A DNA stretch of 63,308 nt, filler included. It is 4 parts of 4 records of this genome, joined end to end, with 100 filler letters (N's around TTAATTAATTAA, not from the genome) between each part and the next. Parts side by side here need not be neighbours in the genome. Positions count along the whole stretch, not along the records: positions 1 to 21,374 come from SRR31156797_1480; 3 more parts are not named here. One strand, written 5' to 3'. Both the position numbers and the translations under genes were made by a program. Of the stretch, positions 1 through 63,308 are shown one piece after another. The notes below the pieces were generated by a model. The model was not told the DNA's origin. It did not search any database and saw only the letters and a program-made list of their open reading frames with translations. Every line of letters starts with the position of its first letter. The stretch's first letter is position 1.

Positions 1-2
1 GG

Positions 3-1241
3 ATTCAAAGTGTTCTGAACAAGGCTTATCCTCAGCGCCAAATCCTCCAGGCTCCCCAATGACCCCAACGGCTTGGTCTTGTTATCCATCTTGCTGATTG
101 CTTCGGCCCTGATATCATCCGACAGGGGGCCAATGGCTTCAAGGACATCTTCAAACCCTCGAAATTCATGGTCGGCCATGGGTTCATTTTCAGCATTCAT
201 TTTCAATAACGCCGACGGTTTGCCCCCGAAAATTTCCGGACCCGCATTTCCCGGGGAAAAGCTTACGCCATTTTCCTTGCCGCCAAAATCAATGACATAT
301 TTGAGCGCTTTTCCCGTAAGGATATCCGGCATTAATGCCGCAGCCCTTTGGGGGGGGATGATTTCCTCAATCAACTTTTCAAAGGATGGGGCCATTTTTC
401 CAATCAGATTGAGACCGTCCCGCATATTTTTTCGGGTTAGGCCATAGGCCCCTGAAACGGTCATCTCTTTGTAATGCATCAGGTTAAGGAGGTTCGTCTC
501 CAGGGTCTTATTCTTGGTCAGCCCCCCAAAAAAGGAGAGTCGGCCGCCTTTGGCCAGTTTTGCGACGCACATGCTGAAAGCCGTAGGGTCCGCGCACGCG
601 TTCAGCGCCATATGGAATTCACTCTCGGGGGTCTCCTTCCGGAGCCTGATGTTCAGGGCCCGCTGAAATTCCGCTGAACGCTCGATCTTTTTCTCATCCT
701 TTTCAATGACCAGCGGGATAACCCCCAGCTCCCGGCATGCCAGGGCCGCCATCAACCCCACGCTCCCCCCCCCATAGATGATAATCCGCTCACCTTTCCG
801 GGGTTGAAGGGGCTCCAGGGCGTTTAGCACGCAGCCGGCCGGTTCCGCCAAAGAGGCCACGGGGAGAGGGATATGATCATCAACCGGAATCATGCTTTCC
901 TGAGGGGTCATGACATGGCTGGAAAAGCCCCCGTCATGGTGAAACCCCATGATCTTCATCTGCTCGCAAAGGTTCTCCCGCCCGCTCAGACAGAAATTGC
1001 AATGGCCGCAGGTTCTTCCGGGCCATATGGCGAATCTTTTGCCATTGTCTCCTTCAGCGATGAGTTCATGCCCCAATACCCTCGGCAAAACCAGATCCCG
1101 GTGACCCTCGTTCCACATCTTGGCATCTGTTCGGCATATGGCGCAGTATTGCACCTTCAGAAGCCGAAACCCCTCTTCAGGACCATGGGTTTCCGCCTCC
1201 TTCATTTCCAGTTTTTTCAATCCGGTCAGCAGCAGTCTCAT
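3..1241 (-). CDS. cobT: Fusion of a Zn-dependent medium-chain dehydrogenase (MDR, threonine/sorbitol dehydrogenase-like) with the N-terminus of nicotinate-nucleotide:DMB phosphoribosyltransferase CobT; runs off the window edge
   Basis: Manual translation from ATG 1241 (MRLLLTGLKKLEM...) gives CAICRTD, GHE, CGHCNFCLSGRENLC and GGGSVG (MDR Zn and NAD motifs), then in the same open frame KMDNKTKPLGSLGSLEDLA (CobT N-terminal signature). Absent from the ORF track because there is no stop codon inside the window. Confidence 0.85.
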   Translation of the reverse strand, partial: MRLLLTGLKKLEMKEAETHGPEEGFRLLKVQYCAICRTDAKMWNEGHRDLVLPRVLGHELIAEGDNGKRFAIWPGRTCGHCNFCLSGRENLCEQMKIMGFHHDGGFSSHVMTPQESMIPVDDHIPLPVASLAEPAGCVLNALEPLQPRKGERIIIYGGGSVGLMAALACRELGVIPLVIEKDEKKIERSAEFQRALNIRLRKETPESEFHMALNACADPTAFSMCVAKLAKGGRLSFFGGLTKNKTLETNLLNLMHYKEMTVSGAYGLTRKNMRDGLNLIGKMAPSFEKLIEEIIPPQRAAALMPDILTGKALKYVIDFGGKENGVSFSPGNAGPEIFGGKPSALLKMNAENEPMADHEFRGFEDVLEAIGPLSDDIRAEAISKMDNKTKPLGSLGSLEDLALRISLVQNTLN

Positions 1242-1245
1242 GTTC

Positions 1246-2361
1246 TTAATGGGACCCCGCTTTGGTCAGCGCCCACAATCTTCTGACGCCCTCTTCCGGA
1301 TCTCGATTCTGAATCTTCACCCAGTTCTCAAGCGTATTAAAAGCCGACCCCTCTTTCAAGAGCGAACATGCCTTCATGACACCTTCCTTGATGGAAGGGA
1401 CACTTCCCGCCACATGGAATATCAGCCCTGCATTCAGGGCTACGGCCTCAAAACGGGCTCCGGTTTTTTCACCCCGCAACAACGCTACAAAATCCCTGGC
1501 TTCCCGATCCATATCCGGAACGGGCGTAAGGTCGGATGGATTACAGGTATTGAGGCCATAATCCTCCGGACGGAAATCATATTCCGCTATTTCGCCATCC
1601 GCCTTCAACTCCGCACAATAGGTCCTGCCGCAGACCGATGCTTCATCCATACCTTTTAAGGCGTTATCGATACTGCCGTAAAGAACCAGGGCCCTCTCAT
1701 ATCCAATGGCTTTCATCACCCTGGCCACCGGCATGATCATCTCCCTTGAATAGACCCCCCTGACCCCGATTCTGGGCATGGCGGGGTTCGCGAGAGAAGC
1801 GGCGATGTTAAGGGTTGAGCCGAAATGGATGTTGGAAAGTATCCGTCCAAGGGCCTGGGGATGGATCTCGGCGCTCATACCGTTAAACAGCCCGATACCG
1901 GCCTCGTTAATACTCTCGGCAACCACATCGGCGCTGCACTCCACATCAACTCCCAGGGTCTCGGCCATGTCAACGGTCCCGCATGGGGAGGTAATGGCCC
2001 GCGCCCCGTGCCGGGCCATGCGGATACCGCCTGAAGCCGCAATGATGGAGGCGGCCGTACTGATGTTGAAGGTCTTGAAGGAATCCATGCCCGTGCCGCA
2101 GTTCTCAACAATGGGCCCGGGGTCATTGGATGCAATTTTCACCGTATCAAGCTCGTAGATGGCCTCCCAGCTTCCCGCAACCTCCTCTTCCGTTTCACCT
2201 TTTGCGGTCATGGCCGCCAGAAACGCCCCCTGCTGCATATCGGTTGTTTCATTCTTCAGGATCGTGTAAAAGGCGCCTTTCGCTTCCTCCCTGGAAAGGT
2301 CCTCCTTTTGAACCAGCCGTGTTATCAAACCCCCAAAAGCCTTATTCATTGCCGTTTCCAT
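1246..2361 (-). CDS. Anthranilate phosphoribosyltransferase-family (TrpD-like) protein with divergent motifs
   Basis: QQGAFLAAMTAKGET, CGTGMD-FKTFNISTAAS, RHGAR, GMDEAS and VALNAG match the TrpD fold; strong GGAGG RBS. Not in a trp operon. Confidence 0.85.
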   Translation of the reverse strand: METAMNKAFGGLITRLVQKEDLSREEAKGAFYTILKNETTDMQQGAFLAAMTAKGETEEEVAGSWEAIYELDTVKIASNDPGPIVENCGTGMDSFKTFNISTAASIIAASGGIRMARHGARAITSPCGTVDMAETLGVDVECSADVVAESINEAGIGLFNGMSAEIHPQALGRILSNIHFGSTLNIAASLANPAMPRIGVRGVYSREMIMPVARVMKAIGYERALVLYGSIDNALKGMDEASVCGRTYCAELKADGEIAEYDFRPEDYGLNTCNPSDLTPVPDMDREARDFVALLRGEKTGARFEAVALNAGLIFHVAGSVPSIKEGVMKACSLLKEGSAFNTLENWVKIQNRDPEEGVRRLWALTKAGSH

Positions 2362-2631
2362 GCCTCCTCCTTTCCTTGATTCAGTATTATTCTGAATAAA
2401 GGGCCGTCAAAACATGGTGAATAGAGATTCACCCGAGAGAAGAAAAAAAGGATATGCAGTGCGTCTAATGGAAGAGACCGATACCGGGTAGAAATACCTT
2501 AGGGGGAAGAGCGTTCTGTTTGATATGCCCGGATGCTGCATGCACTTATACCCTTTTAGTCATTCATAACGGTTCTGATGACCACAAAAGATATGGATAG
2601 CATCCAGCTGGGATATCCGGAAGTTTTTAAC

Positions 2632-2810
2632 GACAGGCAGGCTTTCTGGCTTAAGGATCAATCTACCGACCGCGCCTTCCCGGTCTCCCAGTGGCATATT
2701 GCGGCTTTCGTCCCCTTACACAGCAATGGCTGGTTTGCGATGGACTCTCACCATCTTTCCTTTTAACATCACATAATCGGTTCCATCCGGCTATGCGATA
2801 CACCTGTGTC
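2632..2810 (-). ncRNA. Cobalamin riboswitch
   Basis: Minus strand reads AGGTG...TTAAAAGGAAAGATGGTGAGAGTCCATCGC...GCCACTGGGAGACCGGGAAGGC...AAGCCAGAAAGCCTGCC, the B12-box and core elements; lies upstream of a cobT-containing operon. Confidence 0.88.
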
Positions 2811-3050
2811 AGGTAAACAAATATATGCCGGCGGAAAAAATGTCAATTATATTTTTTTGTTTTCCGGCTTCTTTCTCTCCATTTTCACGGTTGGCAAGAA
2901 TCCTTTTGTCAGAAAACAATCAATTTTGCCGTCAAACATTCGGTCCTACGAAGCGTCTTTTCGATTCGGATCAAATATTGCGTGTCGACTCCAACAAGCT
3001 AATCCTGTAGAATGAACGCCACTGAAAATCGTAAAAAAAGGAGATATGGA

Positions 3051-4499
3051 ATGTATGATGTCATTATCAAAAACGCCCGCATCCCCCAGGGTGACGAAAC
3101 CCGCAAGACCAACATTCTGGTTCAAGATGAAAAGATTGCCGGATTCATGGACAGTCTCGACGGCATTGAAGGAAAAGAAACAATAGATGCCGAAGGGCAT
3201 TTGACACTGCCGGGCTGCATCGATTCCCATACCCATATCATGGATCCCGGATTTACCCACCGGGAGAATTTCCTGACCGGAACGTCGGCTGCGGCCAGCG
3301 GGGGAATCACCACCATCATCGATATGCCCTGCTGTTCAAAACCTTCAGTCAGGAGCGTGGAGCAACTGCACAACAAGATCCACAAGATCAAGGATAAGGC
3401 CATGGTTGATTTCGCCTCCTGGGGCGGCGTAACCGGGGAGGATGTGAGGGAAGGCTGGCTGCATCATGTTCAGGAACAGGTGGAAGCAGGGGTCGTCGCT
3501 TTTAAGGTCTACATGACGCCGTCGGTCCCCACCTACCCGAAGGTCACGGATCCGGAAATGCTCCAATGTTTCAGAACGGTGGCCAAAACCGGCCTCCCCG
3601 TGGGGGTCCACGCCGAAAATTACGATATATGCGACTTCTATGTGAAGAAACTTGAGAAAGAAGGTCGTACGGACGGCCCGGCCTGGTCCGAGGCAAGAAT
3701 GACCCTGGCCGAAAAAGCGGCCATTGAACTCTGTATCTCCTTTTCGGAAGACACCGGATGCAGAATGCACATCGTCCACATGAGCACCGGCATCGGCGGG
3801 CTGCTGATCGGTGAAGCGAAAAAGAGAGGGCTTGACGTAACGGCCGAGGTCTGTCCCCATTACCTCACGTTGAATGCACCGGAACATATGGGAGAATTCA
3901 GGCAATTCGCCAAGATCGCCCCGCCGCTTAGAAGCAAAAAAGACAATCAGGTCATGTGGGACTGCCTTGCCGATGGCAGAATCGATTTTGTGGCCACCGA
4001 CCATGCCCCCTATGAGATCGCCACCGAGAAGCCCGACCATATCTGGCATTCTTTCCCCGGTATTCCCGGCGTGGAAACCATGGCGCCCGTCATCATCAGT
4101 GAAGGTTACAACAAAGGGAGGCTGCCCCTTAGCAGACTGGTTGAGGTATTATCCGAATTTCCGGCCAAACACTACGGGCTTTACCCGAAAAAAGGATCCA
4201 TGTTCATGGGAGCGGATGCGGATTTTACCATCTTCGACCTTGAAAAAGAATGGACCATCGACAAGGACAAAATGGTTACCATGGCCAAGTACAGCCCTTT
4301 TCACGGCTACAAGCTGAAAGGGAAACCCTTTAAAACCATTGTCCGGGGTAAGGTCGTATATGACCATAGGGAAGGTCTGGTGGGCGTGCAGGGTTATGGA
4401 CAGTTTGTCAAAAGGCAGCGCATTCAGAAATTGGAGAAAAGAATTGCCTACCGGCAGAAATACACGGATCCGCTGGATATTCATCTGGCCCTGCGTTAG
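3051..4499 (+). CDS. Cyclic amidohydrolase (allantoinase/dihydroorotase family)
   Basis: PGCIDSHTH, AAASGGITT, FKVYM, HAEN, HIVHMS and TDHAP binuclear-metal motifs. The ATG at 3051 follows GGAG; the ORF track starts at 3012. Confidence 0.9.
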   Translation: MYDVIIKNARIPQGDETRKTNILVQDEKIAGFMDSLDGIEGKETIDAEGHLTLPGCIDSHTHIMDPGFTHRENFLTGTSAAASGGITTIIDMPCCSKPSVRSVEQLHNKIHKIKDKAMVDFASWGGVTGEDVREGWLHHVQEQVEAGVVAFKVYMTPSVPTYPKVTDPEMLQCFRTVAKTGLPVGVHAENYDICDFYVKKLEKEGRTDGPAWSEARMTLAEKAAIELCISFSEDTGCRMHIVHMSTGIGGLLIGEAKKRGLDVTAEVCPHYLTLNAPEHMGEFRQFAKIAPPLRSKKDNQVMWDCLADGRIDFVATDHAPYEIATEKPDHIWHSFPGIPGVETMAPVIISEGYNKGRLPLSRLVEVLSEFPAKHYGLYPKKGSMFMGADADFTIFDLEKEWTIDKDKMVTMAKYSPFHGYKLKGKPFKTIVRGKVVYDHREGLVGVQGYGQFVKRQRIQKLEKRIAYRQKYTDPLDIHLALR

Positions 4500-4557
4500 G
4501 ATCATCTTCGGCAAACAGCCGGGGAACCGTGAAAAGCAAGAAATCATTCCACTTTGA

Positions 4558-6048
4558 GTGGGCGACGGGACAAAACCATTGAAAAGCCTCAGAGACTATA
4601 TTAAAGAACTGAATGAAATTGGAGAGATTCAGGAAATTGACCGTGAAGTGGACTGGAACCTGGAAATAGGGGGCATTATCAAACGCTCCTATGACCTGGG
4701 GGCGCCGGCACCCCTGTTCAACCGGATCAAGGGCATTGAACCGGGATTCCGAGTGCTCGGAGCACCGGCGGGAATGAGCCGTCAGAAAGGCCTGGCCTTT
4801 GCCCGGGTGGCCCTATCCTTGGGAATGTCACCCCGTGCCGATGGACCCGAGATCGTGGATGCACTTTCCAGAACATGGGAGAGGAAATTCATCCCCCCGG
4901 AAATCGTTGGGAAAGGTCCGTGCAAGGAGAATATACAGACAGGTAAAAACGTGGACCTTTACAGGCTTCCGGCCCCCTTTATTCATAAGGATGACGGCGG
5001 CAGATACCTGAACACCTGGGGAATCGTCATTGTTAGGACGCCTGACCGGAAATGGACCAACTGGTCCATCAACAGGGTCATGATCACAGGCAGGAATACA
5101 CTGACCGGCACCGGTTTTAAAGGACAGCACCTGGGGGTCATCTTCAATCAGTGGAAAGAAAAAAACACCCCCATGCCCTTTGCCGTCGCCATGGGGGTCG
5201 ACCCCGCAATCCCCTTTGTGGGCGGCATGCCGATTCCCGAGGGCGTCTCCGAACCCGACTTTATGGGCGGATACCTGGGGGAACCCGTCAACGTCATTGA
5301 CTGCGAGACCGTTGACATACAGGTTCCCGCCGGTTCGGAGATCGTCATCGAAGGAACCATAGACCCGGATAAGGAGATGGAAGAAGGCCCCATGGGAGAA
5401 TATACCGGGTATATTTCCAAAGGCGGGTCTTCCCTTGAGCCGCTTTACGACGTATCAGCCATCACCCACAGAAATGCCCCGATCCTTCCCGTGGTGGCCG
5501 CGGGAGAGCCCGTTGAGGAAAACCATACCTGCTGGGGAATCGGCATCGCGGCCCAGGCGACGGCGGAATTGAGAAAACACGATTTTCCCGTGGCAAGGTG
5601 CTTCATCCCCTTGGAATCGGCAGTGCACTGGTTGGTGGTTACGGTGAACAGGTCGTCCGGGAGCAAATTCTCCGGAAAAGAACTGGTGCAAAAGCTGGCG
5701 GAGATCTTTTTCCCATCCAAAGCCGGCGTTTTGCTGTCAAAGGTGCTCTTGGTGGACGACGACATTGATCCCGGCAACATCAACGAGGTGGTATGGGCCT
5801 TTGCCGGCAGGTCCCATCCTGAACAGGGGCAGTTTCTGTTTCCGGATCTGGCCCCTTTTCCACTGCAGTTGTTCGTAACCCCTGAAGAAAAGGCCTCCCG
5901 GAAATCCACCAAGGTCATCTACAACTGCCTGTATCCGGACCATCTTAAAGGAAAACGAATTCCCCAAAGACTCTCCCTGGAAAATCTGTGCGGAGAATCC
6001 GTGAAGAAAAAGATTCTGGCCAATTGGCACAAATACGGTTACAAATAG
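4558..6048 (+). CDS. UbiD-family prFMN-dependent decarboxylase, HudA/Fdc1-like clade
   Basis: EIGGI..R, APAPLFN, DGGRY, EGPMGEYTGY, EENHTCWG, VDDDID and VIYNCLYP. The true start may be TTG 4579. Confidence 0.92.
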   Translation: MGDGTKPLKSLRDYIKELNEIGEIQEIDREVDWNLEIGGIIKRSYDLGAPAPLFNRIKGIEPGFRVLGAPAGMSRQKGLAFARVALSLGMSPRADGPEIVDALSRTWERKFIPPEIVGKGPCKENIQTGKNVDLYRLPAPFIHKDDGGRYLNTWGIVIVRTPDRKWTNWSINRVMITGRNTLTGTGFKGQHLGVIFNQWKEKNTPMPFAVAMGVDPAIPFVGGMPIPEGVSEPDFMGGYLGEPVNVIDCETVDIQVPAGSEIVIEGTIDPDKEMEEGPMGEYTGYISKGGSSLEPLYDVSAITHRNAPILPVVAAGEPVEENHTCWGIGIAAQATAELRKHDFPVARCFIPLESAVHWLVVTVNRSSGSKFSGKELVQKLAEIFFPSKAGVLLSKVLLVDDDIDPGNINEVVWAFAGRSHPEQGQFLFPDLAPFPLQLFVTPEEKASRKSTKVIYNCLYPDHLKGKRIPQRLSLENLCGESVKKKILANWHKYGYK

Positions 6049-6078
6049 GTTAAAAAAGCCAAGCTACCAAGGAACAGG

Positions 6079-6762
6079 ATGAACGAAATGAAAGGCCCCA
6101 CCGATCGTGAAATTTCCCTTGAAATTCTTTCCCCCCAGTCCCGGGCCACTGCGGTGGTGGTTCAGACGGTTTCTCCGGAAAGATCCCATGAATTTCTGGA
6201 ATGGCAGCGGGGGATCACTCGGGATGCCTCTCTTCACCCGGGTTACAAATATACGGAGATCTACCAGCCGGCGCCGGGCCCCAGGGCCGAGTGGGTGACG
6301 GTGGTCCACTTCGAAAGCAATTCCCTGTTGGAAGCCTGGATCAAATCCCCTGTTCGTAGGAAATGGGTGGAGGATTTCAGGACGCGGTTTGGAGACTTCA
6401 CACTGAAACGTACCGGTGGCTTTGATGCATGGTTTTCGGACGTGGACGGCGAAAATGAAAAGATTCCCGATTGGAAAATGGTCCTTTCCGTGGTGACGGC
6501 GCTCTACCCCACCGTCATGGTCCTGACCTATTGGCTGCTGACCCCGTTTCTCAAACCGCTCCCCTTTGCGGCGCAGATGCTCATGGGAAATATCGCCAGC
6601 GTTGCATTTCTGCAATGGGTTGCCATGCCCCTGCTGACGCGGCGCCTTTCGTTCTGGCTTCGGCCCACAAAAACCACCGGTTTGGGGATCACCCTTGCAG
6701 GACTTGCCGGGATACTGGTAAGTCTAGCCTTGATGCTCTGGCTTTTCACCTCAGTCGGCTAG
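6079..6762 (+). CDS. Antibiotic biosynthesis monooxygenase (ABM)-like domain with C-terminal membrane helices
   Basis: EFLEWQ..I...PGY and VHFES..LEAWIKSPVRRKW, followed by P-x-WKM...LYP and about three hydrophobic segments. Confidence 0.75.
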   Translation: MNEMKGPTDREISLEILSPQSRATAVVVQTVSPERSHEFLEWQRGITRDASLHPGYKYTEIYQPAPGPRAEWVTVVHFESNSLLEAWIKSPVRRKWVEDFRTRFGDFTLKRTGGFDAWFSDVDGENEKIPDWKMVLSVVTALYPTVMVLTYWLLTPFLKPLPFAAQMLMGNIASVAFLQWVAMPLLTRRLSFWLRPTKTTGLGITLAGLAGILVSLALMLWLFTSVG

Positions 6763-6850
6763 GATTTTCCGGCTCGTGGAATTCCAGGAAAATGTACCCC
6801 GTAACTTAAAAACCCAACGGAAAACCAGGCAATAAGAAAGGAACAGCATA

Positions 6851-7417
6851 ATGACCCACGATGAATTGATTGCAGAAGCATGCCGACTGGCCAAGGAGTC
6901 CGTTGACAACAATTGGGGCGGCCCCTTTGGCGCGGTCATTGCCAGAGACGGGGAGATTATCGCCCGGGGCCAGAACCGGGTGCTGCTCACGGGAGACATC
7001 ACGGCCCACGCCGAGGTTGAAGCCATCCGCAAAGCCGCACGCGTCATCAACCCCTATTCCCCCTCCATCAGTCCCACCAACCAGAACAAATCGACCCTTC
7101 AGTTCGTGCCGCGCCCGGAAGGGTCACCCGACCCCGTGCCAGAGCGCGCCAGGATGCTCATGGGGCATGAGATTTTCATCAGCGGCGCCCCCTGCCCCAT
7201 GTGCATGAGCGCCATTTACTGGGCCCGGATCGATGCGGTGTACTTTGCCTGCGACCTGGAAGATACCCGGAAAATCGGTTTTGACGACGCTTTTCAGTAT
7301 GAGGATTTTGCCCTGCCCCTGGACCAGCGTCGCATCAAGATCAAGCAATATCGTCAGGATCTGGGCCTTAAAGCCTATGAGGCGTGGACCGACAAGAAGG
7401 ACCGGCACTTTTATTAA
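6851..7417 (+). CDS. Nucleoside/guanine deaminase (CDA fold, GuaD-like)
   Basis: GGPFGAVI, HAEVEAIR, PCPMC Zn motif and GFDD; carries an extra Pro-rich insertion between HAE and PCPMC. Confidence 0.88.
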   Translation: MTHDELIAEACRLAKESVDNNWGGPFGAVIARDGEIIARGQNRVLLTGDITAHAEVEAIRKAARVINPYSPSISPTNQNKSTLQFVPRPEGSPDPVPERARMLMGHEIFISGAPCPMCMSAIYWARIDAVYFACDLEDTRKIGFDDAFQYEDFALPLDQRRIKIKQYRQDLGLKAYEAWTDKKDRHFY

Positions 7418-7449
7418 CCATCAGGAGAAGAGACCGCCGTCGAAACACC

Positions 7450-8019
7450 ATGGATGAATTGAAAAAAAGGATTCAAAAGGATGGCCGCGTCCTCAACGAC
7501 CATGTGCTAAAGGTCGACGGTTTTCTGAATCACCAGATCGATGTTCACCTCATGGACCGGATGGGTCGCGCCATTTTCCATCATTTCCATGAATACGGCA
7601 TCACAAAAATTCTGACCGTCGAAACATCGGGAATCGCCGTGGCCTGTTCGGTGGCCCGATGCTTTCATGTGCCACTTGTTTTCGCCCGCAAAACGCCCAC
7701 CCTGACATCGGTTGATGATCAATACACTGCCGAAATCTTTTCCTTCACCCAACAAAAAAAGTTCACCATCACGGTCAGTAAACGGTTTCTTTCGTCCCAT
7801 GACAAGGTATTGTTGGTGGACGACTTTCTGGCCCGTGGTCAGGCTTTGATGGGCCTTATCAACATTGTCCATCAGTCCGGCGCCACACCGGCCGGGGCGG
7901 GAATTGTCATTGAAAAGGCCTTTCAGGATGGTGGAAAACGGGTGAGGAACCAAGGGGTTGAAGTCTATTCTCTCACCCGTATCTCATCCCTTGAAAATGG
8001 GCAAGTGCTTTTTTCGTGA
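7450..8019 (+). CDS. xpt: Xanthine phosphoribosyltransferase
   Basis: VLKVDGFLNHQID, ILTVETSGIA, VFARK and LLVDDFLARG; 189 aa from ATG 7450. Confidence 0.92.
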   Translation: MDELKKRIQKDGRVLNDHVLKVDGFLNHQIDVHLMDRMGRAIFHHFHEYGITKILTVETSGIAVACSVARCFHVPLVFARKTPTLTSVDDQYTAEIFSFTQQKKFTITVSKRFLSSHDKVLLVDDFLARGQALMGLINIVHQSGATPAGAGIVIEKAFQDGGKRVRNQGVEVYSLTRISSLENGQVLFS

Positions 8020-8052
8020 TCCCGGTTCATGGACCAGGCGGGAGACACGCCG

Positions 8053-8739
8053 TCAAATCCGCTTTTCCGATTCTTCACGAATTTTTTCGACCAACTCGGC
8101 GTAAGGGCTGTTTTCCGGAAAGGCATCCATAAGAAGAGCTGCATAACCCTTTATCTTTTCCAATGCGTTTGTCTGAACATCGATGATGGTCTCATAATCT
8201 TTTTGGATGCCGAAGAGATGGTCAATTTTGCCACCCAATGACCTCAATAAGGATTGAAGCCGCTCATCGGGAAGATCCTCCCGGTTCATCAACAATTCCA
8301 ACACTTGATGATGTAGTTTTTTGTAAGTGCCCAGGGTTCTCTCGGAATCAATAAACCGTCTGTATTGCAGAACCCTTTCGATCTTATCATTCAAATCATT
8401 GAGGGGAACGGGTTTCATAATGTAGTCAAAGGCGCCCAGTTTCATGGCTTCCACGGCCGTTCCCACGGTTGCGTACCCCGTGATCATGATCACTTCGGTC
8501 GATGGTGCATATTCCCTGGCATACCGCAAAAGCGTCATTCCACCCTCTCTGTTACCGTTACGATCGGGCATGTTCTTGTCCGTCAGTAATATGTCGTACT
8601 CATTTTTATTAATCAACGCCAAGGCATTGTCTACGCTTTGGGCCAGGTCTACCTGGTATCCAAGACCCGTCATGAAATCAAAAAGCATATCCAGGATGTC
8701 CCTTTCATCGTCGGCTACCAGAATTCTTGCTTTCATCAT
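8053..8739 (-). CDS. Response regulator receiver protein with helical C-terminal extension
   Basis: ILVADDE, LLTDKNMP, MITGYAT and GAFDYIMKP. Confidence 0.88.
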   Translation of the reverse strand: MMKARILVADDERDILDMLFDFMTGLGYQVDLAQSVDNALALINKNEYDILLTDKNMPDRNGNREGGMTLLRYAREYAPSTEVIMITGYATVGTAVEAMKLGAFDYIMKPVPLNDLNDKIERVLQYRRFIDSERTLGTYKKLHHQVLELLMNREDLPDERLQSLLRSLGGKIDHLFGIQKDYETIIDVQTNALEKIKGYAALLMDAFPENSPYAELVEKIREESEKRI

Positions 8740-8962
8740 TTATCTCACGCAATCATATTCCATGGATTGAATTAAAGCCTCAAACATTGGGGCTCTTAAA
8801 GGCGAAAATGCCATCACTGTCTTTTAAGGTAATGTATTGGATTATGGGCCAAGGCGTCAAGAATGAATTCCTTTTTAACAGCTCAAGATATCAATGAACA
8901 ATAACCTTAGAGAGCAAAAAATGGTGGGGAAAGCAAGTTAAAAGATCTGAAAACCATGAATT

Positions 8963-10771
8963 TTATGGCCCGAGAATCACGATCCTTCCCTCACCCCCTT
9001 CAGGGTATAGATGGGCGGTGATGACCCCGCCCAACCCTTGTTCCACATAGTTGGAAAGGGCCTGCTGATAGGGTACGCCCAACTGGGTGGACGGCGCATC
9101 CCCGAAAGGATACTGGTCCCCGCCGCCGGCCAGAAAATCGAGGGTCGCCACATTGAGTGCGGCTCCCGGAAGAACCGTACCGTCCATGACAATGACCGTC
9201 CCGTCACCTAACACCAGATCACGCACGCGATATCCCGGATGCCCCTCGGGGTTGTCCGGATCGCGGGCCTCTTGAGCCAGATCCACCACAACCCCGAAAC
9301 CGGATATCTGGGCAAAACGCCCTGAAGAAGACGCCACGGCAGAGTAGGCGTTTTCCAGAATATCCTTGAACTGATGGCGGGGGATGTGGGGGACCAGGGT
9401 GACAAAACTTGAAAAGGGAGCGATGTCGAAAGTATCTCTTTTTGATATTTCGCCCGGACCCCTGATATCGTTGTTTCGAATGCCGCCCCCGTTTTGAAGC
9501 GCCACATCCGGTGACGGCACGCCGAACGCTTTTGCACTCTTCCGGGCCTGCCATAATATGGCGTCGGCCATGAGGTCCCCCAGATTGGTCTCCTGTTTGC
9601 GGATTCTTGAACGGACCCCGTCCAGTTCCACCTGGGAAAAGCCGATAATCCGTGATGCCAATCCATGGACGGCCTCCCTTACGGGTTCGGTCACCAACTC
9701 CACAACCAGGGGGTCCCTTGCTACCGCATCGGGAGAAACCCCCGATACGCGGTGTGGCCCGCTCCGGGAATCCAGAACCTTTACAAGATTCCCCAGCATA
9801 TCAAAGATGGCCACGAAGCGACCCATGTATCGGTATCCACCGGGACAGGTCACCACCGGAATCCGCCTCCCGGCTGCGTCCATGGCATATTGGGGGTAGG
9901 AGCCCATAACGTCATCTTCATCCCCGGGGATCAGGAGATCATTTGGGTTGGCAAGCAGTTCGCTCCCCCCACCGGAAACCACAACATCGATGCCATGTAG
10001 GGAAGATATCAATTTCAAATCCTCATGAAGGCCTCTTAGATGACTCACCAGGACGATGATGTTCACATGCCGGCTTAACAGTCTGTTCACCTGGGCCTGA
10101 ACGGCCTCGGCAACCGGGTCCACCTTCACATTGCGGGGGCTGGAAAGAAAGGGAAGATCCTTTGTGGTCGCACCGATAATACCGACACTGCGGCCGCCTG
10201 TCACCACGATGGTACTTTTGGCAATACTGCCCGCATCAAGTAGTTCCTGCAGCCCCGGTTCCATTGAAAAATCGAGATTGGCACTCAAAAACAGGGGATT
10301 TGAAAAACTCAGGATAAAATCTCTCAGCACATCCGGGCCGAAATCGAAATCGTGATTTCCCAATGTGATGGCATCGTAGCCGATCAGTTCCATGGCCACG
10401 GCGTCGTAGAAGGGGATGCCATGCTCCAGGCTGGCATTCCATTCGGCGCCTGCAAGGAAATTATCGCCCGTTGACACCATCACCGCGCCCCGGCTCCAAA
10501 AAGGATTGCCATGGTGATTGCGCAATGCTTCCGTTTTGAGTTCATGGGCAAGTGTGCTGAAACGGGCCACCCCACCGAATGACCCGTCGGCCAGAAGGCT
10601 GGATTGGCCGTCATTGTGGTGGAGAAGCGTAAGGGTAAATGCCAACCCGGGCAACTTTCGCTCCGCCGCATCGGCCCCTGAACCCCCTGCAACAAGCAAC
10701 AACACCGACAGGACCAGGCCCGCCATTCTCGCCGGAAAACGCCACCGAAACACCATGCTCACATGAACCAT
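8963..10771 (-). CDS. Exported bifunctional metallophosphatase/5'-nucleotidase
   Basis: Signal peptide; LLHHNDGQS, TGDNF, LGNHDFDFG, NGGGIR and FLAGGGDQY. Confidence 0.9.
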   Translation of the reverse strand: MVHVSMVFRWRFPARMAGLVLSVLLLVAGGSGADAAERKLPGLAFTLTLLHHNDGQSSLLADGSFGGVARFSTLAHELKTEALRNHHGNPFWSRGAVMVSTGDNFLAGAEWNASLEHGIPFYDAVAMELIGYDAITLGNHDFDFGPDVLRDFILSFSNPLFLSANLDFSMEPGLQELLDAGSIAKSTIVVTGGRSVGIIGATTKDLPFLSSPRNVKVDPVAEAVQAQVNRLLSRHVNIIVLVSHLRGLHEDLKLISSLHGIDVVVSGGGSELLANPNDLLIPGDEDDVMGSYPQYAMDAAGRRIPVVTCPGGYRYMGRFVAIFDMLGNLVKVLDSRSGPHRVSGVSPDAVARDPLVVELVTEPVREAVHGLASRIIGFSQVELDGVRSRIRKQETNLGDLMADAILWQARKSAKAFGVPSPDVALQNGGGIRNNDIRGPGEISKRDTFDIAPFSSFVTLVPHIPRHQFKDILENAYSAVASSSGRFAQISGFGVVVDLAQEARDPDNPEGHPGYRVRDLVLGDGTVIVMDGTVLPGAALNVATLDFLAGGGDQYPFGDAPSTQLGVPYQQALSNYVEQGLGGVITAHLYPEGGEGRIVILGP

Positions 10772-10807
10772 ACGCCGCTCCTTTTTTTAAAATGGATTTG
10801 GTTAATC

Positions 10808-12382
10808 CTATGCCGCAGCCGCCTGAATTTTTTCAATGTCGAGGATAAGGGAAATATCGCCGTTTTCCATAATGCCCACGCCGGCAAAAAGCCCTGTCTT
10901 GGCCAGCAATTCTCCCAAGGGGATGGCCATGAGCGGCATATTACCGAGAATCGCGTCCGCCGCAATGCTCAAACCGCCATCTTGGGACGATGGCATGTTG
11001 GAAACGGCGGACTGCCGCAGTTTTATGATATGGCCTTTAACGTTGATTTCAGGATCTATGCGCAAAAGATTTCTGAGATCACAGAACTGCGAGACTTTTC
11101 GGGGGTCGTCAGGATCCTCATTTTCAATGGCATGAACATGGGATGTGGGAATGGCCAGGATATATTTCCCAAGCCTGAACAAAACCGCGTAGATAATAGA
11201 AAGAGAAAGGGGGAGGCCTATGATAAACCGGGTTCCCATTGAAGGCTCGGAATGGATCTTCATGGTGCCGCCCAGATATTCGATGGCCTGGGCAATGACA
11301 TTCATACCGATCCCTCTACCCGCCAGCTGGGTGGTCTCTCCGGCGGAAGAAAAATCCGGCCGGCAGATAATGTTCAGGAGCTTCTCGTTTGAAAACGCGC
11401 TCATCTCCTCACGGCCCATGCCCATCTTTTCTTCAAGGTACGCACCGATGGCCTCACGGTCCAGGCCCCGGCCGTCGTCACTAACCGTCAGTATTAGTTG
11501 ATCCCCGCGCCGTTCGGCTCTCAGAACGATTTTCCCTGTCGCGGCTTTGCCGGCCTTTTCCCGTTCATGGGACGGCTCGATACCATGGGCAACGGCATTC
11601 CGCAACAGGTGCATAAACGGCTCTCTCAATCGATCCAACAAGCCGATATCCACTTCAATTTCGCCCCCCTCAATTTCAAGCTTAACATCCCGGTTATGGG
11701 ATTTCGCCAGATCGCGTACGGTCTTTACAAACAGATCTCCAAAATCCTGAACCGGCATGAGCCTGAGCTGGGCCAGCTGGAAATAGAGGCCTTTGAGCAT
11801 GGAAATATAATGATTGATCCAGCTTCCGAGACCCGCGGACATCTGAGCCTGCGTCAAGGGCGGGAGTGTCTTTTCAAGCAGCATGATTTCCTGGGAGCGG
11901 GCCAGAAGCGATTCAATCAAGCCATAATCCACCCGTATGCGATCTATTTTGGCGGGGGCGACAGTTTGCCGTATTTCCGGCTCGGCCCGATCCACCAATG
12001 ACTCAGGATCTTTTGCCAGATCTTCCGTTATGGACCGCAAACTTTCCAGTTCCAGGGGCCCGCTGATCTCGCCCTTGCCCGCCACAAAAGATTTCAGCAG
12101 TTCCGTGCCGTCAAAAAACAATTGAACAACCCGCTCATTGGGGATTTTGGCACCCTCCTGAAACCACTTGCACCACGTCTCCATGGCATGGCAAAAGGTG
12201 GCCAGATCCATCATGCTGAGGGCTCTGGCCATCCCCTTCACGGAATGAATTTTCCCGTGAATCTCACCCCACAACTGTTGGTCAGATAGGTCTTTTTCCA
12301 CCCTGAGCAAGACAGCATCCAACTCATCAAGATATTTGCTCGATTCCTGGATGAAAATTTTCCAGTATTTTTCAAGCTCCAT
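10808..12382 (-). CDS. cheA: CheA-type chemotaxis histidine kinase (Hpt, dimerisation, HATPase, CheW)
   Basis: IHSVKGMA Hpt motif, HLLRNAVAHGIE, DDGRG, GRGIGM and a C-terminal CheW-like domain. Confidence 0.92.
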   Translation of the reverse strand: MELEKYWKIFIQESSKYLDELDAVLLRVEKDLSDQQLWGEIHGKIHSVKGMARALSMMDLATFCHAMETWCKWFQEGAKIPNERVVQLFFDGTELLKSFVAGKGEISGPLELESLRSITEDLAKDPESLVDRAEPEIRQTVAPAKIDRIRVDYGLIESLLARSQEIMLLEKTLPPLTQAQMSAGLGSWINHYISMLKGLYFQLAQLRLMPVQDFGDLFVKTVRDLAKSHNRDVKLEIEGGEIEVDIGLLDRLREPFMHLLRNAVAHGIEPSHEREKAGKAATGKIVLRAERRGDQLILTVSDDGRGLDREAIGAYLEEKMGMGREEMSAFSNEKLLNIICRPDFSSAGETTQLAGRGIGMNVIAQAIEYLGGTMKIHSEPSMGTRFIIGLPLSLSIIYAVLFRLGKYILAIPTSHVHAIENEDPDDPRKVSQFCDLRNLLRIDPEINVKGHIIKLRQSAVSNMPSSQDGGLSIAADAILGNMPLMAIPLGELLAKTGLFAGVGIMENGDISLILDIEKIQAAAA

Positions 12383-12767
12383 AGCCCAATCCTGCCAGCT
12401 TCTTCCAGATCTTATGGGGCGTCATCACCTTCACCGTATCTCCTTTTTCATTAAAGACGGCCCCGGTTCCCCCATTGTCCTCAATCCACTTCATGCCCAC
12501 GATCCTGTCCGGGATCAAACCCATCTTTCCGGCATTCCACTTCAGGAGAATAATATAGGGATCATCATGCAACGCTGAGACTTCCTTTTCCATGAGGCGA
12601 CCCATATCAACCACATCAAACAGATCACCCCTGTAGTATATGAGACCTTCATAACAAGCCGGCATGAGCGGCACGGGTACGATGACTGCGTTGTCGGCGA
12701 TGCGGTATATGTATTGGGCCTCAATGCCATAATAATGCCCGGCCGCCTCGAAAATAAAGATATCCAT
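12372..12767 (-). CDS. cheW: CheW adaptor
   Basis: VPVPLMP..YEGLIYYRG..VVD pattern; lies between the MCP and cheA. Confidence 0.85.
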   Translation of the reverse strand: MDIFIFEAAGHYYGIEAQYIYRIADNAVIVPVPLMPACYEGLIYYRGDLFDVVDMGRLMEKEVSALHDDPYIILLKWNAGKMGLIPDRIVGMKWIEDNGGTGAVFNEKGDTVKVMTPHKIWKKLAGLGYGA

Positions 12768-12776
12768 GCCCTAGCC

Positions 12777-14036
12777 CTAATCCCCACGGAGTCTGAATCG
12801 CCGCTGAGATGCCATCATCCTCTCTGAAAGCGCATTTAGAGACTGCATCAACTCCACAATCTTCTGCATCCCTTCTTTCTGGTTTTTGGTCCCCACGGTG
12901 GTCTTCTGGGTGGACACGAAATTTGCCTGGGCCAATCGCGAAAGGGCCTCAAAATGATTGAGCAGCCCCCGTATTTCTTTCACCTGCTTGAGCGTTACCC
13001 TCTCCACCGCTTGCACCTCGGAGGAAATTTCCGTGACACCCGATACCATTTCCTTGAAGGTGCCGACCATATCCGTAATAATGCCACGCCCTTTTCCCAC
13101 GTCTTCTTCACTTTTCCGAAGTGCATGGATCACCGCTTTGTTGTCTTGAAATATGTCATCCACGATCCGCCTGATCTCCTGGGAGGATTGTTTGGAATTT
13201 TCCGCCATACTCCGGATCTCATTGGCCACCAATGCAAATCCTTTCCCCATTTCACCGGCCCGGGTAGCCTCAATGGAGGCGTTCAGGGAAAGCAGTTCCG
13301 TTTTCTGGGCCACCTCGTCCATGACATGCATCACCATCCGGATCTTATCCACTTTGTTGCTCAACCGATAAATGGGTTTCGTGTTTTCCACGATCTGCCT
13401 GAGAACATTTTCAAGATATCCAAGGGTTTCCCGGGCCTTGGTTTCGCCACTTCCCGTTTTAACCAAAGCGTCATTGATTTTGGAAACCGTCCGGGCCGAC
13501 TGCCGGCCCGCCGCATCCATCTGATCCAGGCTGTTGTTGATAATCAGGGATGTCTTCTGAACAATCATGGTCTGTTGCTCCGACCCTTTGGCGATGGCCA
13601 TGGCCGATTCGTCGATTTCCTCACTGCTGGCCAGAACCTTTTCCGAAAGGCTGCTGAGGGCTCTGTTGGTTTCCGCCATTCGACCCGCAACGTTCTTGAT
13701 ATCCGAAATCATCTCTCTGAGATCCTTCACCATGGAAGCGAATACTTCTTCCAGGTCACGGATTTCGTCTTGACTCAACAACGGGATATCCTTTGAAAGA
13801 TCCCCGTGGCTGATCTCCCTTGCCACGGCGCTCAGGCTGTTCAACCGACGAACAATGGATTTTGAAAAATAGCCGCCGAAAACGGCGCCGGCTGCCAGGG
13901 CCAGTGCCACGGAAATGGCCTGCGCCGTATAGAAATCACTGGTCAACCGGTTAATGACGGCGATGACCATCATCAGCAGCAGGAGCAAAACAAGGAAGCT
14001 GAGGATAAGCTTATTTCTGATGCTTGTTCGACTCAT
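12777..14036 (-). CDS. Methyl-accepting chemotaxis protein with two closely spaced TM helices and HAMP
   Basis: Start MSRTSIRNK at 14036; signalling hairpin TELLSLNASIEATRAGEMGKGFALVANEIRSMAE. Confidence 0.92.
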   Translation of the reverse strand: MSRTSIRNKLILSFLVLLLLLMMVIAVINRLTSDFYTAQAISVALALAAGAVFGGYFSKSIVRRLNSLSAVAREISHGDLSKDIPLLSQDEIRDLEEVFASMVKDLREMISDIKNVAGRMAETNRALSSLSEKVLASSEEIDESAMAIAKGSEQQTMIVQKTSLIINNSLDQMDAAGRQSARTVSKINDALVKTGSGETKARETLGYLENVLRQIVENTKPIYRLSNKVDKIRMVMHVMDEVAQKTELLSLNASIEATRAGEMGKGFALVANEIRSMAENSKQSSQEIRRIVDDIFQDNKAVIHALRKSEEDVGKGRGIITDMVGTFKEMVSGVTEISSEVQAVERVTLKQVKEIRGLLNHFEALSRLAQANFVSTQKTTVGTKNQKEGMQKIVELMQSLNALSERMMASQRRFRLRGD

Positions 14037-14824
14037 AAATTTATATCCTCCATTGTCAGGACCCATCCATCCAGATCGTTGCCCATTCTGAGAATTGACG
14101 CCACCAGTTTTAACTCCCTGGATCCACACCTCAGGCGAAGGCTCCGTCGCCTCAAATGAAGATTTTTGGCCACCTCCTTTAAGGCGTTCACCAGCCGGCC
14201 CCGCCCTTCCTGGGGAAAAGCGGCGGTAATCCTGAGATTCAACAAATCTTCAAGGGGCTTGTTGAGGATTTCAAGGGCCATGGTATTGGCGCTCATGACC
14301 CTTGCATCCCGATCCACCACCAGGATACCGATACCGACACTGTCAAAAACCGCCTTCTGAAACTTCATTTCCTCAACCAGTTCAGAGGTGGCCTGACGGG
14401 GATACAGCTTTCCGGACTCAACCAACTGTTCATGCCCCGATCCGAGGGCACGGTGAACCTTAAGGTCGTCCAGAAGATCGTTAACCGTTATGGTCATCTC
14501 CGCCAGGGGTCCTTTAACAACACAGTAATCCGAACCGATATTTTTGACATCATCCATCTGCTCAATAAGGGTTCCGGAAACCGCAATAATTGCCGGTCGA
14601 CCCTCTGGAAATTTTCGGCGCGCAAACTTGATGAGCTGTAATCCATCTATTTTGGGCATGATGAGATCGGCAAAAAGGATATCAAAAGCCGTTTCTTCAA
14701 GCTTTGAAATTCCTTCTTTTCCATCATAGGCCTTGACCACATCATACCCCTTATTTTCAAGTAGTTCCGTCAAGAATTCCACAAAGAAAAAGTCGTTATC
14801 AACAACCAAGGCCTTCTTTCCCAT
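14033..14824 (-). CDS. Receiver + PAS domain protein
   Basis: ALVVDND and FADLIMPKIDG; PAS-like VFDSVGIGILVVDRDARVMSAN. ATG 14824 has a GGAGG RBS. Confidence 0.85.
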   Translation of the reverse strand: MGKKALVVDNDFFFVEFLTELLENKGYDVVKAYDGKEGISKLEETAFDILFADLIMPKIDGLQLIKFARRKFPEGRPAIIAVSGTLIEQMDDVKNIGSDYCVVKGPLAEMTITVNDLLDDLKVHRALGSGHEQLVESGKLYPRQATSELVEEMKFQKAVFDSVGIGILVVDRDARVMSANTMALEILNKPLEDLLNLRITAAFPQEGRGRLVNALKEVAKNLHLRRRSLRLRCGSRELKLVASILRMGNDLDGWVLTMEDINL

Positions 14825-14852
14825 GGTCAACACCTCCCGACGTACTGAATCA

Positions 14853-17024
14853 TCAATCAATACAAACCCTTCTCACCTCACCCATATCCGTCAATCCTGA
14901 AAAGGCTTTCACGATGCCGTCCTGTTTCAAGGTTGTCATTCCCTGGCGCGCGCTTGTTTTGAAAAGTTCCTCCGATGTGGCCTTCTTTTTGATAAGCAGC
15001 TTCATTTCCAGTGTCCCCTCCAGCAGTTCATGTATGCCCATGCGCCCTTTATAACCGGTCCCGGAGCAGGCATCGCATTTCCAGGGGCGGTACAGCTTCA
15101 AATCGGGCGTATAATGGATGTGGGTCCGCTTAAATGCTTCAATGCCGTATTCAGAGGCGATCTCCTCAAATTCCTCTCTGGATGGATGGAACGGTTTCTT
15201 GCATTTCGGACACAGCCTTCGAATCAGGCGCTGGGCAAGGACACCCAGCAGGGAATCGGAAAAATTGAGGGGGTTCAAGCCCATATCCAGGAGTCGGGTG
15301 ATGGTTTCAGGGGCGCTGTTGGTATGCAGCGTTGAAAACACCAGATGGCCGGTGAGGGATGCCTCAATCCCGATGGACGCTGTTTCAAAATCCCGCATCT
15401 CCCCGATCATGATCACATCCGGGTCGGCCCTTAGAAAAGACCGCATGATCTTCGCAAAATCGAGACCGATTTTGGGTTTTGCCTCCACCTGCCTGAGCCC
15501 TGTCTGGGTAATCTCCACCGGATCTTCAGCCGTCCAGATTTTAATGCCGGGATTGTTGATGCGGCCCAGAGCGGAATGGAGCGTCGTGGTTTTACCGGAA
15601 CCCGTTGGTCCCACCACCAAAATCATACCGTAGGGTTGATAGAGAATCCGCTCCATGATTTTCATGTTCCGATCGTTCAACCCCATGTCGGAAAAAGCCA
15701 TGGCGCCGGCCCGGGCCAGCACTCGCAAAACCGCATCTTCACGGCCGCCCGCAGTGGGAATGGTGGCGATGCGGAGTTCAAAGGGCGGGATCCCCTTACG
15801 CCTGAATTTCAATTTTCCGTCCTGGGGCAGACGCCTTTCGGCAATATCGAGACCCGCCATGATTTTCAGCCGGGAGAGGATTCCCCGGGCCATATACTCA
15901 GGCACCTGTGCATATTCCTGGCAAACACCGTCCATTCGAAATCGAACACCGGTTTTCCGGGTCTCGGGCGACGGCTCGATATGAATATCCGACGCATTGT
16001 TCCGGTAGGCATTGATGATAATCTGATCCACCAACCGAACCACCTGGCTCGATTCTTCATCCAGGAGCGCATCTCCCTCCTCCAGCTCATCGTCTTCCTC
16101 CTCTTCGAAATCGATGTCAGGGATCATATCCAGTTCGGAAATCATGTCGTCCGCGGAGGATTCGGCTTTTTTGTCAAAGAAATGACGGACGTATTTTTCA
16201 ATGTCCTCCCTGATCCCCACGGAAAAAGTAATCCGGGTGGTTTTGGTCAACCCCCTGATCTGACCCGTTTTTCTCAGGTCCCCCGGGTCATCGATAAGGA
16301 TCTCCACCCCGTTTTTCCCCCAACTCATGGGGACCCACGAATCGTGGAGCAAAAACGCTTTTTTCAAATTTCCGATGAGTTCCACGGGAACTTCGGTGTC
16401 GGGATCAAAAGATCGAAAAGGGCACCGGTAGTACAGGGAGAGGGACTTCCCAACCTCCTGTTTGGGAAGCTTGAATTTCTCCATCAATAAGTGTTCAACA
16501 CTCTGGTGTTTTTTTTTGGAAAGCGTCAGTGCCGTTCGAAGCTGTTCGGAAGTGATCAGTTTTTTTCGAAGAAGATAATCATACCTGGAACCCGAATACA
16601 GTTTTGCAACAGTCTGGGTTATCTTCTGTTTGATTTTTTCGTTTTTCGGGTCCGCTTCCGAAGCGGCTTTGTACAGATCGAGGGCAAGATCCTCATACCC
16701 CCGGCTTTCATTCTCCAGCCCCAGAACAAACTTGATCTGGGCAATCCGCAAATCGTCCAGCCGTAATCCATGTGACATCCCATCAATTTTCCGGATGATT
16801 TTTGTCGGCGAATGGTTCTTTAAAAGACAGGCCACCATGCCCGGAATGATTTTTGAGGGCGGACAATCGGTCTTCAAAAGGGTTTCATACTCAACCACCG
16901 CCTTGTCCAGCAAACCCAATTCCTGCAGTGAGACGGCCCGCTGTAGAATTTCTTCAAAACCGTTGATCATTTTTGCGTTGTTTCCGGCAGCAATCTCGAC
17001 TGTTCTCCTTTTCAAATTATCCAT
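14853..17024 (-). CDS. GspE/PilB-family secretion/pilus ATPase with TPR-like N-terminus
   Basis: ASDIHIEP, DIAERRLPQDG, Walker A GPTGSGKTTT, EDPVE, LRADPDVIMIGEMRD, TGHLVFSTLHTN and CPKC...CDAC. Confidence 0.93.
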   Translation of the reverse strand: MDNLKRRTVEIAAGNNAKMINGFEEILQRAVSLQELGLLDKAVVEYETLLKTDCPPSKIIPGMVACLLKNHSPTKIIRKIDGMSHGLRLDDLRIAQIKFVLGLENESRGYEDLALDLYKAASEADPKNEKIKQKITQTVAKLYSGSRYDYLLRKKLITSEQLRTALTLSKKKHQSVEHLLMEKFKLPKQEVGKSLSLYYRCPFRSFDPDTEVPVELIGNLKKAFLLHDSWVPMSWGKNGVEILIDDPGDLRKTGQIRGLTKTTRITFSVGIREDIEKYVRHFFDKKAESSADDMISELDMIPDIDFEEEEDDELEEGDALLDEESSQVVRLVDQIIINAYRNNASDIHIEPSPETRKTGVRFRMDGVCQEYAQVPEYMARGILSRLKIMAGLDIAERRLPQDGKLKFRRKGIPPFELRIATIPTAGGREDAVLRVLARAGAMAFSDMGLNDRNMKIMERILYQPYGMILVVGPTGSGKTTTLHSALGRINNPGIKIWTAEDPVEITQTGLRQVEAKPKIGLDFAKIMRSFLRADPDVIMIGEMRDFETASIGIEASLTGHLVFSTLHTNSAPETITRLLDMGLNPLNFSDSLLGVLAQRLIRRLCPKCKKPFHPSREEFEEIASEYGIEAFKRTHIHYTPDLKLYRPWKCDACSGTGYKGRMGIHELLEGTLEMKLLIKKKATSEELFKTSARQGMTTLKQDGIVKAFSGLTDMGEVRRVCID

Positions 17025-17027
17025 AGA

Positions 17028-17642
17028 TTACCCATTGATCAGCTTAACCATGACGGAATCAGGGAAATAATCAACGATATTCAAACACCCATAATCCTGT
17101 TGCAGGTTGAATATTCGCGACAAATCAAGCCCCAGTGCATGTGACAGGATAACCCGATTAACCCCGCCATGGGCCACGATGACAATATCTTTCCCGGCTT
17201 CTTCAGCACATATCCTATCAAAAACCGGCATGATTCTATCCGACAATCGGAAAATCGATTCACCGCCTCCGGGACACGCGTAATGGGAAGGATCTTTTTG
17301 CCGTTTTTCAAGTTCCTCCGGATAATTTTGGATGATTTCCCCCAGACTGCATCCCTCCCAGTCGCCGAAATACATCTCTCGAAGCTCCGGCAGAAAATGA
17401 ACCGGCACATTATGATAACGGGCGATCTGGCGAGCCCCGGTCACGGCCCGTTTAAGATCGCTTGCAAAGATGGCACCGGGCTCCACCAGACGAAGACGTT
17501 CAGCCATCTTTTCCAGCTGAAGCACACCGGTCTCCGTCAAATCCACGTCCGTATGGCCACATATGGGGATCTTTTCATGGCCCTTTACCTGGCCATGCCT
17601 GACCAGGTAGATTCTATTTATTCTTTCCATATTACGAATCAT
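17028..17642 (-). CDS. Histidine phosphatase family (alpha-ribazole phosphatase CobC-like)
   Basis: LVRHG, SDLKRA, LREMYFGDWEG and VAHGGVNR. Confidence 0.85.
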   Translation of the reverse strand: MIRNMERINRIYLVRHGQVKGHEKIPICGHTDVDLTETGVLQLEKMAERLRLVEPGAIFASDLKRAVTGARQIARYHNVPVHFLPELREMYFGDWEGCSLGEIIQNYPEELEKRQKDPSHYACPGGGESIFRLSDRIMPVFDRICAEEAGKDIVIVAHGGVNRVILSHALGLDLSRIFNLQQDYGCLNIVDYFPDSVMVKLING

Positions 17643-17874
17643 AGGATTTCACATTTATCATGTCAATGAATTACAGATAACCTTTCACAGAGTGCAGGGG
17701 ACAGTTGTCAGGGAGCAGGAGGAAATTTGAAGCATATTTTTCCGGATTCTGGCAACTGCACCCTTATTTTTAATATCGGGGTTTATTCATACAATCGAAT
17801 AGTGTATATTGCCAACGCTTGGGAAGGCCCGATTAAATATTCATCGGGAGAAATTTTAGTAAGGCAAGAATATC

Positions 17875-18129
17875 ATGGTTCACACCCGCAAAGACTGCTT
17901 CGGAATCCTGGATAATGTCTTTCCCATGGGAAATGAAGGGCTCAGGGAGATCGTACCTGAATGCTTCAAATGTCCCGATCGGAAGGAATGCCTGCAGGAT
18001 GCACTTAAAACGGAACAGGGATTTCAACTGAGGAGTGAGGCACTGGATCGATCATCTTCAGGGGGGCTAATGGGCCGCCTGAAACGCTGGTCCCATAAAA
18101 AAGCGCTTTCAAGGGGAGAGAGAAAGTGA
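17875..18129 (+). CDS. Small Cys-containing hypothetical protein
   Basis: 84 aa with CFG...CxxCxxxxxC; its stop overlaps the next start (GTGA). Confidence 0.65.
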   Translation: MVHTRKDCFGILDNVFPMGNEGLREIVPECFKCPDRKECLQDALKTEQGFQLRSEALDRSSSGGLMGRLKRWSHKKALSRGERK

Positions 18130-18941
18130 GCGTTCTACTGACCTGTCCTTACTGCAGCTTTTCAAAAAAACTCTCCGAGAAAAAAATCCCCCCCGCCGCG
18201 AAAATGGCCGTCTGCCCCCGCTGTCATGAGAAATTCCCCATTTCACACCGGGAAAAACCCGTCCATACGCCACGGGAAAAATCGCCGGGAATGCTCGAAG
18301 CAGGCACTTTAAAACCGCCACCCCATGCCGAAACGGATGGCCACCCCCGGGAGAAAAGAAGCGACCCGGGGTTCTTAAACGGCTTTTTTTTGACCTTTAA
18401 AGCAGCGCTTTTCGAACCCCGTGTTTTGTTCAAATACCGGGGCTGTGGGGAAGGGCTCAAAGAGCCTCTCGCCTTCGGTCTCTTGACCGGCGGTTTAGGG
18501 GATATGCTGGCTTTTTTCTGGCCCGCCCTCTTGTTTTCATTGGGGATTGTACCTTTCAGCGATCCTGTTTTCGGACATTTAAACGGCACCTGGATATTTC
18601 TCACCCTCATGGTGGGAATCCCCATGGCGGTGGTCTTGAATATGATTTTCTACAGCGGCATCCTCCATTTGATGCTGCTGATTGTAAGAGGCGGAAAAGA
18701 GGGTTATAAATCCACTTTCAGAGTGGTCGCCTATTCCCAGGCGGCGCTGGCATGGAATATCATACCCTTTATGGGCGCCTGGATCGCAACCGTATGGAAA
18801 CTGGTCATTCAGGTTATCGGGCTCCGCGAAATCCACAACATCTCCTATGCCAGGGTCATTATGGCGTTTTTATTGCCGGTTTTCATTTTATTGGTTTTGA
18901 TCATTTTCGCCCTTGGCTCCCTGCTGGCGCTTCTGTTTTGA
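18126..18941 (+). CDS. Zinc-ribbon + YIP1-family membrane protein
   Basis: CPYC...CPRC at the N-terminus; TFRVVAYS and several hydrophobic helices. Confidence 0.8.
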   Translation: MSVLLTCPYCSFSKKLSEKKIPPAAKMAVCPRCHEKFPISHREKPVHTPREKSPGMLEAGTLKPPPHAETDGHPREKRSDPGFLNGFFLTFKAALFEPRVLFKYRGCGEGLKEPLAFGLLTGGLGDMLAFFWPALLFSLGIVPFSDPVFGHLNGTWIFLTLMVGIPMAVVLNMIFYSGILHLMLLIVRGGKEGYKSTFRVVAYSQAALAWNIIPFMGAWIATVWKLVIQVIGLREIHNISYARVIMAFLLPVFILLVLIIFALGSLLALLF

Positions 18942-19014
18942 AATCTCCGCCATGAAAAAACAATGCCCTGATCAACACCATAATCCATCCACCACCACGT
19001 AAAGGATATGCGTT

Positions 19015-21165
19015 TTGACCCGAAAAATTGATTACGAAAATGTTTTAAACCCTGAACAGTTGGAAGCGGTGATGACCCTCGCTGGACCGGTCCTGGTCAT
19101 CGCAGGGGCGGGCAGCGGAAAAACCAGGACTTTGATCTATCGGGTGGCCCGTCTCGTGGAAACCGGCATTCCCCCGGAAGCCATTCTATTACTGACATTT
19201 ACCCGGAAAAGCGCCCAGGAGATGCTGGATCGGGCATCGGAATTATCCGATACCCGATGCCGATTTGTTTCCGGCGGTACATTCCATGCCCTGGCCTTCA
19301 AAGTCCTTAGAAACCACGCCGAAGAGTTGGGCTACACCAACAGTTTCACAATCCTGGACCGCTCGGACATGGAGGAAGTCCTTCGTACCCTGGTGCCCGA
19401 CCTCAAAATGGATGGGAAACCGCCCAGGTTTCCCAAACGGGGCACCCTGGCCAATATCATCAGTAAAGCCGCCAATCTTGAGTTACCGGTTGAAGAACTC
19501 ATGCAGCGCGAATACGGGCAGTTCATGGAAGTGGCTCCCCTCATTCAAACCCTGGGAACACTCTATGGGGATTACAAAAAGAGCCATCAGCTCATGGATT
19601 ATGATGACCTCATTATCCGTTTCAGACAGCTTCTCATGGAAAACCGGCCCATTCGAAACCAATTGGGTGAACGGTATGCTTATGTCATGGTGGATGAATA
19701 CCAGGATACCAACTGCATCCAGGCGGATATCGTCAAATGGCTGGCCCATGAACATCAAAATGTCATGGTGGTGGGCGATGATTCCCAGTCCATATACTCC
19801 TTTCGGGGCGCCAATTTCAGAAACATGCTGGACTTTCCAAAAACCTTTCCCAACACAAAAGTGATTAAACTGGAAGAGAATTACCGGTCCACCCAACCCA
19901 TCCTGGCCCTCACCAACGCGCTCATGGACTCCGCCCATGAAAAATACACCAAGTGCCTCTTTACAAAACGGGAAGGGGGCCATAAACCAAAGGTTATCGA
20001 TACCCATACGGAGCAGGAGCAGGCAACCTTCATTTCCAGATACCTGTCTGAGGCCATGGGGGAAGGGGCCGGTCTTCAGGACTTCGCGGTTCTTTTTCGC
20101 GCAGCGTACCATTCCTTTGAACTGGAAGCGGAACTGACCCGGCAGGGAATCCCTTATGTAAAGCACGGCGGTTTCAAATTCCTGGAGTCCGCCCATATTA
20201 AGGATTTCCTGGCCCACATGCGCGTGGTGGTGAACAGTGATGAAACGGTCAGCTGGCTTCGAATATTGAGGCTGGTTAAAAACATCGGGCAGGGGAAAAG
20301 CCAAAAAATCATCAAATGGATGAAGGAGAACCGCATCCCCCCCCATGATCTTACAAAGTGGCCCAAACTGGGGAAAAGGGACATGGGCCTGAAACCGCTG
20401 GGCGCCCTCCTTGAACGGCTTTCGCCCCGGCACATGACGCCCGTTGAGGCCGTTATGCACGTCATGGACTATTACATCCCCCTCCTCAAGGAACGTTATG
20501 ACGACTACCCCAGGCGGGAGAAGGAATTGCAGCAGCTTGCCCCCATGGCGGAGCGTTATGGAAAACTGGGGACTTTCCTGGACGATCTGGTCCTGGACCC
20601 GCCCGGAAGCTCAGCGGATATGGCCGAAGGGACCCAAGATGGGAAACTGACCCTCTCAACAATTCACTCCGCCAAGGGTCTTGAATGGCCCGTTGTTTTT
20701 GTCATCTGGGCCATGGAAGGGAAATTTCCATCCGCCAGGGCCTACAACAATCCCCTTGATCTGGAAGAAGAACGGCGTCTCATGTATGTGGCAACCACCC
20801 GGGCCAAGGACCGGCTTATGATCTCATACCCCGGAAACGAGGTTTCAGGCTGGTCCGGGTACTCCCCCGGCGGAGAAGGATTGTCCTCGTTTATCACTTC
20901 CCTTTCTCCGGACGTCTATTTGCATGAATCGGGAAAAACGAGAAGATTTAATACCCCTCGAAAACCGGCCTGGCACCAAGGGAAAACAGCGCAAACAATC
21001 AAAAGTTCATCGCAACCCTTCTCCCGGGGCGACCGGGTCAGGCACCCGGCCTTTGGTCCCGGGGTCGTTTCCAAATTCCTCTCCGGCAACAAGGTTGAAG
21101 TATTGTTTAAGACCGCCGGGAAGAAGCTGCTGCACTTGTCGTACACCACCCTTACAAAGATCTGA
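19015..21165 (+). CDS. UvrD/PcrA-family SF1 DNA helicase
   Basis: AGAGSGKT, VDEYQD, VGDDSQSIYSFRGA, LEENYRS, STIHSAKGLEW, EERRLMYVA and C-terminal GDRVRHPAFG. Confidence 0.95.
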   Translation: MTRKIDYENVLNPEQLEAVMTLAGPVLVIAGAGSGKTRTLIYRVARLVETGIPPEAILLLTFTRKSAQEMLDRASELSDTRCRFVSGGTFHALAFKVLRNHAEELGYTNSFTILDRSDMEEVLRTLVPDLKMDGKPPRFPKRGTLANIISKAANLELPVEELMQREYGQFMEVAPLIQTLGTLYGDYKKSHQLMDYDDLIIRFRQLLMENRPIRNQLGERYAYVMVDEYQDTNCIQADIVKWLAHEHQNVMVVGDDSQSIYSFRGANFRNMLDFPKTFPNTKVIKLEENYRSTQPILALTNALMDSAHEKYTKCLFTKREGGHKPKVIDTHTEQEQATFISRYLSEAMGEGAGLQDFAVLFRAAYHSFELEAELTRQGIPYVKHGGFKFLESAHIKDFLAHMRVVVNSDETVSWLRILRLVKNIGQGKSQKIIKWMKENRIPPHDLTKWPKLGKRDMGLKPLGALLERLSPRHMTPVEAVMHVMDYYIPLLKERYDDYPRREKELQQLAPMAERYGKLGTFLDDLVLDPPGSSADMAEGTQDGKLTLSTIHSAKGLEWPVVFVIWAMEGKFPSARAYNNPLDLEEERRLMYVATTRAKDRLMISYPGNEVSGWSGYSPGGEGLSSFITSLSPDVYLHESGKTRRFNTPRKPAWHQGKTAQTIKSSSQPFSRGDRVRHPAFGPGVVSKFLSGNKVEVLFKTAGKKLLHLSYTTLTKI

Positions 21166-21177
21166 ACGTACCTTGTT

Positions 21178-21374
21178 TTAAACCGAAGCAAGGTTCTTGA
21201 GCTTTGGCCGTGGTGGTTTTTGATCATTTTCTCGCGTGGGGTTACGGGCAACCTTACTGATGACATGGTAAAGTGCTTCCGGTTTGATCGGTTTGGACAC
21301 ATAGTCATCCATCCCCGCATGGATACACTTTTCCCGATCCCCCTTCATGGCATGGGCCGTCATGGCGATAATGG
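21178..21374 (-). CDS. C-terminal receiver domain of a hybrid histidine kinase (5' truncated by gap)
   Basis: [28 protein letters not shown]. Confidence 0.85.
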
Positions 21375-21474
21375 NNNNNNNNNNNNNNNNNNNNNNNNNN
21401 NNNNNNNNNNNNNNNNNNTTAATTAATTAANNNNNNNNNNNNNNNNNNNNNNNNNNNNNNNNNNNNNNNNNNNN
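21375..21474. other. Artificial contig spacer (N run with TTAATTAATTAA linker)
   Basis: Seen directly; base composition changes abruptly across it. Confidence 0.99.
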
Positions 21475-21508
21475 TATCAAAAAGAAACTAAAATTTATAT
21501 AATGATTT

Positions 21509-22711
21509 TTACATTAAAAATTCTACTCTTGCTTTTTCCAAATCACTCTGTGTTTTTTCAATATCAGGGTCTCTCATAAATTGTCCGAATATTTTAAAAC
21601 ACTCTTCAGCCATAGACTTTGTAGTATCTCTATCAAAAAATTGTGAAAAACCATCTGCTCCATCCATAGCTTCTTTCCCCTCTTGTATCATTAAAGCTTT
21701 GCTCGCACCTGAAAATCTATTTGGCGAAATATAACCCTGCGGATCATTAAATATCTGCTGTACATCTGCACGACTCATAAATAATAAGAATCGTTTTGCA
21801 GCTTCTTTATTTTTCGAATATTTTGATATAAATAATACATCTGTTGGTCTCTCTTCGTAAATTGGAAAATTATCTTTTAAAGTTGGAAATTTAAAAAATC
21901 CAAAATTAGCATTAAATTTTTCCGGGGTTTGTACAAATATAAAGTTACCTATAAGCATCATAGCTGCTTTTCCTCTGTATAGATAAGGAATCGCTGTATT
22001 CCACTCATATTCATCCATTGTGTTTATAAAATAATCTCTATCTAAGACCACTTTCCATTTTTCCAATACTTCTGTTATTCTTTTATCTTTAAATGATTCT
22101 TTTCCTGCTAATAAATCTAAATGAAATTTTAAACCGTTTATTCGAAGATTTAAATATGAAAACCATGCTGAAGCAGTCCAATGATCTTTTATTCCACTGG
22201 CAAATGGTTTTATGCCGACTTTTCTTAATACTTCACAAACTTCCAGAAACTCTTCCCAAGTTTCAGGTTCCTCAAGTTCATATTTTTCAAATATCTCTTT
22301 ATTATAGTATATCCCCCAGTGATAATAAGAAAGAGGAAGAGCATAAATCTCACCATTTTCCATTATACTATCATTATCAATTTCAAATTGTTCGTTTAGA
22401 TTATTTTCTTTCCACCATTCAGTTAAAGGTTCCATATAACCTGCTCTGGCCATATCTTTAAGCTGAAATCCTGCAAACCACCAGATGACATCATGTTTGA
22501 GAAATTTCTTTTGCTCTATGAAGTTATGATATCTTGTATTACTTGTCTCAAGTAGTTCAACCTGGATATCAGGATTTTCACTTTCAAATAATCTGATCAA
22601 CTCTCGATTTACTTCTCTATGTTTTCCACTTCCTACAAGTATAGTAAAACTAATTTTTTCTGCTGAAAATGCGCATAAATTTAATAATAAAAATAATGAC
22701 ATTAATCTCAT
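21509..22711 (-). CDS. Extracellular solute-binding protein (carbohydrate ABC family 1)
   Basis: Signal peptide; FESENPDIQV, YALP..YYHWGIYYNKEIFEKY, PETWEEF and GKAAM. Confidence 0.88.
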   Translation of the reverse strand: MRLMSLFLLLNLCAFSAEKISFTILVGSGKHREVNRELIRLFESENPDIQVELLETSNTRYHNFIEQKKFLKHDVIWWFAGFQLKDMARAGYMEPLTEWWKENNLNEQFEIDNDSIMENGEIYALPLSYYHWGIYYNKEIFEKYELEEPETWEEFLEVCEVLRKVGIKPFASGIKDHWTASAWFSYLNLRINGLKFHLDLLAGKESFKDKRITEVLEKWKVVLDRDYFINTMDEYEWNTAIPYLYRGKAAMMLIGNFIFVQTPEKFNANFGFFKFPTLKDNFPIYEERPTDVLFISKYSKNKEAAKRFLLFMSRADVQQIFNDPQGYISPNRFSGASKALMIQEGKEAMDGADGFSQFFDRDTTKSMAEECFKIFGQFMRDPDIEKTQSDLEKARVEFLM

Positions 22712-22973
22712 CGCAGCACCACCTTTCAGAAACTTTAATTAAAGTCTCTCAAAATAATAATACTTTGTAATTAAAAAAAATGCAAAACTTTTAAATTTTA
22801 AATAATTTTTATCACTCTATAATTATAGCCTTTTCACCAATAAAATCAAACTAAAATTATATTTTATCTCTTATATACATAATTTTTAAATTTGCAAAAT
22901 GTAAATATTTATTATATAACAAAGAGAAACAGGTGTTTATATCTTAAATTTTGATTTATAGAGGAGTAAAATT

Positions 22974-25151
22974 ATGAAAGTACATTACAAGATGTCGTTT
23001 GCAACAGCCGGCGTAATCCTGATATTTATATCAATATACGGCTTCGTCACGATAAACAGAGAATTAAATCAAGAAAAAGAAAGATTTACCGGAAAGATTA
23101 AAAAAAATAATATCATTGTAAAAAATACACTTGAAGAAGCCCTCTGGAATCTAAATGATCAGGTTATAGAGAGAAACATGGAGTTCTTTTTAGAGGATGA
23201 TGAAATTACCGAATTAGTTCTATTTGATAATTTCAGTTTCTTCCAAAAGAGCAAAAATGAGAACCCAAGAGATGAATACAGCGTAGTTCAAAATTTTACT
23301 CTTAAAAGAGATGATTTCAAAATCGGTGATCTTCAAATTGTATATAGTAATAAAGCAAGAAGGCAGTTAATTGACAAACATATGAATGAAATTTTGAGAA
23401 TTACTTTTTTGATAATCATTACAATTTTCATACTAAACTATTATATTCTAAAATATCTGAATTCTCCTATTAATCGATTATTACTTGCATTAAAAAAAGT
23501 CGAAGGTGGTAATTTAGCTGAAAGACTTGATTTTAAAAGTAAAGATGAATACAAAACTATAGGAATACAGTTTAACAAAATGGTGGAAACCCTTGAATAT
23601 GACCGAGATATATTAATTGCTAAGGAAGCAGAGCTAAAAAAAGCAAAAAATAACGCTGTAGACTACAGTCAGAAGTTAGAAAAATTAAACGAAGAACTTG
23701 AAGAGATTATCGCTAAAAGAACTGAGCAGTTAGAAAAAGAAAAACAACGTGCTGAAACAGCTAATAAAGCAAAAGATAAATTTTTAGCGAATATAAGTCA
23801 CGAGATGCGAACTCCTCTAACGCCTATTATTGGTTTTTCAAAATCATTATTAAGCACTTTGACAGAAGAGCCAATTAATTCTAAACTGGGAATAATTAGA
23901 AAAGCCGGAGAGAGACTTTTAAATTTAACAAATGAACTCCTAAAATTTTCAAAAATCGAAAAATATGAGATAACTTTAACATATGAAAATTTTTCTATCA
24001 GAAACTTTATAGAAAATGTTCATCACGAGAATTTGATTCCATCACAAAACAAAGGCTTAAATTTTGAGTTTTTTATTAATAATACTGTTCCGGAAATGAT
24101 ATTTACTGATAAGATGAAATTATATGAAATCCTTACAAACCTTGTTCAAAATGCAATAAAATATACTAACGAAGGGTTTATAATGATCGAAATTGAAAAT
24201 AATAGTGACTACTTGATTATCGATCTATATGATAGCGGAATAGGGATTGCAAAAGAGAAATTAGGAATAATATTTGATGCTTTTGAACAAATCGATAATA
24301 GTACTGAGGGAGTGGGATTAGGTCTAAATATCGTAAGTAAATTAGTCGAAGCCCTAAACGGTAAAATAAGCATAGAGAGTTCTGTGGGAAATGGTACTCA
24401 TTTCACGATAAAAATACCTCTTGTTGAAAAAAATGACTCAGTTATTGATCTGAAAAATATATTTGCAAACTGGACAAAAAATTTAAGCGATAAGAGATAT
24501 GTGCTTACAATCAAAGCTATGCTTAAGCTTCCAACAAGATTGGATGAAATTTTCAAACATCTTGAAAATGAAGATATTGAAAAAATGAGAAAATCTCTGC
24601 ATAGTCTGATAGGTGTTACAGGAAACTATAAATTCAATGAAATTTTTGAATTAGCAAAACAAATGCATTCAATGCTTCAAACGGATGATAATCTGCATGA
24701 TGTAGCCTTTTTGCTTAAAAAGATGAAAAAAATAATTTACTCTCTTCCATTTAAGCAAATTTTTGATGAAATTATTCAGGGGAATAACCTTAAAATCCTT
24801 ATAGCAGAAGACATTAAAGAGAATCAGGAATTAATAAAAGAGATTTTGGAATTCTCTAATTTAGAGCTAAATTTAGCAGGTGATGGTATTCAGGCACTTG
24901 AAAAAATAAAAGAAAACATGTATGATGTAATCCTCATGGATATACAGATGCCTGAATTAAACGGTGATGAAGTATTGCAAACTCTCAAGTACGAGGAAGT
25001 TGAATTGAAAGCTCAAATAATAGCTTTAACCGCACAGGCACTTTCAAACGATAGGGAAAAATATTTGGAACTTGGTTTTGATGATTATATTTCAAAACCA
25101 ATAGATGAAATCTTGTTATATAGCAAGTTAGGGGAGGTATTTGACTTATGA
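22974..25151 (+). CDS. Membrane hybrid sensor histidine kinase (2 TM, HAMP, HisKA, HATPase, HPt-like, REC)
   Basis: FLANISHEMRTPL, NLVQNAIKYT, DSGIGI, GVGLGL, LHSLIGVTGN, ILIAED and MDIQMP. Confidence 0.92.
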   Translation: MKVHYKMSFATAGVILIFISIYGFVTINRELNQEKERFTGKIKKNNIIVKNTLEEALWNLNDQVIERNMEFFLEDDEITELVLFDNFSFFQKSKNENPRDEYSVVQNFTLKRDDFKIGDLQIVYSNKARRQLIDKHMNEILRITFLIIITIFILNYYILKYLNSPINRLLLALKKVEGGNLAERLDFKSKDEYKTIGIQFNKMVETLEYDRDILIAKEAELKKAKNNAVDYSQKLEKLNEELEEIIAKRTEQLEKEKQRAETANKAKDKFLANISHEMRTPLTPIIGFSKSLLSTLTEEPINSKLGIIRKAGERLLNLTNELLKFSKIEKYEITLTYENFSIRNFIENVHHENLIPSQNKGLNFEFFINNTVPEMIFTDKMKLYEILTNLVQNAIKYTNEGFIMIEIENNSDYLIIDLYDSGIGIAKEKLGIIFDAFEQIDNSTEGVGLGLNIVSKLVEALNGKISIESSVGNGTHFTIKIPLVEKNDSVIDLKNIFANWTKNLSDKRYVLTIKAMLKLPTRLDEIFKHLENEDIEKMRKSLHSLIGVTGNYKFNEIFELAKQMHSMLQTDDNLHDVAFLLKKMKKIIYSLPFKQIFDEIIQGNNLKILIAEDIKENQELIKEILEFSNLELNLAGDGIQALEKIKENMYDVILMDIQMPELNGDEVLQTLKYEEVELKAQIIALTAQALSNDREKYLELGFDDYISKPIDEILLYSKLGEVFDL

Positions 25152-25819
25152 GGCTTTTAATTATTGAGGATGATAAAGAGATAAGGGAACTCATTAAATT
25201 ATCAATCGAAGAACTCAAGTATGAAGTTATGGAGGAGGAAGACGGACGAGCAGGAATTAAAACTGCCGGTTCATCAAAACCACAGCTAATTATTCTGGAT
25301 GTCGGGCTTCCTGACATGTCAGGTTGGGATATTTGTAAAGAGATTCGTAGTAATCCGGAAAAATATGAAAACCCTGTAATCATTATGCTTACAGCTGCTT
25401 CTGATCAGCAGGATGTTTTAAAAGGTTTTGAAATAGGTGCTGATGAATATATCACTAAACCATTTAACGAGCAAGAATTATTCTATAGAATTACCAGATT
25501 CTCCAGTAGATTCGTTAAAGATGGCGATATGATCTCTTATTCTGATATCAGAATGTTTAAAAACAATTTAAGTGTTTTCTTGGATGATTCACCTGTTAAA
25601 CTTGGAAAAAAAGAGTTTGAATTATTAGAATTTTTAATAATTAACAAGGGAATTTTATTGCGAAGAGAGAATATTCTAAATAAAATTTGGGAAGATGATT
25701 GGGATGTTGGTGATAGAGCTGTTGATCAGTGTATCAAAAGACTAAGAAGTAAATTCCCAACTCTGAAAGAAAACCTTAAAACAAAAAGAGGATTTGGATA
25801 TATCTTAAAATCCGTTTAA
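25148..25819 (+). CDS. OmpR/PhoB-family response regulator
   Basis: IIEDD, ILDVGLP, winged helix EFELLEFL...RAVDQCIKRLR and RGFGY; start overlaps the kinase stop. Confidence 0.93.
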   Translation: MRLLIIEDDKEIRELIKLSIEELKYEVMEEEDGRAGIKTAGSSKPQLIILDVGLPDMSGWDICKEIRSNPEKYENPVIIMLTAASDQQDVLKGFEIGADEYITKPFNEQELFYRITRFSSRFVKDGDMISYSDIRMFKNNLSVFLDDSPVKLGKKEFELLEFLIINKGILLRRENILNKIWEDDWDVGDRAVDQCIKRLRSKFPTLKENLKTKRGFGYILKSV

Positions 25820-25820
25820 A

Positions 25821-25850
25821 ATAAAGCGCTTCGGCGCTTTATTTATTTTT
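25821..25850 (+). terminator. Intrinsic terminator
   Basis: ATAAAGCGC-TTCG-GCGCTTTAT followed by a T-rich tract. Confidence 0.75.
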
Positions 25851-25887
25851 TGCACCGTTTAAATTCAACTCATATAAAACACCTTTG

Positions 25888-25906
25888 TGTCACTAATATG
25901 TCACTA
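25888..25906 (+). promoter_or_regulatory. Candidate OmpR/PhoB-type box (direct repeat, 11-bp period)
   Basis: TGTCACTA-ATA-TGTCACTA upstream of the SSS transporter promoter, next to an OmpR-family gene. Confidence 0.5.
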
Positions 25907-25993
25907 TTTTTTTCTAAAAAAATTTTCTATTTCATTTCACTTTATTTCATTCGTTTTTTGAACAAATAACTTTTTTTTAATCCAATTTAGTAT

Positions 25994-26022
25994 TTGACAA
26001 ATATCTCAAGATATATTATACT
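25994..26022 (+). promoter_or_regulatory. Sigma70-type promoter of the SSS transporter
   Basis: TTGACA-17 bp-TATACT. Confidence 0.7.
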
Positions 26023-26251
26023 TACACTCGTATTCAAAATTTATATGTGTTTTTAGTTAAATGTCACAGAAGCGTCTTTTACGACACATTTTATAAAATA
26101 ACTACAAACCCGTAATAACAAAGGAAATGTGTCATATTTTAAAAATTACGACACATAACATTCAGACAATGTTTTAATTTTTTTAACACAATATAGTGAT
26201 TTTTTTAATTTAGTTAGACTAAAATAATTTTTATAAAGGAGTGTATTTATC

Positions 26252-27955
26252 ATGGATTTTTTAACAGTAATATCATTCGTTGCATTTACGGCAATGGTTG
26301 GTATAGCGACTTACATCAAGACGCATAATGACAAAGTTAATTCTGAGGATGGTTATTTTCTTGGAGGAAGAAGTTTAACATGGGGAATTATTGCAGGTTC
26401 TCTATTACTAACTAATCTTAATGCAGCAAACTTTGTCGGAATGAGTGCACAGGCTTACACAAACAATATGTCAGTTATGGGATGGGAAGTTGCATCGGGG
26501 ATAACTCTTGTTATCGTTGCTCTATTCTTAGTACCTAGGTATCTAAAAGGAGGAATTACTACTATTCCTGATTTCCTTGAGGACAGATTTGATTCAGGAG
26601 TAAAGAAATTTTGTACATATCTGTTTTTATTTGGTTATGTATTAAACGTACTTCCACCGACACTTTATTCAGGAGCTATCGCTCTTGGGCAAATTTTCGA
26701 TGTATCCGGTGCAATGGGAATTAGTCATGTAAGTGGTATCTGGATAACAGTTTGGGCAATTGGAATAATCGGTTCAATCTATGCAATCTTTGGCGGTTTA
26801 AAAGCAGTAGCAGTTTCTGATACTATCAATGGTGTCGGATTAATCATTGGTGGACTTTTAGTTCCTTTCTTTGGTGTAAAAATGCTGGGAAACGGAAATA
26901 TCAATGCAGGTATAACTAAAATTTTAACAGAAAACACTGATAAATTAAACGCAGTTGGAAGCAGTACAGATCCTGTTCCATTCACAACTTTATTTACAGG
27001 TATGTTATTAGTTAATCTGTATTACTGGGGAACTGATCAAGCTATTATCCAGAGAGCACTGGGAGCTAAAAACCTTGAGCAAGGTCAAAAAGGTGTTATG
27101 TTAGCTGGATTCCTAAAAGTTTTAACACCATTTATCGTAGTTGTTCCGGGAATTATTTGTTTCCATTTATACGGTGGAGGATTTAATCAACCTGATCTTT
27201 TATACCCTAGATTAGTTAATGACGTTATGCCAAAACCATTAGTTGGTTTCTTTGCAGCTGTAATGTTCGGTGCTATTTTAAGTACTTTCAACTCTGTACT
27301 TAACAGTGCGACTACTCTATTTGCACTAAACGTATATAAACCTATGTTTGGACAAAATAAAAGTGACGAAGAAGTGGTTGGAGAAGGAAAAAAATTCGGA
27401 ATAATCTTAGCATTAGCTTCTATGTTTGTAGCACCATTCATCATGTATGCTCCAAACGGATTATTTGACTATCTTCAAAGAATAAACGGGTTATTTAATG
27501 TTCCGATCTTCACTATTATCTTTATCGGATATGTTACAAAAAGAGTTCCTGCATTTGCTGCAAAAGTTTCATTATCAGTATTTGTAGTTTCATATGCAGT
27601 TTTACAATTTGTAATCAAACCGGAGATTCATTTCTTACATCAATTAGGAGCATTATTCGTAATCTGTAGTGCCATAATGTTAATTATCGGAAAAATCAAA
27701 CCAATGGAAAAAGCTTTTGTACTTAAAAATAGAGAAGTTGTTGATATCAAACCTTGGGATAACAGATATGAAGCTGCTGTTATAGTAGTATTTGTAATGA
27801 TCAGCATGTATTTAGTATTCTCTGGAATAGGTATCAGTAGTGATAGTCTTACTCAGCTTAAAATAAGCATCTCAGTTTTAGCAGCAATTGCAATAATGCT
27901 AATTATATTTATTAGAAATAGAAAAAAAGTTGCTGTAGTTATGACAAAGGCATAA
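26252..27955 (+). CDS. Sodium:solute symporter (YidK/SGLT-like sugar transporter)
   Basis: GYFLGGRSL, TIPDFLEDRF, GGLKAVAVSD, YYWGTDQAIIQRALGAK and multiple TM helices. Confidence 0.93.
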   Translation: MDFLTVISFVAFTAMVGIATYIKTHNDKVNSEDGYFLGGRSLTWGIIAGSLLLTNLNAANFVGMSAQAYTNNMSVMGWEVASGITLVIVALFLVPRYLKGGITTIPDFLEDRFDSGVKKFCTYLFLFGYVLNVLPPTLYSGAIALGQIFDVSGAMGISHVSGIWITVWAIGIIGSIYAIFGGLKAVAVSDTINGVGLIIGGLLVPFFGVKMLGNGNINAGITKILTENTDKLNAVGSSTDPVPFTTLFTGMLLVNLYYWGTDQAIIQRALGAKNLEQGQKGVMLAGFLKVLTPFIVVVPGIICFHLYGGGFNQPDLLYPRLVNDVMPKPLVGFFAAVMFGAILSTFNSVLNSATTLFALNVYKPMFGQNKSDEEVVGEGKKFGIILALASMFVAPFIMYAPNGLFDYLQRINGLFNVPIFTIIFIGYVTKRVPAFAAKVSLSVFVVSYAVLQFVIKPEIHFLHQLGALFVICSAIMLIIGKIKPMEKAFVLKNREVVDIKPWDNRYEAAVIVVFVMISMYLVFSGIGISSDSLTQLKISISVLAAIAIMLIIFIRNRKKVAVVMTKA

Positions 27956-28113
27956 TAAAGTTTTATTGTCAGAAATTTACAATTTAATATGAGCTTATAA
28001 ATAAAAGTTCAACAAGGCAACTCAAACTATTGTTTTCTCTCTCCTATGGAGCCAGTAATAGTTTGTAGTTGCCTTTTACTCTATTCTATTTTCTTAATAC
28101 TTATTTGATTTTA

Positions 28114-28159
28114 TTGACAGGAAAGGATTTATGTAATATAATTTTTAGTAACACGCGTT
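28114..28159 (+). promoter_or_regulatory. Consensus sigma70 promoter of lacI-family gene with candidate operator near +1
   Basis: TTGACA-17 bp-TATAAT (28114-28142), followed by the near-palindrome AACACGCGTT (28150-28159) with a central CG typical of LacI operators. Confidence 0.7.
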
Positions 28160-28165
28160 CTTAAA

Positions 28166-28201
28166 TTTGTAATTTAGTTTGTAATTTAGTTTGTAATTTA
28201 G
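28166..28201 (+). repeat. Perfect 3 x 12-bp tandem repeat (TTTGTAATTTAG)
   Basis: Seen directly in the 5' UTR, immediately before the AGGAGG RBS. Confidence 0.95.
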
Positions 28202-28216
28202 AAAGGAGGTATTAAC

Positions 28217-29266
28217 ATGACTAGTTCTGATATAGCAAAAATAGTAGGTGTATCAAGAAGCACTGTTTCAAAGGTTCTTAATAATTATCCGAACATTCCT
28301 GAATCAACCAGAAAAAAAGTGCTTGATGCCGTTGAGAAACATGGCTATAAACCTAATCTGGCTGCACAATCACTGGCAGGTAAAAAAAATAAAGTAATCG
28401 GAATTTTCCTGGCGGATATCACATATAAAAATATCAAAAATAAAGATTTATTAGGAACAAGTTCACCCTATTTTCTAAATTTTATATCTGAAGTTGCAAA
28501 AGAAGCTAAAAAAAATGGTTATCTAATTTTAGTTGATTTTATTACCGAAAAAAGTTCTTATTCCCAAATGAAACCATTATTTTTAAACAATACTATTGCA
28601 GCAGGTATTTTAATAGGTTTTAATCATAATATAGAGGAAGTCAACGAATTATTAAGCAGTGAATTCAACGTAGTTGCAATTGATATTTTAGATAAAACTA
28701 AAATCAAGAACAAAGATATATATACTGTAAATACAGATGATTTTGAAGGTGCTTATACTGCAACTAAGCATCTAATTGATAACGGGCATCAAAAAATACT
28801 GCATATTTCCGGAGGCGGAAACAGATTATCTTCTATAAAGCGTCGTGAAGGTTTTAAACAGGCTATGAAAGATGCAGAACTTAAAATTAATCAAAACAGT
28901 ATAATTAATGGTGAATATGTAGAAGAAGTCGCATATAATAATTTCATGAAATTATTAGAAAAAGAGCAGGATTTTACAGCAATTTTTTGCTCTAATGATG
29001 TAATGGCTCTGGGAGTTCTAAAAGCCCTGGAGGAGAAAAGTATCAAAGTTCCTGAAAATGTATCAATCGTCAGCTATGATGATTTGGCATTTTCTCAATT
29101 TTTGACACCACCTCTGACAACAATGAGAGCTCCAACAAACGAGTTAGCCAAAAAAGCCACAAACCTACTTTTCAAAAGAGAATTAGATAAAAAAATACGT
29201 GATAAAAATATTCTCTGTAATGCAACTCTTATCGAAAGAAAAAGTGTAAAAAATCTAAATAAATAA
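28217..29266 (+). CDS. LacI-family transcriptional regulator
   Basis: DIAKIVGVSRSTVSKVLN HTH, YKPNLAAQSL hinge, AIFCSNDVMALG and PPLTT. Confidence 0.95.
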   Translation: MTSSDIAKIVGVSRSTVSKVLNNYPNIPESTRKKVLDAVEKHGYKPNLAAQSLAGKKNKVIGIFLADITYKNIKNKDLLGTSSPYFLNFISEVAKEAKKNGYLILVDFITEKSSYSQMKPLFLNNTIAAGILIGFNHNIEEVNELLSSEFNVVAIDILDKTKIKNKDIYTVNTDDFEGAYTATKHLIDNGHQKILHISGGGNRLSSIKRREGFKQAMKDAELKINQNSIINGEYVEEVAYNNFMKLLEKEQDFTAIFCSNDVMALGVLKALEEKSIKVPENVSIVSYDDLAFSQFLTPPLTTMRAPTNELAKKATNLLFKRELDKKIRDKNILCNATLIERKSVKNLNK

Positions 29267-29434
29267 AAAAGCAGATAGAAAGTAATGTTTTCAGCAGATT
29301 ACTTCATTATCTGCTTTTTCATTTACAAAACTTTTATCAAACTATACAAATATAATTAAAGGAAATTTAGCTTTTTAACGTAAATTATATAGATACGATA
29401 AAATCATCACAATTTTATATTTATAAAAAGGAGA

Positions 29435-30739
29435 ATGCCTATGAAAAAAAATCTAGCAATGCTAAGCTTCGTCACCATTATACTTCAGTTTTTTATTTTT
29501 AATTCTCTTAGTGCTAAACCATCTGATTTGGTTTATCAAATTCCCGTACGAGGCACTGTTAATCCGGGAATGCTTAATTTCATAAAAAGAGGAATAAAGG
29601 AAGCTGAGGATACAGGTGCTGACTTAATAATATTCAAGATCGATACTTATGGCGGTCTTGTAGATTCCGGGATAAAGATACGTGACGCAATACTTAACTC
29701 TAATATCCCTACAGCTACCTATATATCAAACAGAGCATGGTCAGCCGGTGCATTAATAGCACTAGCAGGTCAAACAATGGTCATCGATTCTGCAGGAAGT
29801 ATAGGAGCAGCTGAAACCAGACCAAAAGATGAGAAGTATATATCAGCTCTTAGAAAAGAGTTTAAAGCAACAGCTGAAATAAGGGGAAAAAACCCTGATA
29901 TAGCTGCTGCTATGGTGGACTCCGATATAGTTATAGAGAATATAACTGAGAAAGATAAGCTACTAACTTTAACAGCTGATGAAGCAATAAAAAATAATTT
30001 TGCTGATCTGAAAGTTGATAACATTGATGAGATATTAAAAAATCTAGATCTGGATAATGCAAAAATAGTTGATCTGGATGTTACACCAGCTGAAAGATTA
30101 GCTCAAGTTATTACACATCCGGCAGTAAGTACACTTTTGCTTACTTTTGGTTTCATAGCTCTTATGTTTGAAGCTCTAGCTCCCGGTTGGGGTGTAGGAG
30201 GAACAATCGGAGTTATATCACTTGGTCTTTTCTTTGCAGGAAATGTTATTACAGGAACAGCCAATATAGGACTTATTATTCTGTTCTTCGTTGGATTTGG
30301 CCTGATATTACTTGAGATATTTGTTGTACCGGGATTTGGGATAACAGGAATAGGCGGAATAACCTGTATTGCTGCCAGTATCTATTTTGTATTCCCGAAT
30401 GCAGAGACTGCGCTTAGTGTTATGGCCGCTGTTTTAGTATTATCTATTACAGGTGGATTGATTCTTATCAAAATATTTGGTACAAGCCGCGTATGGCACA
30501 GGATATCACTTGAAACCAAACTAAATGCAGAAAACGGTTATACATCTCACACTGATAAAAGTGAGTTAGTTGGAAAAATAGGAGTAACTTTAACAAAACT
30601 TCGTCCTGCAGGTACTATTCTGATTGATTCTCATAGAATAGATGCTGTAAGCGAAGGAGAATTTCTGGAAAAAGATATCAAAATAGAAATTATTAAAGTT
30701 ACGGGAACAAGTGTAATTGTTAAAAAATCTGATGAATAA
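29435..30739 (+). CDS. nfeD: NfeD-family membrane-bound serine protease (YqeZ-like)
   Basis: IDTYGG, AWSAGALIALAG, IGAAE and C-terminal OB fold LRPAG...DAVSEG; precedes floA. Confidence 0.88.
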   Translation: MPMKKNLAMLSFVTIILQFFIFNSLSAKPSDLVYQIPVRGTVNPGMLNFIKRGIKEAEDTGADLIIFKIDTYGGLVDSGIKIRDAILNSNIPTATYISNRAWSAGALIALAGQTMVIDSAGSIGAAETRPKDEKYISALRKEFKATAEIRGKNPDIAAAMVDSDIVIENITEKDKLLTLTADEAIKNNFADLKVDNIDEILKNLDLDNAKIVDLDVTPAERLAQVITHPAVSTLLLTFGFIALMFEALAPGWGVGGTIGVISLGLFFAGNVITGTANIGLIILFFVGFGLILLEIFVVPGFGITGIGGITCIAASIYFVFPNAETALSVMAAVLVLSITGGLILIKIFGTSRVWHRISLETKLNAENGYTSHTDKSELVGKIGVTLTKLRPAGTILIDSHRIDAVSEGEFLEKDIKIEIIKVTGTSVIVKKSDE

Positions 30740-30812
30740 TATTCTGTTTTCAACACATGAAAAATACATTAAATTAATGGTAAATTTCAAATAAATTTAC
30801 CTACAAAAAGGA

Positions 30813-31814
30813 GTGGTTACATTGGCAATTTTAGCAGTATTTATTATATTTGCAGCTATCGTGGTATTTTCACTATTTACTTATTTCATCCCGGTGGGGT
30901 TATGGATCGCAGCATTAGCAGCAGGTGTTAAGATAAGTATTCTTAATCTAATCGGAATGAGACTTAGAAGAGTTTCACCTTCTCAAATCGTTAATCCGAT
31001 GATTAAATCTAACAAAGCCGGAATTCATTTAGGTAGTGACAAATTAGAAGCACATTTTTTAGCAGGTGGTAATGTCGATAGAGTAGTTGATGCATTAATC
31101 GCAGCACAAAGAGCTGAGATAGATTTAACTTTCGAAAGAGCCGCAGCTATCGATCTGGCAGGTAGAGATGTACTCGAAGCAGTACAGATGAGTGTTAATC
31201 CAAAAGTTATCAAAACTCCTATTGTTACAGCTGTAGCAATGGACGGTATACAGGTAATGGCAACTGCAAGAGTAACTGTTAGAGCAAATATTGAGAGATT
31301 AGTCGGAGGAGCCGGTGAGGAAACAGTTCTGGCAAGAGTTGGAGAAGGGATCGTAACTACTGTTGGTTCATCTACATCACATTCAAAAGTTCTCGAGAAT
31401 CCTGATTCTATCTCTAAAACAGTATTAGGAAAAGGTCTTGATTCAGGTACAGCATTTGAGATATTATCAATTGATATCGCAGATGTAGATGTCGGTAAAA
31501 ACATCGGTGCACAACTTCAAATAGATCAAGCTGAAGCTGATAAAGAGATAGCACAAGCAAAAGCTGAGGAAAGAAGAGCTATGGCTGTTGCAGAAGAGCA
31601 AGAAATGACTGCCAAAGTACAAGAGATGAAAGCAAAAGTTGTAGAAGCTGAAGCTGAGGTACCTAAAGCAATGGCTGAGGCACTTAGAAAAGGTAAAATC
31701 GGAGTTATGGACTATCTTAACCTTAAAAACCTTGAAGCTGATACAGATATGAGACATACTATTTCTAAACTTAGTGATGAGCAAAGCGCTGAGATCACTA
31801 ATGACAATGATTAA
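30813..31814 (+). CDS. floA: Flotillin-like protein FloA (YqfA)
   Basis: [42 protein letters not shown] and [14 protein letters not shown]. Confidence 0.93.
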
Positions 31815-31837
31815 TATCTTAATTAAGGAGAAATACT

Positions 31838-32350
31838 ATGGACGATTTTATATCGGTAATTATTAGAATAATAGTAATCGGGGTAATTATCAGAGGTTTC
31901 TTCAAGAAAGCTAATAAAGCAGCCAAAACACAGGCACCATCTAAACTTAGTGAAGTTCAATTAAAAGAAAAAACCGAAAAAAAAGCTAGATTAAAACAAG
32001 CTTTGCAATCTGAAATTGAAAAGAAACTAAAAGCCAGCTTTGGTGGCGCTGAAGAAGAATCACTTGCTAAAGCTTTTGCTGAACATGCAAAAGTTAAAAA
32101 AGAGATATCAATTACTCCTAAAGAACATACTGTAGATAACTTAAACTATTCACCCCGTGATGAAGTTAAAGTAAAATCATCATACCAGAGAGTTCAAACT
32201 AAAAGTAAAAAAACAACTTCAAAAAAGAAGAAAAAAGATAATAAAATAATTGAAAAAAATACTTTTAAAAAAGATGTTGTTAAAGGGGTTATATTTAAAG
32301 AGATCTTAAGTGAACCCCGTGCAAAGCAACCATACAAAATAAGAAAGTAG
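31838..32350 (+). CDS. Lys-rich hypothetical protein, YqfB-position homolog
   Basis: N-terminal TM helix; C-terminal KGVIFKEILSEPRA; third gene of the nfeD-floA operon. Confidence 0.65.
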   Translation: MDDFISVIIRIIVIGVIIRGFFKKANKAAKTQAPSKLSEVQLKEKTEKKARLKQALQSEIEKKLKASFGGAEEESLAKAFAEHAKVKKEISITPKEHTVDNLNYSPRDEVKVKSSYQRVQTKSKKTTSKKKKKDNKIIEKNTFKKDVVKGVIFKEILSEPRAKQPYKIRK

Positions 32351-32363
32351 TTTTTTATAATTT

Positions 32364-32403
32364 AAAAAGTGACAAGAAGCTAATATAGTTCTTGTCACTT
32401 TTC
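32364..32403. terminator. Bidirectional intrinsic terminator
   Basis: AAAAGTGACAAGAA...TTCTTGTCACTTTT between convergent genes. Confidence 0.8.
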
Positions 32404-32406
32404 TAT

Positions 32407-32949
32407 TTAAACTGTTTTGATTATAATCTCATCTAACTCTTTTCTTTTGGGTGCTGTCTTCTCTTCGGCAGGTTTACCAATAGCAAATATTGCAGCTAAC
32501 TCTATATTATCAGGAACTTCTAATATTTCTCTCGCATCAGCATAGTCATATGCCCCGATTATTACGCTACCAAGGCCCATATCATGGATTTTGAGACTTA
32601 ATGTCTGGCTGGCAGCTCCCAAGTCAAACATTCCCCAATTCCCTATATTGTTATAATTAACTCCCCTTGCTCTCGAAATTCCGGCAGCATCCTTTTCATA
32701 ACAAGCCGCTATCAGCAGTGAAGCATCTTTTGAACAGTTTCTTGCTGGATTAGTTTCTGAGTATACATTGACAAGTTCTGACATCTTAGCCCTGTCTCTT
32801 ATCAAGATAAACCTCCAAGACTGTGTATTAGCCCATGAGGGGGTCATTCTGACTGCTTCCAACATCTCTTTAAGCTCTTCATCTGTTATATAATAATCAG
32901 TGAATTTTCTAATTGTTCTTCTCTCGATAATAGCCTTGTTTAATTCCAC
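32407..32949 (-). CDS. Nitroreductase family protein
   Basis: RRTIRKF, PSWANTQSWRF, GLGSVIIG and IGKP...PKRK. Confidence 0.9.
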   Translation of the reverse strand: MELNKAIIERRTIRKFTDYYITDEELKEMLEAVRMTPSWANTQSWRFILIRDRAKMSELVNVYSETNPARNCSKDASLLIAACYEKDAAGISRARGVNYNNIGNWGMFDLGAASQTLSLKIHDMGLGSVIIGAYDYADAREILEVPDNIELAAIFAIGKPAEEKTAPKRKELDEIIIKTV

Positions 32950-33052
32950 TTTTCCTCCCTAATCTTAACTGTTTTTAACTTAGATAATTTGTATAAAATA
33001 TTACAAAAAAAATAAAAAACTTCAGCGTTTGCCGAAGTTTTTTATAGACTAA

Positions 33053-33260
33053 TTAGCCATTAACTTTGTCAGATAATTTTTTACCTGGCTTAAACTTAAC
33101 AACTTTTTTAGCAGGGATGTCGATCTCTTCTCCAGTTTTAGGGTTTCTACCTTTTCTTGCTGGTTTCTCAACAACTTCAAATTTTCCCCATCCAACGAAG
33201 TTAACATCGTCACCATTAACCAAAACTTCCTCAAATGTTTCTAATACTGAATCTAATTTT
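33053..33260 (-). CDS. hup: HU family DNA-binding protein (5' truncated by gap)
   Basis: Manual translation ...VNFVGWGKFEVVEKPARKGRNPKTGEEIDIPAKKVVKFKPGKKLSDKVNG*; not in the ORF track. Confidence 0.93.
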
Positions 33261-33360
33261 NNNNNNNNNNNNNNNNNNNNNNNNNNNNNNNNNNNNNNNN
33301 NNNNTTAATTAATTAANNNNNNNNNNNNNNNNNNNNNNNNNNNNNNNNNNNNNNNNNNNN
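33261..33360. other. Artificial contig spacer
   Basis: N run with TTAATTAATTAA linker. Confidence 0.99.
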
Positions 33361-33388
33361 GTGCACTATCCAGTTATGCTACGCGTCC
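33361..33388 (-). tRNA. 5' fragment of a tRNA (possibly Arg; anticodon lost in gap)
   Basis: Minus strand GGACGCGTAGCATAACTGGATAGTGCAC gives an acceptor 5' strand plus D-arm; a Bacteroidota TATATTTG promoter lies just upstream. Confidence 0.75.
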
Positions 33389-33643
33389 TTGTTTCCTCTG
33401 TAAGGCGGTGCAAATATAGAGAAAAAAAAGTAGTGTTAGCAAGCCTTCCCATCATATTTCTGATAAAAAAACTGCATTTAATTTCGGGTTAAATCTTAAA
33501 AAACTCTAAATCTTTCACATAGGAAGCTGAGGATCGTGAAAAAAAACTAAATTTACTTTAATATAAATTTGAAGAGACAGGAAAAGCTAATGTTCTCGAT
33601 GTTTTTTATATTTGTTATGTAAAAATTATTAAAACAAAACTGA

Positions 33644-36127
33644 ATGAAGAAATTTCTGAAAATATTCGGAGGATTGCTGGTTGTGCTTTTGGCACTTCTT
33701 ATTGTTTTGCCTTACTTTTTTAAGGATAAAATTCTTGAGAAAGTAAAGACAGAAATCAATAATACTCTTGATGCAAAAGTTGAAATTGGAGGGATCTCTC
33801 TCTCAATGCTGAAGAACTTCCCAAATTTATATGTAGAACTTGAAAAGGTAAGTGTAGTTGGCAAAAATGAATTTGCCGAAGATACATTGGCTTCAGTTGG
33901 AAGTTTATATACTGCGGTTGATTTGTCTTCAGCTTTATCTGGAAGTAAAATTGAGGTTGGAACCATTGTTTTAGCAAATTCTAAAGTTAAGGCTAAGGTC
34001 TTGGAATCGGGTAAAGCCAATTGGGATATTGTAAAATCGAGTGGTGAAGAGGAAGTAGTAGTTGAAGAAACAGGAGAAGCTTCCGATTTTAAAGTGATAT
34101 TTGATGAAGTAAAGATTGAAAATTTTGTTTTGATTTATGATGATGCCAGTATGAAAACGGTATTGTCAGTTGCTGATCTAGATTTGGTTTTGAGTGGTGA
34201 TTTCTCTGCAAAATCAACCAACTTAGATGTATTAACTACCGTTTCAGGAATTGATTTCGACTATGAAGAAACAAGATACTTGAATAAGGCAAAAGTTGAC
34301 TTAAAAGCGATTCTTGCAGCTGATCTTGAGAATATGATCTTTACTTTTAAAGAGAACAAGCTTTCGATAAATGATTTGAGTTTTGGTATCGATGGTAAAG
34401 TGGGTATGATTGATGATGGTTATGATATGGATCTGAAGATGAATGCCAACAAAACAGATTTTAAATCTTTATTAGCCATGGTTCCTGATGTGTTCAAATC
34501 GGAAATGGAAGGTTTGGAAACAACTGGAAATTTGGAGTTGCATGCGTTTGTAAAAGGGGAATACAAAGAAGAGAACTTTCCTGCTTTTGGAGCCAAGTTA
34601 AAAGTGAACGATGCCAATATTAAATATGCGGATTTACCTGAATCGGTTAATTCTATCAATGTAGATGCTCAGGTGAATCACCCTGGTGGAGATTTGGATT
34701 TATTAACTGCCGATGTAAATTCATTCCATTTTGAAGTGGCAAACAATCCATTTGATGCGGAGCTTCATGTAAAGAATCCTATGACAGATCCATTATTAAG
34801 TGGACTCTTTAAAGGAGTGATCGATTTTGAAAAAATCAGACATGCTATTCCAATGGATAGTATTAAGATTTCGGGAATGGTAACCTCTGATGTATCTTTT
34901 AATGGTAGATACTCTTCGATTGAAAAAGAGCAATATGAAAAATTCAGTGCAAAGGGTGATGTGAAATTGAACAATTTCGTTTTTACAACTCCTGATTTTC
35001 CTCAAGGGATAAAGATTATTAAATCAGTAATGGATTTTACCCCAAGATACATTAGCTTAAATTCATTCGATTCAAGAATTGGGAAAACGGACATTCAACT
35101 TAAAGGAAAAATTGAGAATTTCATTCCTTATGCCATGAAGAATGAAACTTTAAAGGGAACTTTCAATTTAACTTCAAACTCGATGGATTTGAATGAATTC
35201 ATGACAGAAGAAGATGAAGCACAGGCTGAGAGTATCGATACTATTCCTTTATCAGTAATTGAAATTCCTGCTAACTTGAACTTGAGACTGACTTCTAACA
35301 TGAAAAACATTCGTTTCGATAAAATGGATATGAAGAATGTGAAGGGATTGATTGAGGTGAAGAATGCTACGGCAAGACTTACGAATTTGTCGATGGATAT
35401 GCTAAAAGGAAATTTAACTATAGATGGAGAATACAGCACCAGGAATATAGAAAGACCTACAACAAATTTTGGTATGGATATCAATAATTTTGATATCAAT
35501 TCTGCTTATCACTCTTTAAGTATGATTAAGGAGATGATGCCAATAGCCATGAATTGCGAAGGAAAAGTTTCTTCTGATTTAATTGTTACAGCTGCTTTAG
35601 ATAAAGAAATGAATCCTATATCAGAAAGCATGAATGGAAAAGGTTCATTGCATTCTCAAAAAATTCTGATTAAAGACAATAAAGCGTTTGATGCGTTGGC
35701 TAAAGCTTTAAAGAACGATCAGTACAAAAGGATATCGGTAACAGAATTCAAAATGAATTTTGTAATTACGAATGGTAATGTTGAGGTGAAACCATTTAAG
35801 GCTAAGGTTGCTGGTCATCCTGCAACTATTTACGGTACACAATCGGTTGATGGCAAGTTGGATTTTACTATGGATATGAAATTGCCTAAAGAAGAGCTTG
35901 GTAAAGAGGTGAATCAGTACTTTGATAAGTTACCTGGTATGGATAATGTTCCTGCTTTTGATGTTTCTGTTAAAATTAAGGGTACAGTTGATAAACCGGA
36001 AGTAAAGTTGGATTTAAGTAAGGCAATTAAACAGGCTCAAAAGGCGGTTGCTAAAGAATTGGAACGCAAAGCTAAAAAGGAATTGGAGAAAAAAGGAAAG
36101 GATCTTTTGAAGAAATTATTCAAGTAG
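33644..36127 (+). CDS. AsmA-family protein
   Basis: N-terminal TM anchor, GKANWDI motif, long beta-rich repeats and C-terminal IKGTVDKPEV. Confidence 0.85.
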   Translation: MKKFLKIFGGLLVVLLALLIVLPYFFKDKILEKVKTEINNTLDAKVEIGGISLSMLKNFPNLYVELEKVSVVGKNEFAEDTLASVGSLYTAVDLSSALSGSKIEVGTIVLANSKVKAKVLESGKANWDIVKSSGEEEVVVEETGEASDFKVIFDEVKIENFVLIYDDASMKTVLSVADLDLVLSGDFSAKSTNLDVLTTVSGIDFDYEETRYLNKAKVDLKAILAADLENMIFTFKENKLSINDLSFGIDGKVGMIDDGYDMDLKMNANKTDFKSLLAMVPDVFKSEMEGLETTGNLELHAFVKGEYKEENFPAFGAKLKVNDANIKYADLPESVNSINVDAQVNHPGGDLDLLTADVNSFHFEVANNPFDAELHVKNPMTDPLLSGLFKGVIDFEKIRHAIPMDSIKISGMVTSDVSFNGRYSSIEKEQYEKFSAKGDVKLNNFVFTTPDFPQGIKIIKSVMDFTPRYISLNSFDSRIGKTDIQLKGKIENFIPYAMKNETLKGTFNLTSNSMDLNEFMTEEDEAQAESIDTIPLSVIEIPANLNLRLTSNMKNIRFDKMDMKNVKGLIEVKNATARLTNLSMDMLKGNLTIDGEYSTRNIERPTTNFGMDINNFDINSAYHSLSMIKEMMPIAMNCEGKVSSDLIVTAALDKEMNPISESMNGKGSLHSQKILIKDNKAFDALAKALKNDQYKRISVTEFKMNFVITNGNVEVKPFKAKVAGHPATIYGTQSVDGKLDFTMDMKLPKEELGKEVNQYFDKLPGMDNVPAFDVSVKIKGTVDKPEVKLDLSKAIKQAQKAVAKELERKAKKELEKKGKDLLKKLFK

Positions 36128-36252
36128 AAAGAGTTTAAATAAAAAATCATTTTTGTGATAAATGGCGGGTAATCAGATAGATTATCCGCTTTTTTATTGA
36201 CGAAATGCCCAAAGACAAACTTTTTTAAAAGATCAGCGTATTCTAAATTTTA

Positions 36253-38397
36253 ATGAAGAGTTTAATTTTTATAAAACTGCTATTGACTATGAAATTAACC
36301 AAAATTACCTTGTGTTTATCCATTTTGTTTTTGATAGGGATTGGCTTTTATTCCTGTTCTGATAGTTCTCCGGAAGATGATGGTGGAGGCATAGAAAATC
36401 CTAAAGAACCCGATGGTAAATATGCAGGTTTTGATTTTCAAACCGTTATGGAATATCAGATATCTTTGACTACTTCGAATCCTCAGAATGAACCTTTAAA
36501 TGGTGTTTATCTGGAGATGTATATTAGTAATCCTTTGGATACTGCAGGTGTATTTGTACCTAATTCTGAGAAATCTTTATTTTATAAGGGCTTAACTAAT
36601 TTGAATGGTGCCATAGAGTGCAAATTAAATCCCCCTTCAAGTATTGATAGTATTTATGTATTAACCTATTATGCAGGTTTGCCAAGATTTAATTCTTTTG
36701 CCTTGCAAGGAGAGAATATTAATATTGCCATTGGTGGGTCTGATAATTTAAAATCGTCAGTCAAAACAGCGGTGAAAATTGATAATATACCTAATGTAGA
36801 TAGTGATAACGGTTATTATATTTTAGGATCCTGGGGTAAAAAAGGTAAGCCGAATTATCTGGAATCTGTAAATGATGAAATTACAAATGATTTTCTAGAA
36901 ATGGTAAATGCTTCTTTACCTGAAGGGAATACTTTAATGAATACACATCCTGAATACCTTGCAAATAGTGAGGATACTAATCTTTCCATGTATGAAGAGG
37001 GTGAAATTTGGGTTACTTTTGTTCATGAAGGGGCTGGTTGGAAAAACGCTTTAGGATATTACACTTATCCAACAGATAATCCTCCATCAAGTGTTAATGA
37101 TATTGATGATTTAACCATCATTTTCCCAAATGTATCAATGGGGAATAAAGATGAAATCGTCTCTGGAAATAAAGTTCAATTGCTTTATTTGAATCAGAAT
37201 GAATACGTAAAACTATTTCCTGCTGGTAGATCGGTAGGATGGTTTTTGGTTGCTCATGGTTGGCAAGATGGAAAACGTGAAGTAAATAATAAGGTATATA
37301 CACATTATTCAAATACCAGTTTAAATATCGAAAATTCGAGTGCTTTACGTAAGCACAATGTCTTATTATATGATGGAGATACCGAGCGAATGATTTTGGG
37401 ATTTGAGGATATTGACAGAAGTTCACCTTCCTGTGATCATGATTTTAATGATGCGATTTTTTACGCAACTATAAATCCTATGCGTGCTGTTAAACCTGAA
37501 GAGTATCAGGAAGTAGACAAAGAGACAGACGATGAAGATAATGACGGTACACCTGATGAGTTTGATGAATACCCTTCGGACCCAACAAAAGCCTTTAACA
37601 ATTACTATGTTGCAGAAGGAGAATTTGGTTCCTTAGCATTTGAAGATTTATGGCCAAGTAAAGGTGATTTTGATTTTAACGATTTGGTAGTTGCTTATAA
37701 TTTTAATCAGATTACCAATTCTGATAATGATATTGTACAGATAGATGCAAAACTGTTGGTAAAAGCAATTGGAGCATCGTTTAAAAATGCTTTTGGTTTT
37801 GCTTTCGAGACTGCACCAGCTAGTATTGAATCTGTAACGGGACAAAGAATTACGGATGGTTATCTGGATATCTCTTCGAATGGAACAGAGAATGGACAAT
37901 CAAAGGCAACGATTATTTGTTTTGATGATCCTTATAATGTAATTGATTATCCTGGATCGGGAAGTGGTGTTAATACAGATCCGAATTCGCCATATTCAAC
38001 ACCTGATACTCTAAAAATGACAATTAATTTTACGAATCCTGTTAATGCAGATGATTTAGGTATGCCTCCTTACAATCCTTTTATAATAATTGATCAGCAA
38101 AGAGGAAAAGAAGTTCATTTACCTAATCATGAACCAACAGACTTGGCAGATAAAAGTTTATTGGGTCAATACGATGATGATAGTAATGAGAATAATGGGA
38201 AGTATTACGTTTCAGATCAATATTTGCCTTGGGCAATTAATGTTCCCGTATCATTTGATTATCCAATTGAAAAGAAAAGTATTTTGAATTCTTACCTACT
38301 TTTTGATAACTGGGCTGGTAGTAATGGTAATAACAATAAAGATTGGTATATGAGCGGATCTGGTTACAGAAATTCATCCAATATTTATAGCAAGTAG
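36253..38397 (+). CDS. LruC-domain (DUF4842/DUF4114-type) lipoprotein
   Basis: Lipobox FYSC; FVHEGAG, GFEDI...DHDFND, AFEDLWPSKGDFDFNDLV, EVHL and PWAI. The start may be the downstream ATG (MKLTK). Confidence 0.8.
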   Translation: MKSLIFIKLLLTMKLTKITLCLSILFLIGIGFYSCSDSSPEDDGGGIENPKEPDGKYAGFDFQTVMEYQISLTTSNPQNEPLNGVYLEMYISNPLDTAGVFVPNSEKSLFYKGLTNLNGAIECKLNPPSSIDSIYVLTYYAGLPRFNSFALQGENINIAIGGSDNLKSSVKTAVKIDNIPNVDSDNGYYILGSWGKKGKPNYLESVNDEITNDFLEMVNASLPEGNTLMNTHPEYLANSEDTNLSMYEEGEIWVTFVHEGAGWKNALGYYTYPTDNPPSSVNDIDDLTIIFPNVSMGNKDEIVSGNKVQLLYLNQNEYVKLFPAGRSVGWFLVAHGWQDGKREVNNKVYTHYSNTSLNIENSSALRKHNVLLYDGDTERMILGFEDIDRSSPSCDHDFNDAIFYATINPMRAVKPEEYQEVDKETDDEDNDGTPDEFDEYPSDPTKAFNNYYVAEGEFGSLAFEDLWPSKGDFDFNDLVVAYNFNQITNSDNDIVQIDAKLLVKAIGASFKNAFGFAFETAPASIESVTGQRITDGYLDISSNGTENGQSKATIICFDDPYNVIDYPGSGSGVNTDPNSPYSTPDTLKMTINFTNPVNADDLGMPPYNPFIIIDQQRGKEVHLPNHEPTDLADKSLLGQYDDDSNENNGKYYVSDQYLPWAINVPVSFDYPIEKKSILNSYLLFDNWAGSNGNNNKDWYMSGSGYRNSSNIYSK

Positions 38398-38508
38398 TTT
38401 TTTCAAACAGATATATTCAAAGAGAGGCTTTTAGTCTCTCTTTTTTTGTGATTTAAACACTGTTGGTGTAGATTTAGTATTGATTAATTGTAAAAAAATA
38501 TACTATTC

Positions 38509-39114
38509 ATGAAACAGCTTGTAATTGCTTTTTATTTTTTAATCAGTTTTACAATGGTAAAAGCTCAAAATATTAAAACGAACTTATTCTATTTGGATGC
38601 TGGAGGTACAGTTGGAAACTACATTGGAGGAGATCTGGCTGCAAATTACATTCACAATCAAAAAATTTCGATTCAATTTTCTTATTCTCATTTTGAAAGG
38701 AAGGATCCATCTCGTCCCGATGATTATTCTGGAGGACTTTCAAGTATTGCATCATTGGGAGCAAGTACACCAAAGGATGAACTGAAATCTTATTCTATTT
38801 TGGGAGGGTTTATTTTACCATACAAAGGAAGCGACAAGGGAAGATGGAATTTGAGAGCTGGTTTGGCGTATTCGAAATATAAACAAGCTGTAGATTACAA
38901 TATTGTTGATGGAGTAGGAGTTGAAGAATCTATAATAGGAAATTATAGTTATAAAAAGCATCATTCAGAAAAGGTAAGTCTTGTTTTAAAACCTGAATTG
39001 GAAATCGCCTTTTCTAAATGTGTTGGCATGGGATTGGCTGCATTTATTATTCTAAATGAAAAAACAACAGTCTTTGGTTTAGGGATAAACCTTAAATTAG
39101 GTGTTTTAAAGTGA
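38509..39114 (+). CDS. Hypothetical exported protein, probable small outer-membrane beta-barrel
   Basis: Signal peptide (VKA-Q) and alternating hydrophobic strands. Confidence 0.65.
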   Translation: MKQLVIAFYFLISFTMVKAQNIKTNLFYLDAGGTVGNYIGGDLAANYIHNQKISIQFSYSHFERKDPSRPDDYSGGLSSIASLGASTPKDELKSYSILGGFILPYKGSDKGRWNLRAGLAYSKYKQAVDYNIVDGVGVEESIIGNYSYKKHHSEKVSLVLKPELEIAFSKCVGMGLAAFIILNEKTTVFGLGINLKLGVLK

Positions 39115-39141
39115 AAATAAAAAGATGAAATTTTATAAAAC

Positions 39142-39213
39142 GAAAAAGGACGGCAACCACTCCGTCCTTTTCATATTCACTTTAAAACCTGAACTTTCCA
39201 TAGAAAATTCAAT
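39142..39213 (-). ncRNA. Candidate sRNA copy 1
   Basis: TATATTG promoter-like element, conserved AGGTTTTAAAGTGAATA block and terminator hairpin with AGTGGTTG loop; homologous to copy 2. Confidence 0.45.
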
Positions 39214-39378
39214 TGCAATATAAGGGTTAATATTTTTATTGTCAATAAAAAGTTTAAGAAATTTTAATTAAAATAGTTTTTTATCGCTGTTAATTAATCA
39301 ATTAGGCAAATTGATCTAGCAGATTTTCTTTTCTAATAAAGTATTTTTTTTGAGAGTTTGAGCTGGGCTTGTAAAATA

Positions 39379-39453
39379 CAAAAGAGGATGGTAACCACTC
39401 CATCCTCTTCTATCTATTCACTTTAAACCTTAAAAAACGGAAATCGTTTTGCA
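39379..39453 (-). ncRNA. Candidate sRNA copy 2
   Basis: AGGTTTAAAGTGAATA block and hairpin AAGAGGATGG-AGTGGTTA-CCATCCTCTT with compensatory changes relative to copy 1. Confidence 0.45.
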
Positions 39454-39519
39454 TGTTGTACGCCGCATGTTTCAAAAAGGTTTTATAAAATGTGGTATTT
39501 TAACACATTCCAAATAATA

Positions 39520-40695
39520 TTACAGTTTAAATTTTTGAATTTGTGCAATGGTTTTGTTGTATTCATATTCTATTTCTAAATACGTGTCGAAGCTATCGTA
39601 GTAATAAATGCTCTCCGTAAGGTATTCAATTCCTGATATTTCACCGAATTTTAGAGCTTTTTGCAATAATTGATCGTATTGCTTTTCGGAGAAGATTTTC
39701 TGGTACTCTTTTAAGCTTTTATCCAGACTTAAATAGTTGTGAAAAAGTTTTAAAAAATTATTTTCTTTTTCCATTTTTCCGATGTTATACTCTTCCTTTC
39801 TGAATTGCTCAATCAATTTAGCTTGTTTCACTTTGTGCTTATTTTCCCACAAGGGAATACTTAAACCCAATTTCATGCCATTGGCTTTTTTCATCAAATC
39901 CGAATTCAAATATCTGTAGCCAATACTAATTTTTGGTAATGATTTTGTTTTTACCAATGAAGTTTGTTTTGAAGCAATTATTTCGTTTGCACTTAATAAT
40001 TTTAGTTTGGGATCAGCATTTAATGATTCTTGTAAAAGCTCATTCATGTTTTCATTTAAACTAATATCTGGATATATTATAGAATTAATAGCTAATGATT
40101 TGCCTCCATTTAACTTTTTTAAATCCTCTTGAAGATTAAAAAATTTGGAAGTAAGCATTTTTAACTGATTCTGTGTATTTAAACGAAGCATTCTTATTTT
40201 GTTGACTTCAAGAATATTTGCATCACCTTCTTTCAATCTTTTTTCAAAATAATCATTCAATTGTTTAGAAGCAGCTAATCGCTTGTCTAGCTCCACTTTT
40301 TGCTTGTTGAAATAAATCAATTCTAAGCAAAGTAATTTTGCTTTTAATAGAATATTTTGTCTAAGCTCAGATCTGTAATTTTCTGAGTTAGCGATTTGTT
40401 CTTTTTTTAGTTGATTCTTATAAATATAGCTGGTTGGGAAATCAAAGCTTTGGCTTACCAATATTTCATATGGTTTACCTTCTTCCGAAGAAAAACTTTT
40501 TTCCCACTCGAACTCAGGATTAGCCAAATTGTTTTGAGCTTTGTATCCGAAGTTTTGAGCATCAAGATATTGTTTATGTGCTCTTAATTCAGGATTGTTT
40601 TTTTCAATAGTGGATAGAATTTCCTGAATTGTAGATTGAGCCATTCCTTGAAAGCTCAAACCTAATATAATTATTACTAATAAAGTTCTAAGCAT
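39520..40695 (-). CDS. TolC-family outer-membrane efflux protein
   Basis: IEKNNPEL, VSQSFDFP, LSIPLW and GEIS; last gene of the RND operon. Confidence 0.88.
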   Translation of the reverse strand: MLRTLLVIIILGLSFQGMAQSTIQEILSTIEKNNPELRAHKQYLDAQNFGYKAQNNLANPEFEWEKSFSSEEGKPYEILVSQSFDFPTSYIYKNQLKKEQIANSENYRSELRQNILLKAKLLCLELIYFNKQKVELDKRLAASKQLNDYFEKRLKEGDANILEVNKIRMLRLNTQNQLKMLTSKFFNLQEDLKKLNGGKSLAINSIIYPDISLNENMNELLQESLNADPKLKLLSANEIIASKQTSLVKTKSLPKISIGYRYLNSDLMKKANGMKLGLSIPLWENKHKVKQAKLIEQFRKEEYNIGKMEKENNFLKLFHNYLSLDKSLKEYQKIFSEKQYDQLLQKALKFGEISGIEYLTESIYYYDSFDTYLEIEYEYNKTIAQIQKFKL

Positions 40696-43600
40696 TTCCT
40701 TTGTTTTTAGAATTTAACAACAGATATACAATAGGAATAACATACACGTTAAGTAAGGTGGAAGTTAATAGGCCACCAAGAATAACAACAGCCATTGGAC
40801 TTTGAATCTCATTACCTGGTTCATCACCACCTAATGCCATCGGAATTAATGCTAAAGCAGCAGTTAAAGCTGTCATTAAAATTGGACTTAAACGGTGAAT
40901 AGAACCCTGAACAATGATTTCCTTAATTTCTAATCCTTTTCCTAACATGTTTTGGTAGTTCGAAATGAGTAGAATACCATTTCGGGTTGCAATACCAAAT
41001 AGAGTTATGAAACCAATAATAGCAGGAATGCTCAACATGCCTGAAGTAAAGTATATTGTAAAAACACCACCAATTAATGCAAGTGGAAGGTTTATTAAAA
41101 TAATACTAGCCAATTGGAATGAGCGGAATTCTTGAAATAACAGTAGGAATATGATTAAAAATGAAATTAATGAAGTTAAAGCTAGTGTTTTAGAGGCTTT
41201 TGCCTCACTTTCGAATTGTCCACCAAACTCAATTCTATATTCTTCAGGTATTTTGATGTCTTTATCAACGGCTGCTTTAATATCTGTTACAACCGATCGT
41301 AGATCTCTTTCAGCTACATTTGCCGAAACTACTAACTTTCTCTGTACATTTTCACGACTTACGGTGTTTGGTCCAGATAAAGATTGGATATCTGCAACAT
41401 AGCTAAAGGGAATTTTTTTGCCATCCCAGGTATCAATTAAAGCATTACGAAGAGCGGCAATGTTTCCACGATTCTCTTCATTGTATTTTACAACCAAATC
41501 AAAAGCTTTCACACCCTCGAAAACATCGGAAACTTTCTCTCCTGCAAAGGCAATATCAATAAAATCGGAAAATGTAGAAATGGAAATACCATACTTTGCC
41601 AACATATCTCGTTTAGGACGAATCTGAATTTGTGGAATTTCTACTTGTTGTTCCACATTAACATCTACAACGCCATCAATTGATTCAATCGACCCTTTTA
41701 TTTCATTGGCCATTTGGAACATTTTTGATAAATCGCTTCCAAATATTTTAATGGCAATATTTGCTTTGGTTCCCGATAAAATATGATCAATTCTATGACT
41801 CAAAGGTTGACCAATGGCAAAATTGACACCAGCAATCTGACTCAGTTTTTCTCTTACTTCAGCTAGAAATTCAGCTTTGGTTCGATCTGTTAAAGTAAAA
41901 GGAACTTCAATTTCAGAAGTATTTACACCAAAGGAATGCTCATCTAATTCTGCACGACCAGTTCTACGAGCTGTTAGTCTAGCTTCCGGTATGGTAAGTA
42001 GTGCTTCTTCAGCTAGAATTTTGATCTTATCAGATTCTTCAAGAGAAATTCCCGGTTTTGTAATCGCTGTAATTGTCAACGAACCTTCATTAAAATCAGG
42101 TAAGAAATTTCGCCCCAATCCACTCATGATAATTAGTGAAGCTATAAAAAGAATGGTAGCTGAGCTTAGAATAAGATATTTAAATTGAAGAGCTTGATTT
42201 AATGATTTCTCATAGATTTTATTCAAGTTTGAAACCAGCCAGCTTTCTTTGCTCTTTTTGTTAAGCATTTTATCACTGGTAAGCATAAAGCTACAAAGTA
42301 CTGGAGTAACTGTAAGAGCGGTGATTAGTGATGCAAACAATGAAACGATAAATGCGATACCTAATGGCTGAAGCATTCTTCCTTCCATTCCAGATAAGAA
42401 GAAAAGCGGTACAAAAGCTGCAATAATGATAAAGGTTGCATTAATAATTGAAGAACGAATTTCGCAAGAAGCACTGTAAATAACTTTTAGCGAATTCTCT
42501 CTTTTCTCTTTCGAAAGTTGGAAATTTTGTCGAAGTCTCTTATAAACATTCTCAACATCAATAATTGCATCATCAACAAGGTCACCAATAGCAATAGCCA
42601 TACCTCCCAAGGTCATGGTATTAATGGTAATACCCATTAGTTTTAGAGCAATAATGGTAAATAATAGAGACAATGGAATTGCCAAAAGAGAAATAACCGT
42701 TGTGCGGTAATTCATCAGGAATACGAAAAGGATAATGATCACAAAGATAGATCCTTCGTACAGTGCCTTTTTAACGTTTCCAATTGAATTATCGATAAAA
42801 TCGGCCTGGCGGAAGATATGAGTATTAACGCTTACATCTTCTGGTAAACCTTTCTTTATATCTTCAATGGTAGCATCTAGCTTTTCGGTAAGTTTTAAAG
42901 TATTTACGCCAGGCTGCTTTTTCACAGTTAATAGAACTGCAGCATTGGCATTAACACTTGCCAAACCAATTTTTGGTGCTGGAGCTTCAACAACATCAGC
43001 AATATCGCTAATGCGTACAGGTGCTTTTTTATAGACTTTGACTACAGAATTACCCAGTTTATTAATATCAGAGGTACGAGCAATTCCACGAATATTATAT
43101 TGGTTTCCAAATTCATTGATGAAACCACCAGCGGAATTTTGGTTCGTTGCATTCGCAGCTTTCATCAATTCATCCATGCTGATGTTGTAGTGACGCATCT
43201 TCTGTGGATTGGCTTGAATCTGGTATTGTTTGTAATCACCACCAGTTACAACTACTTGAGCCACTCCGTTAAGAGCAAGAATTTGCGGACGGATACTCCA
43301 ATCGGCTAAGGTTCTTAGGTCCATTGGAGAAGTTTTTTCTGCTTGCAGACCAATCATCATAACCTCACCCATAATGGATGATTGAGGAGCAAGGGTTGGA
43401 CTACCTGTTCCTTCAGGCAGAAGATCAGAAATAGCCATTAATTTCTCACTCACAATTTGTCGAGCCAGATAAATGTCAGTTCCCCATTCAAACTCTACCC
43501 AAACAATCGAGAATCCTGCCGAAGATGATGAACGTAATCGTCTGATATTAGTTGCGCCGTTAACGGCTGTTTCTATTTGAAATGTAACCAGTTTTTCTAC

Positions 43601-43780
43601 CTCTTCAGGTGCCATTCCATGTGCTTCGGTCATAACTACTACGGTTGGTGCAGTTAAATCCGGAAACACATCTACATCCATATTTGCTGTTGTGTAGCTA
43701 CCTCCAAGAATAAGGAGGAAAGCTGCAAACATCACCAATATACGGTTGTGTAGTGCGTATTGTATGATTTTATTTAACAC
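40688..43780 (-). CDS. CusA/CzcA-family heavy-metal RND permease
   Basis: VDVFPDL, APEEVEKLVT, AIAIGDLVDDAIIDVEN, GMEGRMLQPL, GIATRNGI and RLSPILMTAL. Confidence 0.93.
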   Translation of the reverse strand: MLNKIIQYALHNRILVMFAAFLLILGGSYTTANMDVDVFPDLTAPTVVVMTEAHGMAPEEVEKLVTFQIETAVNGATNIRRLRSSSSAGFSIVWVEFEWGTDIYLARQIVSEKLMAISDLLPEGTGSPTLAPQSSIMGEVMMIGLQAEKTSPMDLRTLADWSIRPQILALNGVAQVVVTGGDYKQYQIQANPQKMRHYNISMDELMKAANATNQNSAGGFINEFGNQYNIRGIARTSDINKLGNSVVKVYKKAPVRISDIADVVEAPAPKIGLASVNANAAVLLTVKKQPGVNTLKLTEKLDATIEDIKKGLPEDVSVNTHIFRQADFIDNSIGNVKKALYEGSIFVIIILFVFLMNYRTTVISLLAIPLSLLFTIIALKLMGITINTMTLGGMAIAIGDLVDDAIIDVENVYKRLRQNFQLSKEKRENSLKVIYSASCEIRSSIINATFIIIAAFVPLFFLSGMEGRMLQPLGIAFIVSLFASLITALTVTPVLCSFMLTSDKMLNKKSKESWLVSNLNKIYEKSLNQALQFKYLILSSATILFIASLIIMSGLGRNFLPDFNEGSLTITAITKPGISLEESDKIKILAEEALLTIPEARLTARRTGRAELDEHSFGVNTSEIEVPFTLTDRTKAEFLAEVREKLSQIAGVNFAIGQPLSHRIDHILSGTKANIAIKIFGSDLSKMFQMANEIKGSIESIDGVVDVNVEQQVEIPQIQIRPKRDMLAKYGISISTFSDFIDIAFAGEKVSDVFEGVKAFDLVVKYNEENRGNIAALRNALIDTWDGKKIPFSYVADIQSLSGPNTVSRENVQRKLVVSANVAERDLRSVVTDIKAAVDKDIKIPEEYRIEFGGQFESEAKASKTLALTSLISFLIIFLLLFQEFRSFQLASIILINLPLALIGGVFTIYFTSGMLSIPAIIGFITLFGIATRNGILLISNYQNMLGKGLEIKEIIVQGSIHRLSPILMTALTAALALIPMALGGDEPGNEIQSPMAVVILGGLLTSTLLNVYVIPIVYLLLNSKNKGNA

Positions 43781-43866
43781 TTTGTTTCTTTTAAATTAAT
43801 GATTGAAGATTGATTTATACTTTTACATCAATGCTTCGAAATACAATTGTTTTGAATTCAGAAATT

Positions 43867-45390
43867 CTAATGTTCATGTCCATGAGCAGGCAATGCACCA
43901 GCCAGTGAAGCCAATTTTACAAAGTATACTCCCTTGCTTACAACTCGTTCTCCGGCTTTTAGTCCACTTAGAATTTCTACTTCTTTGCCATTGTCTGAAC
44001 CAATTGTGACAAAGCGTTTTTCATAACTTTCACCTTCGGTTTGTACAAAAACGTAGAAAATGGATTGATCTTCAAGAATTGCAGATTTGCTCACACTTAA
44101 AACTTTGCGAGTACTCTCTGATTTTAAATAAACATCAATATAAGATCCCATATAGAGCTCTGGAACTTTGATGATTTCGAAATAAAGAGGTGTGGTGTAA
44201 TCATCTTCATGAATATCACGACCATAGGCAATTAGTTTTCCGCCTAAATCGTCTGTGTTATATATTTCATCTCGATATGGTAATTTAAAGTTTGCTGAGT
44301 GGATTTTTGAGAGTTGCGTTAAATGTTTTTGATACAAATCAGCTTTTAAAATTAGTGTTGTATTTCGATCTACAATACCAATTACCTGACCTTTTTCAAC
44401 GTATTCACCTTCCTTTACAAATACGTTGCAAACATATCCGCTAACAGGCGAAGCCACTTTAATTCCTTTGGTGCTATAATCTTTTGAAATCAACTGAAAG
44501 TTAATTTCTGCTTTTTCAAAATTTGCTTTGGCTTTATTAAATTCTCGTTTAGATATGATTTGATCTTCTGACAAAGATTTGGCTCTATCGTATTCTGCTT
44601 TACTTTTTTCATACTCAGAACGAGCACTTATAAAGCGACTGGTTAATGAGTTATCAGAAAGTCCGTCTCCCGAAATGTAGAAGATCGTTTCACCTTTGCT
44701 AACCGTTTTGCCATTTACAATATCCGATGACGGAATACGAACAATTCCACTTGATTTTGCTGAAATTCGAATTTCGCTGTTACTGGAAGCTATTAATTCA
44801 CCCGTAGTTTTAATTACCTTATTAAAAATATTATTCTTTACATCCTCAGTTCCAAATTCAATTTTCCACGCTTGTTCTTTTAAGAATGCAGTCTGATTTT
44901 CTTTTTTCAGTTCAGACATGGCTTTTGTGGCTTCCTTTTCGCTTGCGAATACTTGTATATTTTTCGCTTCGAATCTTTCCTTACCAAATTTTGAGTTTAC
45001 CTCAATTACCAGTGTGTACAAACCTGCAGTAGATGGTTTCAGACTTGGAGTAAATATTCCTGGCGAACTAGGAGCATCCACCGATTTACGAATTCCCTTA
45101 CTGCCTTTTATTAATGAGATACTCACTTTCCCTTCTGTATATGGTCGGTAAGTATCTAAACGAGTTAAATGAGTTAAAAATTTAGAAACCTGTCCTGCTA
45201 CTAAAGGATGAAATTCTGCAAATACTTCTGTTGTTTCAGAAAAAAGTGTTACTGTTTGATTGTTGTGATCTGCATGTGCTGCACCACCCGAAACTTCATC
45301 ATGAGAATGTCCATGTCCGGATTGTGTAGAGGGTTTGCAAGCTATTATTGATAGAGATAACCCGATGGCTATCAAATATATTTTATTCAT
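43867..45390 (-). CDS. RND periplasmic adaptor (membrane fusion) lipoprotein with His-rich ends
   Basis: Lipobox IIAC, GHGHSH, SPVSG...EGEYVEKG, EILSGLKAGERVV and C-terminal AHGHEH. Confidence 0.9.
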   Translation of the reverse strand: MNKIYLIAIGLSLSIIACKPSTQSGHGHSHDEVSGGAAHADHNNQTVTLFSETTEVFAEFHPLVAGQVSKFLTHLTRLDTYRPYTEGKVSISLIKGSKGIRKSVDAPSSPGIFTPSLKPSTAGLYTLVIEVNSKFGKERFEAKNIQVFASEKEATKAMSELKKENQTAFLKEQAWKIEFGTEDVKNNIFNKVIKTTGELIASSNSEIRISAKSSGIVRIPSSDIVNGKTVSKGETIFYISGDGLSDNSLTSRFISARSEYEKSKAEYDRAKSLSEDQIISKREFNKAKANFEKAEINFQLISKDYSTKGIKVASPVSGYVCNVFVKEGEYVEKGQVIGIVDRNTTLILKADLYQKHLTQLSKIHSANFKLPYRDEIYNTDDLGGKLIAYGRDIHEDDYTTPLYFEIIKVPELYMGSYIDVYLKSESTRKVLSVSKSAILEDQSIFYVFVQTEGESYEKRFVTIGSDNGKEVEILSGLKAGERVVSKGVYFVKLASLAGALPAHGHEH

Positions 45391-45516
45391 TGTTCTCAAT
45401 TTAAATGTGAAATTCAATTTTTTCGTTTGTAAGTGTCTTACTTGCAGTAGATATTTTGTTTTGGATGTGAAAAAGTAAAAGAGTAGGGAAGGCTTTTACC
45501 AACCCTATTCTATTTC

Positions 45517-45810
45517 TTAGTGTTTGTGGTCGTCACCTTCATGATCGTGATCGTGGTCATGTCCTTCATGTTCAGAATGAGTTTTAGAACTGTCAGCATC
45601 TACCGTAAATTCTTCCTGGTGATGATCATGTCCTTCAGTTCCGTGATCGTGACCTTCATGTCCTGAGTGATCGTGTCCCTCATGGTCATGCCCTTCGTGA
45701 TCATGTCCGTCATGCTGGTGAGTTTCTTCTTTTTTGGCTTTCTTTCCTGTGCTGTTGCACGAAGTGAAAACCAAACCACAAATTGCCAAAACAAATAATA
45801 CCTTCTTCAT
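45517..45810 (-). CDS. His-rich small lipoprotein
   Basis: Signal MKKVLFVLAICGLVFTSC; about 22 His in HDHEG-like repeats. Confidence 0.85.
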   Translation of the reverse strand: MKKVLFVLAICGLVFTSCNSTGKKAKKEETHQHDGHDHEGHDHEGHDHSGHEGHDHGTEGHDHHQEEFTVDADSSKTHSEHEGHDHDHDHEGDDHKH

Positions 45811-46014
45811 AAATTGAATTTTAGTTAGTCTTTGATCTGTTTAATCGAAACATTTCATAGAATCCTGATTATTTCAATTAACAAGACCAAAGTGCTTGTA
45901 TATAAATAATTAAAAGTATTCTGCGTGAAGATTAGGATAGTGTATAAGACCGTAAAAAACAATTCGGCATCATTTTTTAATGCATAAACTGTACTAAACA
46001 ATTTGCTTATATAA

Positions 46015-46422
46015 CTATGCTAAGTGTTGTGAAGGCGGACCTCTCCTAAGAGGTGGTGATTTAAGTGGCTCAGGTATAAGTATACAGTTGTATACATTAA
46101 ATTGTTGTACTCTTTGACTGTCTTCTGAGTCCAGTTTTATTTCATCAGATTTTAGGAAAATCTGGTATTTTACTTCCTTTTGTACTCTGTTATGAGTGAG
46201 GATGCAGCAAGTTTCTTCAGTGGTATTGTGACTGTGATTCCAATGTAAACCACTATTACCGTGATTGTGAGAATGGGCATGTTGATGTACCTGAATTACT
46301 GATACATGATTGTTTTCTTGCTGATGAACGTGATGATTGTGAGGAATAATATCATGTGCTAGTAATACCAGCATAGGTATCACCATAATCAGGCACAATA
46401 TGTATTTTTTAAAACTCCTCAT
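46015..46422 (-). CDS. His-rich putative metal-sensing leader protein ending in an RGPP motif
   Basis: Hydrophobic N-terminus, HDIIPHNHHVH, CC pair and C-terminal PPLRRGPP. Confidence 0.75.
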   Translation of the reverse strand: MRSFKKYILCLIMVIPMLVLLAHDIIPHNHHVHQQENNHVSVIQVHQHAHSHNHGNSGLHWNHSHNTTEETCCILTHNRVQKEVKYQIFLKSDEIKLDSEDSQRVQQFNVYNCILIPEPLKSPPLRRGPPSQHLA

Positions 46423-46713
46423 TTAGTAATGTGTTGTGGACAAATATAATTTATCAGAATTTGATTTCCTATACCTAGATTAAGGTATTAATAAATCATT
46501 AACAAAAAAAATAAAAATATATTATTGAAATTGAGCTCAATAAGGCATGCTCCCTTGCGTTGGAATTGATTTGTAATATTATCAATTTTCTATTCTATTT
46601 CTGAATTCAAAACACTATGCTATTGTGATATTTGTTTGTGATGAATATTTTTTCACGACATAAAAAAACCGTGAAGAAGATCTCCACGGTTTGTATCTGA
46701 TAGATAAATTACC

Positions 46714-47040
46714 TTATGATTTTTTGCTGCAATCTTTTGCGCAATCGCCTTTACATTCCTTTTTAGTTTCAACTGTTGCAGCTGTCTCTTCAGCTTTGTG
46801 ACCTTTACAGCATTCTGTTTTAGTTTCTGCAGTAGCAGCATCTTTTGTGCACTCTGGTTTTGCAGTGTGTGTGCAACCTTTCGAACAATCAGACTTACAT
46901 CCTTCTTCTTTTTCAGCAACAACTTCAGTTTTGTCGTGTGGGCAACAAGCCTTTTCGTCTTTAGCAGCAGTTTTTGTTTTGTTTCCACAAGAGGTAAATA
47001 CGAATCCGCAGATTGCAATAGCAAATAATAATTTTTTCAT
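46714..47040 (-). CDS. Cys-rich metallothionein-like lipoprotein
   Basis: Signal MKKLLFAIAICGFVFTSC; 11 further Cys including a duplicated CC..H...CKxDCxKxC unit. Confidence 0.8.
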   Translation of the reverse strand: MKKLLFAIAICGFVFTSCGNKTKTAAKDEKACCPHDKTEVVAEKEEGCKSDCSKGCTHTAKPECTKDAATAETKTECCKGHKAEETAATVETKKECKGDCAKDCSKKS

Positions 47041-47360
47041 AGTGATATTAGATTTATGATTTGATTATAGTAATTCTTTAATTGGTTTCCTAAGGCTAAT
47101 TAGGAATCGTGAATATATCTGATAATTGCGGTATTTGCAATAGGCAAAATAAACTTATTTAGAAAAAAGAACACCTTCTATCTTTTAGTAAAGATGGTGT
47201 TTGTACGAATAATGAATGGGAAATGTTTAAGATAATTTTGTGTAAGAGCTTGACATATAATTACAAATGTATTAAATTAGATTGTTGCATAATAATGGGT
47301 TACTCGTTAAATTGATAGTTAGACAGCATAAATTATAATGAAATTACTGTATTCTTCAAT

Positions 47361-47570
47361 AAATAGAGAGTAGGTAGCTTGAGGGAATAGATTTGTAACA
47401 TGAAGTCATGAATAAGTAACAAGAAGTAATTCATAGGTAACAGAAAGGAACGGATTAGTAATAAGAAGTTACGTGTAGGTAGCAAGAAGTAAGAGGAATG
47501 TATTGGAAAGGAATGAATTAGTAACAAAAAGGAATGTGTAGGTTGAGTAAAGGAAGACGAAAATAAGAAA
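47361..47570 (+). repeat. Degenerate tandem array, 21-nt period (3 x 7-nt subunits), about 10 units
   Basis: Units include AAGTCATGAATAAGTAACAAG, AAGTAATTCATAGGTAACAGA, AAGGAACGGATTAGTAATAAG, AAGTTACGTGTAGGTAGCAAG and AAGGAATGAATTAGTAACAAA. Confidence 0.85.
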
Positions 47571-47672
47571 ACGGATTGTGAAGTTGAGATTTATTAATGC
47601 GGAGGAGGAAGAGCAAATTTCGAATAATAATTGTTTAACCATCTAAATAATAATAATCAAACTAAAAGTAAA

Positions 47673-48440
47673 ATGGGAACTTATTTTAAATTCAAACGTG
47701 AAGAATTACCTGTCGTAGGTGATTTATTGCTAAGCTTATTACAAAGGGATTGTCTAAAATTCGAAGAATATTCCCCAAAATACAACGCTGATTTTATTGT
47801 ATCTGTAACCAATCAAATACAAAAAATTAAAGATCTAACTTCAACAAAATCATTAACTGGAGAAATCAAAACCATTACAAGTGAGTTGTATCAAAGTATG
47901 GATGATATGATTCCAAAGTTAAATTTATTGGCTAGCTATATACAGTCTGCGAATAAACAACTTGTGGTTAAGTATGCTGATTTTGGAATTAAAGAAGCAA
48001 GAAAAGACTTGAGAGTAAGAAATGTTGAGGCATACTGTGCTCATCATAAGGATATTGAACAAAATATCGAAAAAAATATAGAACAACTTAAAAGTGAAGG
48101 TTATAAAGAGGAGCTAGGGCTTGAAATTAAAACTGCCACAAAGGATATTTATGAGAAAAATCTGGAACAGGAAAAAAAACTAAGAGAACGTAAGGAGTAT
48201 GTTGCCGATAATATTGCTGAGTACGATGTGCTTTGGAAAATGCTTGCGGATATTTCGAAAAAAGGAAAGCTTGTGATGGCTCATGATAAACAAATGGCAG
48301 ATGAATACATGCTTACTCACATTTTGAAAAAAGCTCGTAAACCAGTTATTGCGGAAACGAAAAAGAAAAAAGTTGTAGCAGTTACAGAGAAAACAGAAGA
48401 AGCAAAAACTGAAGATCAGCCACAGGAGGTAGATGCTTAA
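47673..48440 (+). CDS. Hypothetical all-helical cytoplasmic protein
   Basis: Long ORF starting MGTYFKFKREELP; no signal peptide; charged low-complexity tail; followed by a terminator at about 48492-48526. Confidence 0.8.
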   Translation: MGTYFKFKREELPVVGDLLLSLLQRDCLKFEEYSPKYNADFIVSVTNQIQKIKDLTSTKSLTGEIKTITSELYQSMDDMIPKLNLLASYIQSANKQLVVKYADFGIKEARKDLRVRNVEAYCAHHKDIEQNIEKNIEQLKSEGYKEELGLEIKTATKDIYEKNLEQEKKLRERKEYVADNIAEYDVLWKMLADISKKGKLVMAHDKQMADEYMLTHILKKARKPVIAETKKKKVVAVTEKTEEAKTEDQPQEVDA

Positions 48441-48569
48441 ATATGAGACTTTATCTCCTTTGAGAGATGATTTATATCTTTAATTAATTCTAAAAAGACT
48501 GTCACTAATTATCGACAGTCTTTTTAAGTTCTGGAATGGTATTACTAAGTTTAATATGTATTGGTTTTA

Positions 48570-49229
48570 CTAGTAAACTTCATGACTGATTCTCTCTTTT
48601 AGCATTTTTGCAGGATTGCCAACATAAACACCCCAATCTTCGGTTTTTTGAGCTGTCAAACTTGCGCCCATAGCCAGTAAAGTGCCTTGTGCTAAATGCG
48701 AATAATCTCTGATTGTAGCATTTACTCCAAAAAAACAATGCGATTCAATTATACAATGCCCCGACATTACAACATGCGATGTGAAGAAAACATGATCTTT
48801 AATTTCTCCGTGATGACCTATGTGGTTTCCACTCCAAAGAACAACGTTGTTACCAATTTTGGTAAATGGTTGTATGGTGTTGTCTTCCAGAATAAAACAA
48901 TTTTCACCTATTTCATTATCACATACTGTGGCTTTCGAACTTATATAAGAAATGTATTCATAGCCTTTCTCTTTGCCTGCTAAATAAACTTGTTCTCTTA
49001 GGCGATTCATTTTCCTACCAGTCATAGGAGCAAAAAGCTTGTATTTTGTTGGTGGGTAGTCAATTTGAATTTCCTCGAATGGAACAACAGGTAATCCTTT
49101 GAATGTTTTTTCGGTTAAATATTCCTGATTAACTGTAAATGCGACAACCTCGTGCTCACTATCGTTTTCTAAATACCAATGAGCTAGTTCTGCTGTGTCT
49201 AAAACTCCGAAAATAATTACTTTAGCCAT
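48570..49229 (-). CDS. NeuD/PglD-family sugar O/N-acetyltransferase (hexapeptide repeat)
   Basis: IGENCFI, IGNNVVLWSGNHIGHH, FFGVNATI and YVGNPAK. Confidence 0.88.
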   Translation of the reverse strand: MAKVIIFGVLDTAELAHWYLENDSEHEVVAFTVNQEYLTEKTFKGLPVVPFEEIQIDYPPTKYKLFAPMTGRKMNRLREQVYLAGKEKGYEYISYISSKATVCDNEIGENCFILEDNTIQPFTKIGNNVVLWSGNHIGHHGEIKDHVFFTSHVVMSGHCIIESHCFFGVNATIRDYSHLAQGTLLAMGASLTAQKTEDWGVYVGNPAKMLKERISHEVY

Positions 49230-49654
49230 AATGTGAATTTAATTTATGATTGGTTTTGGTTGAAAAGTCAAGGAATCGTAAGGCAAATTTTCTGCAATTA
49301 TTTAATAAAAGAGAAAAAAAGCTTTGAGTATTGTCTCTTTAATTTAATCAACATCAACATAAAAAACAAATTTATTTAATTTGTAAGTGGTTGATAATTC
49401 CCTTTTTATGAAGTGAGGTGGCTGTTCTGAAGTATTGATATAGAAATCTGATTAAACAGGAAGAGTTTTAATTACCGGGGGAGTACGCTTTGTTTCGTTT
49501 TGTAAGAAGTTTACAATTCGACTTAAATGTTTGTGGAGTATTATTTTAATAAATGGCAAAAAAATAAGTGTATCTCTATTTCTGGAGGGATACACTTATT
49601 ATAAAATTGTGATTCTTTAGGAGAATCATATGGTCGCACGACCCACATTGATCA

Positions 49655-50254
49655 TTACTTTCTGAAGGCATAGTTGTACTCTTTATCGTTAGAAATAAGA
49701 CGTACTTTATATTCTCCTTCTGGTAAAGCTTCTACATTAAACTTTTTAGAAAAAGTAGGTTCAGAATTGTATGATTCTACAAATACTTCGTTTCCGAATG
49801 AATCAAGAATTGAAAGGTTGAAGTTTTTGTTTTCGAATGATAAGTAAGTAACAAATAAGTTATTGTCTTCAGATCTGAAAAGTGTTTTTTCAGCAATTTC
49901 TTCCTGCTTTTCAGAAATTAACTTGTTGTTTGCTATTTCAAATTTCTTTTCAACATTTACTTTATTTCCTGTCAATACAATTTTGTATACACCATCTTCT
50001 AAATAAGAGAAATCGAATAATTTCTGATCTGTAGTTTCTCCACTTACTTTTTTAGAATAGTACAAATTTCCTTCTTTGTCATAAATTTTCATTTTTAGAG
50101 CAGACTCACTTGGATTGATAATTGATACAATTGAAAGATCAGTATCTAAATATGGATTAATACGAACATTACCTGTGGCAAAAGCTGAACTTGCGCCTAA
50201 GAATAGTATTACTCCCAATACAATTCCTTTTAGATTTACATTTTTTGTTTTCAT
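49655..50254 (-). CDS. Exported two-Ig-like-domain protein (DUF3244/T9SS-CTD-like)
   Basis: Signal peptide; two repeats of I-x-D-x-x-G-N...F-(D/N)...L-x-x-G-x-Y. Confidence 0.7.
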   Translation of the reverse strand: MKTKNVNLKGIVLGVILFLGASSAFATGNVRINPYLDTDLSIVSIINPSESALKMKIYDKEGNLYYSKKVSGETTDQKLFDFSYLEDGVYKIVLTGNKVNVEKKFEIANNKLISEKQEEIAEKTLFRSEDNNLFVTYLSFENKNFNLSILDSFGNEVFVESYNSEPTFSKKFNVEALPEGEYKVRLISNDKEYNYAFRK

Positions 50255-50634
50255 TTTGATAAAATTTAATAATTAAATGTTAATTAAATCAGTCCTTTGT
50301 TTTTGTCTTAAACTGATATTGTAAATCTATGCGATTTTTATAGAAATGATCTAAATAGAAGTTGAAAAATATTGAGAAATAACAAAAAAATGAACTTAAA
50401 ACGGTTTCGGAAACTCCCGAAATTGTTTGCGTTACATAGATTTAATAAAGAATTTTATCATTATTAACATGATTTGAGCATTTTTCATGTTTATGATAAC
50501 GTTTTCGGATTTTTGAAAAAAGATGCAAAACGTCATTTTTTGATACTTCAATCTGAAAAAGTGATTGAAATTGATTTCAAATGCTTGTATGAAAATTGAC
50601 ATTTAAGACTATTTTTGATGCAAATTTGAAGACA

Positions 50635-51633
50635 ATGCGCTACCAAAACTTAATAGATTTCTCTGTTCATCCTTCTGATGTGAATAAATTTGATAACAAA
50701 TGGGAAGGTCTGAAAACATATATAAAGGAAAAAAAACTCGATGGTGTAGAACTTTTAATCGGTTACAATAAACCATCTGATGAAATACCGAATGAAATTG
50801 TACAAAGTATTCACTTACCATTTTGGGTAACTTGGCTAGATGTTTGGCGTAAGGGAGAAGAGGCAGCTAAATATTATTTCCCAAATACACCTACAGATCA
50901 ATTGCAATTTTGTTGTGGCGGTAAAAATGCTGCAGAAATGGTTGCCTCTCAGAAAACTTTGTGGGAAAATGCGAGTCTCTTTAATCCAGCTCATGCTGTT
51001 CTTCATGCTGCTCATGTTGAACTTGAAGATGCATTTACAAGAGATTTCACCTATAAAAGTACAGAAGTATTGGTTTCTTTTGCAGATTTATTAAATAAGA
51101 CTGCTCAGGAGTTTACTGATGGTGAGCCACCTGTTACATTGGCGTTTGAAAATTTATGGTGGCCAGGACTGGATTTTCTATTTCCTGCACAAACCGATGA
51201 TTTTGCCTCTAGATTGGAATTCTCCAATTGGAATTTACTTTTGGATACAGGTCACTTAATGAATACAAACCCTGCTTTGCGTTGCGAAGATGAGGCTATC
51301 GATTTTGTATTGGATAGAATTTCGAGATTATCAAAGGATATTCAAAAGAAGATTAAAAGCTTGCACCTGAACTGTAGTTTATCAGGAGAATATCAGGTAA
51401 AACAACTAATGGCTGGTCTGCCAGAAGGATGGAGTGATTTGAATTTTTCGGAGAAGTACTCTACGGCAAGAGATCATGTTTTACAAATAGATCAACATTT
51501 GCCTTTTAAAACTCAGCGCGTAAAGGAAATAATTGCTGAAATTGAACCTGAAATTGTAATTCATGAATTCATCACGAAAAACATGGATGAATTTTCAGAG
51601 AAACTGGAAATACAAAGAAATAGTTTAATGTAG
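50635..51633 (+). CDS. AP endonuclease 2 / xylose-isomerase-like TIM-barrel protein
   Basis: DGVELL, SIHLP, VLHA, FENLWWPG, LDTGH, SLHL, IDQH and IHE metal-ligand pattern. Confidence 0.8.
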   Translation: MRYQNLIDFSVHPSDVNKFDNKWEGLKTYIKEKKLDGVELLIGYNKPSDEIPNEIVQSIHLPFWVTWLDVWRKGEEAAKYYFPNTPTDQLQFCCGGKNAAEMVASQKTLWENASLFNPAHAVLHAAHVELEDAFTRDFTYKSTEVLVSFADLLNKTAQEFTDGEPPVTLAFENLWWPGLDFLFPAQTDDFASRLEFSNWNLLLDTGHLMNTNPALRCEDEAIDFVLDRISRLSKDIQKKIKSLHLNCSLSGEYQVKQLMAGLPEGWSDLNFSEKYSTARDHVLQIDQHLPFKTQRVKEIIAEIEPEIVIHEFITKNMDEFSEKLEIQRNSLM

Positions 51634-51653
51634 GGACACGCCAAGGCGTGTCC
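51630..51653 (+). repeat. GTAG-type REP-like palindrome overlapping the stop codon
   Basis: GTAG-GGACACGCC-AA-GGCGTGTCC followed by a T tract. Confidence 0.55.
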
Positions 51654-51744
51654 GCTTTTTAATTTCTCATTAGTTTAATTAATTGACATTGGTTTAAAAT
51701 CTCCGTATTTTCTCTTTTATTTCAAATAAAGAGGAGGTTAGGAT

Positions 51745-52110
51745 ATGGAAAAATCACTTTACGAAAGATTAGGTGGAAGCGAAGGAATTATAAAAATTGC
51801 AAGTGATGCGGTTGATTTACATTTCGAAAACAAAGCTATTGCAACACGGTTTGTGAATTCAAATATGGATGTTTCGAAATTAAAGGAAGGAGCAGCAAAC
51901 TTTTTTATTATGGGAACGGGAGGACCATCGGTTTATGAGGGAAAGGATATGCTGGCAACACACAAAGGAATGAACATTAGCGATGCAGAATTTAATGCAG
52001 TTGTTGATGATGTATTAAAGGCTCTTGAGATGAGTGATGTTGGGCAAAAAGAAAAAGAAGAAGTGTTGTTTGTACTTTATAGTATGCGCAAGGAAATTGT
52101 TGCTGTGTAG
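51745..52110 (+). CDS. Group I truncated hemoglobin
   Basis: SLYERLGG, GGPSVYEG, MLATHKGMNI and EFNAV. Confidence 0.9.
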   Translation: MEKSLYERLGGSEGIIKIASDAVDLHFENKAIATRFVNSNMDVSKLKEGAANFFIMGTGGPSVYEGKDMLATHKGMNISDAEFNAVVDDVLKALEMSDVGQKEKEEVLFVLYSMRKEIVAV

Positions 52111-52240
52111 CAGCTAGGCAATTGAATTATTGAGAGATGGAAAAACAATTTTCATCTCTTTTTTTATTCTATAAGTAGATTTTAAGCTCTGATATTCTAA
52201 ACCTACTGATATTTCCAAAATATTACATAGCTTTGCAACA

Positions 52241-52352
52241 ATTAGGTTTCCTCATGTTGGAATGAAAAGGGAATCTGGTGTAAAACCGGAACTGTCCCCG
52301 CAGCCGTAATCTTTCTTGTGATTATATGAAAGTAAGTCGGAATACCTGCCTG
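52241..52352 (+). ncRNA. Cobalamin riboswitch (short form)
   Basis: AGGTT...AAAAGGGAATCTGGTGTAAAACCGGAACTGTCCCCGCAGCCGTAA...AAGTCGGAATACCTGCC; TAGCTTTG promoter just upstream. Confidence 0.9.
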
Positions 52353-52445
52353 AAAAAATAAACTGTTTCGTAACTTCGGGGAACTGAGTAACGAAGGTAT
52401 AATTTTGTGAATTGTATTTTCTAGTCAACCTTCCCCACAATTATT

Positions 52446-53639
52446 GTGGAAGAAATGAATTTAGTAAGATCTTTAAGTGTTGGAATTCTATTTTTCAGCC
52501 TTCTATGGAGTTCTGCCTGTCAATCGGGAGATTCCAAACAGAAGAAAGAAACACTTTCTCAGGAATTAACTGTTGATTCCTCCTTTTATCATCAATCTGA
52601 TATTAAGTATGCCAAAGGCTTTCAAATAAAAATCCTGCAAAAAGGAGTAAAAGAGTTAATTGTTTGGGATCCTTGGAATCCAGGCAAAGTGTTTCAGAAA
52701 TACTACCTGAAGAATCGAGGAGAGAAAATTCAAGTTGATTTACCTAAGGATGGTCTTGTTATTGAAGTTCCGGTAAAAAGTATTGCAGCACTTTCAAGTA
52801 CACAGATAGGTATTTTAAAATTTCTTGGTGTTGATGATAAAATTGTAGCCGTCTCCTTAAAGGATAGAATATACGATGAAGATATAGATCGAAAGGTAAA
52901 GGCAGGAGATATTCAAGCTGTTGGTCATGCTGAAACTTTAAATTTTGAGAAAATTCTTGAGATTGATCCTGATTTGGTAATGGTTGCTGGATTTATGAAG
53001 GTTACCGAGAGAGAAAGCAAATTGATGCATGCAGGTTTGCCTGTGGCATACAATATTGAATGGATGGAATCTTCTCCTTTGGCTCGTGCCGAATGGGCTA
53101 AGTTTATTGCAGCTTTTTTTAATAAAGAAACCGAAGCTGAAAAACATTTTAACGAGATCGATTCAAGGTACAATCAGCTAAAATCGTTAGTTAAAACAGT
53201 TGCTAATGAACCAAGTATCCTTTCGGGATACAATTTTAAAGGTGTTTGGTATATGCCTGGAGGACAATCGTATCTGGCACAGTTTTTACGCGATGGGAAA
53301 GCGGATTATTGCTGGTTTTCGGATAGTTCAAGTGGTAGTATTCCGTTAAGTTTCGAGGTGGTATTCGACAAGCAAAGTGAGGCGGACATTTGGTTTGGAC
53401 CAGGTCAGTGTAGAACTATTGAAGATTTGAACGGATTAGATGAGCGATACGCATTGTTTAAATCATATAAAACCAAGGAAGTTTATTGTTATACTAAACG
53501 CATGAAGGAAAGTGGAGCAAATGACTGGTATGAATCAGGAGTGATGCAACCAGATGTTGTTTTTAAAGATGTGATCAAGATATTGCATCCGGAAATTCTC
53601 CCTGATTATGAATTGCACTTTTATCAAAAACTGAAATAG
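52446..53639 (+). CDS. Cobalamin/iron-chelate ABC substrate-binding lipoprotein (BtuF-like) 1
   Basis: Lipobox SSAC, EKILEIDPDLV, WMESSPLARAEW and IKILHPE; riboswitch-controlled. Confidence 0.88.
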   Translation: MEEMNLVRSLSVGILFFSLLWSSACQSGDSKQKKETLSQELTVDSSFYHQSDIKYAKGFQIKILQKGVKELIVWDPWNPGKVFQKYYLKNRGEKIQVDLPKDGLVIEVPVKSIAALSSTQIGILKFLGVDDKIVAVSLKDRIYDEDIDRKVKAGDIQAVGHAETLNFEKILEIDPDLVMVAGFMKVTERESKLMHAGLPVAYNIEWMESSPLARAEWAKFIAAFFNKETEAEKHFNEIDSRYNQLKSLVKTVANEPSILSGYNFKGVWYMPGGQSYLAQFLRDGKADYCWFSDSSSGSIPLSFEVVFDKQSEADIWFGPGQCRTIEDLNGLDERYALFKSYKTKEVYCYTKRMKESGANDWYESGVMQPDVVFKDVIKILHPEILPDYELHFYQKLK

Positions 53640-53646
53640 TAGAAGT

Positions 53647-54702
53647 ATGATAACGAGAAAAAGTGGTCAGCTTGTTTCTATCTTATTTGGAGCTCTGATT
53701 GTAATTATAGTGGGTGTTTTTCTTTTGGATTTGATTTTTGGGTCGGTTAGCATTCCATTTCGAAAGGTGTTTACTATACTTTTTGGTGGCGATGTTAAAG
53801 CATCCTGGAATTATATTGTTTTGAATTTTAGATTGCCTAAGGCACTTACTGCAATTTTTGTTGGTGCTGGTTTGTCAGTTACTGGACTTATGATGCAAAC
53901 CTTATTTAGAAATCCACTCGCTGGTCCGTTTGTATTGGGAATAAGTTCGGGAGCTAGTCTTGGAGTTGCTCTAATGGTAATGGCTTCGGCTATTGTTCCA
54001 GCATTTTTTGGAACAATTTCGGCACTTTTGGGGAGTTGGGCTTTAGTGGTTGCAGCAGTGGCTGGTGCCTCATTGGTGTTTCTATTAGTTGCTTTAGCTT
54101 CAATTCGCATATCCGATAGTGTTTCTCTTTTAATTATAGGAATCATGTTTGGAAGTATTACTGGAGCAGTGGTAAATATTCTTCAGTATTTTAGTGATCC
54201 GGAGCAAATTCAGAGCTTTATTGTTTGGACATTTGGTTCATTAGCAGGTGTTACCTGGAACGAAATGCAAGTGATGGGACCAATTGTTTTTGTTGGACTG
54301 ATAATGGCGTTTTTGTTAATAAAACCTATGGATGCCTTATTATTAGGAGAGAATTATGCAAGAGGTGTGGGAATATCAGTTAATAGAATAAGAATTGCAG
54401 TAATTATTAGCACCGCTTTAATTGCAGGAACCTTAACAGCATTTACAGGTCCAATTGCTTTTGTAGGTGTAGCTGTACCTCATATTGCTCGCGCCATATT
54501 CAGAACAGCAAGTCATAAGGTATTAATGCCAGCTGTAGTTTTAATTGGTGCAGCCATCATGTTGTCTTGTGATATTATTTCACAAATTCCAGGGAATCAA
54601 AATACATTGCCTATCAATTCTGTAACTGCATTGTTTGGAGGACCGGTTGTTATTTGGGTAATCATGAGGAGTAGAAATGTTAAGGCATCTTTTGCAGGAT
54701 AG
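53647..54702 (+). CDS. btuC: FecCD/BtuC-family ABC permease
   Basis: RLPKAL, MQTLFRNPLAGP.VLGISSGA and GPIAFVGVAVPH. Confidence 0.9.
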   Translation: MITRKSGQLVSILFGALIVIIVGVFLLDLIFGSVSIPFRKVFTILFGGDVKASWNYIVLNFRLPKALTAIFVGAGLSVTGLMMQTLFRNPLAGPFVLGISSGASLGVALMVMASAIVPAFFGTISALLGSWALVVAAVAGASLVFLLVALASIRISDSVSLLIIGIMFGSITGAVVNILQYFSDPEQIQSFIVWTFGSLAGVTWNEMQVMGPIVFVGLIMAFLLIKPMDALLLGENYARGVGISVNRIRIAVIISTALIAGTLTAFTGPIAFVGVAVPHIARAIFRTASHKVLMPAVVLIGAAIMLSCDIISQIPGNQNTLPINSVTALFGGPVVIWVIMRSRNVKASFAG

Positions 54703-54710
54703 AGGGATTT

Positions 54711-55742
54711 ATGAAAGAAAGAAAAGAAAATCAAGATATACTGGTCACACAAGATCTTTCCATTGGTTACAAGCAAGGGAAAAAAGAGACCTTGTGCTTA
54801 CTCTCTAATATTGATTTAACCATCAGAAGAGGAGAAATGGTTTGTCTGTTGGGACCCAATGGAGCGGGAAAATCTACTTTAATGAGAACCATTGCAGGAA
54901 TTCAACCTCCGCTTGCGGGTTGCACTTTAGTTGAAGGAATCTCAATAAAGGATAGAAATTTTAAAGAGATTGCTCAGTTATTGAGTATTGTCTTAACTGA
55001 GAGAATCAACGTTGGAAATCTTACTGTTTATCACATTGTTTCTTTAGGACGTCACCCTTATACCTCCTGGATGGGGAAATTGTCCCAAGAAGATAATGAT
55101 AAGATAAAATGGGCTTTGGAACAGGTTGGACTGTTACACTATGCAAATCATTTTATTAATCAGCTGAGTGATGGAGAAAGACAAAGGGTAATGATTGCAA
55201 AAGCTTTGGCTCAGGATACGCCTTTAATAATGCTAGATGAACCAACTGCACATCTAGACTTACCAAATCGTGTTGAAATAATGCGCCTCTTACATCGCCT
55301 GGCAAGAGAGACGAATAAAGCTATTCTCTTGTCAACTCATGAATTGGATTTGGCATTGCAAGCTGCGGATGTTATTTGGTTGATGGCAAGAAATGAGCCG
55401 GTTAAAGTTGGTGCTCCCGAAGATTTAGTTTTAAACGGTAGTATTGAAGATACATTTCATAACAAGTCCTTCAATTTCGATCGCAAGACAGGGAATTTTA
55501 TCATGAATTATCAGAAAAAACAAAGCATCCAGCTTTTGGGTAATGATGTGATGGGATTCTGGACTCAACGGGCTTTATCACGTGAAGGTTATCAGGTAAG
55601 TTGCGAAAAAGTTGGCGATTGTTGTGTGAATTTATTGGAAGATACTATGGAGTGGGAAATTCAACAAAATGGCTCTACGATTAAATGCACTAGCATTCAG
55701 GAATTATTATTACATCTACGCAGTAACCTGACAAAATCCTAA
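54711..55742 (+). CDS. btuD: ABC ATPase (BtuD/FecE-like)
   Basis: GPNGAGKST, LSDGERQR, LDEPTAHLD and STHEL. Confidence 0.9.
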   Translation: MKERKENQDILVTQDLSIGYKQGKKETLCLLSNIDLTIRRGEMVCLLGPNGAGKSTLMRTIAGIQPPLAGCTLVEGISIKDRNFKEIAQLLSIVLTERINVGNLTVYHIVSLGRHPYTSWMGKLSQEDNDKIKWALEQVGLLHYANHFINQLSDGERQRVMIAKALAQDTPLIMLDEPTAHLDLPNRVEIMRLLHRLARETNKAILLSTHELDLALQAADVIWLMARNEPVKVGAPEDLVLNGSIEDTFHNKSFNFDRKTGNFIMNYQKKQSIQLLGNDVMGFWTQRALSREGYQVSCEKVGDCCVNLLEDTMEWEIQQNGSTIKCTSIQELLLHLRSNLTKS

Positions 55743-55755
55743 TATTATCTAAATC

Positions 55756-56934
55756 ATGCAGAGAATACTACTGGTACTTTTTGTGTTGGGCTTAGTTGGC
55801 TGTTGGTCTAATGAAAGCAAAGTGCGAAGCAGAATTGATAAGGTTGAAGATCAAACTGACTTTGCTTTTACAAGTAAGGTAAATTATGCCATTGGTTTTA
55901 ATATCGAGATGAAAAATGGCTATAAGGAGATAAAGGTATTTAATCCTTGGAAAAATGATGAGATCTTAAGAAAATATGCACTTGTACCAAGAGGAAAAGT
56001 TGTACCTGCTGAAGTGAGTAAGAGTCATGTTGTGGTTAATGTTCCAGTAAAAACTGTAGCTCTATTTTCGAATACTCATGTGGGACCAATTGTAAAGTTA
56101 GGACTCGAGGATAATGTGGTTGGAATGACCAGAGCCAGAAAAGTTTTTAATGAAAAACTATTTGCTAAAGTTGAAAGCGGAAAGATCCTAAATTTAGGAG
56201 GAGCTCACAATAAAAATATTGATATAGAAACCATTGTAGATTTGAATCCTGATTTGATTATACTTTCGGCTTATAATGAGGTTAAATCTGGCGAAGCACA
56301 ATTGGAAGAAATCGGATTAAAGTTGGCTTATTCAATTAATTGGATGGAATCCACACCATTGGCAAGAGCTGAATGGATGAAATTTACTGCAGCTTTTTTT
56401 AATAAAGAGAGTCTAGCTGATTCAATGTTTACTGAAATTGAAAATAACTATAACAAGCTTAAATCAAGAGTTGCAAAAGTGAAGCAAAAGCAAGATGTAT
56501 TGCTTGGGTGGAGCTATAAAGGAACATGGTTTATGCCGGGTGGACGAAATTATATGGTTAGCTATTTAAGGGATGCTGGAGCCAATTATTTTCTTTATGA
56601 TGATGAATCAAGAGGAAATATTCCAATGAGCGTAGAATCTGTTTTAGAATCTTGTAATAATACCGACGTTTGGATATATCCTGGCGTTTGTAAAAGTTTG
56701 AATGATATTGAAAATGGAGGTGAAATTTTCACTCAATTTAAGCCATTTAAGCAAAAGGAAATATATAATATATACAAAAGAACCAATGTTACAGGAGGAA
56801 GTGATTGGTGGGAAAGAGGAAGTGTAAATCCTGATGTAGCCTTAAAAGATTTTATTAAGATTTTGCATCCCGAATTGTTACCTAATGATACCACTTACTT
56901 CTTTAGTAAGCTTCACTTTTTGAATAAAAAATAA
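55756..56934 (+). CDS. Cobalamin/iron-chelate ABC substrate-binding lipoprotein (BtuF-like) 2
   Basis: Lipobox LVGC, WMESTPLARAEW, WFMPGG and IKILHPE; paralog of 52446-53639. Confidence 0.88.
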   Translation: MQRILLVLFVLGLVGCWSNESKVRSRIDKVEDQTDFAFTSKVNYAIGFNIEMKNGYKEIKVFNPWKNDEILRKYALVPRGKVVPAEVSKSHVVVNVPVKTVALFSNTHVGPIVKLGLEDNVVGMTRARKVFNEKLFAKVESGKILNLGGAHNKNIDIETIVDLNPDLIILSAYNEVKSGEAQLEEIGLKLAYSINWMESTPLARAEWMKFTAAFFNKESLADSMFTEIENNYNKLKSRVAKVKQKQDVLLGWSYKGTWFMPGGRNYMVSYLRDAGANYFLYDDESRGNIPMSVESVLESCNNTDVWIYPGVCKSLNDIENGGEIFTQFKPFKQKEIYNIYKRTNVTGGSDWWERGSVNPDVALKDFIKILHPELLPNDTTYFFSKLHFLNKK

Positions 56935-57029
56935 AATTCTCTTCGTAGGTTCAGATTGTTAATATGTAATTGAGAAAAAAGCTTGCGATTTTTTATTGTA
57001 TAATTAAAAAATGTATACATTTGCTACGC

Positions 57030-57208
57030 ATTTGGTTTTTCACACTCATCATTCGATTGTGAAAATGAAAAGGGAATCCGGTGAAAATCCGGAACTATAC
57101 CCGTAGCTGTAAGTTCTAAAAAAAGCTTTTTGAATGACCTATTGCCACTGTTTCGATTAATTGAAATGGGAAGGCCTCAAAAAGTAGAACAAGTCAGAAG
57201 ACCTGCCT
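57030..57208 (+). ncRNA. Cobalamin riboswitch (long form)
   Basis: TGGTT...AAAAGGGAATCCGGTGAAAATCCGGAACTATACCCGTAGCTGTAA...GCCACTG...TGGGAAGGC...AAGTCAGAAGACCTGCC; TACATTTG promoter upstream. Confidence 0.93.
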
Positions 57209-57386
57209 TTGCGAATATTTTAAGTCATTGCTTTCGGGAAAAAGAGCAAGTGAACGAAAACTTTTCACAAAGAGTATTAGGATTGATTTGCCATAACTGG
57301 TCCTTAATTCTTCATGTTAGATTTTTCTTTTCGCTCCCTGATTGCATGCATTAGTTAAACTTATTTTCATTTTATTCTTAAAAGAC

Positions 57387-58112
57387 ATGAAAAGAACATT
57401 TTTAACAGCTTTTGCATTGCTATCATTATTGAACACTGCAGTTAAAGCTGATGAAATTCCAAATCCGACAAACGACACAACGGCGGTACGACATTTAAAT
57501 CTGTCGGAGGTAAAGATCAATGCATCACGTGTAAATGCTAAAATGAAGGATCTTCCTCAAAAAATTGAGGTGATTTCGGCTCGACGTATTTCTTCAACAC
57601 CTGCTAATGATGTTGCAGAGTTATTAAAGAAAAGTTCTGGTATCGATATTGTTCAATATCCAGGAGTAAAAGCTGCCATAGGTATGCGCGGATTTTCACC
57701 ATCAACCTCAAATAAATACAATGTTATTTTGCTTAATGGGAGACCTGTAGGAACAGAAAATATTGCTACTTTGAATTTAGCAAATGTAGAGCGCGTTGAA
57801 ATTATGAAAGGACCTTTTTCATCTCTATATGGTTCCGATGCAATGGCTGGTGTTATCAATATCATTACCAAAAAATCTGATGGTGAGATAGGTGGTAATG
57901 TTTCTTTTGCCTATGGAAGCTTTCAAACAACTGATATAATTGCGAATGTTGGTGGTGATTTATCCGATAAATTTTCATTTGATTTCGCCTACAGCAGACA
58001 TCAACAAAATAAAGACTACAAAATAGGTGACAATAATTTCACTTATACTTCAAAGTTAGAGGAATCTATTATTTCGGAAGATACTTATGGTGAAAGAATG
58101 GAGAATACGAAG
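57387..58112 (+). CDS. btuB: TonB-dependent receptor, BtuB-like (3' truncated by gap)
   Basis: Signal peptide; plug motifs IGMRGF, ILLNGRP and VERVEIMKGPFSSLYGSDAMAGVINIITK; lies behind a B12 riboswitch. Confidence 0.85.
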
Positions 58113-58212
58113 NNNNNNNNNNNNNNNNNNNNNNNNNNNNNNNNNNNNNNNNNNNNTTAATTAATTAANNNNNNNNNNNNNNNNNNNNNNNNNNNNNNNN
58201 NNNNNNNNNNNN
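58113..58212. other. Artificial contig spacer
   Basis: N run with TTAATTAATTAA linker. Confidence 0.99.
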
Positions 58213-58241
58213 GATGCGCTACCAAGCTGCGCTATTCACCG
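58213..58241 (-). tRNA. 5' fragment of tRNA-Pro
   Basis: Minus strand CGGTGAATAGCGCAGCTTGGTAGCGCATC is a typical gammaproteobacterial tRNA-Pro 5' half; truncated by the gap. Confidence 0.85.
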
Positions 58242-58255
58242 AGACTGTTTGTATT

Positions 58256-58336
58256 TGGAATTATTGAGCAGAGGGTCACCCTCTGGTCCGCTATTCCAAA
58301 ACCCTGTGATGCTCTACTTAAGAGTGCTATTCACCG
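58256..58336 (-). pseudogene. Degenerate tRNA-Pro-derived copy
   Basis: CGGTGAATAGCACTCTTAAGTAGAGCATC...GGACCAGAGGGT mirrors the downstream tRNA 5' end but has no T-loop or acceptor 3' strand. Confidence 0.6.
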
Positions 58337-58357
58337 AGCTGTTCCGTTCGTTGGGAA

Positions 58358-58393
58358 CGGGGCGTATATTACGGATTCTGAGCCTCGACGCAA
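58358..58393 (-). promoter_or_regulatory. Stable-RNA-type sigma70 promoter
   Basis: TTGCGT-16 bp-TAATAT followed by the GC-rich discriminator ACGCCCCG. Confidence 0.7.
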
Positions 58394-58459
58394 GTCATTT
58401 AGTTAAGTTTTTTGTAATTTTATTCTATTAGCTTAAAAAGCAATCAAAGCCATAATAAA

Positions 58460-58524
58460 TGTGACCAAATACACATCAAAAGAAACAACACCGTAACCTC
58501 TTAACTACATTTGATCCAGATCAG
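58460..58524 (+). promoter_or_regulatory. Candidate CRP and FNR boxes upstream of the DUF3149 gene
   Basis: TGTGA-N6-ACACA (58460-58475) and TTGAT-N4-ATCAG (58511-58524), each one mismatch from consensus. Confidence 0.55.
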
Positions 58525-58587
58525 TGTCCATTTTTTATCCTGATTTTAACTTAGAGGTGTCTTCAGGCACTTTGAGAGGAAATAACA

Positions 58588-58728
58588 ATGGACTTCTGGT
58601 TAGATCTCCTATTTGGTAATGCAGTAGGGTTGTCATCGATGCTAGTGATATTTGGAGCTATATGCCTCATGCTGTTTTACGGCAGTTATTTCATCTATAA
58701 AGTGATGAACGACAAATCTCCTCACTAG
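58588..58728 (+). CDS. Small membrane protein, DUF3149-like (46 aa)
   Basis: MDFWLDLLFGNAVGLSSMLVIFGAICLMLFYGSYFIYKVMNDKSPH with a GAGG RBS; below the ORF-track cutoff. Confidence 0.8.
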   Translation: MDFWLDLLFGNAVGLSSMLVIFGAICLMLFYGSYFIYKVMNDKSPH

Positions 58729-58895
58729 ATCGCTTAGCATCTATTAATTAAATAGAATCACGCTTTGCACCGGGGCCGATAACTTGTCTGCTCCGGTTTT
58801 TTATTGCCTCAAATCTCTATCTTTCTTGATTGCTTAACCATTCTCGGTTGCTATACTGCGTCTATTCTTGGTTTAGCCTACTTAGAGATAGCACC

Positions 58896-59492
58896 ATGTC
58901 TAATGATGACTTCCAGCCTCAAGATGATTTAGAACTTTTTCATCAAATGATGGGCGATGTTAAACCTATCAAACAAGATACCGCCGAATTAAATAAATCT
59001 CATATGGTGACCGAAGCACAGCTGGCAAAACGTGAAGCGGCAACCAACCATTCCGATAATGACCCAGATTATCTCTCTATTGATCATGCTCCAATGCTAA
59101 AACCTGACGACCATATCGAATTCAAGCGTGATGGTGTTCAAGATGGCGTTTTCAAGAAAATGCGTTTAGGAAAATACCCTATTCAGGCGCGACTCGACCT
59201 GCATAGAAAAACATTGAAACAAGCGAGAGATGAAGTGATTGCTTTTGTTAATCAATGTATGCGTATGGATATCCGCACGGTCATCATTGTGCATGGGAAA
59301 GGTGAACGCTCAAATCCACCAGCACTGATGAAAAGCTTTGTTGCTCACTGGTTGACTCAAATGAAAGAAGTGCAATGCATTCATAGCGCCCAACGTTTTC
59401 ACGGTGGTACTGGTGCGCTCTATGTTCTTTTTAAGAAAAGCGCTGAGAAGAAAAACGAAAACCGGGAACGCCACCAAAAACGTCTTGGTTAA
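58896..59492 (+). CDS. smrA: Smr-domain endonuclease SmrA
   Basis: MGDVKP, LDLH, IVHGKG and HGGTGALYV. Confidence 0.88.
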   Translation: MSNDDFQPQDDLELFHQMMGDVKPIKQDTAELNKSHMVTEAQLAKREAATNHSDNDPDYLSIDHAPMLKPDDHIEFKRDGVQDGVFKKMRLGKYPIQARLDLHRKTLKQARDEVIAFVNQCMRMDIRTVIIVHGKGERSNPPALMKSFVAHWLTQMKEVQCIHSAQRFHGGTGALYVLFKKSAEKKNENRERHQKRLG

Positions 59493-59594
59493 ACTTACCC
59501 GTTGTAGAGGTATCTCGAGGTTACTTAAACCAAGATACCTGTTAGAATGCGCCGCAATTATCGACCATTCCGTTGTGAAACGTTAGGAGACAAC

Positions 59595-60617
59595 ATGTCA
59601 CAAGCCGAAGGCAAACGCCTAAATAAATACATTAGTGAAACAGGTTTTTGTTCACGTCGTGAAGCGGATAAGCTGATCGACCAAGGACGCGTGACCATTA
59701 ATGGCAAAGTGCCTGAGATGGGCACGAAAGTAACAGATTCCGATGAAGTGCTTGTTGACGGCAAGTCCCTGCGTGCTAAAGAAAAACCTATTTACATCGC
59801 TTTGAATAAACCCACCGGTATTACCTGTACCACCGAACGAGATATTCCGGGCAATATTGTCGATTTCATTGGCCATAAAAGCCGCATTTTCCCGATTGGC
59901 CGCTTAGACAAACCTTCTGATGGGCTTATCTTCCTAACGAACGATGGTGATATCGTTAACAAGATTCTTCGTGCTGGGAATAACCACGAAAAAGAGTATG
60001 TGGTTCGTGTCGATAAGCCGATTACGGATGATTTCTTAAAGCAGATGGGTTCTGGCGTTAAGATTCTCGATACCGTAACTCTGCCATGTAAAATTGAAAA
60101 AGAGACCAAGTTTTCGTTCCGTATCGTTCTGACTCAAGGGCTGAACCGTCAGATCCGTCGTATGTGTGAAGCTCTGGGTTATGAAGTATTTAAGCTGCGT
60201 CGTGTGCGCATTATGAATATTTCGCTTGATGGTATCCCAAATGGTCAATGGCGTTACCTGACTGATGCAGAAGTGTCAGAAATTTTGGCTATGTGTGAAG
60301 GCTCAACCGGTACAGAAGAAGCATCGAAAGTGGATGCTAAAGGACACAGAATTCGTAAAGCAACAGATGCCAAGCTTTTCGATAGCCGAGAAGAAAACAA
60401 AGAATCGAAAGCGCGACGTAACCAGAAATCGAGAACATTTCAGGGACACAATGCAGAAAACTTTCGCCATGCGCCAAACTCGAAAAAGGGCAAAGCTCGT
60501 AGCGAAGGCAACAAAAATCCAAATCGCTCTCGTCCAGCAAAGCCTCAAGCGACAAAAAATCACAATAAGCCTTCAACTGCACCACGCGTTGGCGGCACGC
60601 TCAGCTTGAAGAAGTAA
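59595..60617 (+). CDS. rluF: 23S rRNA pseudouridine(2604) synthase
   Basis: [19 protein letters not shown]4 domain, PIGRLDK, HEKEY and [12 protein letters not shown]. Confidence 0.93.
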
Positions 60618-60622
60618 AAACG

Positions 60623-60650
60623 AAAAAGGGAGCCATAAGGCTCCCTTTTG
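60623..60650. terminator. Bidirectional terminator between rluF and upp
   Basis: AAAAGGGAGCC-ATAA-GGCTCCCTTTT. Confidence 0.85.
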
Positions 60651-60665
60651 CTAAATCGATTCGGA

Positions 60666-61292
60666 TTATTGAGTACCGAAGATTTTGTCACCTGCATCAC
60701 CAAGACCAGGAACAATGTAGCCTTTATCATTTAGCTTCTGGTCGATAGCAGCGGTGTAAAGTTCTACGTCTGGGTGAGCTTTTTCTAGCGCTTCAATACC
60801 TTCCGGTGCAGCAACAAGAACCAATACTTTAATTTGGTTACAACCTTTTTCTTTCAATAGATCGATAGTAGCAATCATTGAACCGCCAGTGGCTAGCATA
60901 GGGTCAACGACCAATGCAATACGCTCTTCGATATTTGAAGCTAGCTTGTTGAAGTATGGTACCGGCTCTAATGTTTCTTCATCACGGTAAATACCTACAA
61001 CACTGATACGTGCGCTTGGGATATGCTCTAAAACACCGTCCATCATGCCTAAACCAGCACGTAGAATTGGGACAACTGTTACTTTTTTACCTTTAATTTG
61101 GTCTACTTCTACAGGACCATTCCAACCAGTAATGGTTACTTTCTCAGTTTCAAAGTCTGCAGTTGCTTCATAAGTTAACAGGCTACCCACCTCTGTCGCT
61201 AACTCACGAAAACGCTTAGTGCTGATATCACCTTCTCTCATTAGACCAAGCTTATGTTTGACAAGAGGGTGTTTAACTTCAACAACTTTCAT
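60666..61292 (-). CDS. upp: Uracil phosphoribosyltransferase
   Basis: [18 protein letters not shown] and [11 protein letters not shown]; 208 aa. Confidence 0.97.
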
Positions 61293-61421
61293 TTCCATCT
61301 CCGGCATAAATTTAAATAAACCCTCAGATTATACACCTATTTATACCCAAGTAACCTCCAGATGGTTATTCCGCATGAATTTTAACGCTGTTTGATGATA
61401 GATAATCACGATAAAAAACTT

Positions 61422-61437
61422 ACGCAAACGTTTTCCT
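61422..61437 (+). promoter_or_regulatory. PurR box
   Basis: ACGCAAACGTTTTCCT between divergent upp and purM. Confidence 0.9.
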
Positions 61438-61500
61438 TTTTGTTTTAAGCCCTGTAGAATAGCGCCGTTTTCATATCCAACTAAACCGAGGAACTTCCCC

Positions 61501-62541
61501 GTGAGCGGTAACAAGACTTCACTTAGCTACAAAGATGCTGGCGTAGATATCGATGCAGGCAACGCACTTGTTGAACGAATTAAAGGTGCTGTAAAGCGTA
61601 CTCGTCGCCCCGAGGTAATGGGTGGCATTGGCGGCTTTGGCGCATTGTGTGAACTTCCAACTAAATACAAACAGCCTGTACTGGTTTCTGGTACGGATGG
61701 CGTGGGTACTAAACTTCGTCTTGCTTTGGATATGAAAAAGCATGACACCATTGGTATCGACTTAGTAGCAATGTGTGTAAACGACCTAATCGTACAAGGC
61801 GCTGAGCCTCTTTTCTTCCTTGATTACTATGCGACAGGCAAGCTGGATGTAGAAACCGCTGCAGATGTGGTTTCAGGTATTGCTGAAGGTTGTATTCAAG
61901 CTGGTTGTGCACTTATCGGTGGTGAAACAGCTGAAATGCCAGGTATGTACGAAGGCGAAGACTACGACGTTGCTGGCTTCTGTGTGGGTGTTGTAGAAAA
62001 AGAAGACATCATCGACGGCACAAAAGTCGCGGCGGGTGATGCACTCATCGCAGTGGGTTCTAGCGGCCCACACTCAAACGGTTACTCTCTGGTTCGTAAA
62101 ATTTTAGAAGTATCAGGTGCGGATAAAAATGAATTGCTCAATGGCAAAACTATCGGCGAACACCTACTTGAACCAACTAAAATCTACATCAAATCAGGTC
62201 TTAAGTTAACTGCAGAACACGACGTTCACGCAATTTCTCACATCACTGGTGGCGGTTTCTGGGAAAACATCCCTCGCGTACTTCCTGAAGGTACGAAAGC
62301 GGTTATCGACGGCAATAGCTGGAAATGGCCTGCAATTTTCAACTGGTTACAAGAAAAAGGTAACGTTGAAACTCGCGAAATGTACCGCACATTTAACTGT
62401 GGTGTTGGCCTAGTAATCGCTCTTCCACAAGACCAAGCAAAAGCTGCGGTTAAGTTGCTAGAGCAAGAAGGCGAAAAAGCGTGGGTTATCGGTGAAATTG
62501 CAGCGGCAAACGCTGACGAAGAGCAAGTAGAGATCAAGTAA
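61501..62541 (+). CDS. purM: Phosphoribosylformylglycinamidine cyclo-ligase
   Basis: [31 protein letters not shown] and HITGGG. Confidence 0.97.
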
Positions 62542-62544
62542 CCA

Positions 62545-63183
62545 ATGAAAAGTATTGTTGTTTTAATTTCAGGAAATGGTACCAATTTACAAGCGATTAT
62601 CGATGCTTGTGAGACAAGCATTGATGGTGGCAGAGTAACGGCTGTTTTTTCGAATAAAGCAACTGCTTATGGCTTGGAACGAGCTAAAAAAGCAGGTGCG
62701 GCTGGCGTATTCGTTGATCCTAAAGCGTTTGAAACTCGCGATGCTTTCGATGCCGATTTGATGGCACAAATCGATGAATACAAGCCGGACCTTGTTATTT
62801 TGGCTGGTTACATGCGTATTCTAAGTAATGAGTTTGTTCGTCATTACTTAGGTCGTATGATAAATATTCACCCGTCTTTGTTACCCAAATACCCTGGCCT
62901 AAACACTTATCAACGTGCAATCCACGCTGGTGATGAAGAGCACGGTACGAGTGTTCATTTCGTTACAGAGCAACTGGATGGTGGCCCTGTCATTCTGCAA
63001 GCGAAAGTGCCAATCTTCGATGAAGATACAGTAGAAACATTGACAGACCGAGTTCAAACTCAGGAATACCGTATCTACCCTCTAGTAACACAGTGGTTTA
63101 TCGAAGGTCGTCTAGAGATGAAAGACGGAAAAGCACTGTTAGATGGTGAACCTTTAGGTATTCACGGCTACGCTGACGAGTAA
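62545..63183 (+). CDS. purN: Phosphoribosylglycinamide formyltransferase
   Basis: VLISGNGTNLQA, LAGYMRIL, NIHPSLLP and HFVTEQLDGGP. Confidence 0.97.
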   Translation: MKSIVVLISGNGTNLQAIIDACETSIDGGRVTAVFSNKATAYGLERAKKAGAAGVFVDPKAFETRDAFDADLMAQIDEYKPDLVILAGYMRILSNEFVRHYLGRMINIHPSLLPKYPGLNTYQRAIHAGDEEHGTSVHFVTEQLDGGPVILQAKVPIFDEDTVETLTDRVQTQEYRIYPLVTQWFIEGRLEMKDGKALLDGEPLGIHGYADE

Positions 63184-63202
63184 AACATCTCTTTCGATGA
63201 TT

Positions 63203-63236
63203 AAAAAACCGCTTTCTGTACAAAGCGGTTTTTTTG
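63203..63236 (+). terminator. Intrinsic terminator after purN
   Basis: AAAAAACCGCTTT-CTGTAC-AAAGCGGTTTTTTT. Confidence 0.85.
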
Positions 63237-63308
63237 TTTTCTAAGCCCATCTTATACTCAATAACGTTGAAAGGGATACATTCCTACCGTTATTAAGCTT
63301 GCTCTGAA

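Follow-up and report, generated by a model that had tools for sequence, protein, structure and literature searches.

The operon analysed here, in which a cobalamin riboswitch precedes a divergent paralogue of anthranilate phosphoribosyltransferase (TrpD) and a zinc-dependent dehydrogenase fused to CobT, is best explained as a riboswitch-repressed, undescribed branch of cobamide lower-ligand or nucleotide-loop metabolism, a reading to which comparison of sequences leads us to assign a probability of about 0.5. That the module belongs to cobamide metabolism is very probable. We would give even odds to its supplying the base, as opposed to providing the ribosyl donor, an alternative activation route or a salvage function. 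Hundreds of anaerobic bacteria share the pairing, of which a full-text literature search found no description.

The window, the whole stretch of 63,308 nucleotides that was analysed, carries the operon on its first contig (positions 1-21374, GC approximately 0.52), which ends in the window at an artificial linker, N/TTAATTAATTAA/N, at 21375-21474. The parts of the locus are collected in Table 1. The Rfam Cobalamin model RF00174 matched over its full length (positions 1-189 of 189) with 83.4 bits (E = 4.5e-19; gathering score 31.5 bits), on the strand of the TrpD-like gene, the end of the aptamer being 258 nt upstream of the ATG at 2361. In this leader a consensus scan found a terminator-like hairpin of 7 pairs at 2433-2416 with a T-rich tail, and an RBS-like GGAGGAGG lies directly 5' of the ATG; the predicted switching may act by termination or by RBS occlusion. 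Folded as a single sequence, the leader was unremarkable (z -1.5). The fusion gene begins with an ATG at 1241, 4 nt past the TrpD-like stop codon, and continues as a single open frame of 413 aa to the contig edge at base 3. A xanthine PRTase and a CDA-fold deaminase adjoin the operon on the contig and in the nearest relatives, and these purine-salvage neighbours are kept in 3-4 close relatives only.

Table 1. Coordinates of the operon's parts within the window.
Feature	Position	Strand	Basis
Cobalamin riboswitch aptamer	2619..2822	(-)	Rfam RF00174
Leader and expression platform, aptamer to start codon	2362..2618	(-)	Consensus scan and sequence
TrpD-like class IV phosphoribosyltransferase paralogue, 371 aa	1246..2361	(-)	Pfam, NCBIfam, PDB, motifs
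Zn-dependent MDR dehydrogenase domain, ~aa 1-320 of fusion	282..1241	(-)	ADH_N and ADH_zinc_N
Linker between dehydrogenase and CobT, poorly conserved, ~aa 321-369 of fusion	135..281	(-)	No domain match
CobT (DBI_PRT) domain, N-terminal 43 residues, ends at contig edge	3..134	(-)	PF02277

The original prediction had read from these letters a minus-strand cobalamin riboswitch at 2632-2810, a TrpD-fold gene behind it, a gene with a CobT signature starting 4 nt after the stop codon of the first, and a fusion of that CobT to a dehydrogenase. All four stand: the Rfam match extends somewhat further than 2632-2810, the spacing and the fold are as described, and the fusion is real, with only the N-terminal tip of CobT on the contig.

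The TrpD-like protein matched Pfam Glycos_transf_3 (PF00591, E = 2e-51) and Glycos_trans_3N (PF02885, E = 3.2e-16), scored 248.2 bits on NCBIfam TIGR01245 (trpD; cut-off 199.05) and was matched by TrpD structures in the PDB (best E = 5.5e-47). The database names met for its relatives were all 'anthranilate phosphoribosyltransferase'. The protein shares 31-34% identity with canonical TrpDs from related genomes, and the thymidine and AMP phosphorylase models of NCBIfam matched weakly, at 53 bits or less. Its readable motifs are GTGMD, RHGA, GTVD and DE. According to a portion of the text of PMC5537072, GTGGD is the TrpD signature loop that binds PRPP, the Lys of KHGN serves anthranilate and its HGN serves PRPP, and an essential Arg (SsArg164, MtArg193, TkArg159) binds anthranilate. 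All five canonical TrpD copies compared carried GTGGD, KHGNR and GSAD, whereas the clade carried RHG[A/S]R (81 of 81 members), GTVD (80 of 81) and GTGMD (80 of 81, a count that is partly circular, as GTGMD formed part of the patterns used to find the loci). The Met of that loop, M92, was also invariant in 14 word-retrieved homologues. The column aligned with the anthranilate-binding Arg held Leu in 14 clade members; an invariant Arg two residues upstream could still bind a carboxylate and replace the lost function. The metal-binding pair is kept, with D239 and E240 invariant. As the Asn of the HGN motif, assigned to PRPP binding in the same portion of PMC5537072, is Ala in the paralogue, the use of PRPP is itself uncertain.

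The fusion joins ADH_N (aa 27-122) and ADH_zinc_N (aa 161-280) to positions 1-43 of 329 of DBI_PRT/CobT (PF02277) at aa 370-412 (E = 1.4e-6). Both NF000996 and TIGR03160 also match this CobT tip, and the motif TKPLGSLGSLE is readable in the translation. In L004, the closest relative with a complete fusion (its TrpD-like gene is 88% identical), the protein is 711 aa long and contains a complete DBI_PRT domain (423 bits) that matches PDB CobT at E = 7e-73 and keeps LGEGTGA, the Glu of which we take to be the catalytic base of CobT. Linker length differs between relatives, and whole fusions measure 690-780 aa. The fused CobT domains were 41-46% identical to the stand-alone copies in their own genomes; a quick, weakly supported tree set the two kinds apart, with the fused domains on long branches.

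Across 14 sequences of the dehydrogenase, the catalytic zinc and site residues (C36, H58, E59, E133), the structural-zinc cysteines (C78, C81, C84, C92), the Rossmann motif G157-x-G159-x-x-G162 and E180, an acidic residue at the NAD-type position, were all invariant; the zinc ligands and Rossmann motif also aligned to PDB 8wwd. An invariant signature, C-x-x-C-R-T-D-A-K-M-W...G-H-R-D-L...P-R-V-x-G-H-E, characterizes the enzyme, and invariant basic residues flank its catalytic motifs, which suits a phosphorylated substrate. The best PDB match was an unnamed Zn-ADH (96.9 bits) and the best NCBIfam match L-threonine 3-dehydrogenase, an identity that we rejected on the scores for TIGR00692 (92.7 bits against a cut-off of 380) and NF003808 (84.3 against 458).

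At least 516 stretches related to the locus were confirmed in a collection with one genome per species, and neighbourhoods were counted over 81 loci among the matches listed. Cultured carriers of the module include Desulfocicer vacuolatum DSM 3385 and Desulfospira joergensenii DSM 10085. Only the TrpD-like (81) and ADH (77) families were conserved over these neighbourhoods, the next family occurring in 19. Of 80 related loci, 79 had the ADH directly after the TrpD-like gene, the single miss being a contig end, and ADH and CobT shared one frame in 62 of 65. Unfused dehydrogenases were found even in the closest relatives (L001, L002, L005), and in L002, L005, L050 and L123 the pair stood under a riboswitch with no CobT adjacent. 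The nhmmer profile placed an aptamer just upstream of the TrpD-like gene in 67 of 77 related loci, with Rfam confirmation in L004, L021, L044, L050, L120 and L123. In the other 10 the profile found none just upstream; one of these, L027, has a riboswitch 4.3 kb upstream, before btuB. That locus, from Bacteroidota, is arranged riboswitch-btuB-PKD protein-TrpD-like-ADH::CobT-cobU-cobT-cobS-cobC-cobQ-cbiB, and a second from the same phylum (L052) is arranged cbiJ-cobA-TrpD-like-ADH::CobT-cobT-cobQ. Three of four distant loci (41-51% identity) had the reversed order, ADH then TrpD-like, and the fourth ended at a contig edge; CobT came next in one reversed locus and Rfam found a riboswitch in two. 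In a phylum sample of 201 genomes, CobT was present in all 8 that carry the module and in 145 of the 201 as a whole, a co-occurrence that is weak because the background is 72%. No module-carrying genome lacked CobT among the 10 related genomes or the 8 in the phylum sample, and in G008 and G010 the fused CobT was the only one found.

A separate canonical trpD was found in all 10 related module-carrying genomes, with scores of 306-429 bits compared with 225-260 bits for the paralogue. In both genomes checked it lay within trpE-trpG-trpD-trpC(F), and no trp genes were found near the TrpD-like gene in the 81 neighbourhoods. We consider it highly likely that the TrpD-like gene is not the housekeeping TrpD. 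None of the outcomes that would have told against the original prediction arose: the riboswitch is a strong Rfam match, linkage with cob genes is conserved (through the fusions, the upstream riboswitches, the cob operons of two Bacteroidota and the reversed-order pairs), and in the 10 relatives the TrpD-like gene is not the sole trpD. Its central proposal, that a TrpD paralogue was recruited to the lower-ligand or nucleotide-loop steps of B12 metabolism, has as much support as comparative genomics can give.

In the scheme that we favor, scarcity of cobamide would lead the riboswitch to permit expression of the operon. The TrpD paralogue, with its class IV PRT scaffold and DE pair kept and its acceptor pocket rebuilt, would move the 5-phosphoribosyl group of PRPP onto a nitrogen nucleophile that is not anthranilate, candidate acceptors being a neutral aromatic amine or an N-heterocycle. 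The NAD-type Zn-MDR dehydrogenase would oxidize or otherwise process the phosphosugar adduct or a base derived from it, and the fused CobT domain would receive the product and make from it the alpha-ribotide, which CobS would join to the corrinoid. By analogy, the logic would be that of the BluB/CobT2 precedent: make the base, then activate it. No source of the acceptor amine was evident.

A more specific version, compatible with the same sequences but unlikely, would make the pair a third lower-base route, independent of both O2 and radical SAM chemistry, in which the imidazole ring of the base takes its C2 from C1' of the ribose. An aromatic or heteroaromatic amine with an ortho substituent would be N-phosphoribosylated by the TrpD paralogue, and the aldose-1-dehydrogenase-like MDR enzyme would oxidize C1' of the ribosylamine. 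The ring would then close and the rest of the sugar be lost, with the carbon logic of BluB but without O2, and the newly made base, of the benzimidazole or purine type, would go straight to the fused CobT. If true, this route could explain lower ligands of unassigned origin, such as benzimidazole, purine, and the 5-methylbenzimidazole reported from Desulfobacterium and Desulfobulbus.

The genomes that carry the module differ in their other lower-ligand genes. BluB gave no match over cut-off in the five genomes searched. Six of the 10 related genomes contain a second ThiC-family paralogue, which in G001, G002, G004 and G005 adjoins a stand-alone cobT, as in bzaF-cobT, and in G003 and G009 is separate from cobT; compared on the ThiC and BzaB models, these paralogues score as ThiC and fall under the BzaB cut-off. 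With that second paralogue in six of 10 genomes, an extra base supply is not obviously needed. No ThiC-family gene was found in G006 or G007, and one only in G008 and G010 (MAGs or drafts). There was likewise none in the operon's contig neighbourhood or in the conserved pair, and we rejected a bza operon as the identity of the module, no ThiC-like BzaAB or BzaF being present in the operon.

The pair might instead supply a ribosyl donor. The TrpD paralogue would make a beta-ribotide for CobT, either NaMN from nicotinate and PRPP or another pyridinium-type ribotide, and would so recycle the CobT leaving group in a double inversion from alpha-PRPP through the beta-donor to the alpha-ribotide, with the dehydrogenase as an accessory. 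This would fit a PRPP-type transferase tied to CobT by the operon and, via the ADH, by fusion, as well as the invariant Arg still present near the lost carboxylate-binding one, nicotinate and anthranilate both being aromatic carboxylates. We nevertheless regard donor supply as improbable. The NAPRTase family (PF04095), found in 8 of the 10 genomes with the module, already provides for nicotinate recycling in most of them; the dehydrogenase, the best-conserved partner and one kept without adjacent CobT in L002, L005 and L050, would have no role; and the pocket has lost basic and polar residues (K to R, N to A, R to L, G to M).

The four loci with a two-gene core under a riboswitch and no adjacent CobT suggest an activation route that bypasses CobT, although we give this little credence. 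Here the TrpD paralogue would N-ribosylate the lower base from PRPP, and the dehydrogenase, with tightly bound NAD and transient oxidation of a sugar hydroxyl, would invert C1' of the resulting beta-ribotide to give the alpha-ribotide, leaving the fused CobT merely to widen the range of bases. E180 and the invariant basic residues would suit a ribotide substrate. However, all 10 related genomes have CobT, as do all 8 module-positive genomes of the phylum sample, the fused copy is the only one found in two genomes, and epimerization by transient oxidation is not known to us from any Zn-MDR enzyme.

Salvage or remodelling, also a poor prospect, would have the TrpD-fold enzyme, as a phosphorylase or reverse PRT, free a base from a nucleotide or nucleoside, the dehydrogenase modify it and CobT re-activate it. 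The fold is common to thymidine and AMP phosphorylases, whose models match weakly, GTVD is presumably closer to the phosphorylase-type GGT.D motif than to the GSAD of TrpD, and purine-salvage genes adjoin the operon. Against this, the protein is far nearer TrpD than any phosphorylase model (248 against at most 53 bits), those neighbours hardly persist beyond the closest relatives, and repression by B12 suits supply better than clean-up. An ordinary second anthranilate phosphoribosyltransferase, by chance behind a B12 riboswitch, would agree with the TIGR01245 score and the database names but is very unlikely given the canonical trpD in all 10 related genomes, the clade-wide changes to GTGGD, KHGN and the aligned essential Arg, the lack of trp genes in the 81 neighbourhoods, and a partner and riboswitch kept across phyla and changes of gene order.

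The lower ligand determines which organisms can use a given cobamide. In part of the text of Shelton et al. (bioRxiv 10.1101/342006), it is predictable for only 58% of predicted producers, and 42% are without known benzimidazole or phenolic determinants. Through fusion, operon and riboswitch, the module links CobT with two enzyme families that have no assigned B12 role. Should the pair make or activate a base, a missing step would be added to the textbook pathway, cobamide structure could be better predicted from genomes, and a widespread annotation as 'anthranilate phosphoribosyltransferase' would be corrected.

Each component of the module resembles a known system and departs from it. TrpD (EC 2.4.2.18; class IV PRT; PDB 9ucw, 4hkm, 5noe, 1zvw) has the same two-domain fold and Pfam domains, and FNIST, HG, NPA and the DE pair are common to the canonical enzyme and the paralogue; the paralogue differs in GTGMD for GTGGD, RHGA for KHGN, GTVD for GSAD and Leu for the aligned Arg, and is partnered by a Zn-dehydrogenase, usually behind a B12 riboswitch, and never by trp genes in the 81 neighbourhoods. 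With Zn-MDR dehydrogenases (Tdh, polyol and aldose 1-dehydrogenases) the operon's enzyme shares domains, catalytic Cys/His/Glu, four structural Cys and GxGxxG, but it falls far under every named equivalog and has a signature of its own. Relative to CobT (NaMN:5,6-dimethylbenzimidazole phosphoribosyltransferase; PF02277; PDB 1j33, 1d0s), the fused domain of L004 is full-length with LGEGTGA kept, and the fusion adds an N-terminal dehydrogenase of about 320-340 aa and a linker. The fusion followed directly by a second cobT in L052, or with cobU between in L027, recalls the tandem arsAB of ArsAB. The bza operons (bzaAB or bzaF, cobT, bzaCDE) are likewise often under cobalamin-riboswitch control and tie lower-ligand genes to a dedicated cobT, whereas the module has neither a ThiC-like radical-SAM enzyme nor methyltransferases. 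In BluB/CobT2 of Propionibacterium freudenreichii, as described in a portion of PMC4657239, a lower-base synthase is fused to the N-terminus of CobT, just as the dehydrogenase is in ADH::CobT; the partner there is the flavin-destroying BluB, and here a Zn-MDR dehydrogenase accompanied by a separate TrpD-like enzyme.

At the start of the first contig, the TrpD-like gene lies between a cobalamin riboswitch and a second frame that runs off the contig end (see the table below). The original prediction had placed a TrpD-fold gene under such a riboswitch, followed 4 nt after its stop by a gene with a CobT signature, and had read that second gene as a dehydrogenase::CobT fusion; each of these elements was confirmed. 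The second frame encodes a full Zn-MDR dehydrogenase followed by a linker and by CobT positions 1-43, including TKPLGSLGSLE, and the fusion is genuine and in one frame, though truncated by the contig end. The leader separating the aptamer from the 371-aa gene spans 258 nt and holds a weak terminator-like hairpin and an RBS-like GGAGGAGG; its fold is not distinctive (z -1.5). Among sequencing runs, one of DNA, perhaps from the source sample, was listed for this sequence, and none of RNA.

Features of the window, with positions along the joined stretch
Feature	Position	Strand	Remarks
Second frame, 413 residues	start 1241, off contig at base 3	-	four bases after TrpD-like stop
TrpD-like gene, 371 aa	1246-2361	-	both TrpD Pfam domains; TIGR01245 trpD 248 bits, cut-off 199
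Weak terminator-like hairpin	2433-2416		in leader
Cobalamin riboswitch aptamer, complete	2619-2822	-	Rfam, 83.4 bits, E 4.5e-19
Allantoinase/hydantoinase-like amidohydrolase	3012-4499	+
UbiD-family decarboxylase	4558-6048	+	nearest BagN/FevL 447 bits, cut-off 1000
ABM-like protein, CDA-fold deaminase, xanthine phosphoribosyltransferase	within 3012-8019	+	xanthine phosphoribosyltransferase 260 bits, cut-off 177
Artificial linker	21375-21474		N run 21375-21418, TTAATTAATTAA 21419-21430, second N run 21431-21474; read from sequence
Cobalamin riboswitch	52227-52367	+	73.4 bits, low-GC contig
BtuF-like binding protein, FecCD permease, ABC ATPase, second binding protein	52446-56934		preceded by riboswitch 52227-52367
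Cobalamin riboswitch	57016-57223	+	101.9 bits, low-GC contig
272-aa ORF	57342-58160		TonB-receptor plug domain only; preceded by riboswitch 57016-57223

GC content is about 0.52 before the artificial linker and about 0.31 after it, and the window comprises two contigs, possibly from different organisms, on either side of this join. Features past 21475, two further cobalamin riboswitches among them, may therefore come from a genome other than that of the module. The 272-aa ORF behind the second of these is possibly a broken or mis-framed receptor. On the first contig, the genes at 3012-8019 diverge from the riboswitch. Among 81 clustered neighbourhoods, the amidohydrolase and UbiD decarboxylase occur on this contig alone, and the ABM-like, deaminase and xanthine phosphoribosyltransferase genes recur only in 3-4 close relatives; we therefore rejected these neighbours as conserved parts of the module.

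An upstream riboswitch is common in related loci as well. We applied an nhmmer profile built from eight riboswitches to the 77 loci that extend 400 nt or more upstream, and in 67 of them a same-strand match has its end within 600 nt of the gene. Rfam, applied to seven loci, placed a riboswitch directly upstream in four and 4.3 kb upstream in the Bacteroidota locus L027, and found none upstream in L018 or L052. The module is thus predicted to be under B12-riboswitch control. In a subclade from Desulfobacterium, Desulfocicer and Desulfamplus MAGs and isolates (L012-L016, L018, L019, L022), no cobalamin riboswitch could be detected in the 21 kb retrieved per locus, and an Rfam re-check of L013, L015 and L018 likewise returned none; this subclade retains the TrpD-like gene, the small ORF described below and the dehydrogenase::CobT fusion.

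Database searches return more than 2,600 matches to the TrpD-like protein, the best being 85-92% identical proteins from 'Deltaproteobacteria' MAGs, with Desulfobacteraceae supplying a broad set at 58-70% identity; every source name seen among the matches was 'anthranilate phosphoribosyltransferase'. With 14 aligned members as query, a scan of a single genome from each species confirmed at least 516 relatives among 600 pattern-matching stretches, and the locus counts that follow rest on the best 80 of these. A dehydrogenase homologue lies directly downstream of the TrpD-like gene in 79 of the 80 loci, the exception being a sequence that breaks off within the TrpD-like gene. The N-terminus of CobT comes next in 65, of which 62 have the dehydrogenase and CobT in a single stop-to-stop frame of 690-780 aa. 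When ORFs from the 81 neighbourhoods were clustered, only the TrpD-like (81/81) and dehydrogenase (77/81) families were conserved, the next family reaching 19. Since unfused dehydrogenases of 323-343 aa occur even in the closest relatives (L001, L002, L005), we regard the TrpD-like gene and dehydrogenase as the core, with CobT fusion frequent but optional.

Gene order also varies among more distant members. Three of four such loci (41-51% identity) have the reversed order, dehydrogenase then TrpD-like gene, with a stand-alone CobT next in one of them and an Rfam riboswitch upstream in two of the three; in the fourth, the sequence stops 150 nt beyond the gene. The pairing thus persists whether the genes are fused, split or inverted in order, which is strong evidence of functional coupling. 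In these loci the re-tooled TrpD-fold enzyme is obligatorily paired with a specific Zn-dehydrogenase. Two Bacteroidota loci embed the pair in cob operons: L027 reads riboswitch, btuB-like receptor, PKD protein, TrpD-like gene, ADH::CobT, cobU, cobT, cobS, cobC, cobQ and cbiB, and L052 reads cbiJ, cobA, TrpD-like gene, ADH::CobT, cobT and cobQ. CobT fusion or adjacency is thus frequent, and the module is found inside nucleotide-loop operons. In an even sample of 201 genomes from the phylum of G001, a related genome carrying the module, eight have a clade member; CobT is present in all eight versus 145 of the 201 overall, a weak enrichment. A complex prediction for the TrpD-like protein and the dehydrogenase domain, run without alignments, scored 0.00 against a mark of 0.34 and speaks neither for nor against binding.

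Several loci depart from the common layout. In 63 of the 80, the TrpD-like gene and the fusion are separated by a conserved small ORF encoding about 67 residues (consensus MELLIIKSG..YIRVKD..Y..V.LDKASVFP...; for example L021, ~11100-11300); it matches no Pfam family and is missing from the window and L001-L006, in all of which the two genes are spaced by 4 nt. This ORF may be a third component of the module. At 932 aa, the fusion frame of L048 (11153-13951) exceeds the others by about 200 aa and may carry an additional C-terminal part. In L072 (11355-12545), L028 and L059 the dehydrogenase and CobT parts fall in different frames, and the dehydrogenase of L072 is alone spread across three. Frameshifts or gene decay would explain these cases, as would faulty assembly.

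The TrpD-like gene is a paralogue and very probably not the tryptophan enzyme. We aligned 14 clade members with five canonical TrpDs and compared motifs whose roles were taken from PMC5537072. In the clade, the signature motifs of TrpD are consistently altered: GTGGD becomes GTGMD, KHGN becomes RHGA, GSAD becomes GTVD, and the arginine aligned with SsArg164/MtArg193 becomes leucine, with an invariant arginine two residues ahead of the lost one, beside a two-residue deletion; FNIST, HG, NPA and the metal-binding DE pair are retained. Across all 81 members, RHG[A/S]R occurs in 81, GTVD in 80 and GTGMD in 80, the last count being partly circular because the loci were retrieved with patterns including GTGMD; M92 is also invariant among word-retrieved homologues. 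FastTree recovers all 81 members as a single group, and the branch between it and the five canonical copies measures 3.2 substitutions per site.

The dehydrogenase retains its catalytic zinc ligands (C36, H58, E59, E133), the four cysteines of the structural zinc site and GxGxxG. It also has an acidic residue, E180, where acidity usually marks use of NAD over NADP. It falls far under the cut-off of every named equivalog, and its best PDB match is an unnamed Zn-ADH (96.9 bits). Around the catalytic residues lies an unusual, invariant, basic-rich signature (R37, K41, R48, R54, R88), which would fit a phosphorylated substrate. A profile search returned 856 cluster representatives at E 1e-30 or better, of which the best 150 are mostly stand-alone proteins of about 320-350 aa, with a few fusions of about 700 aa. 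The CobT domain could be assessed in L004, where it is complete (423 bits; PDB CobT E 7e-73), retains LGEGTGA and shares 41-46% identity with stand-alone CobTs from the same genomes. In a quick CobT tree, a branch with support of only 25% separates the seven stand-alone CobTs from the rest; L048 is an outlier there because its 932-aa protein was cut wrongly, and we draw on this comparison for the 41-46% identities alone.

The module is real and conserved, and the original reading of it, recruitment of a TrpD paralogue to lower-ligand supply or salvage, is supported as a hypothesis. The paralogue would still use PRPP and ribosylate a nitrogen nucleophile other than anthranilate; the dehydrogenase would then act on the resulting phosphosugar adduct or base, yielding a substrate for CobT. 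Among the alternatives, donor supply by the TrpD paralogue is unlikely, if the strongest of them: the NAPRTase family is present in 8 of the ten related genomes carrying the module (G001-G010), which makes nicotinate recycling a less convincing purpose for the paralogue. Slightly less probable, and level with each other, are salvage and a CobT-independent activation by the phosphoribosyltransferase and an epimerising dehydrogenase. A plain second TrpD is very improbable: TIGR01245 finds two matches in each of the ten genomes, a canonical one (306-429 bits) beside the module copy (225-260 bits). The separate canonical trpD that the original prediction proposed to look for is thus present in all ten relatives. 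It lies within trpE-trpG-trpD-trpC(F) in G001 and in G005; among relatives with a long contig G005 is the closest, with 88% identity at its locus L004. Against those canonical TrpDs, the window protein shows 31-34% identity.

We found no published description of the module in full-text searches of the literature. PMC8620254 depicts a 'trpD' and a 'DH' within a variable, cobalamin-related region of a Chlorobium but does not discuss them; its supplements may hold gene-level detail. Shelton et al. (10.1101/342006) kept cobT annotations only if they measured 300 to 800 aa and assigned tandem cobT genes to arsAB, a rule under which the adjacent ADH::CobT and cobT of L052 would score as arsAB.

A possible lead from general background is 5-methylbenzimidazole. 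The available portions of PMC4230183 and PMC11321594 name no 5-methylbenzimidazole producers. As to known lower-ligand routes, BluB gave no match over cut-off in G006-G010 (0/5), G006 and G007 gave no ThiC-family match and G008 and G010 one each, all soft absences since most of the assemblies are MAGs or drafts; the fusion is the sole CobT found in G008 and G010. A second, lower-scoring ThiC-family paralogue is present in 6 of the ten genomes and adjoins a stand-alone cobT in G001, G002, G004 and G005 (in G001 and G004, loci L101, L103, L105 and L106), that cobT being split into two pieces in G005. This arrangement resembles that known for bzaF, and the paralogue is a candidate bzaF. Because the module occurs both with and without it (absent in 4 of the ten), we rejected the module as a simple BzaF substitute or as BzaF-dependent. 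For the proposed transfer of product to CobT, the precedent is the BluB/CobT2 fusion (PMC4657239).
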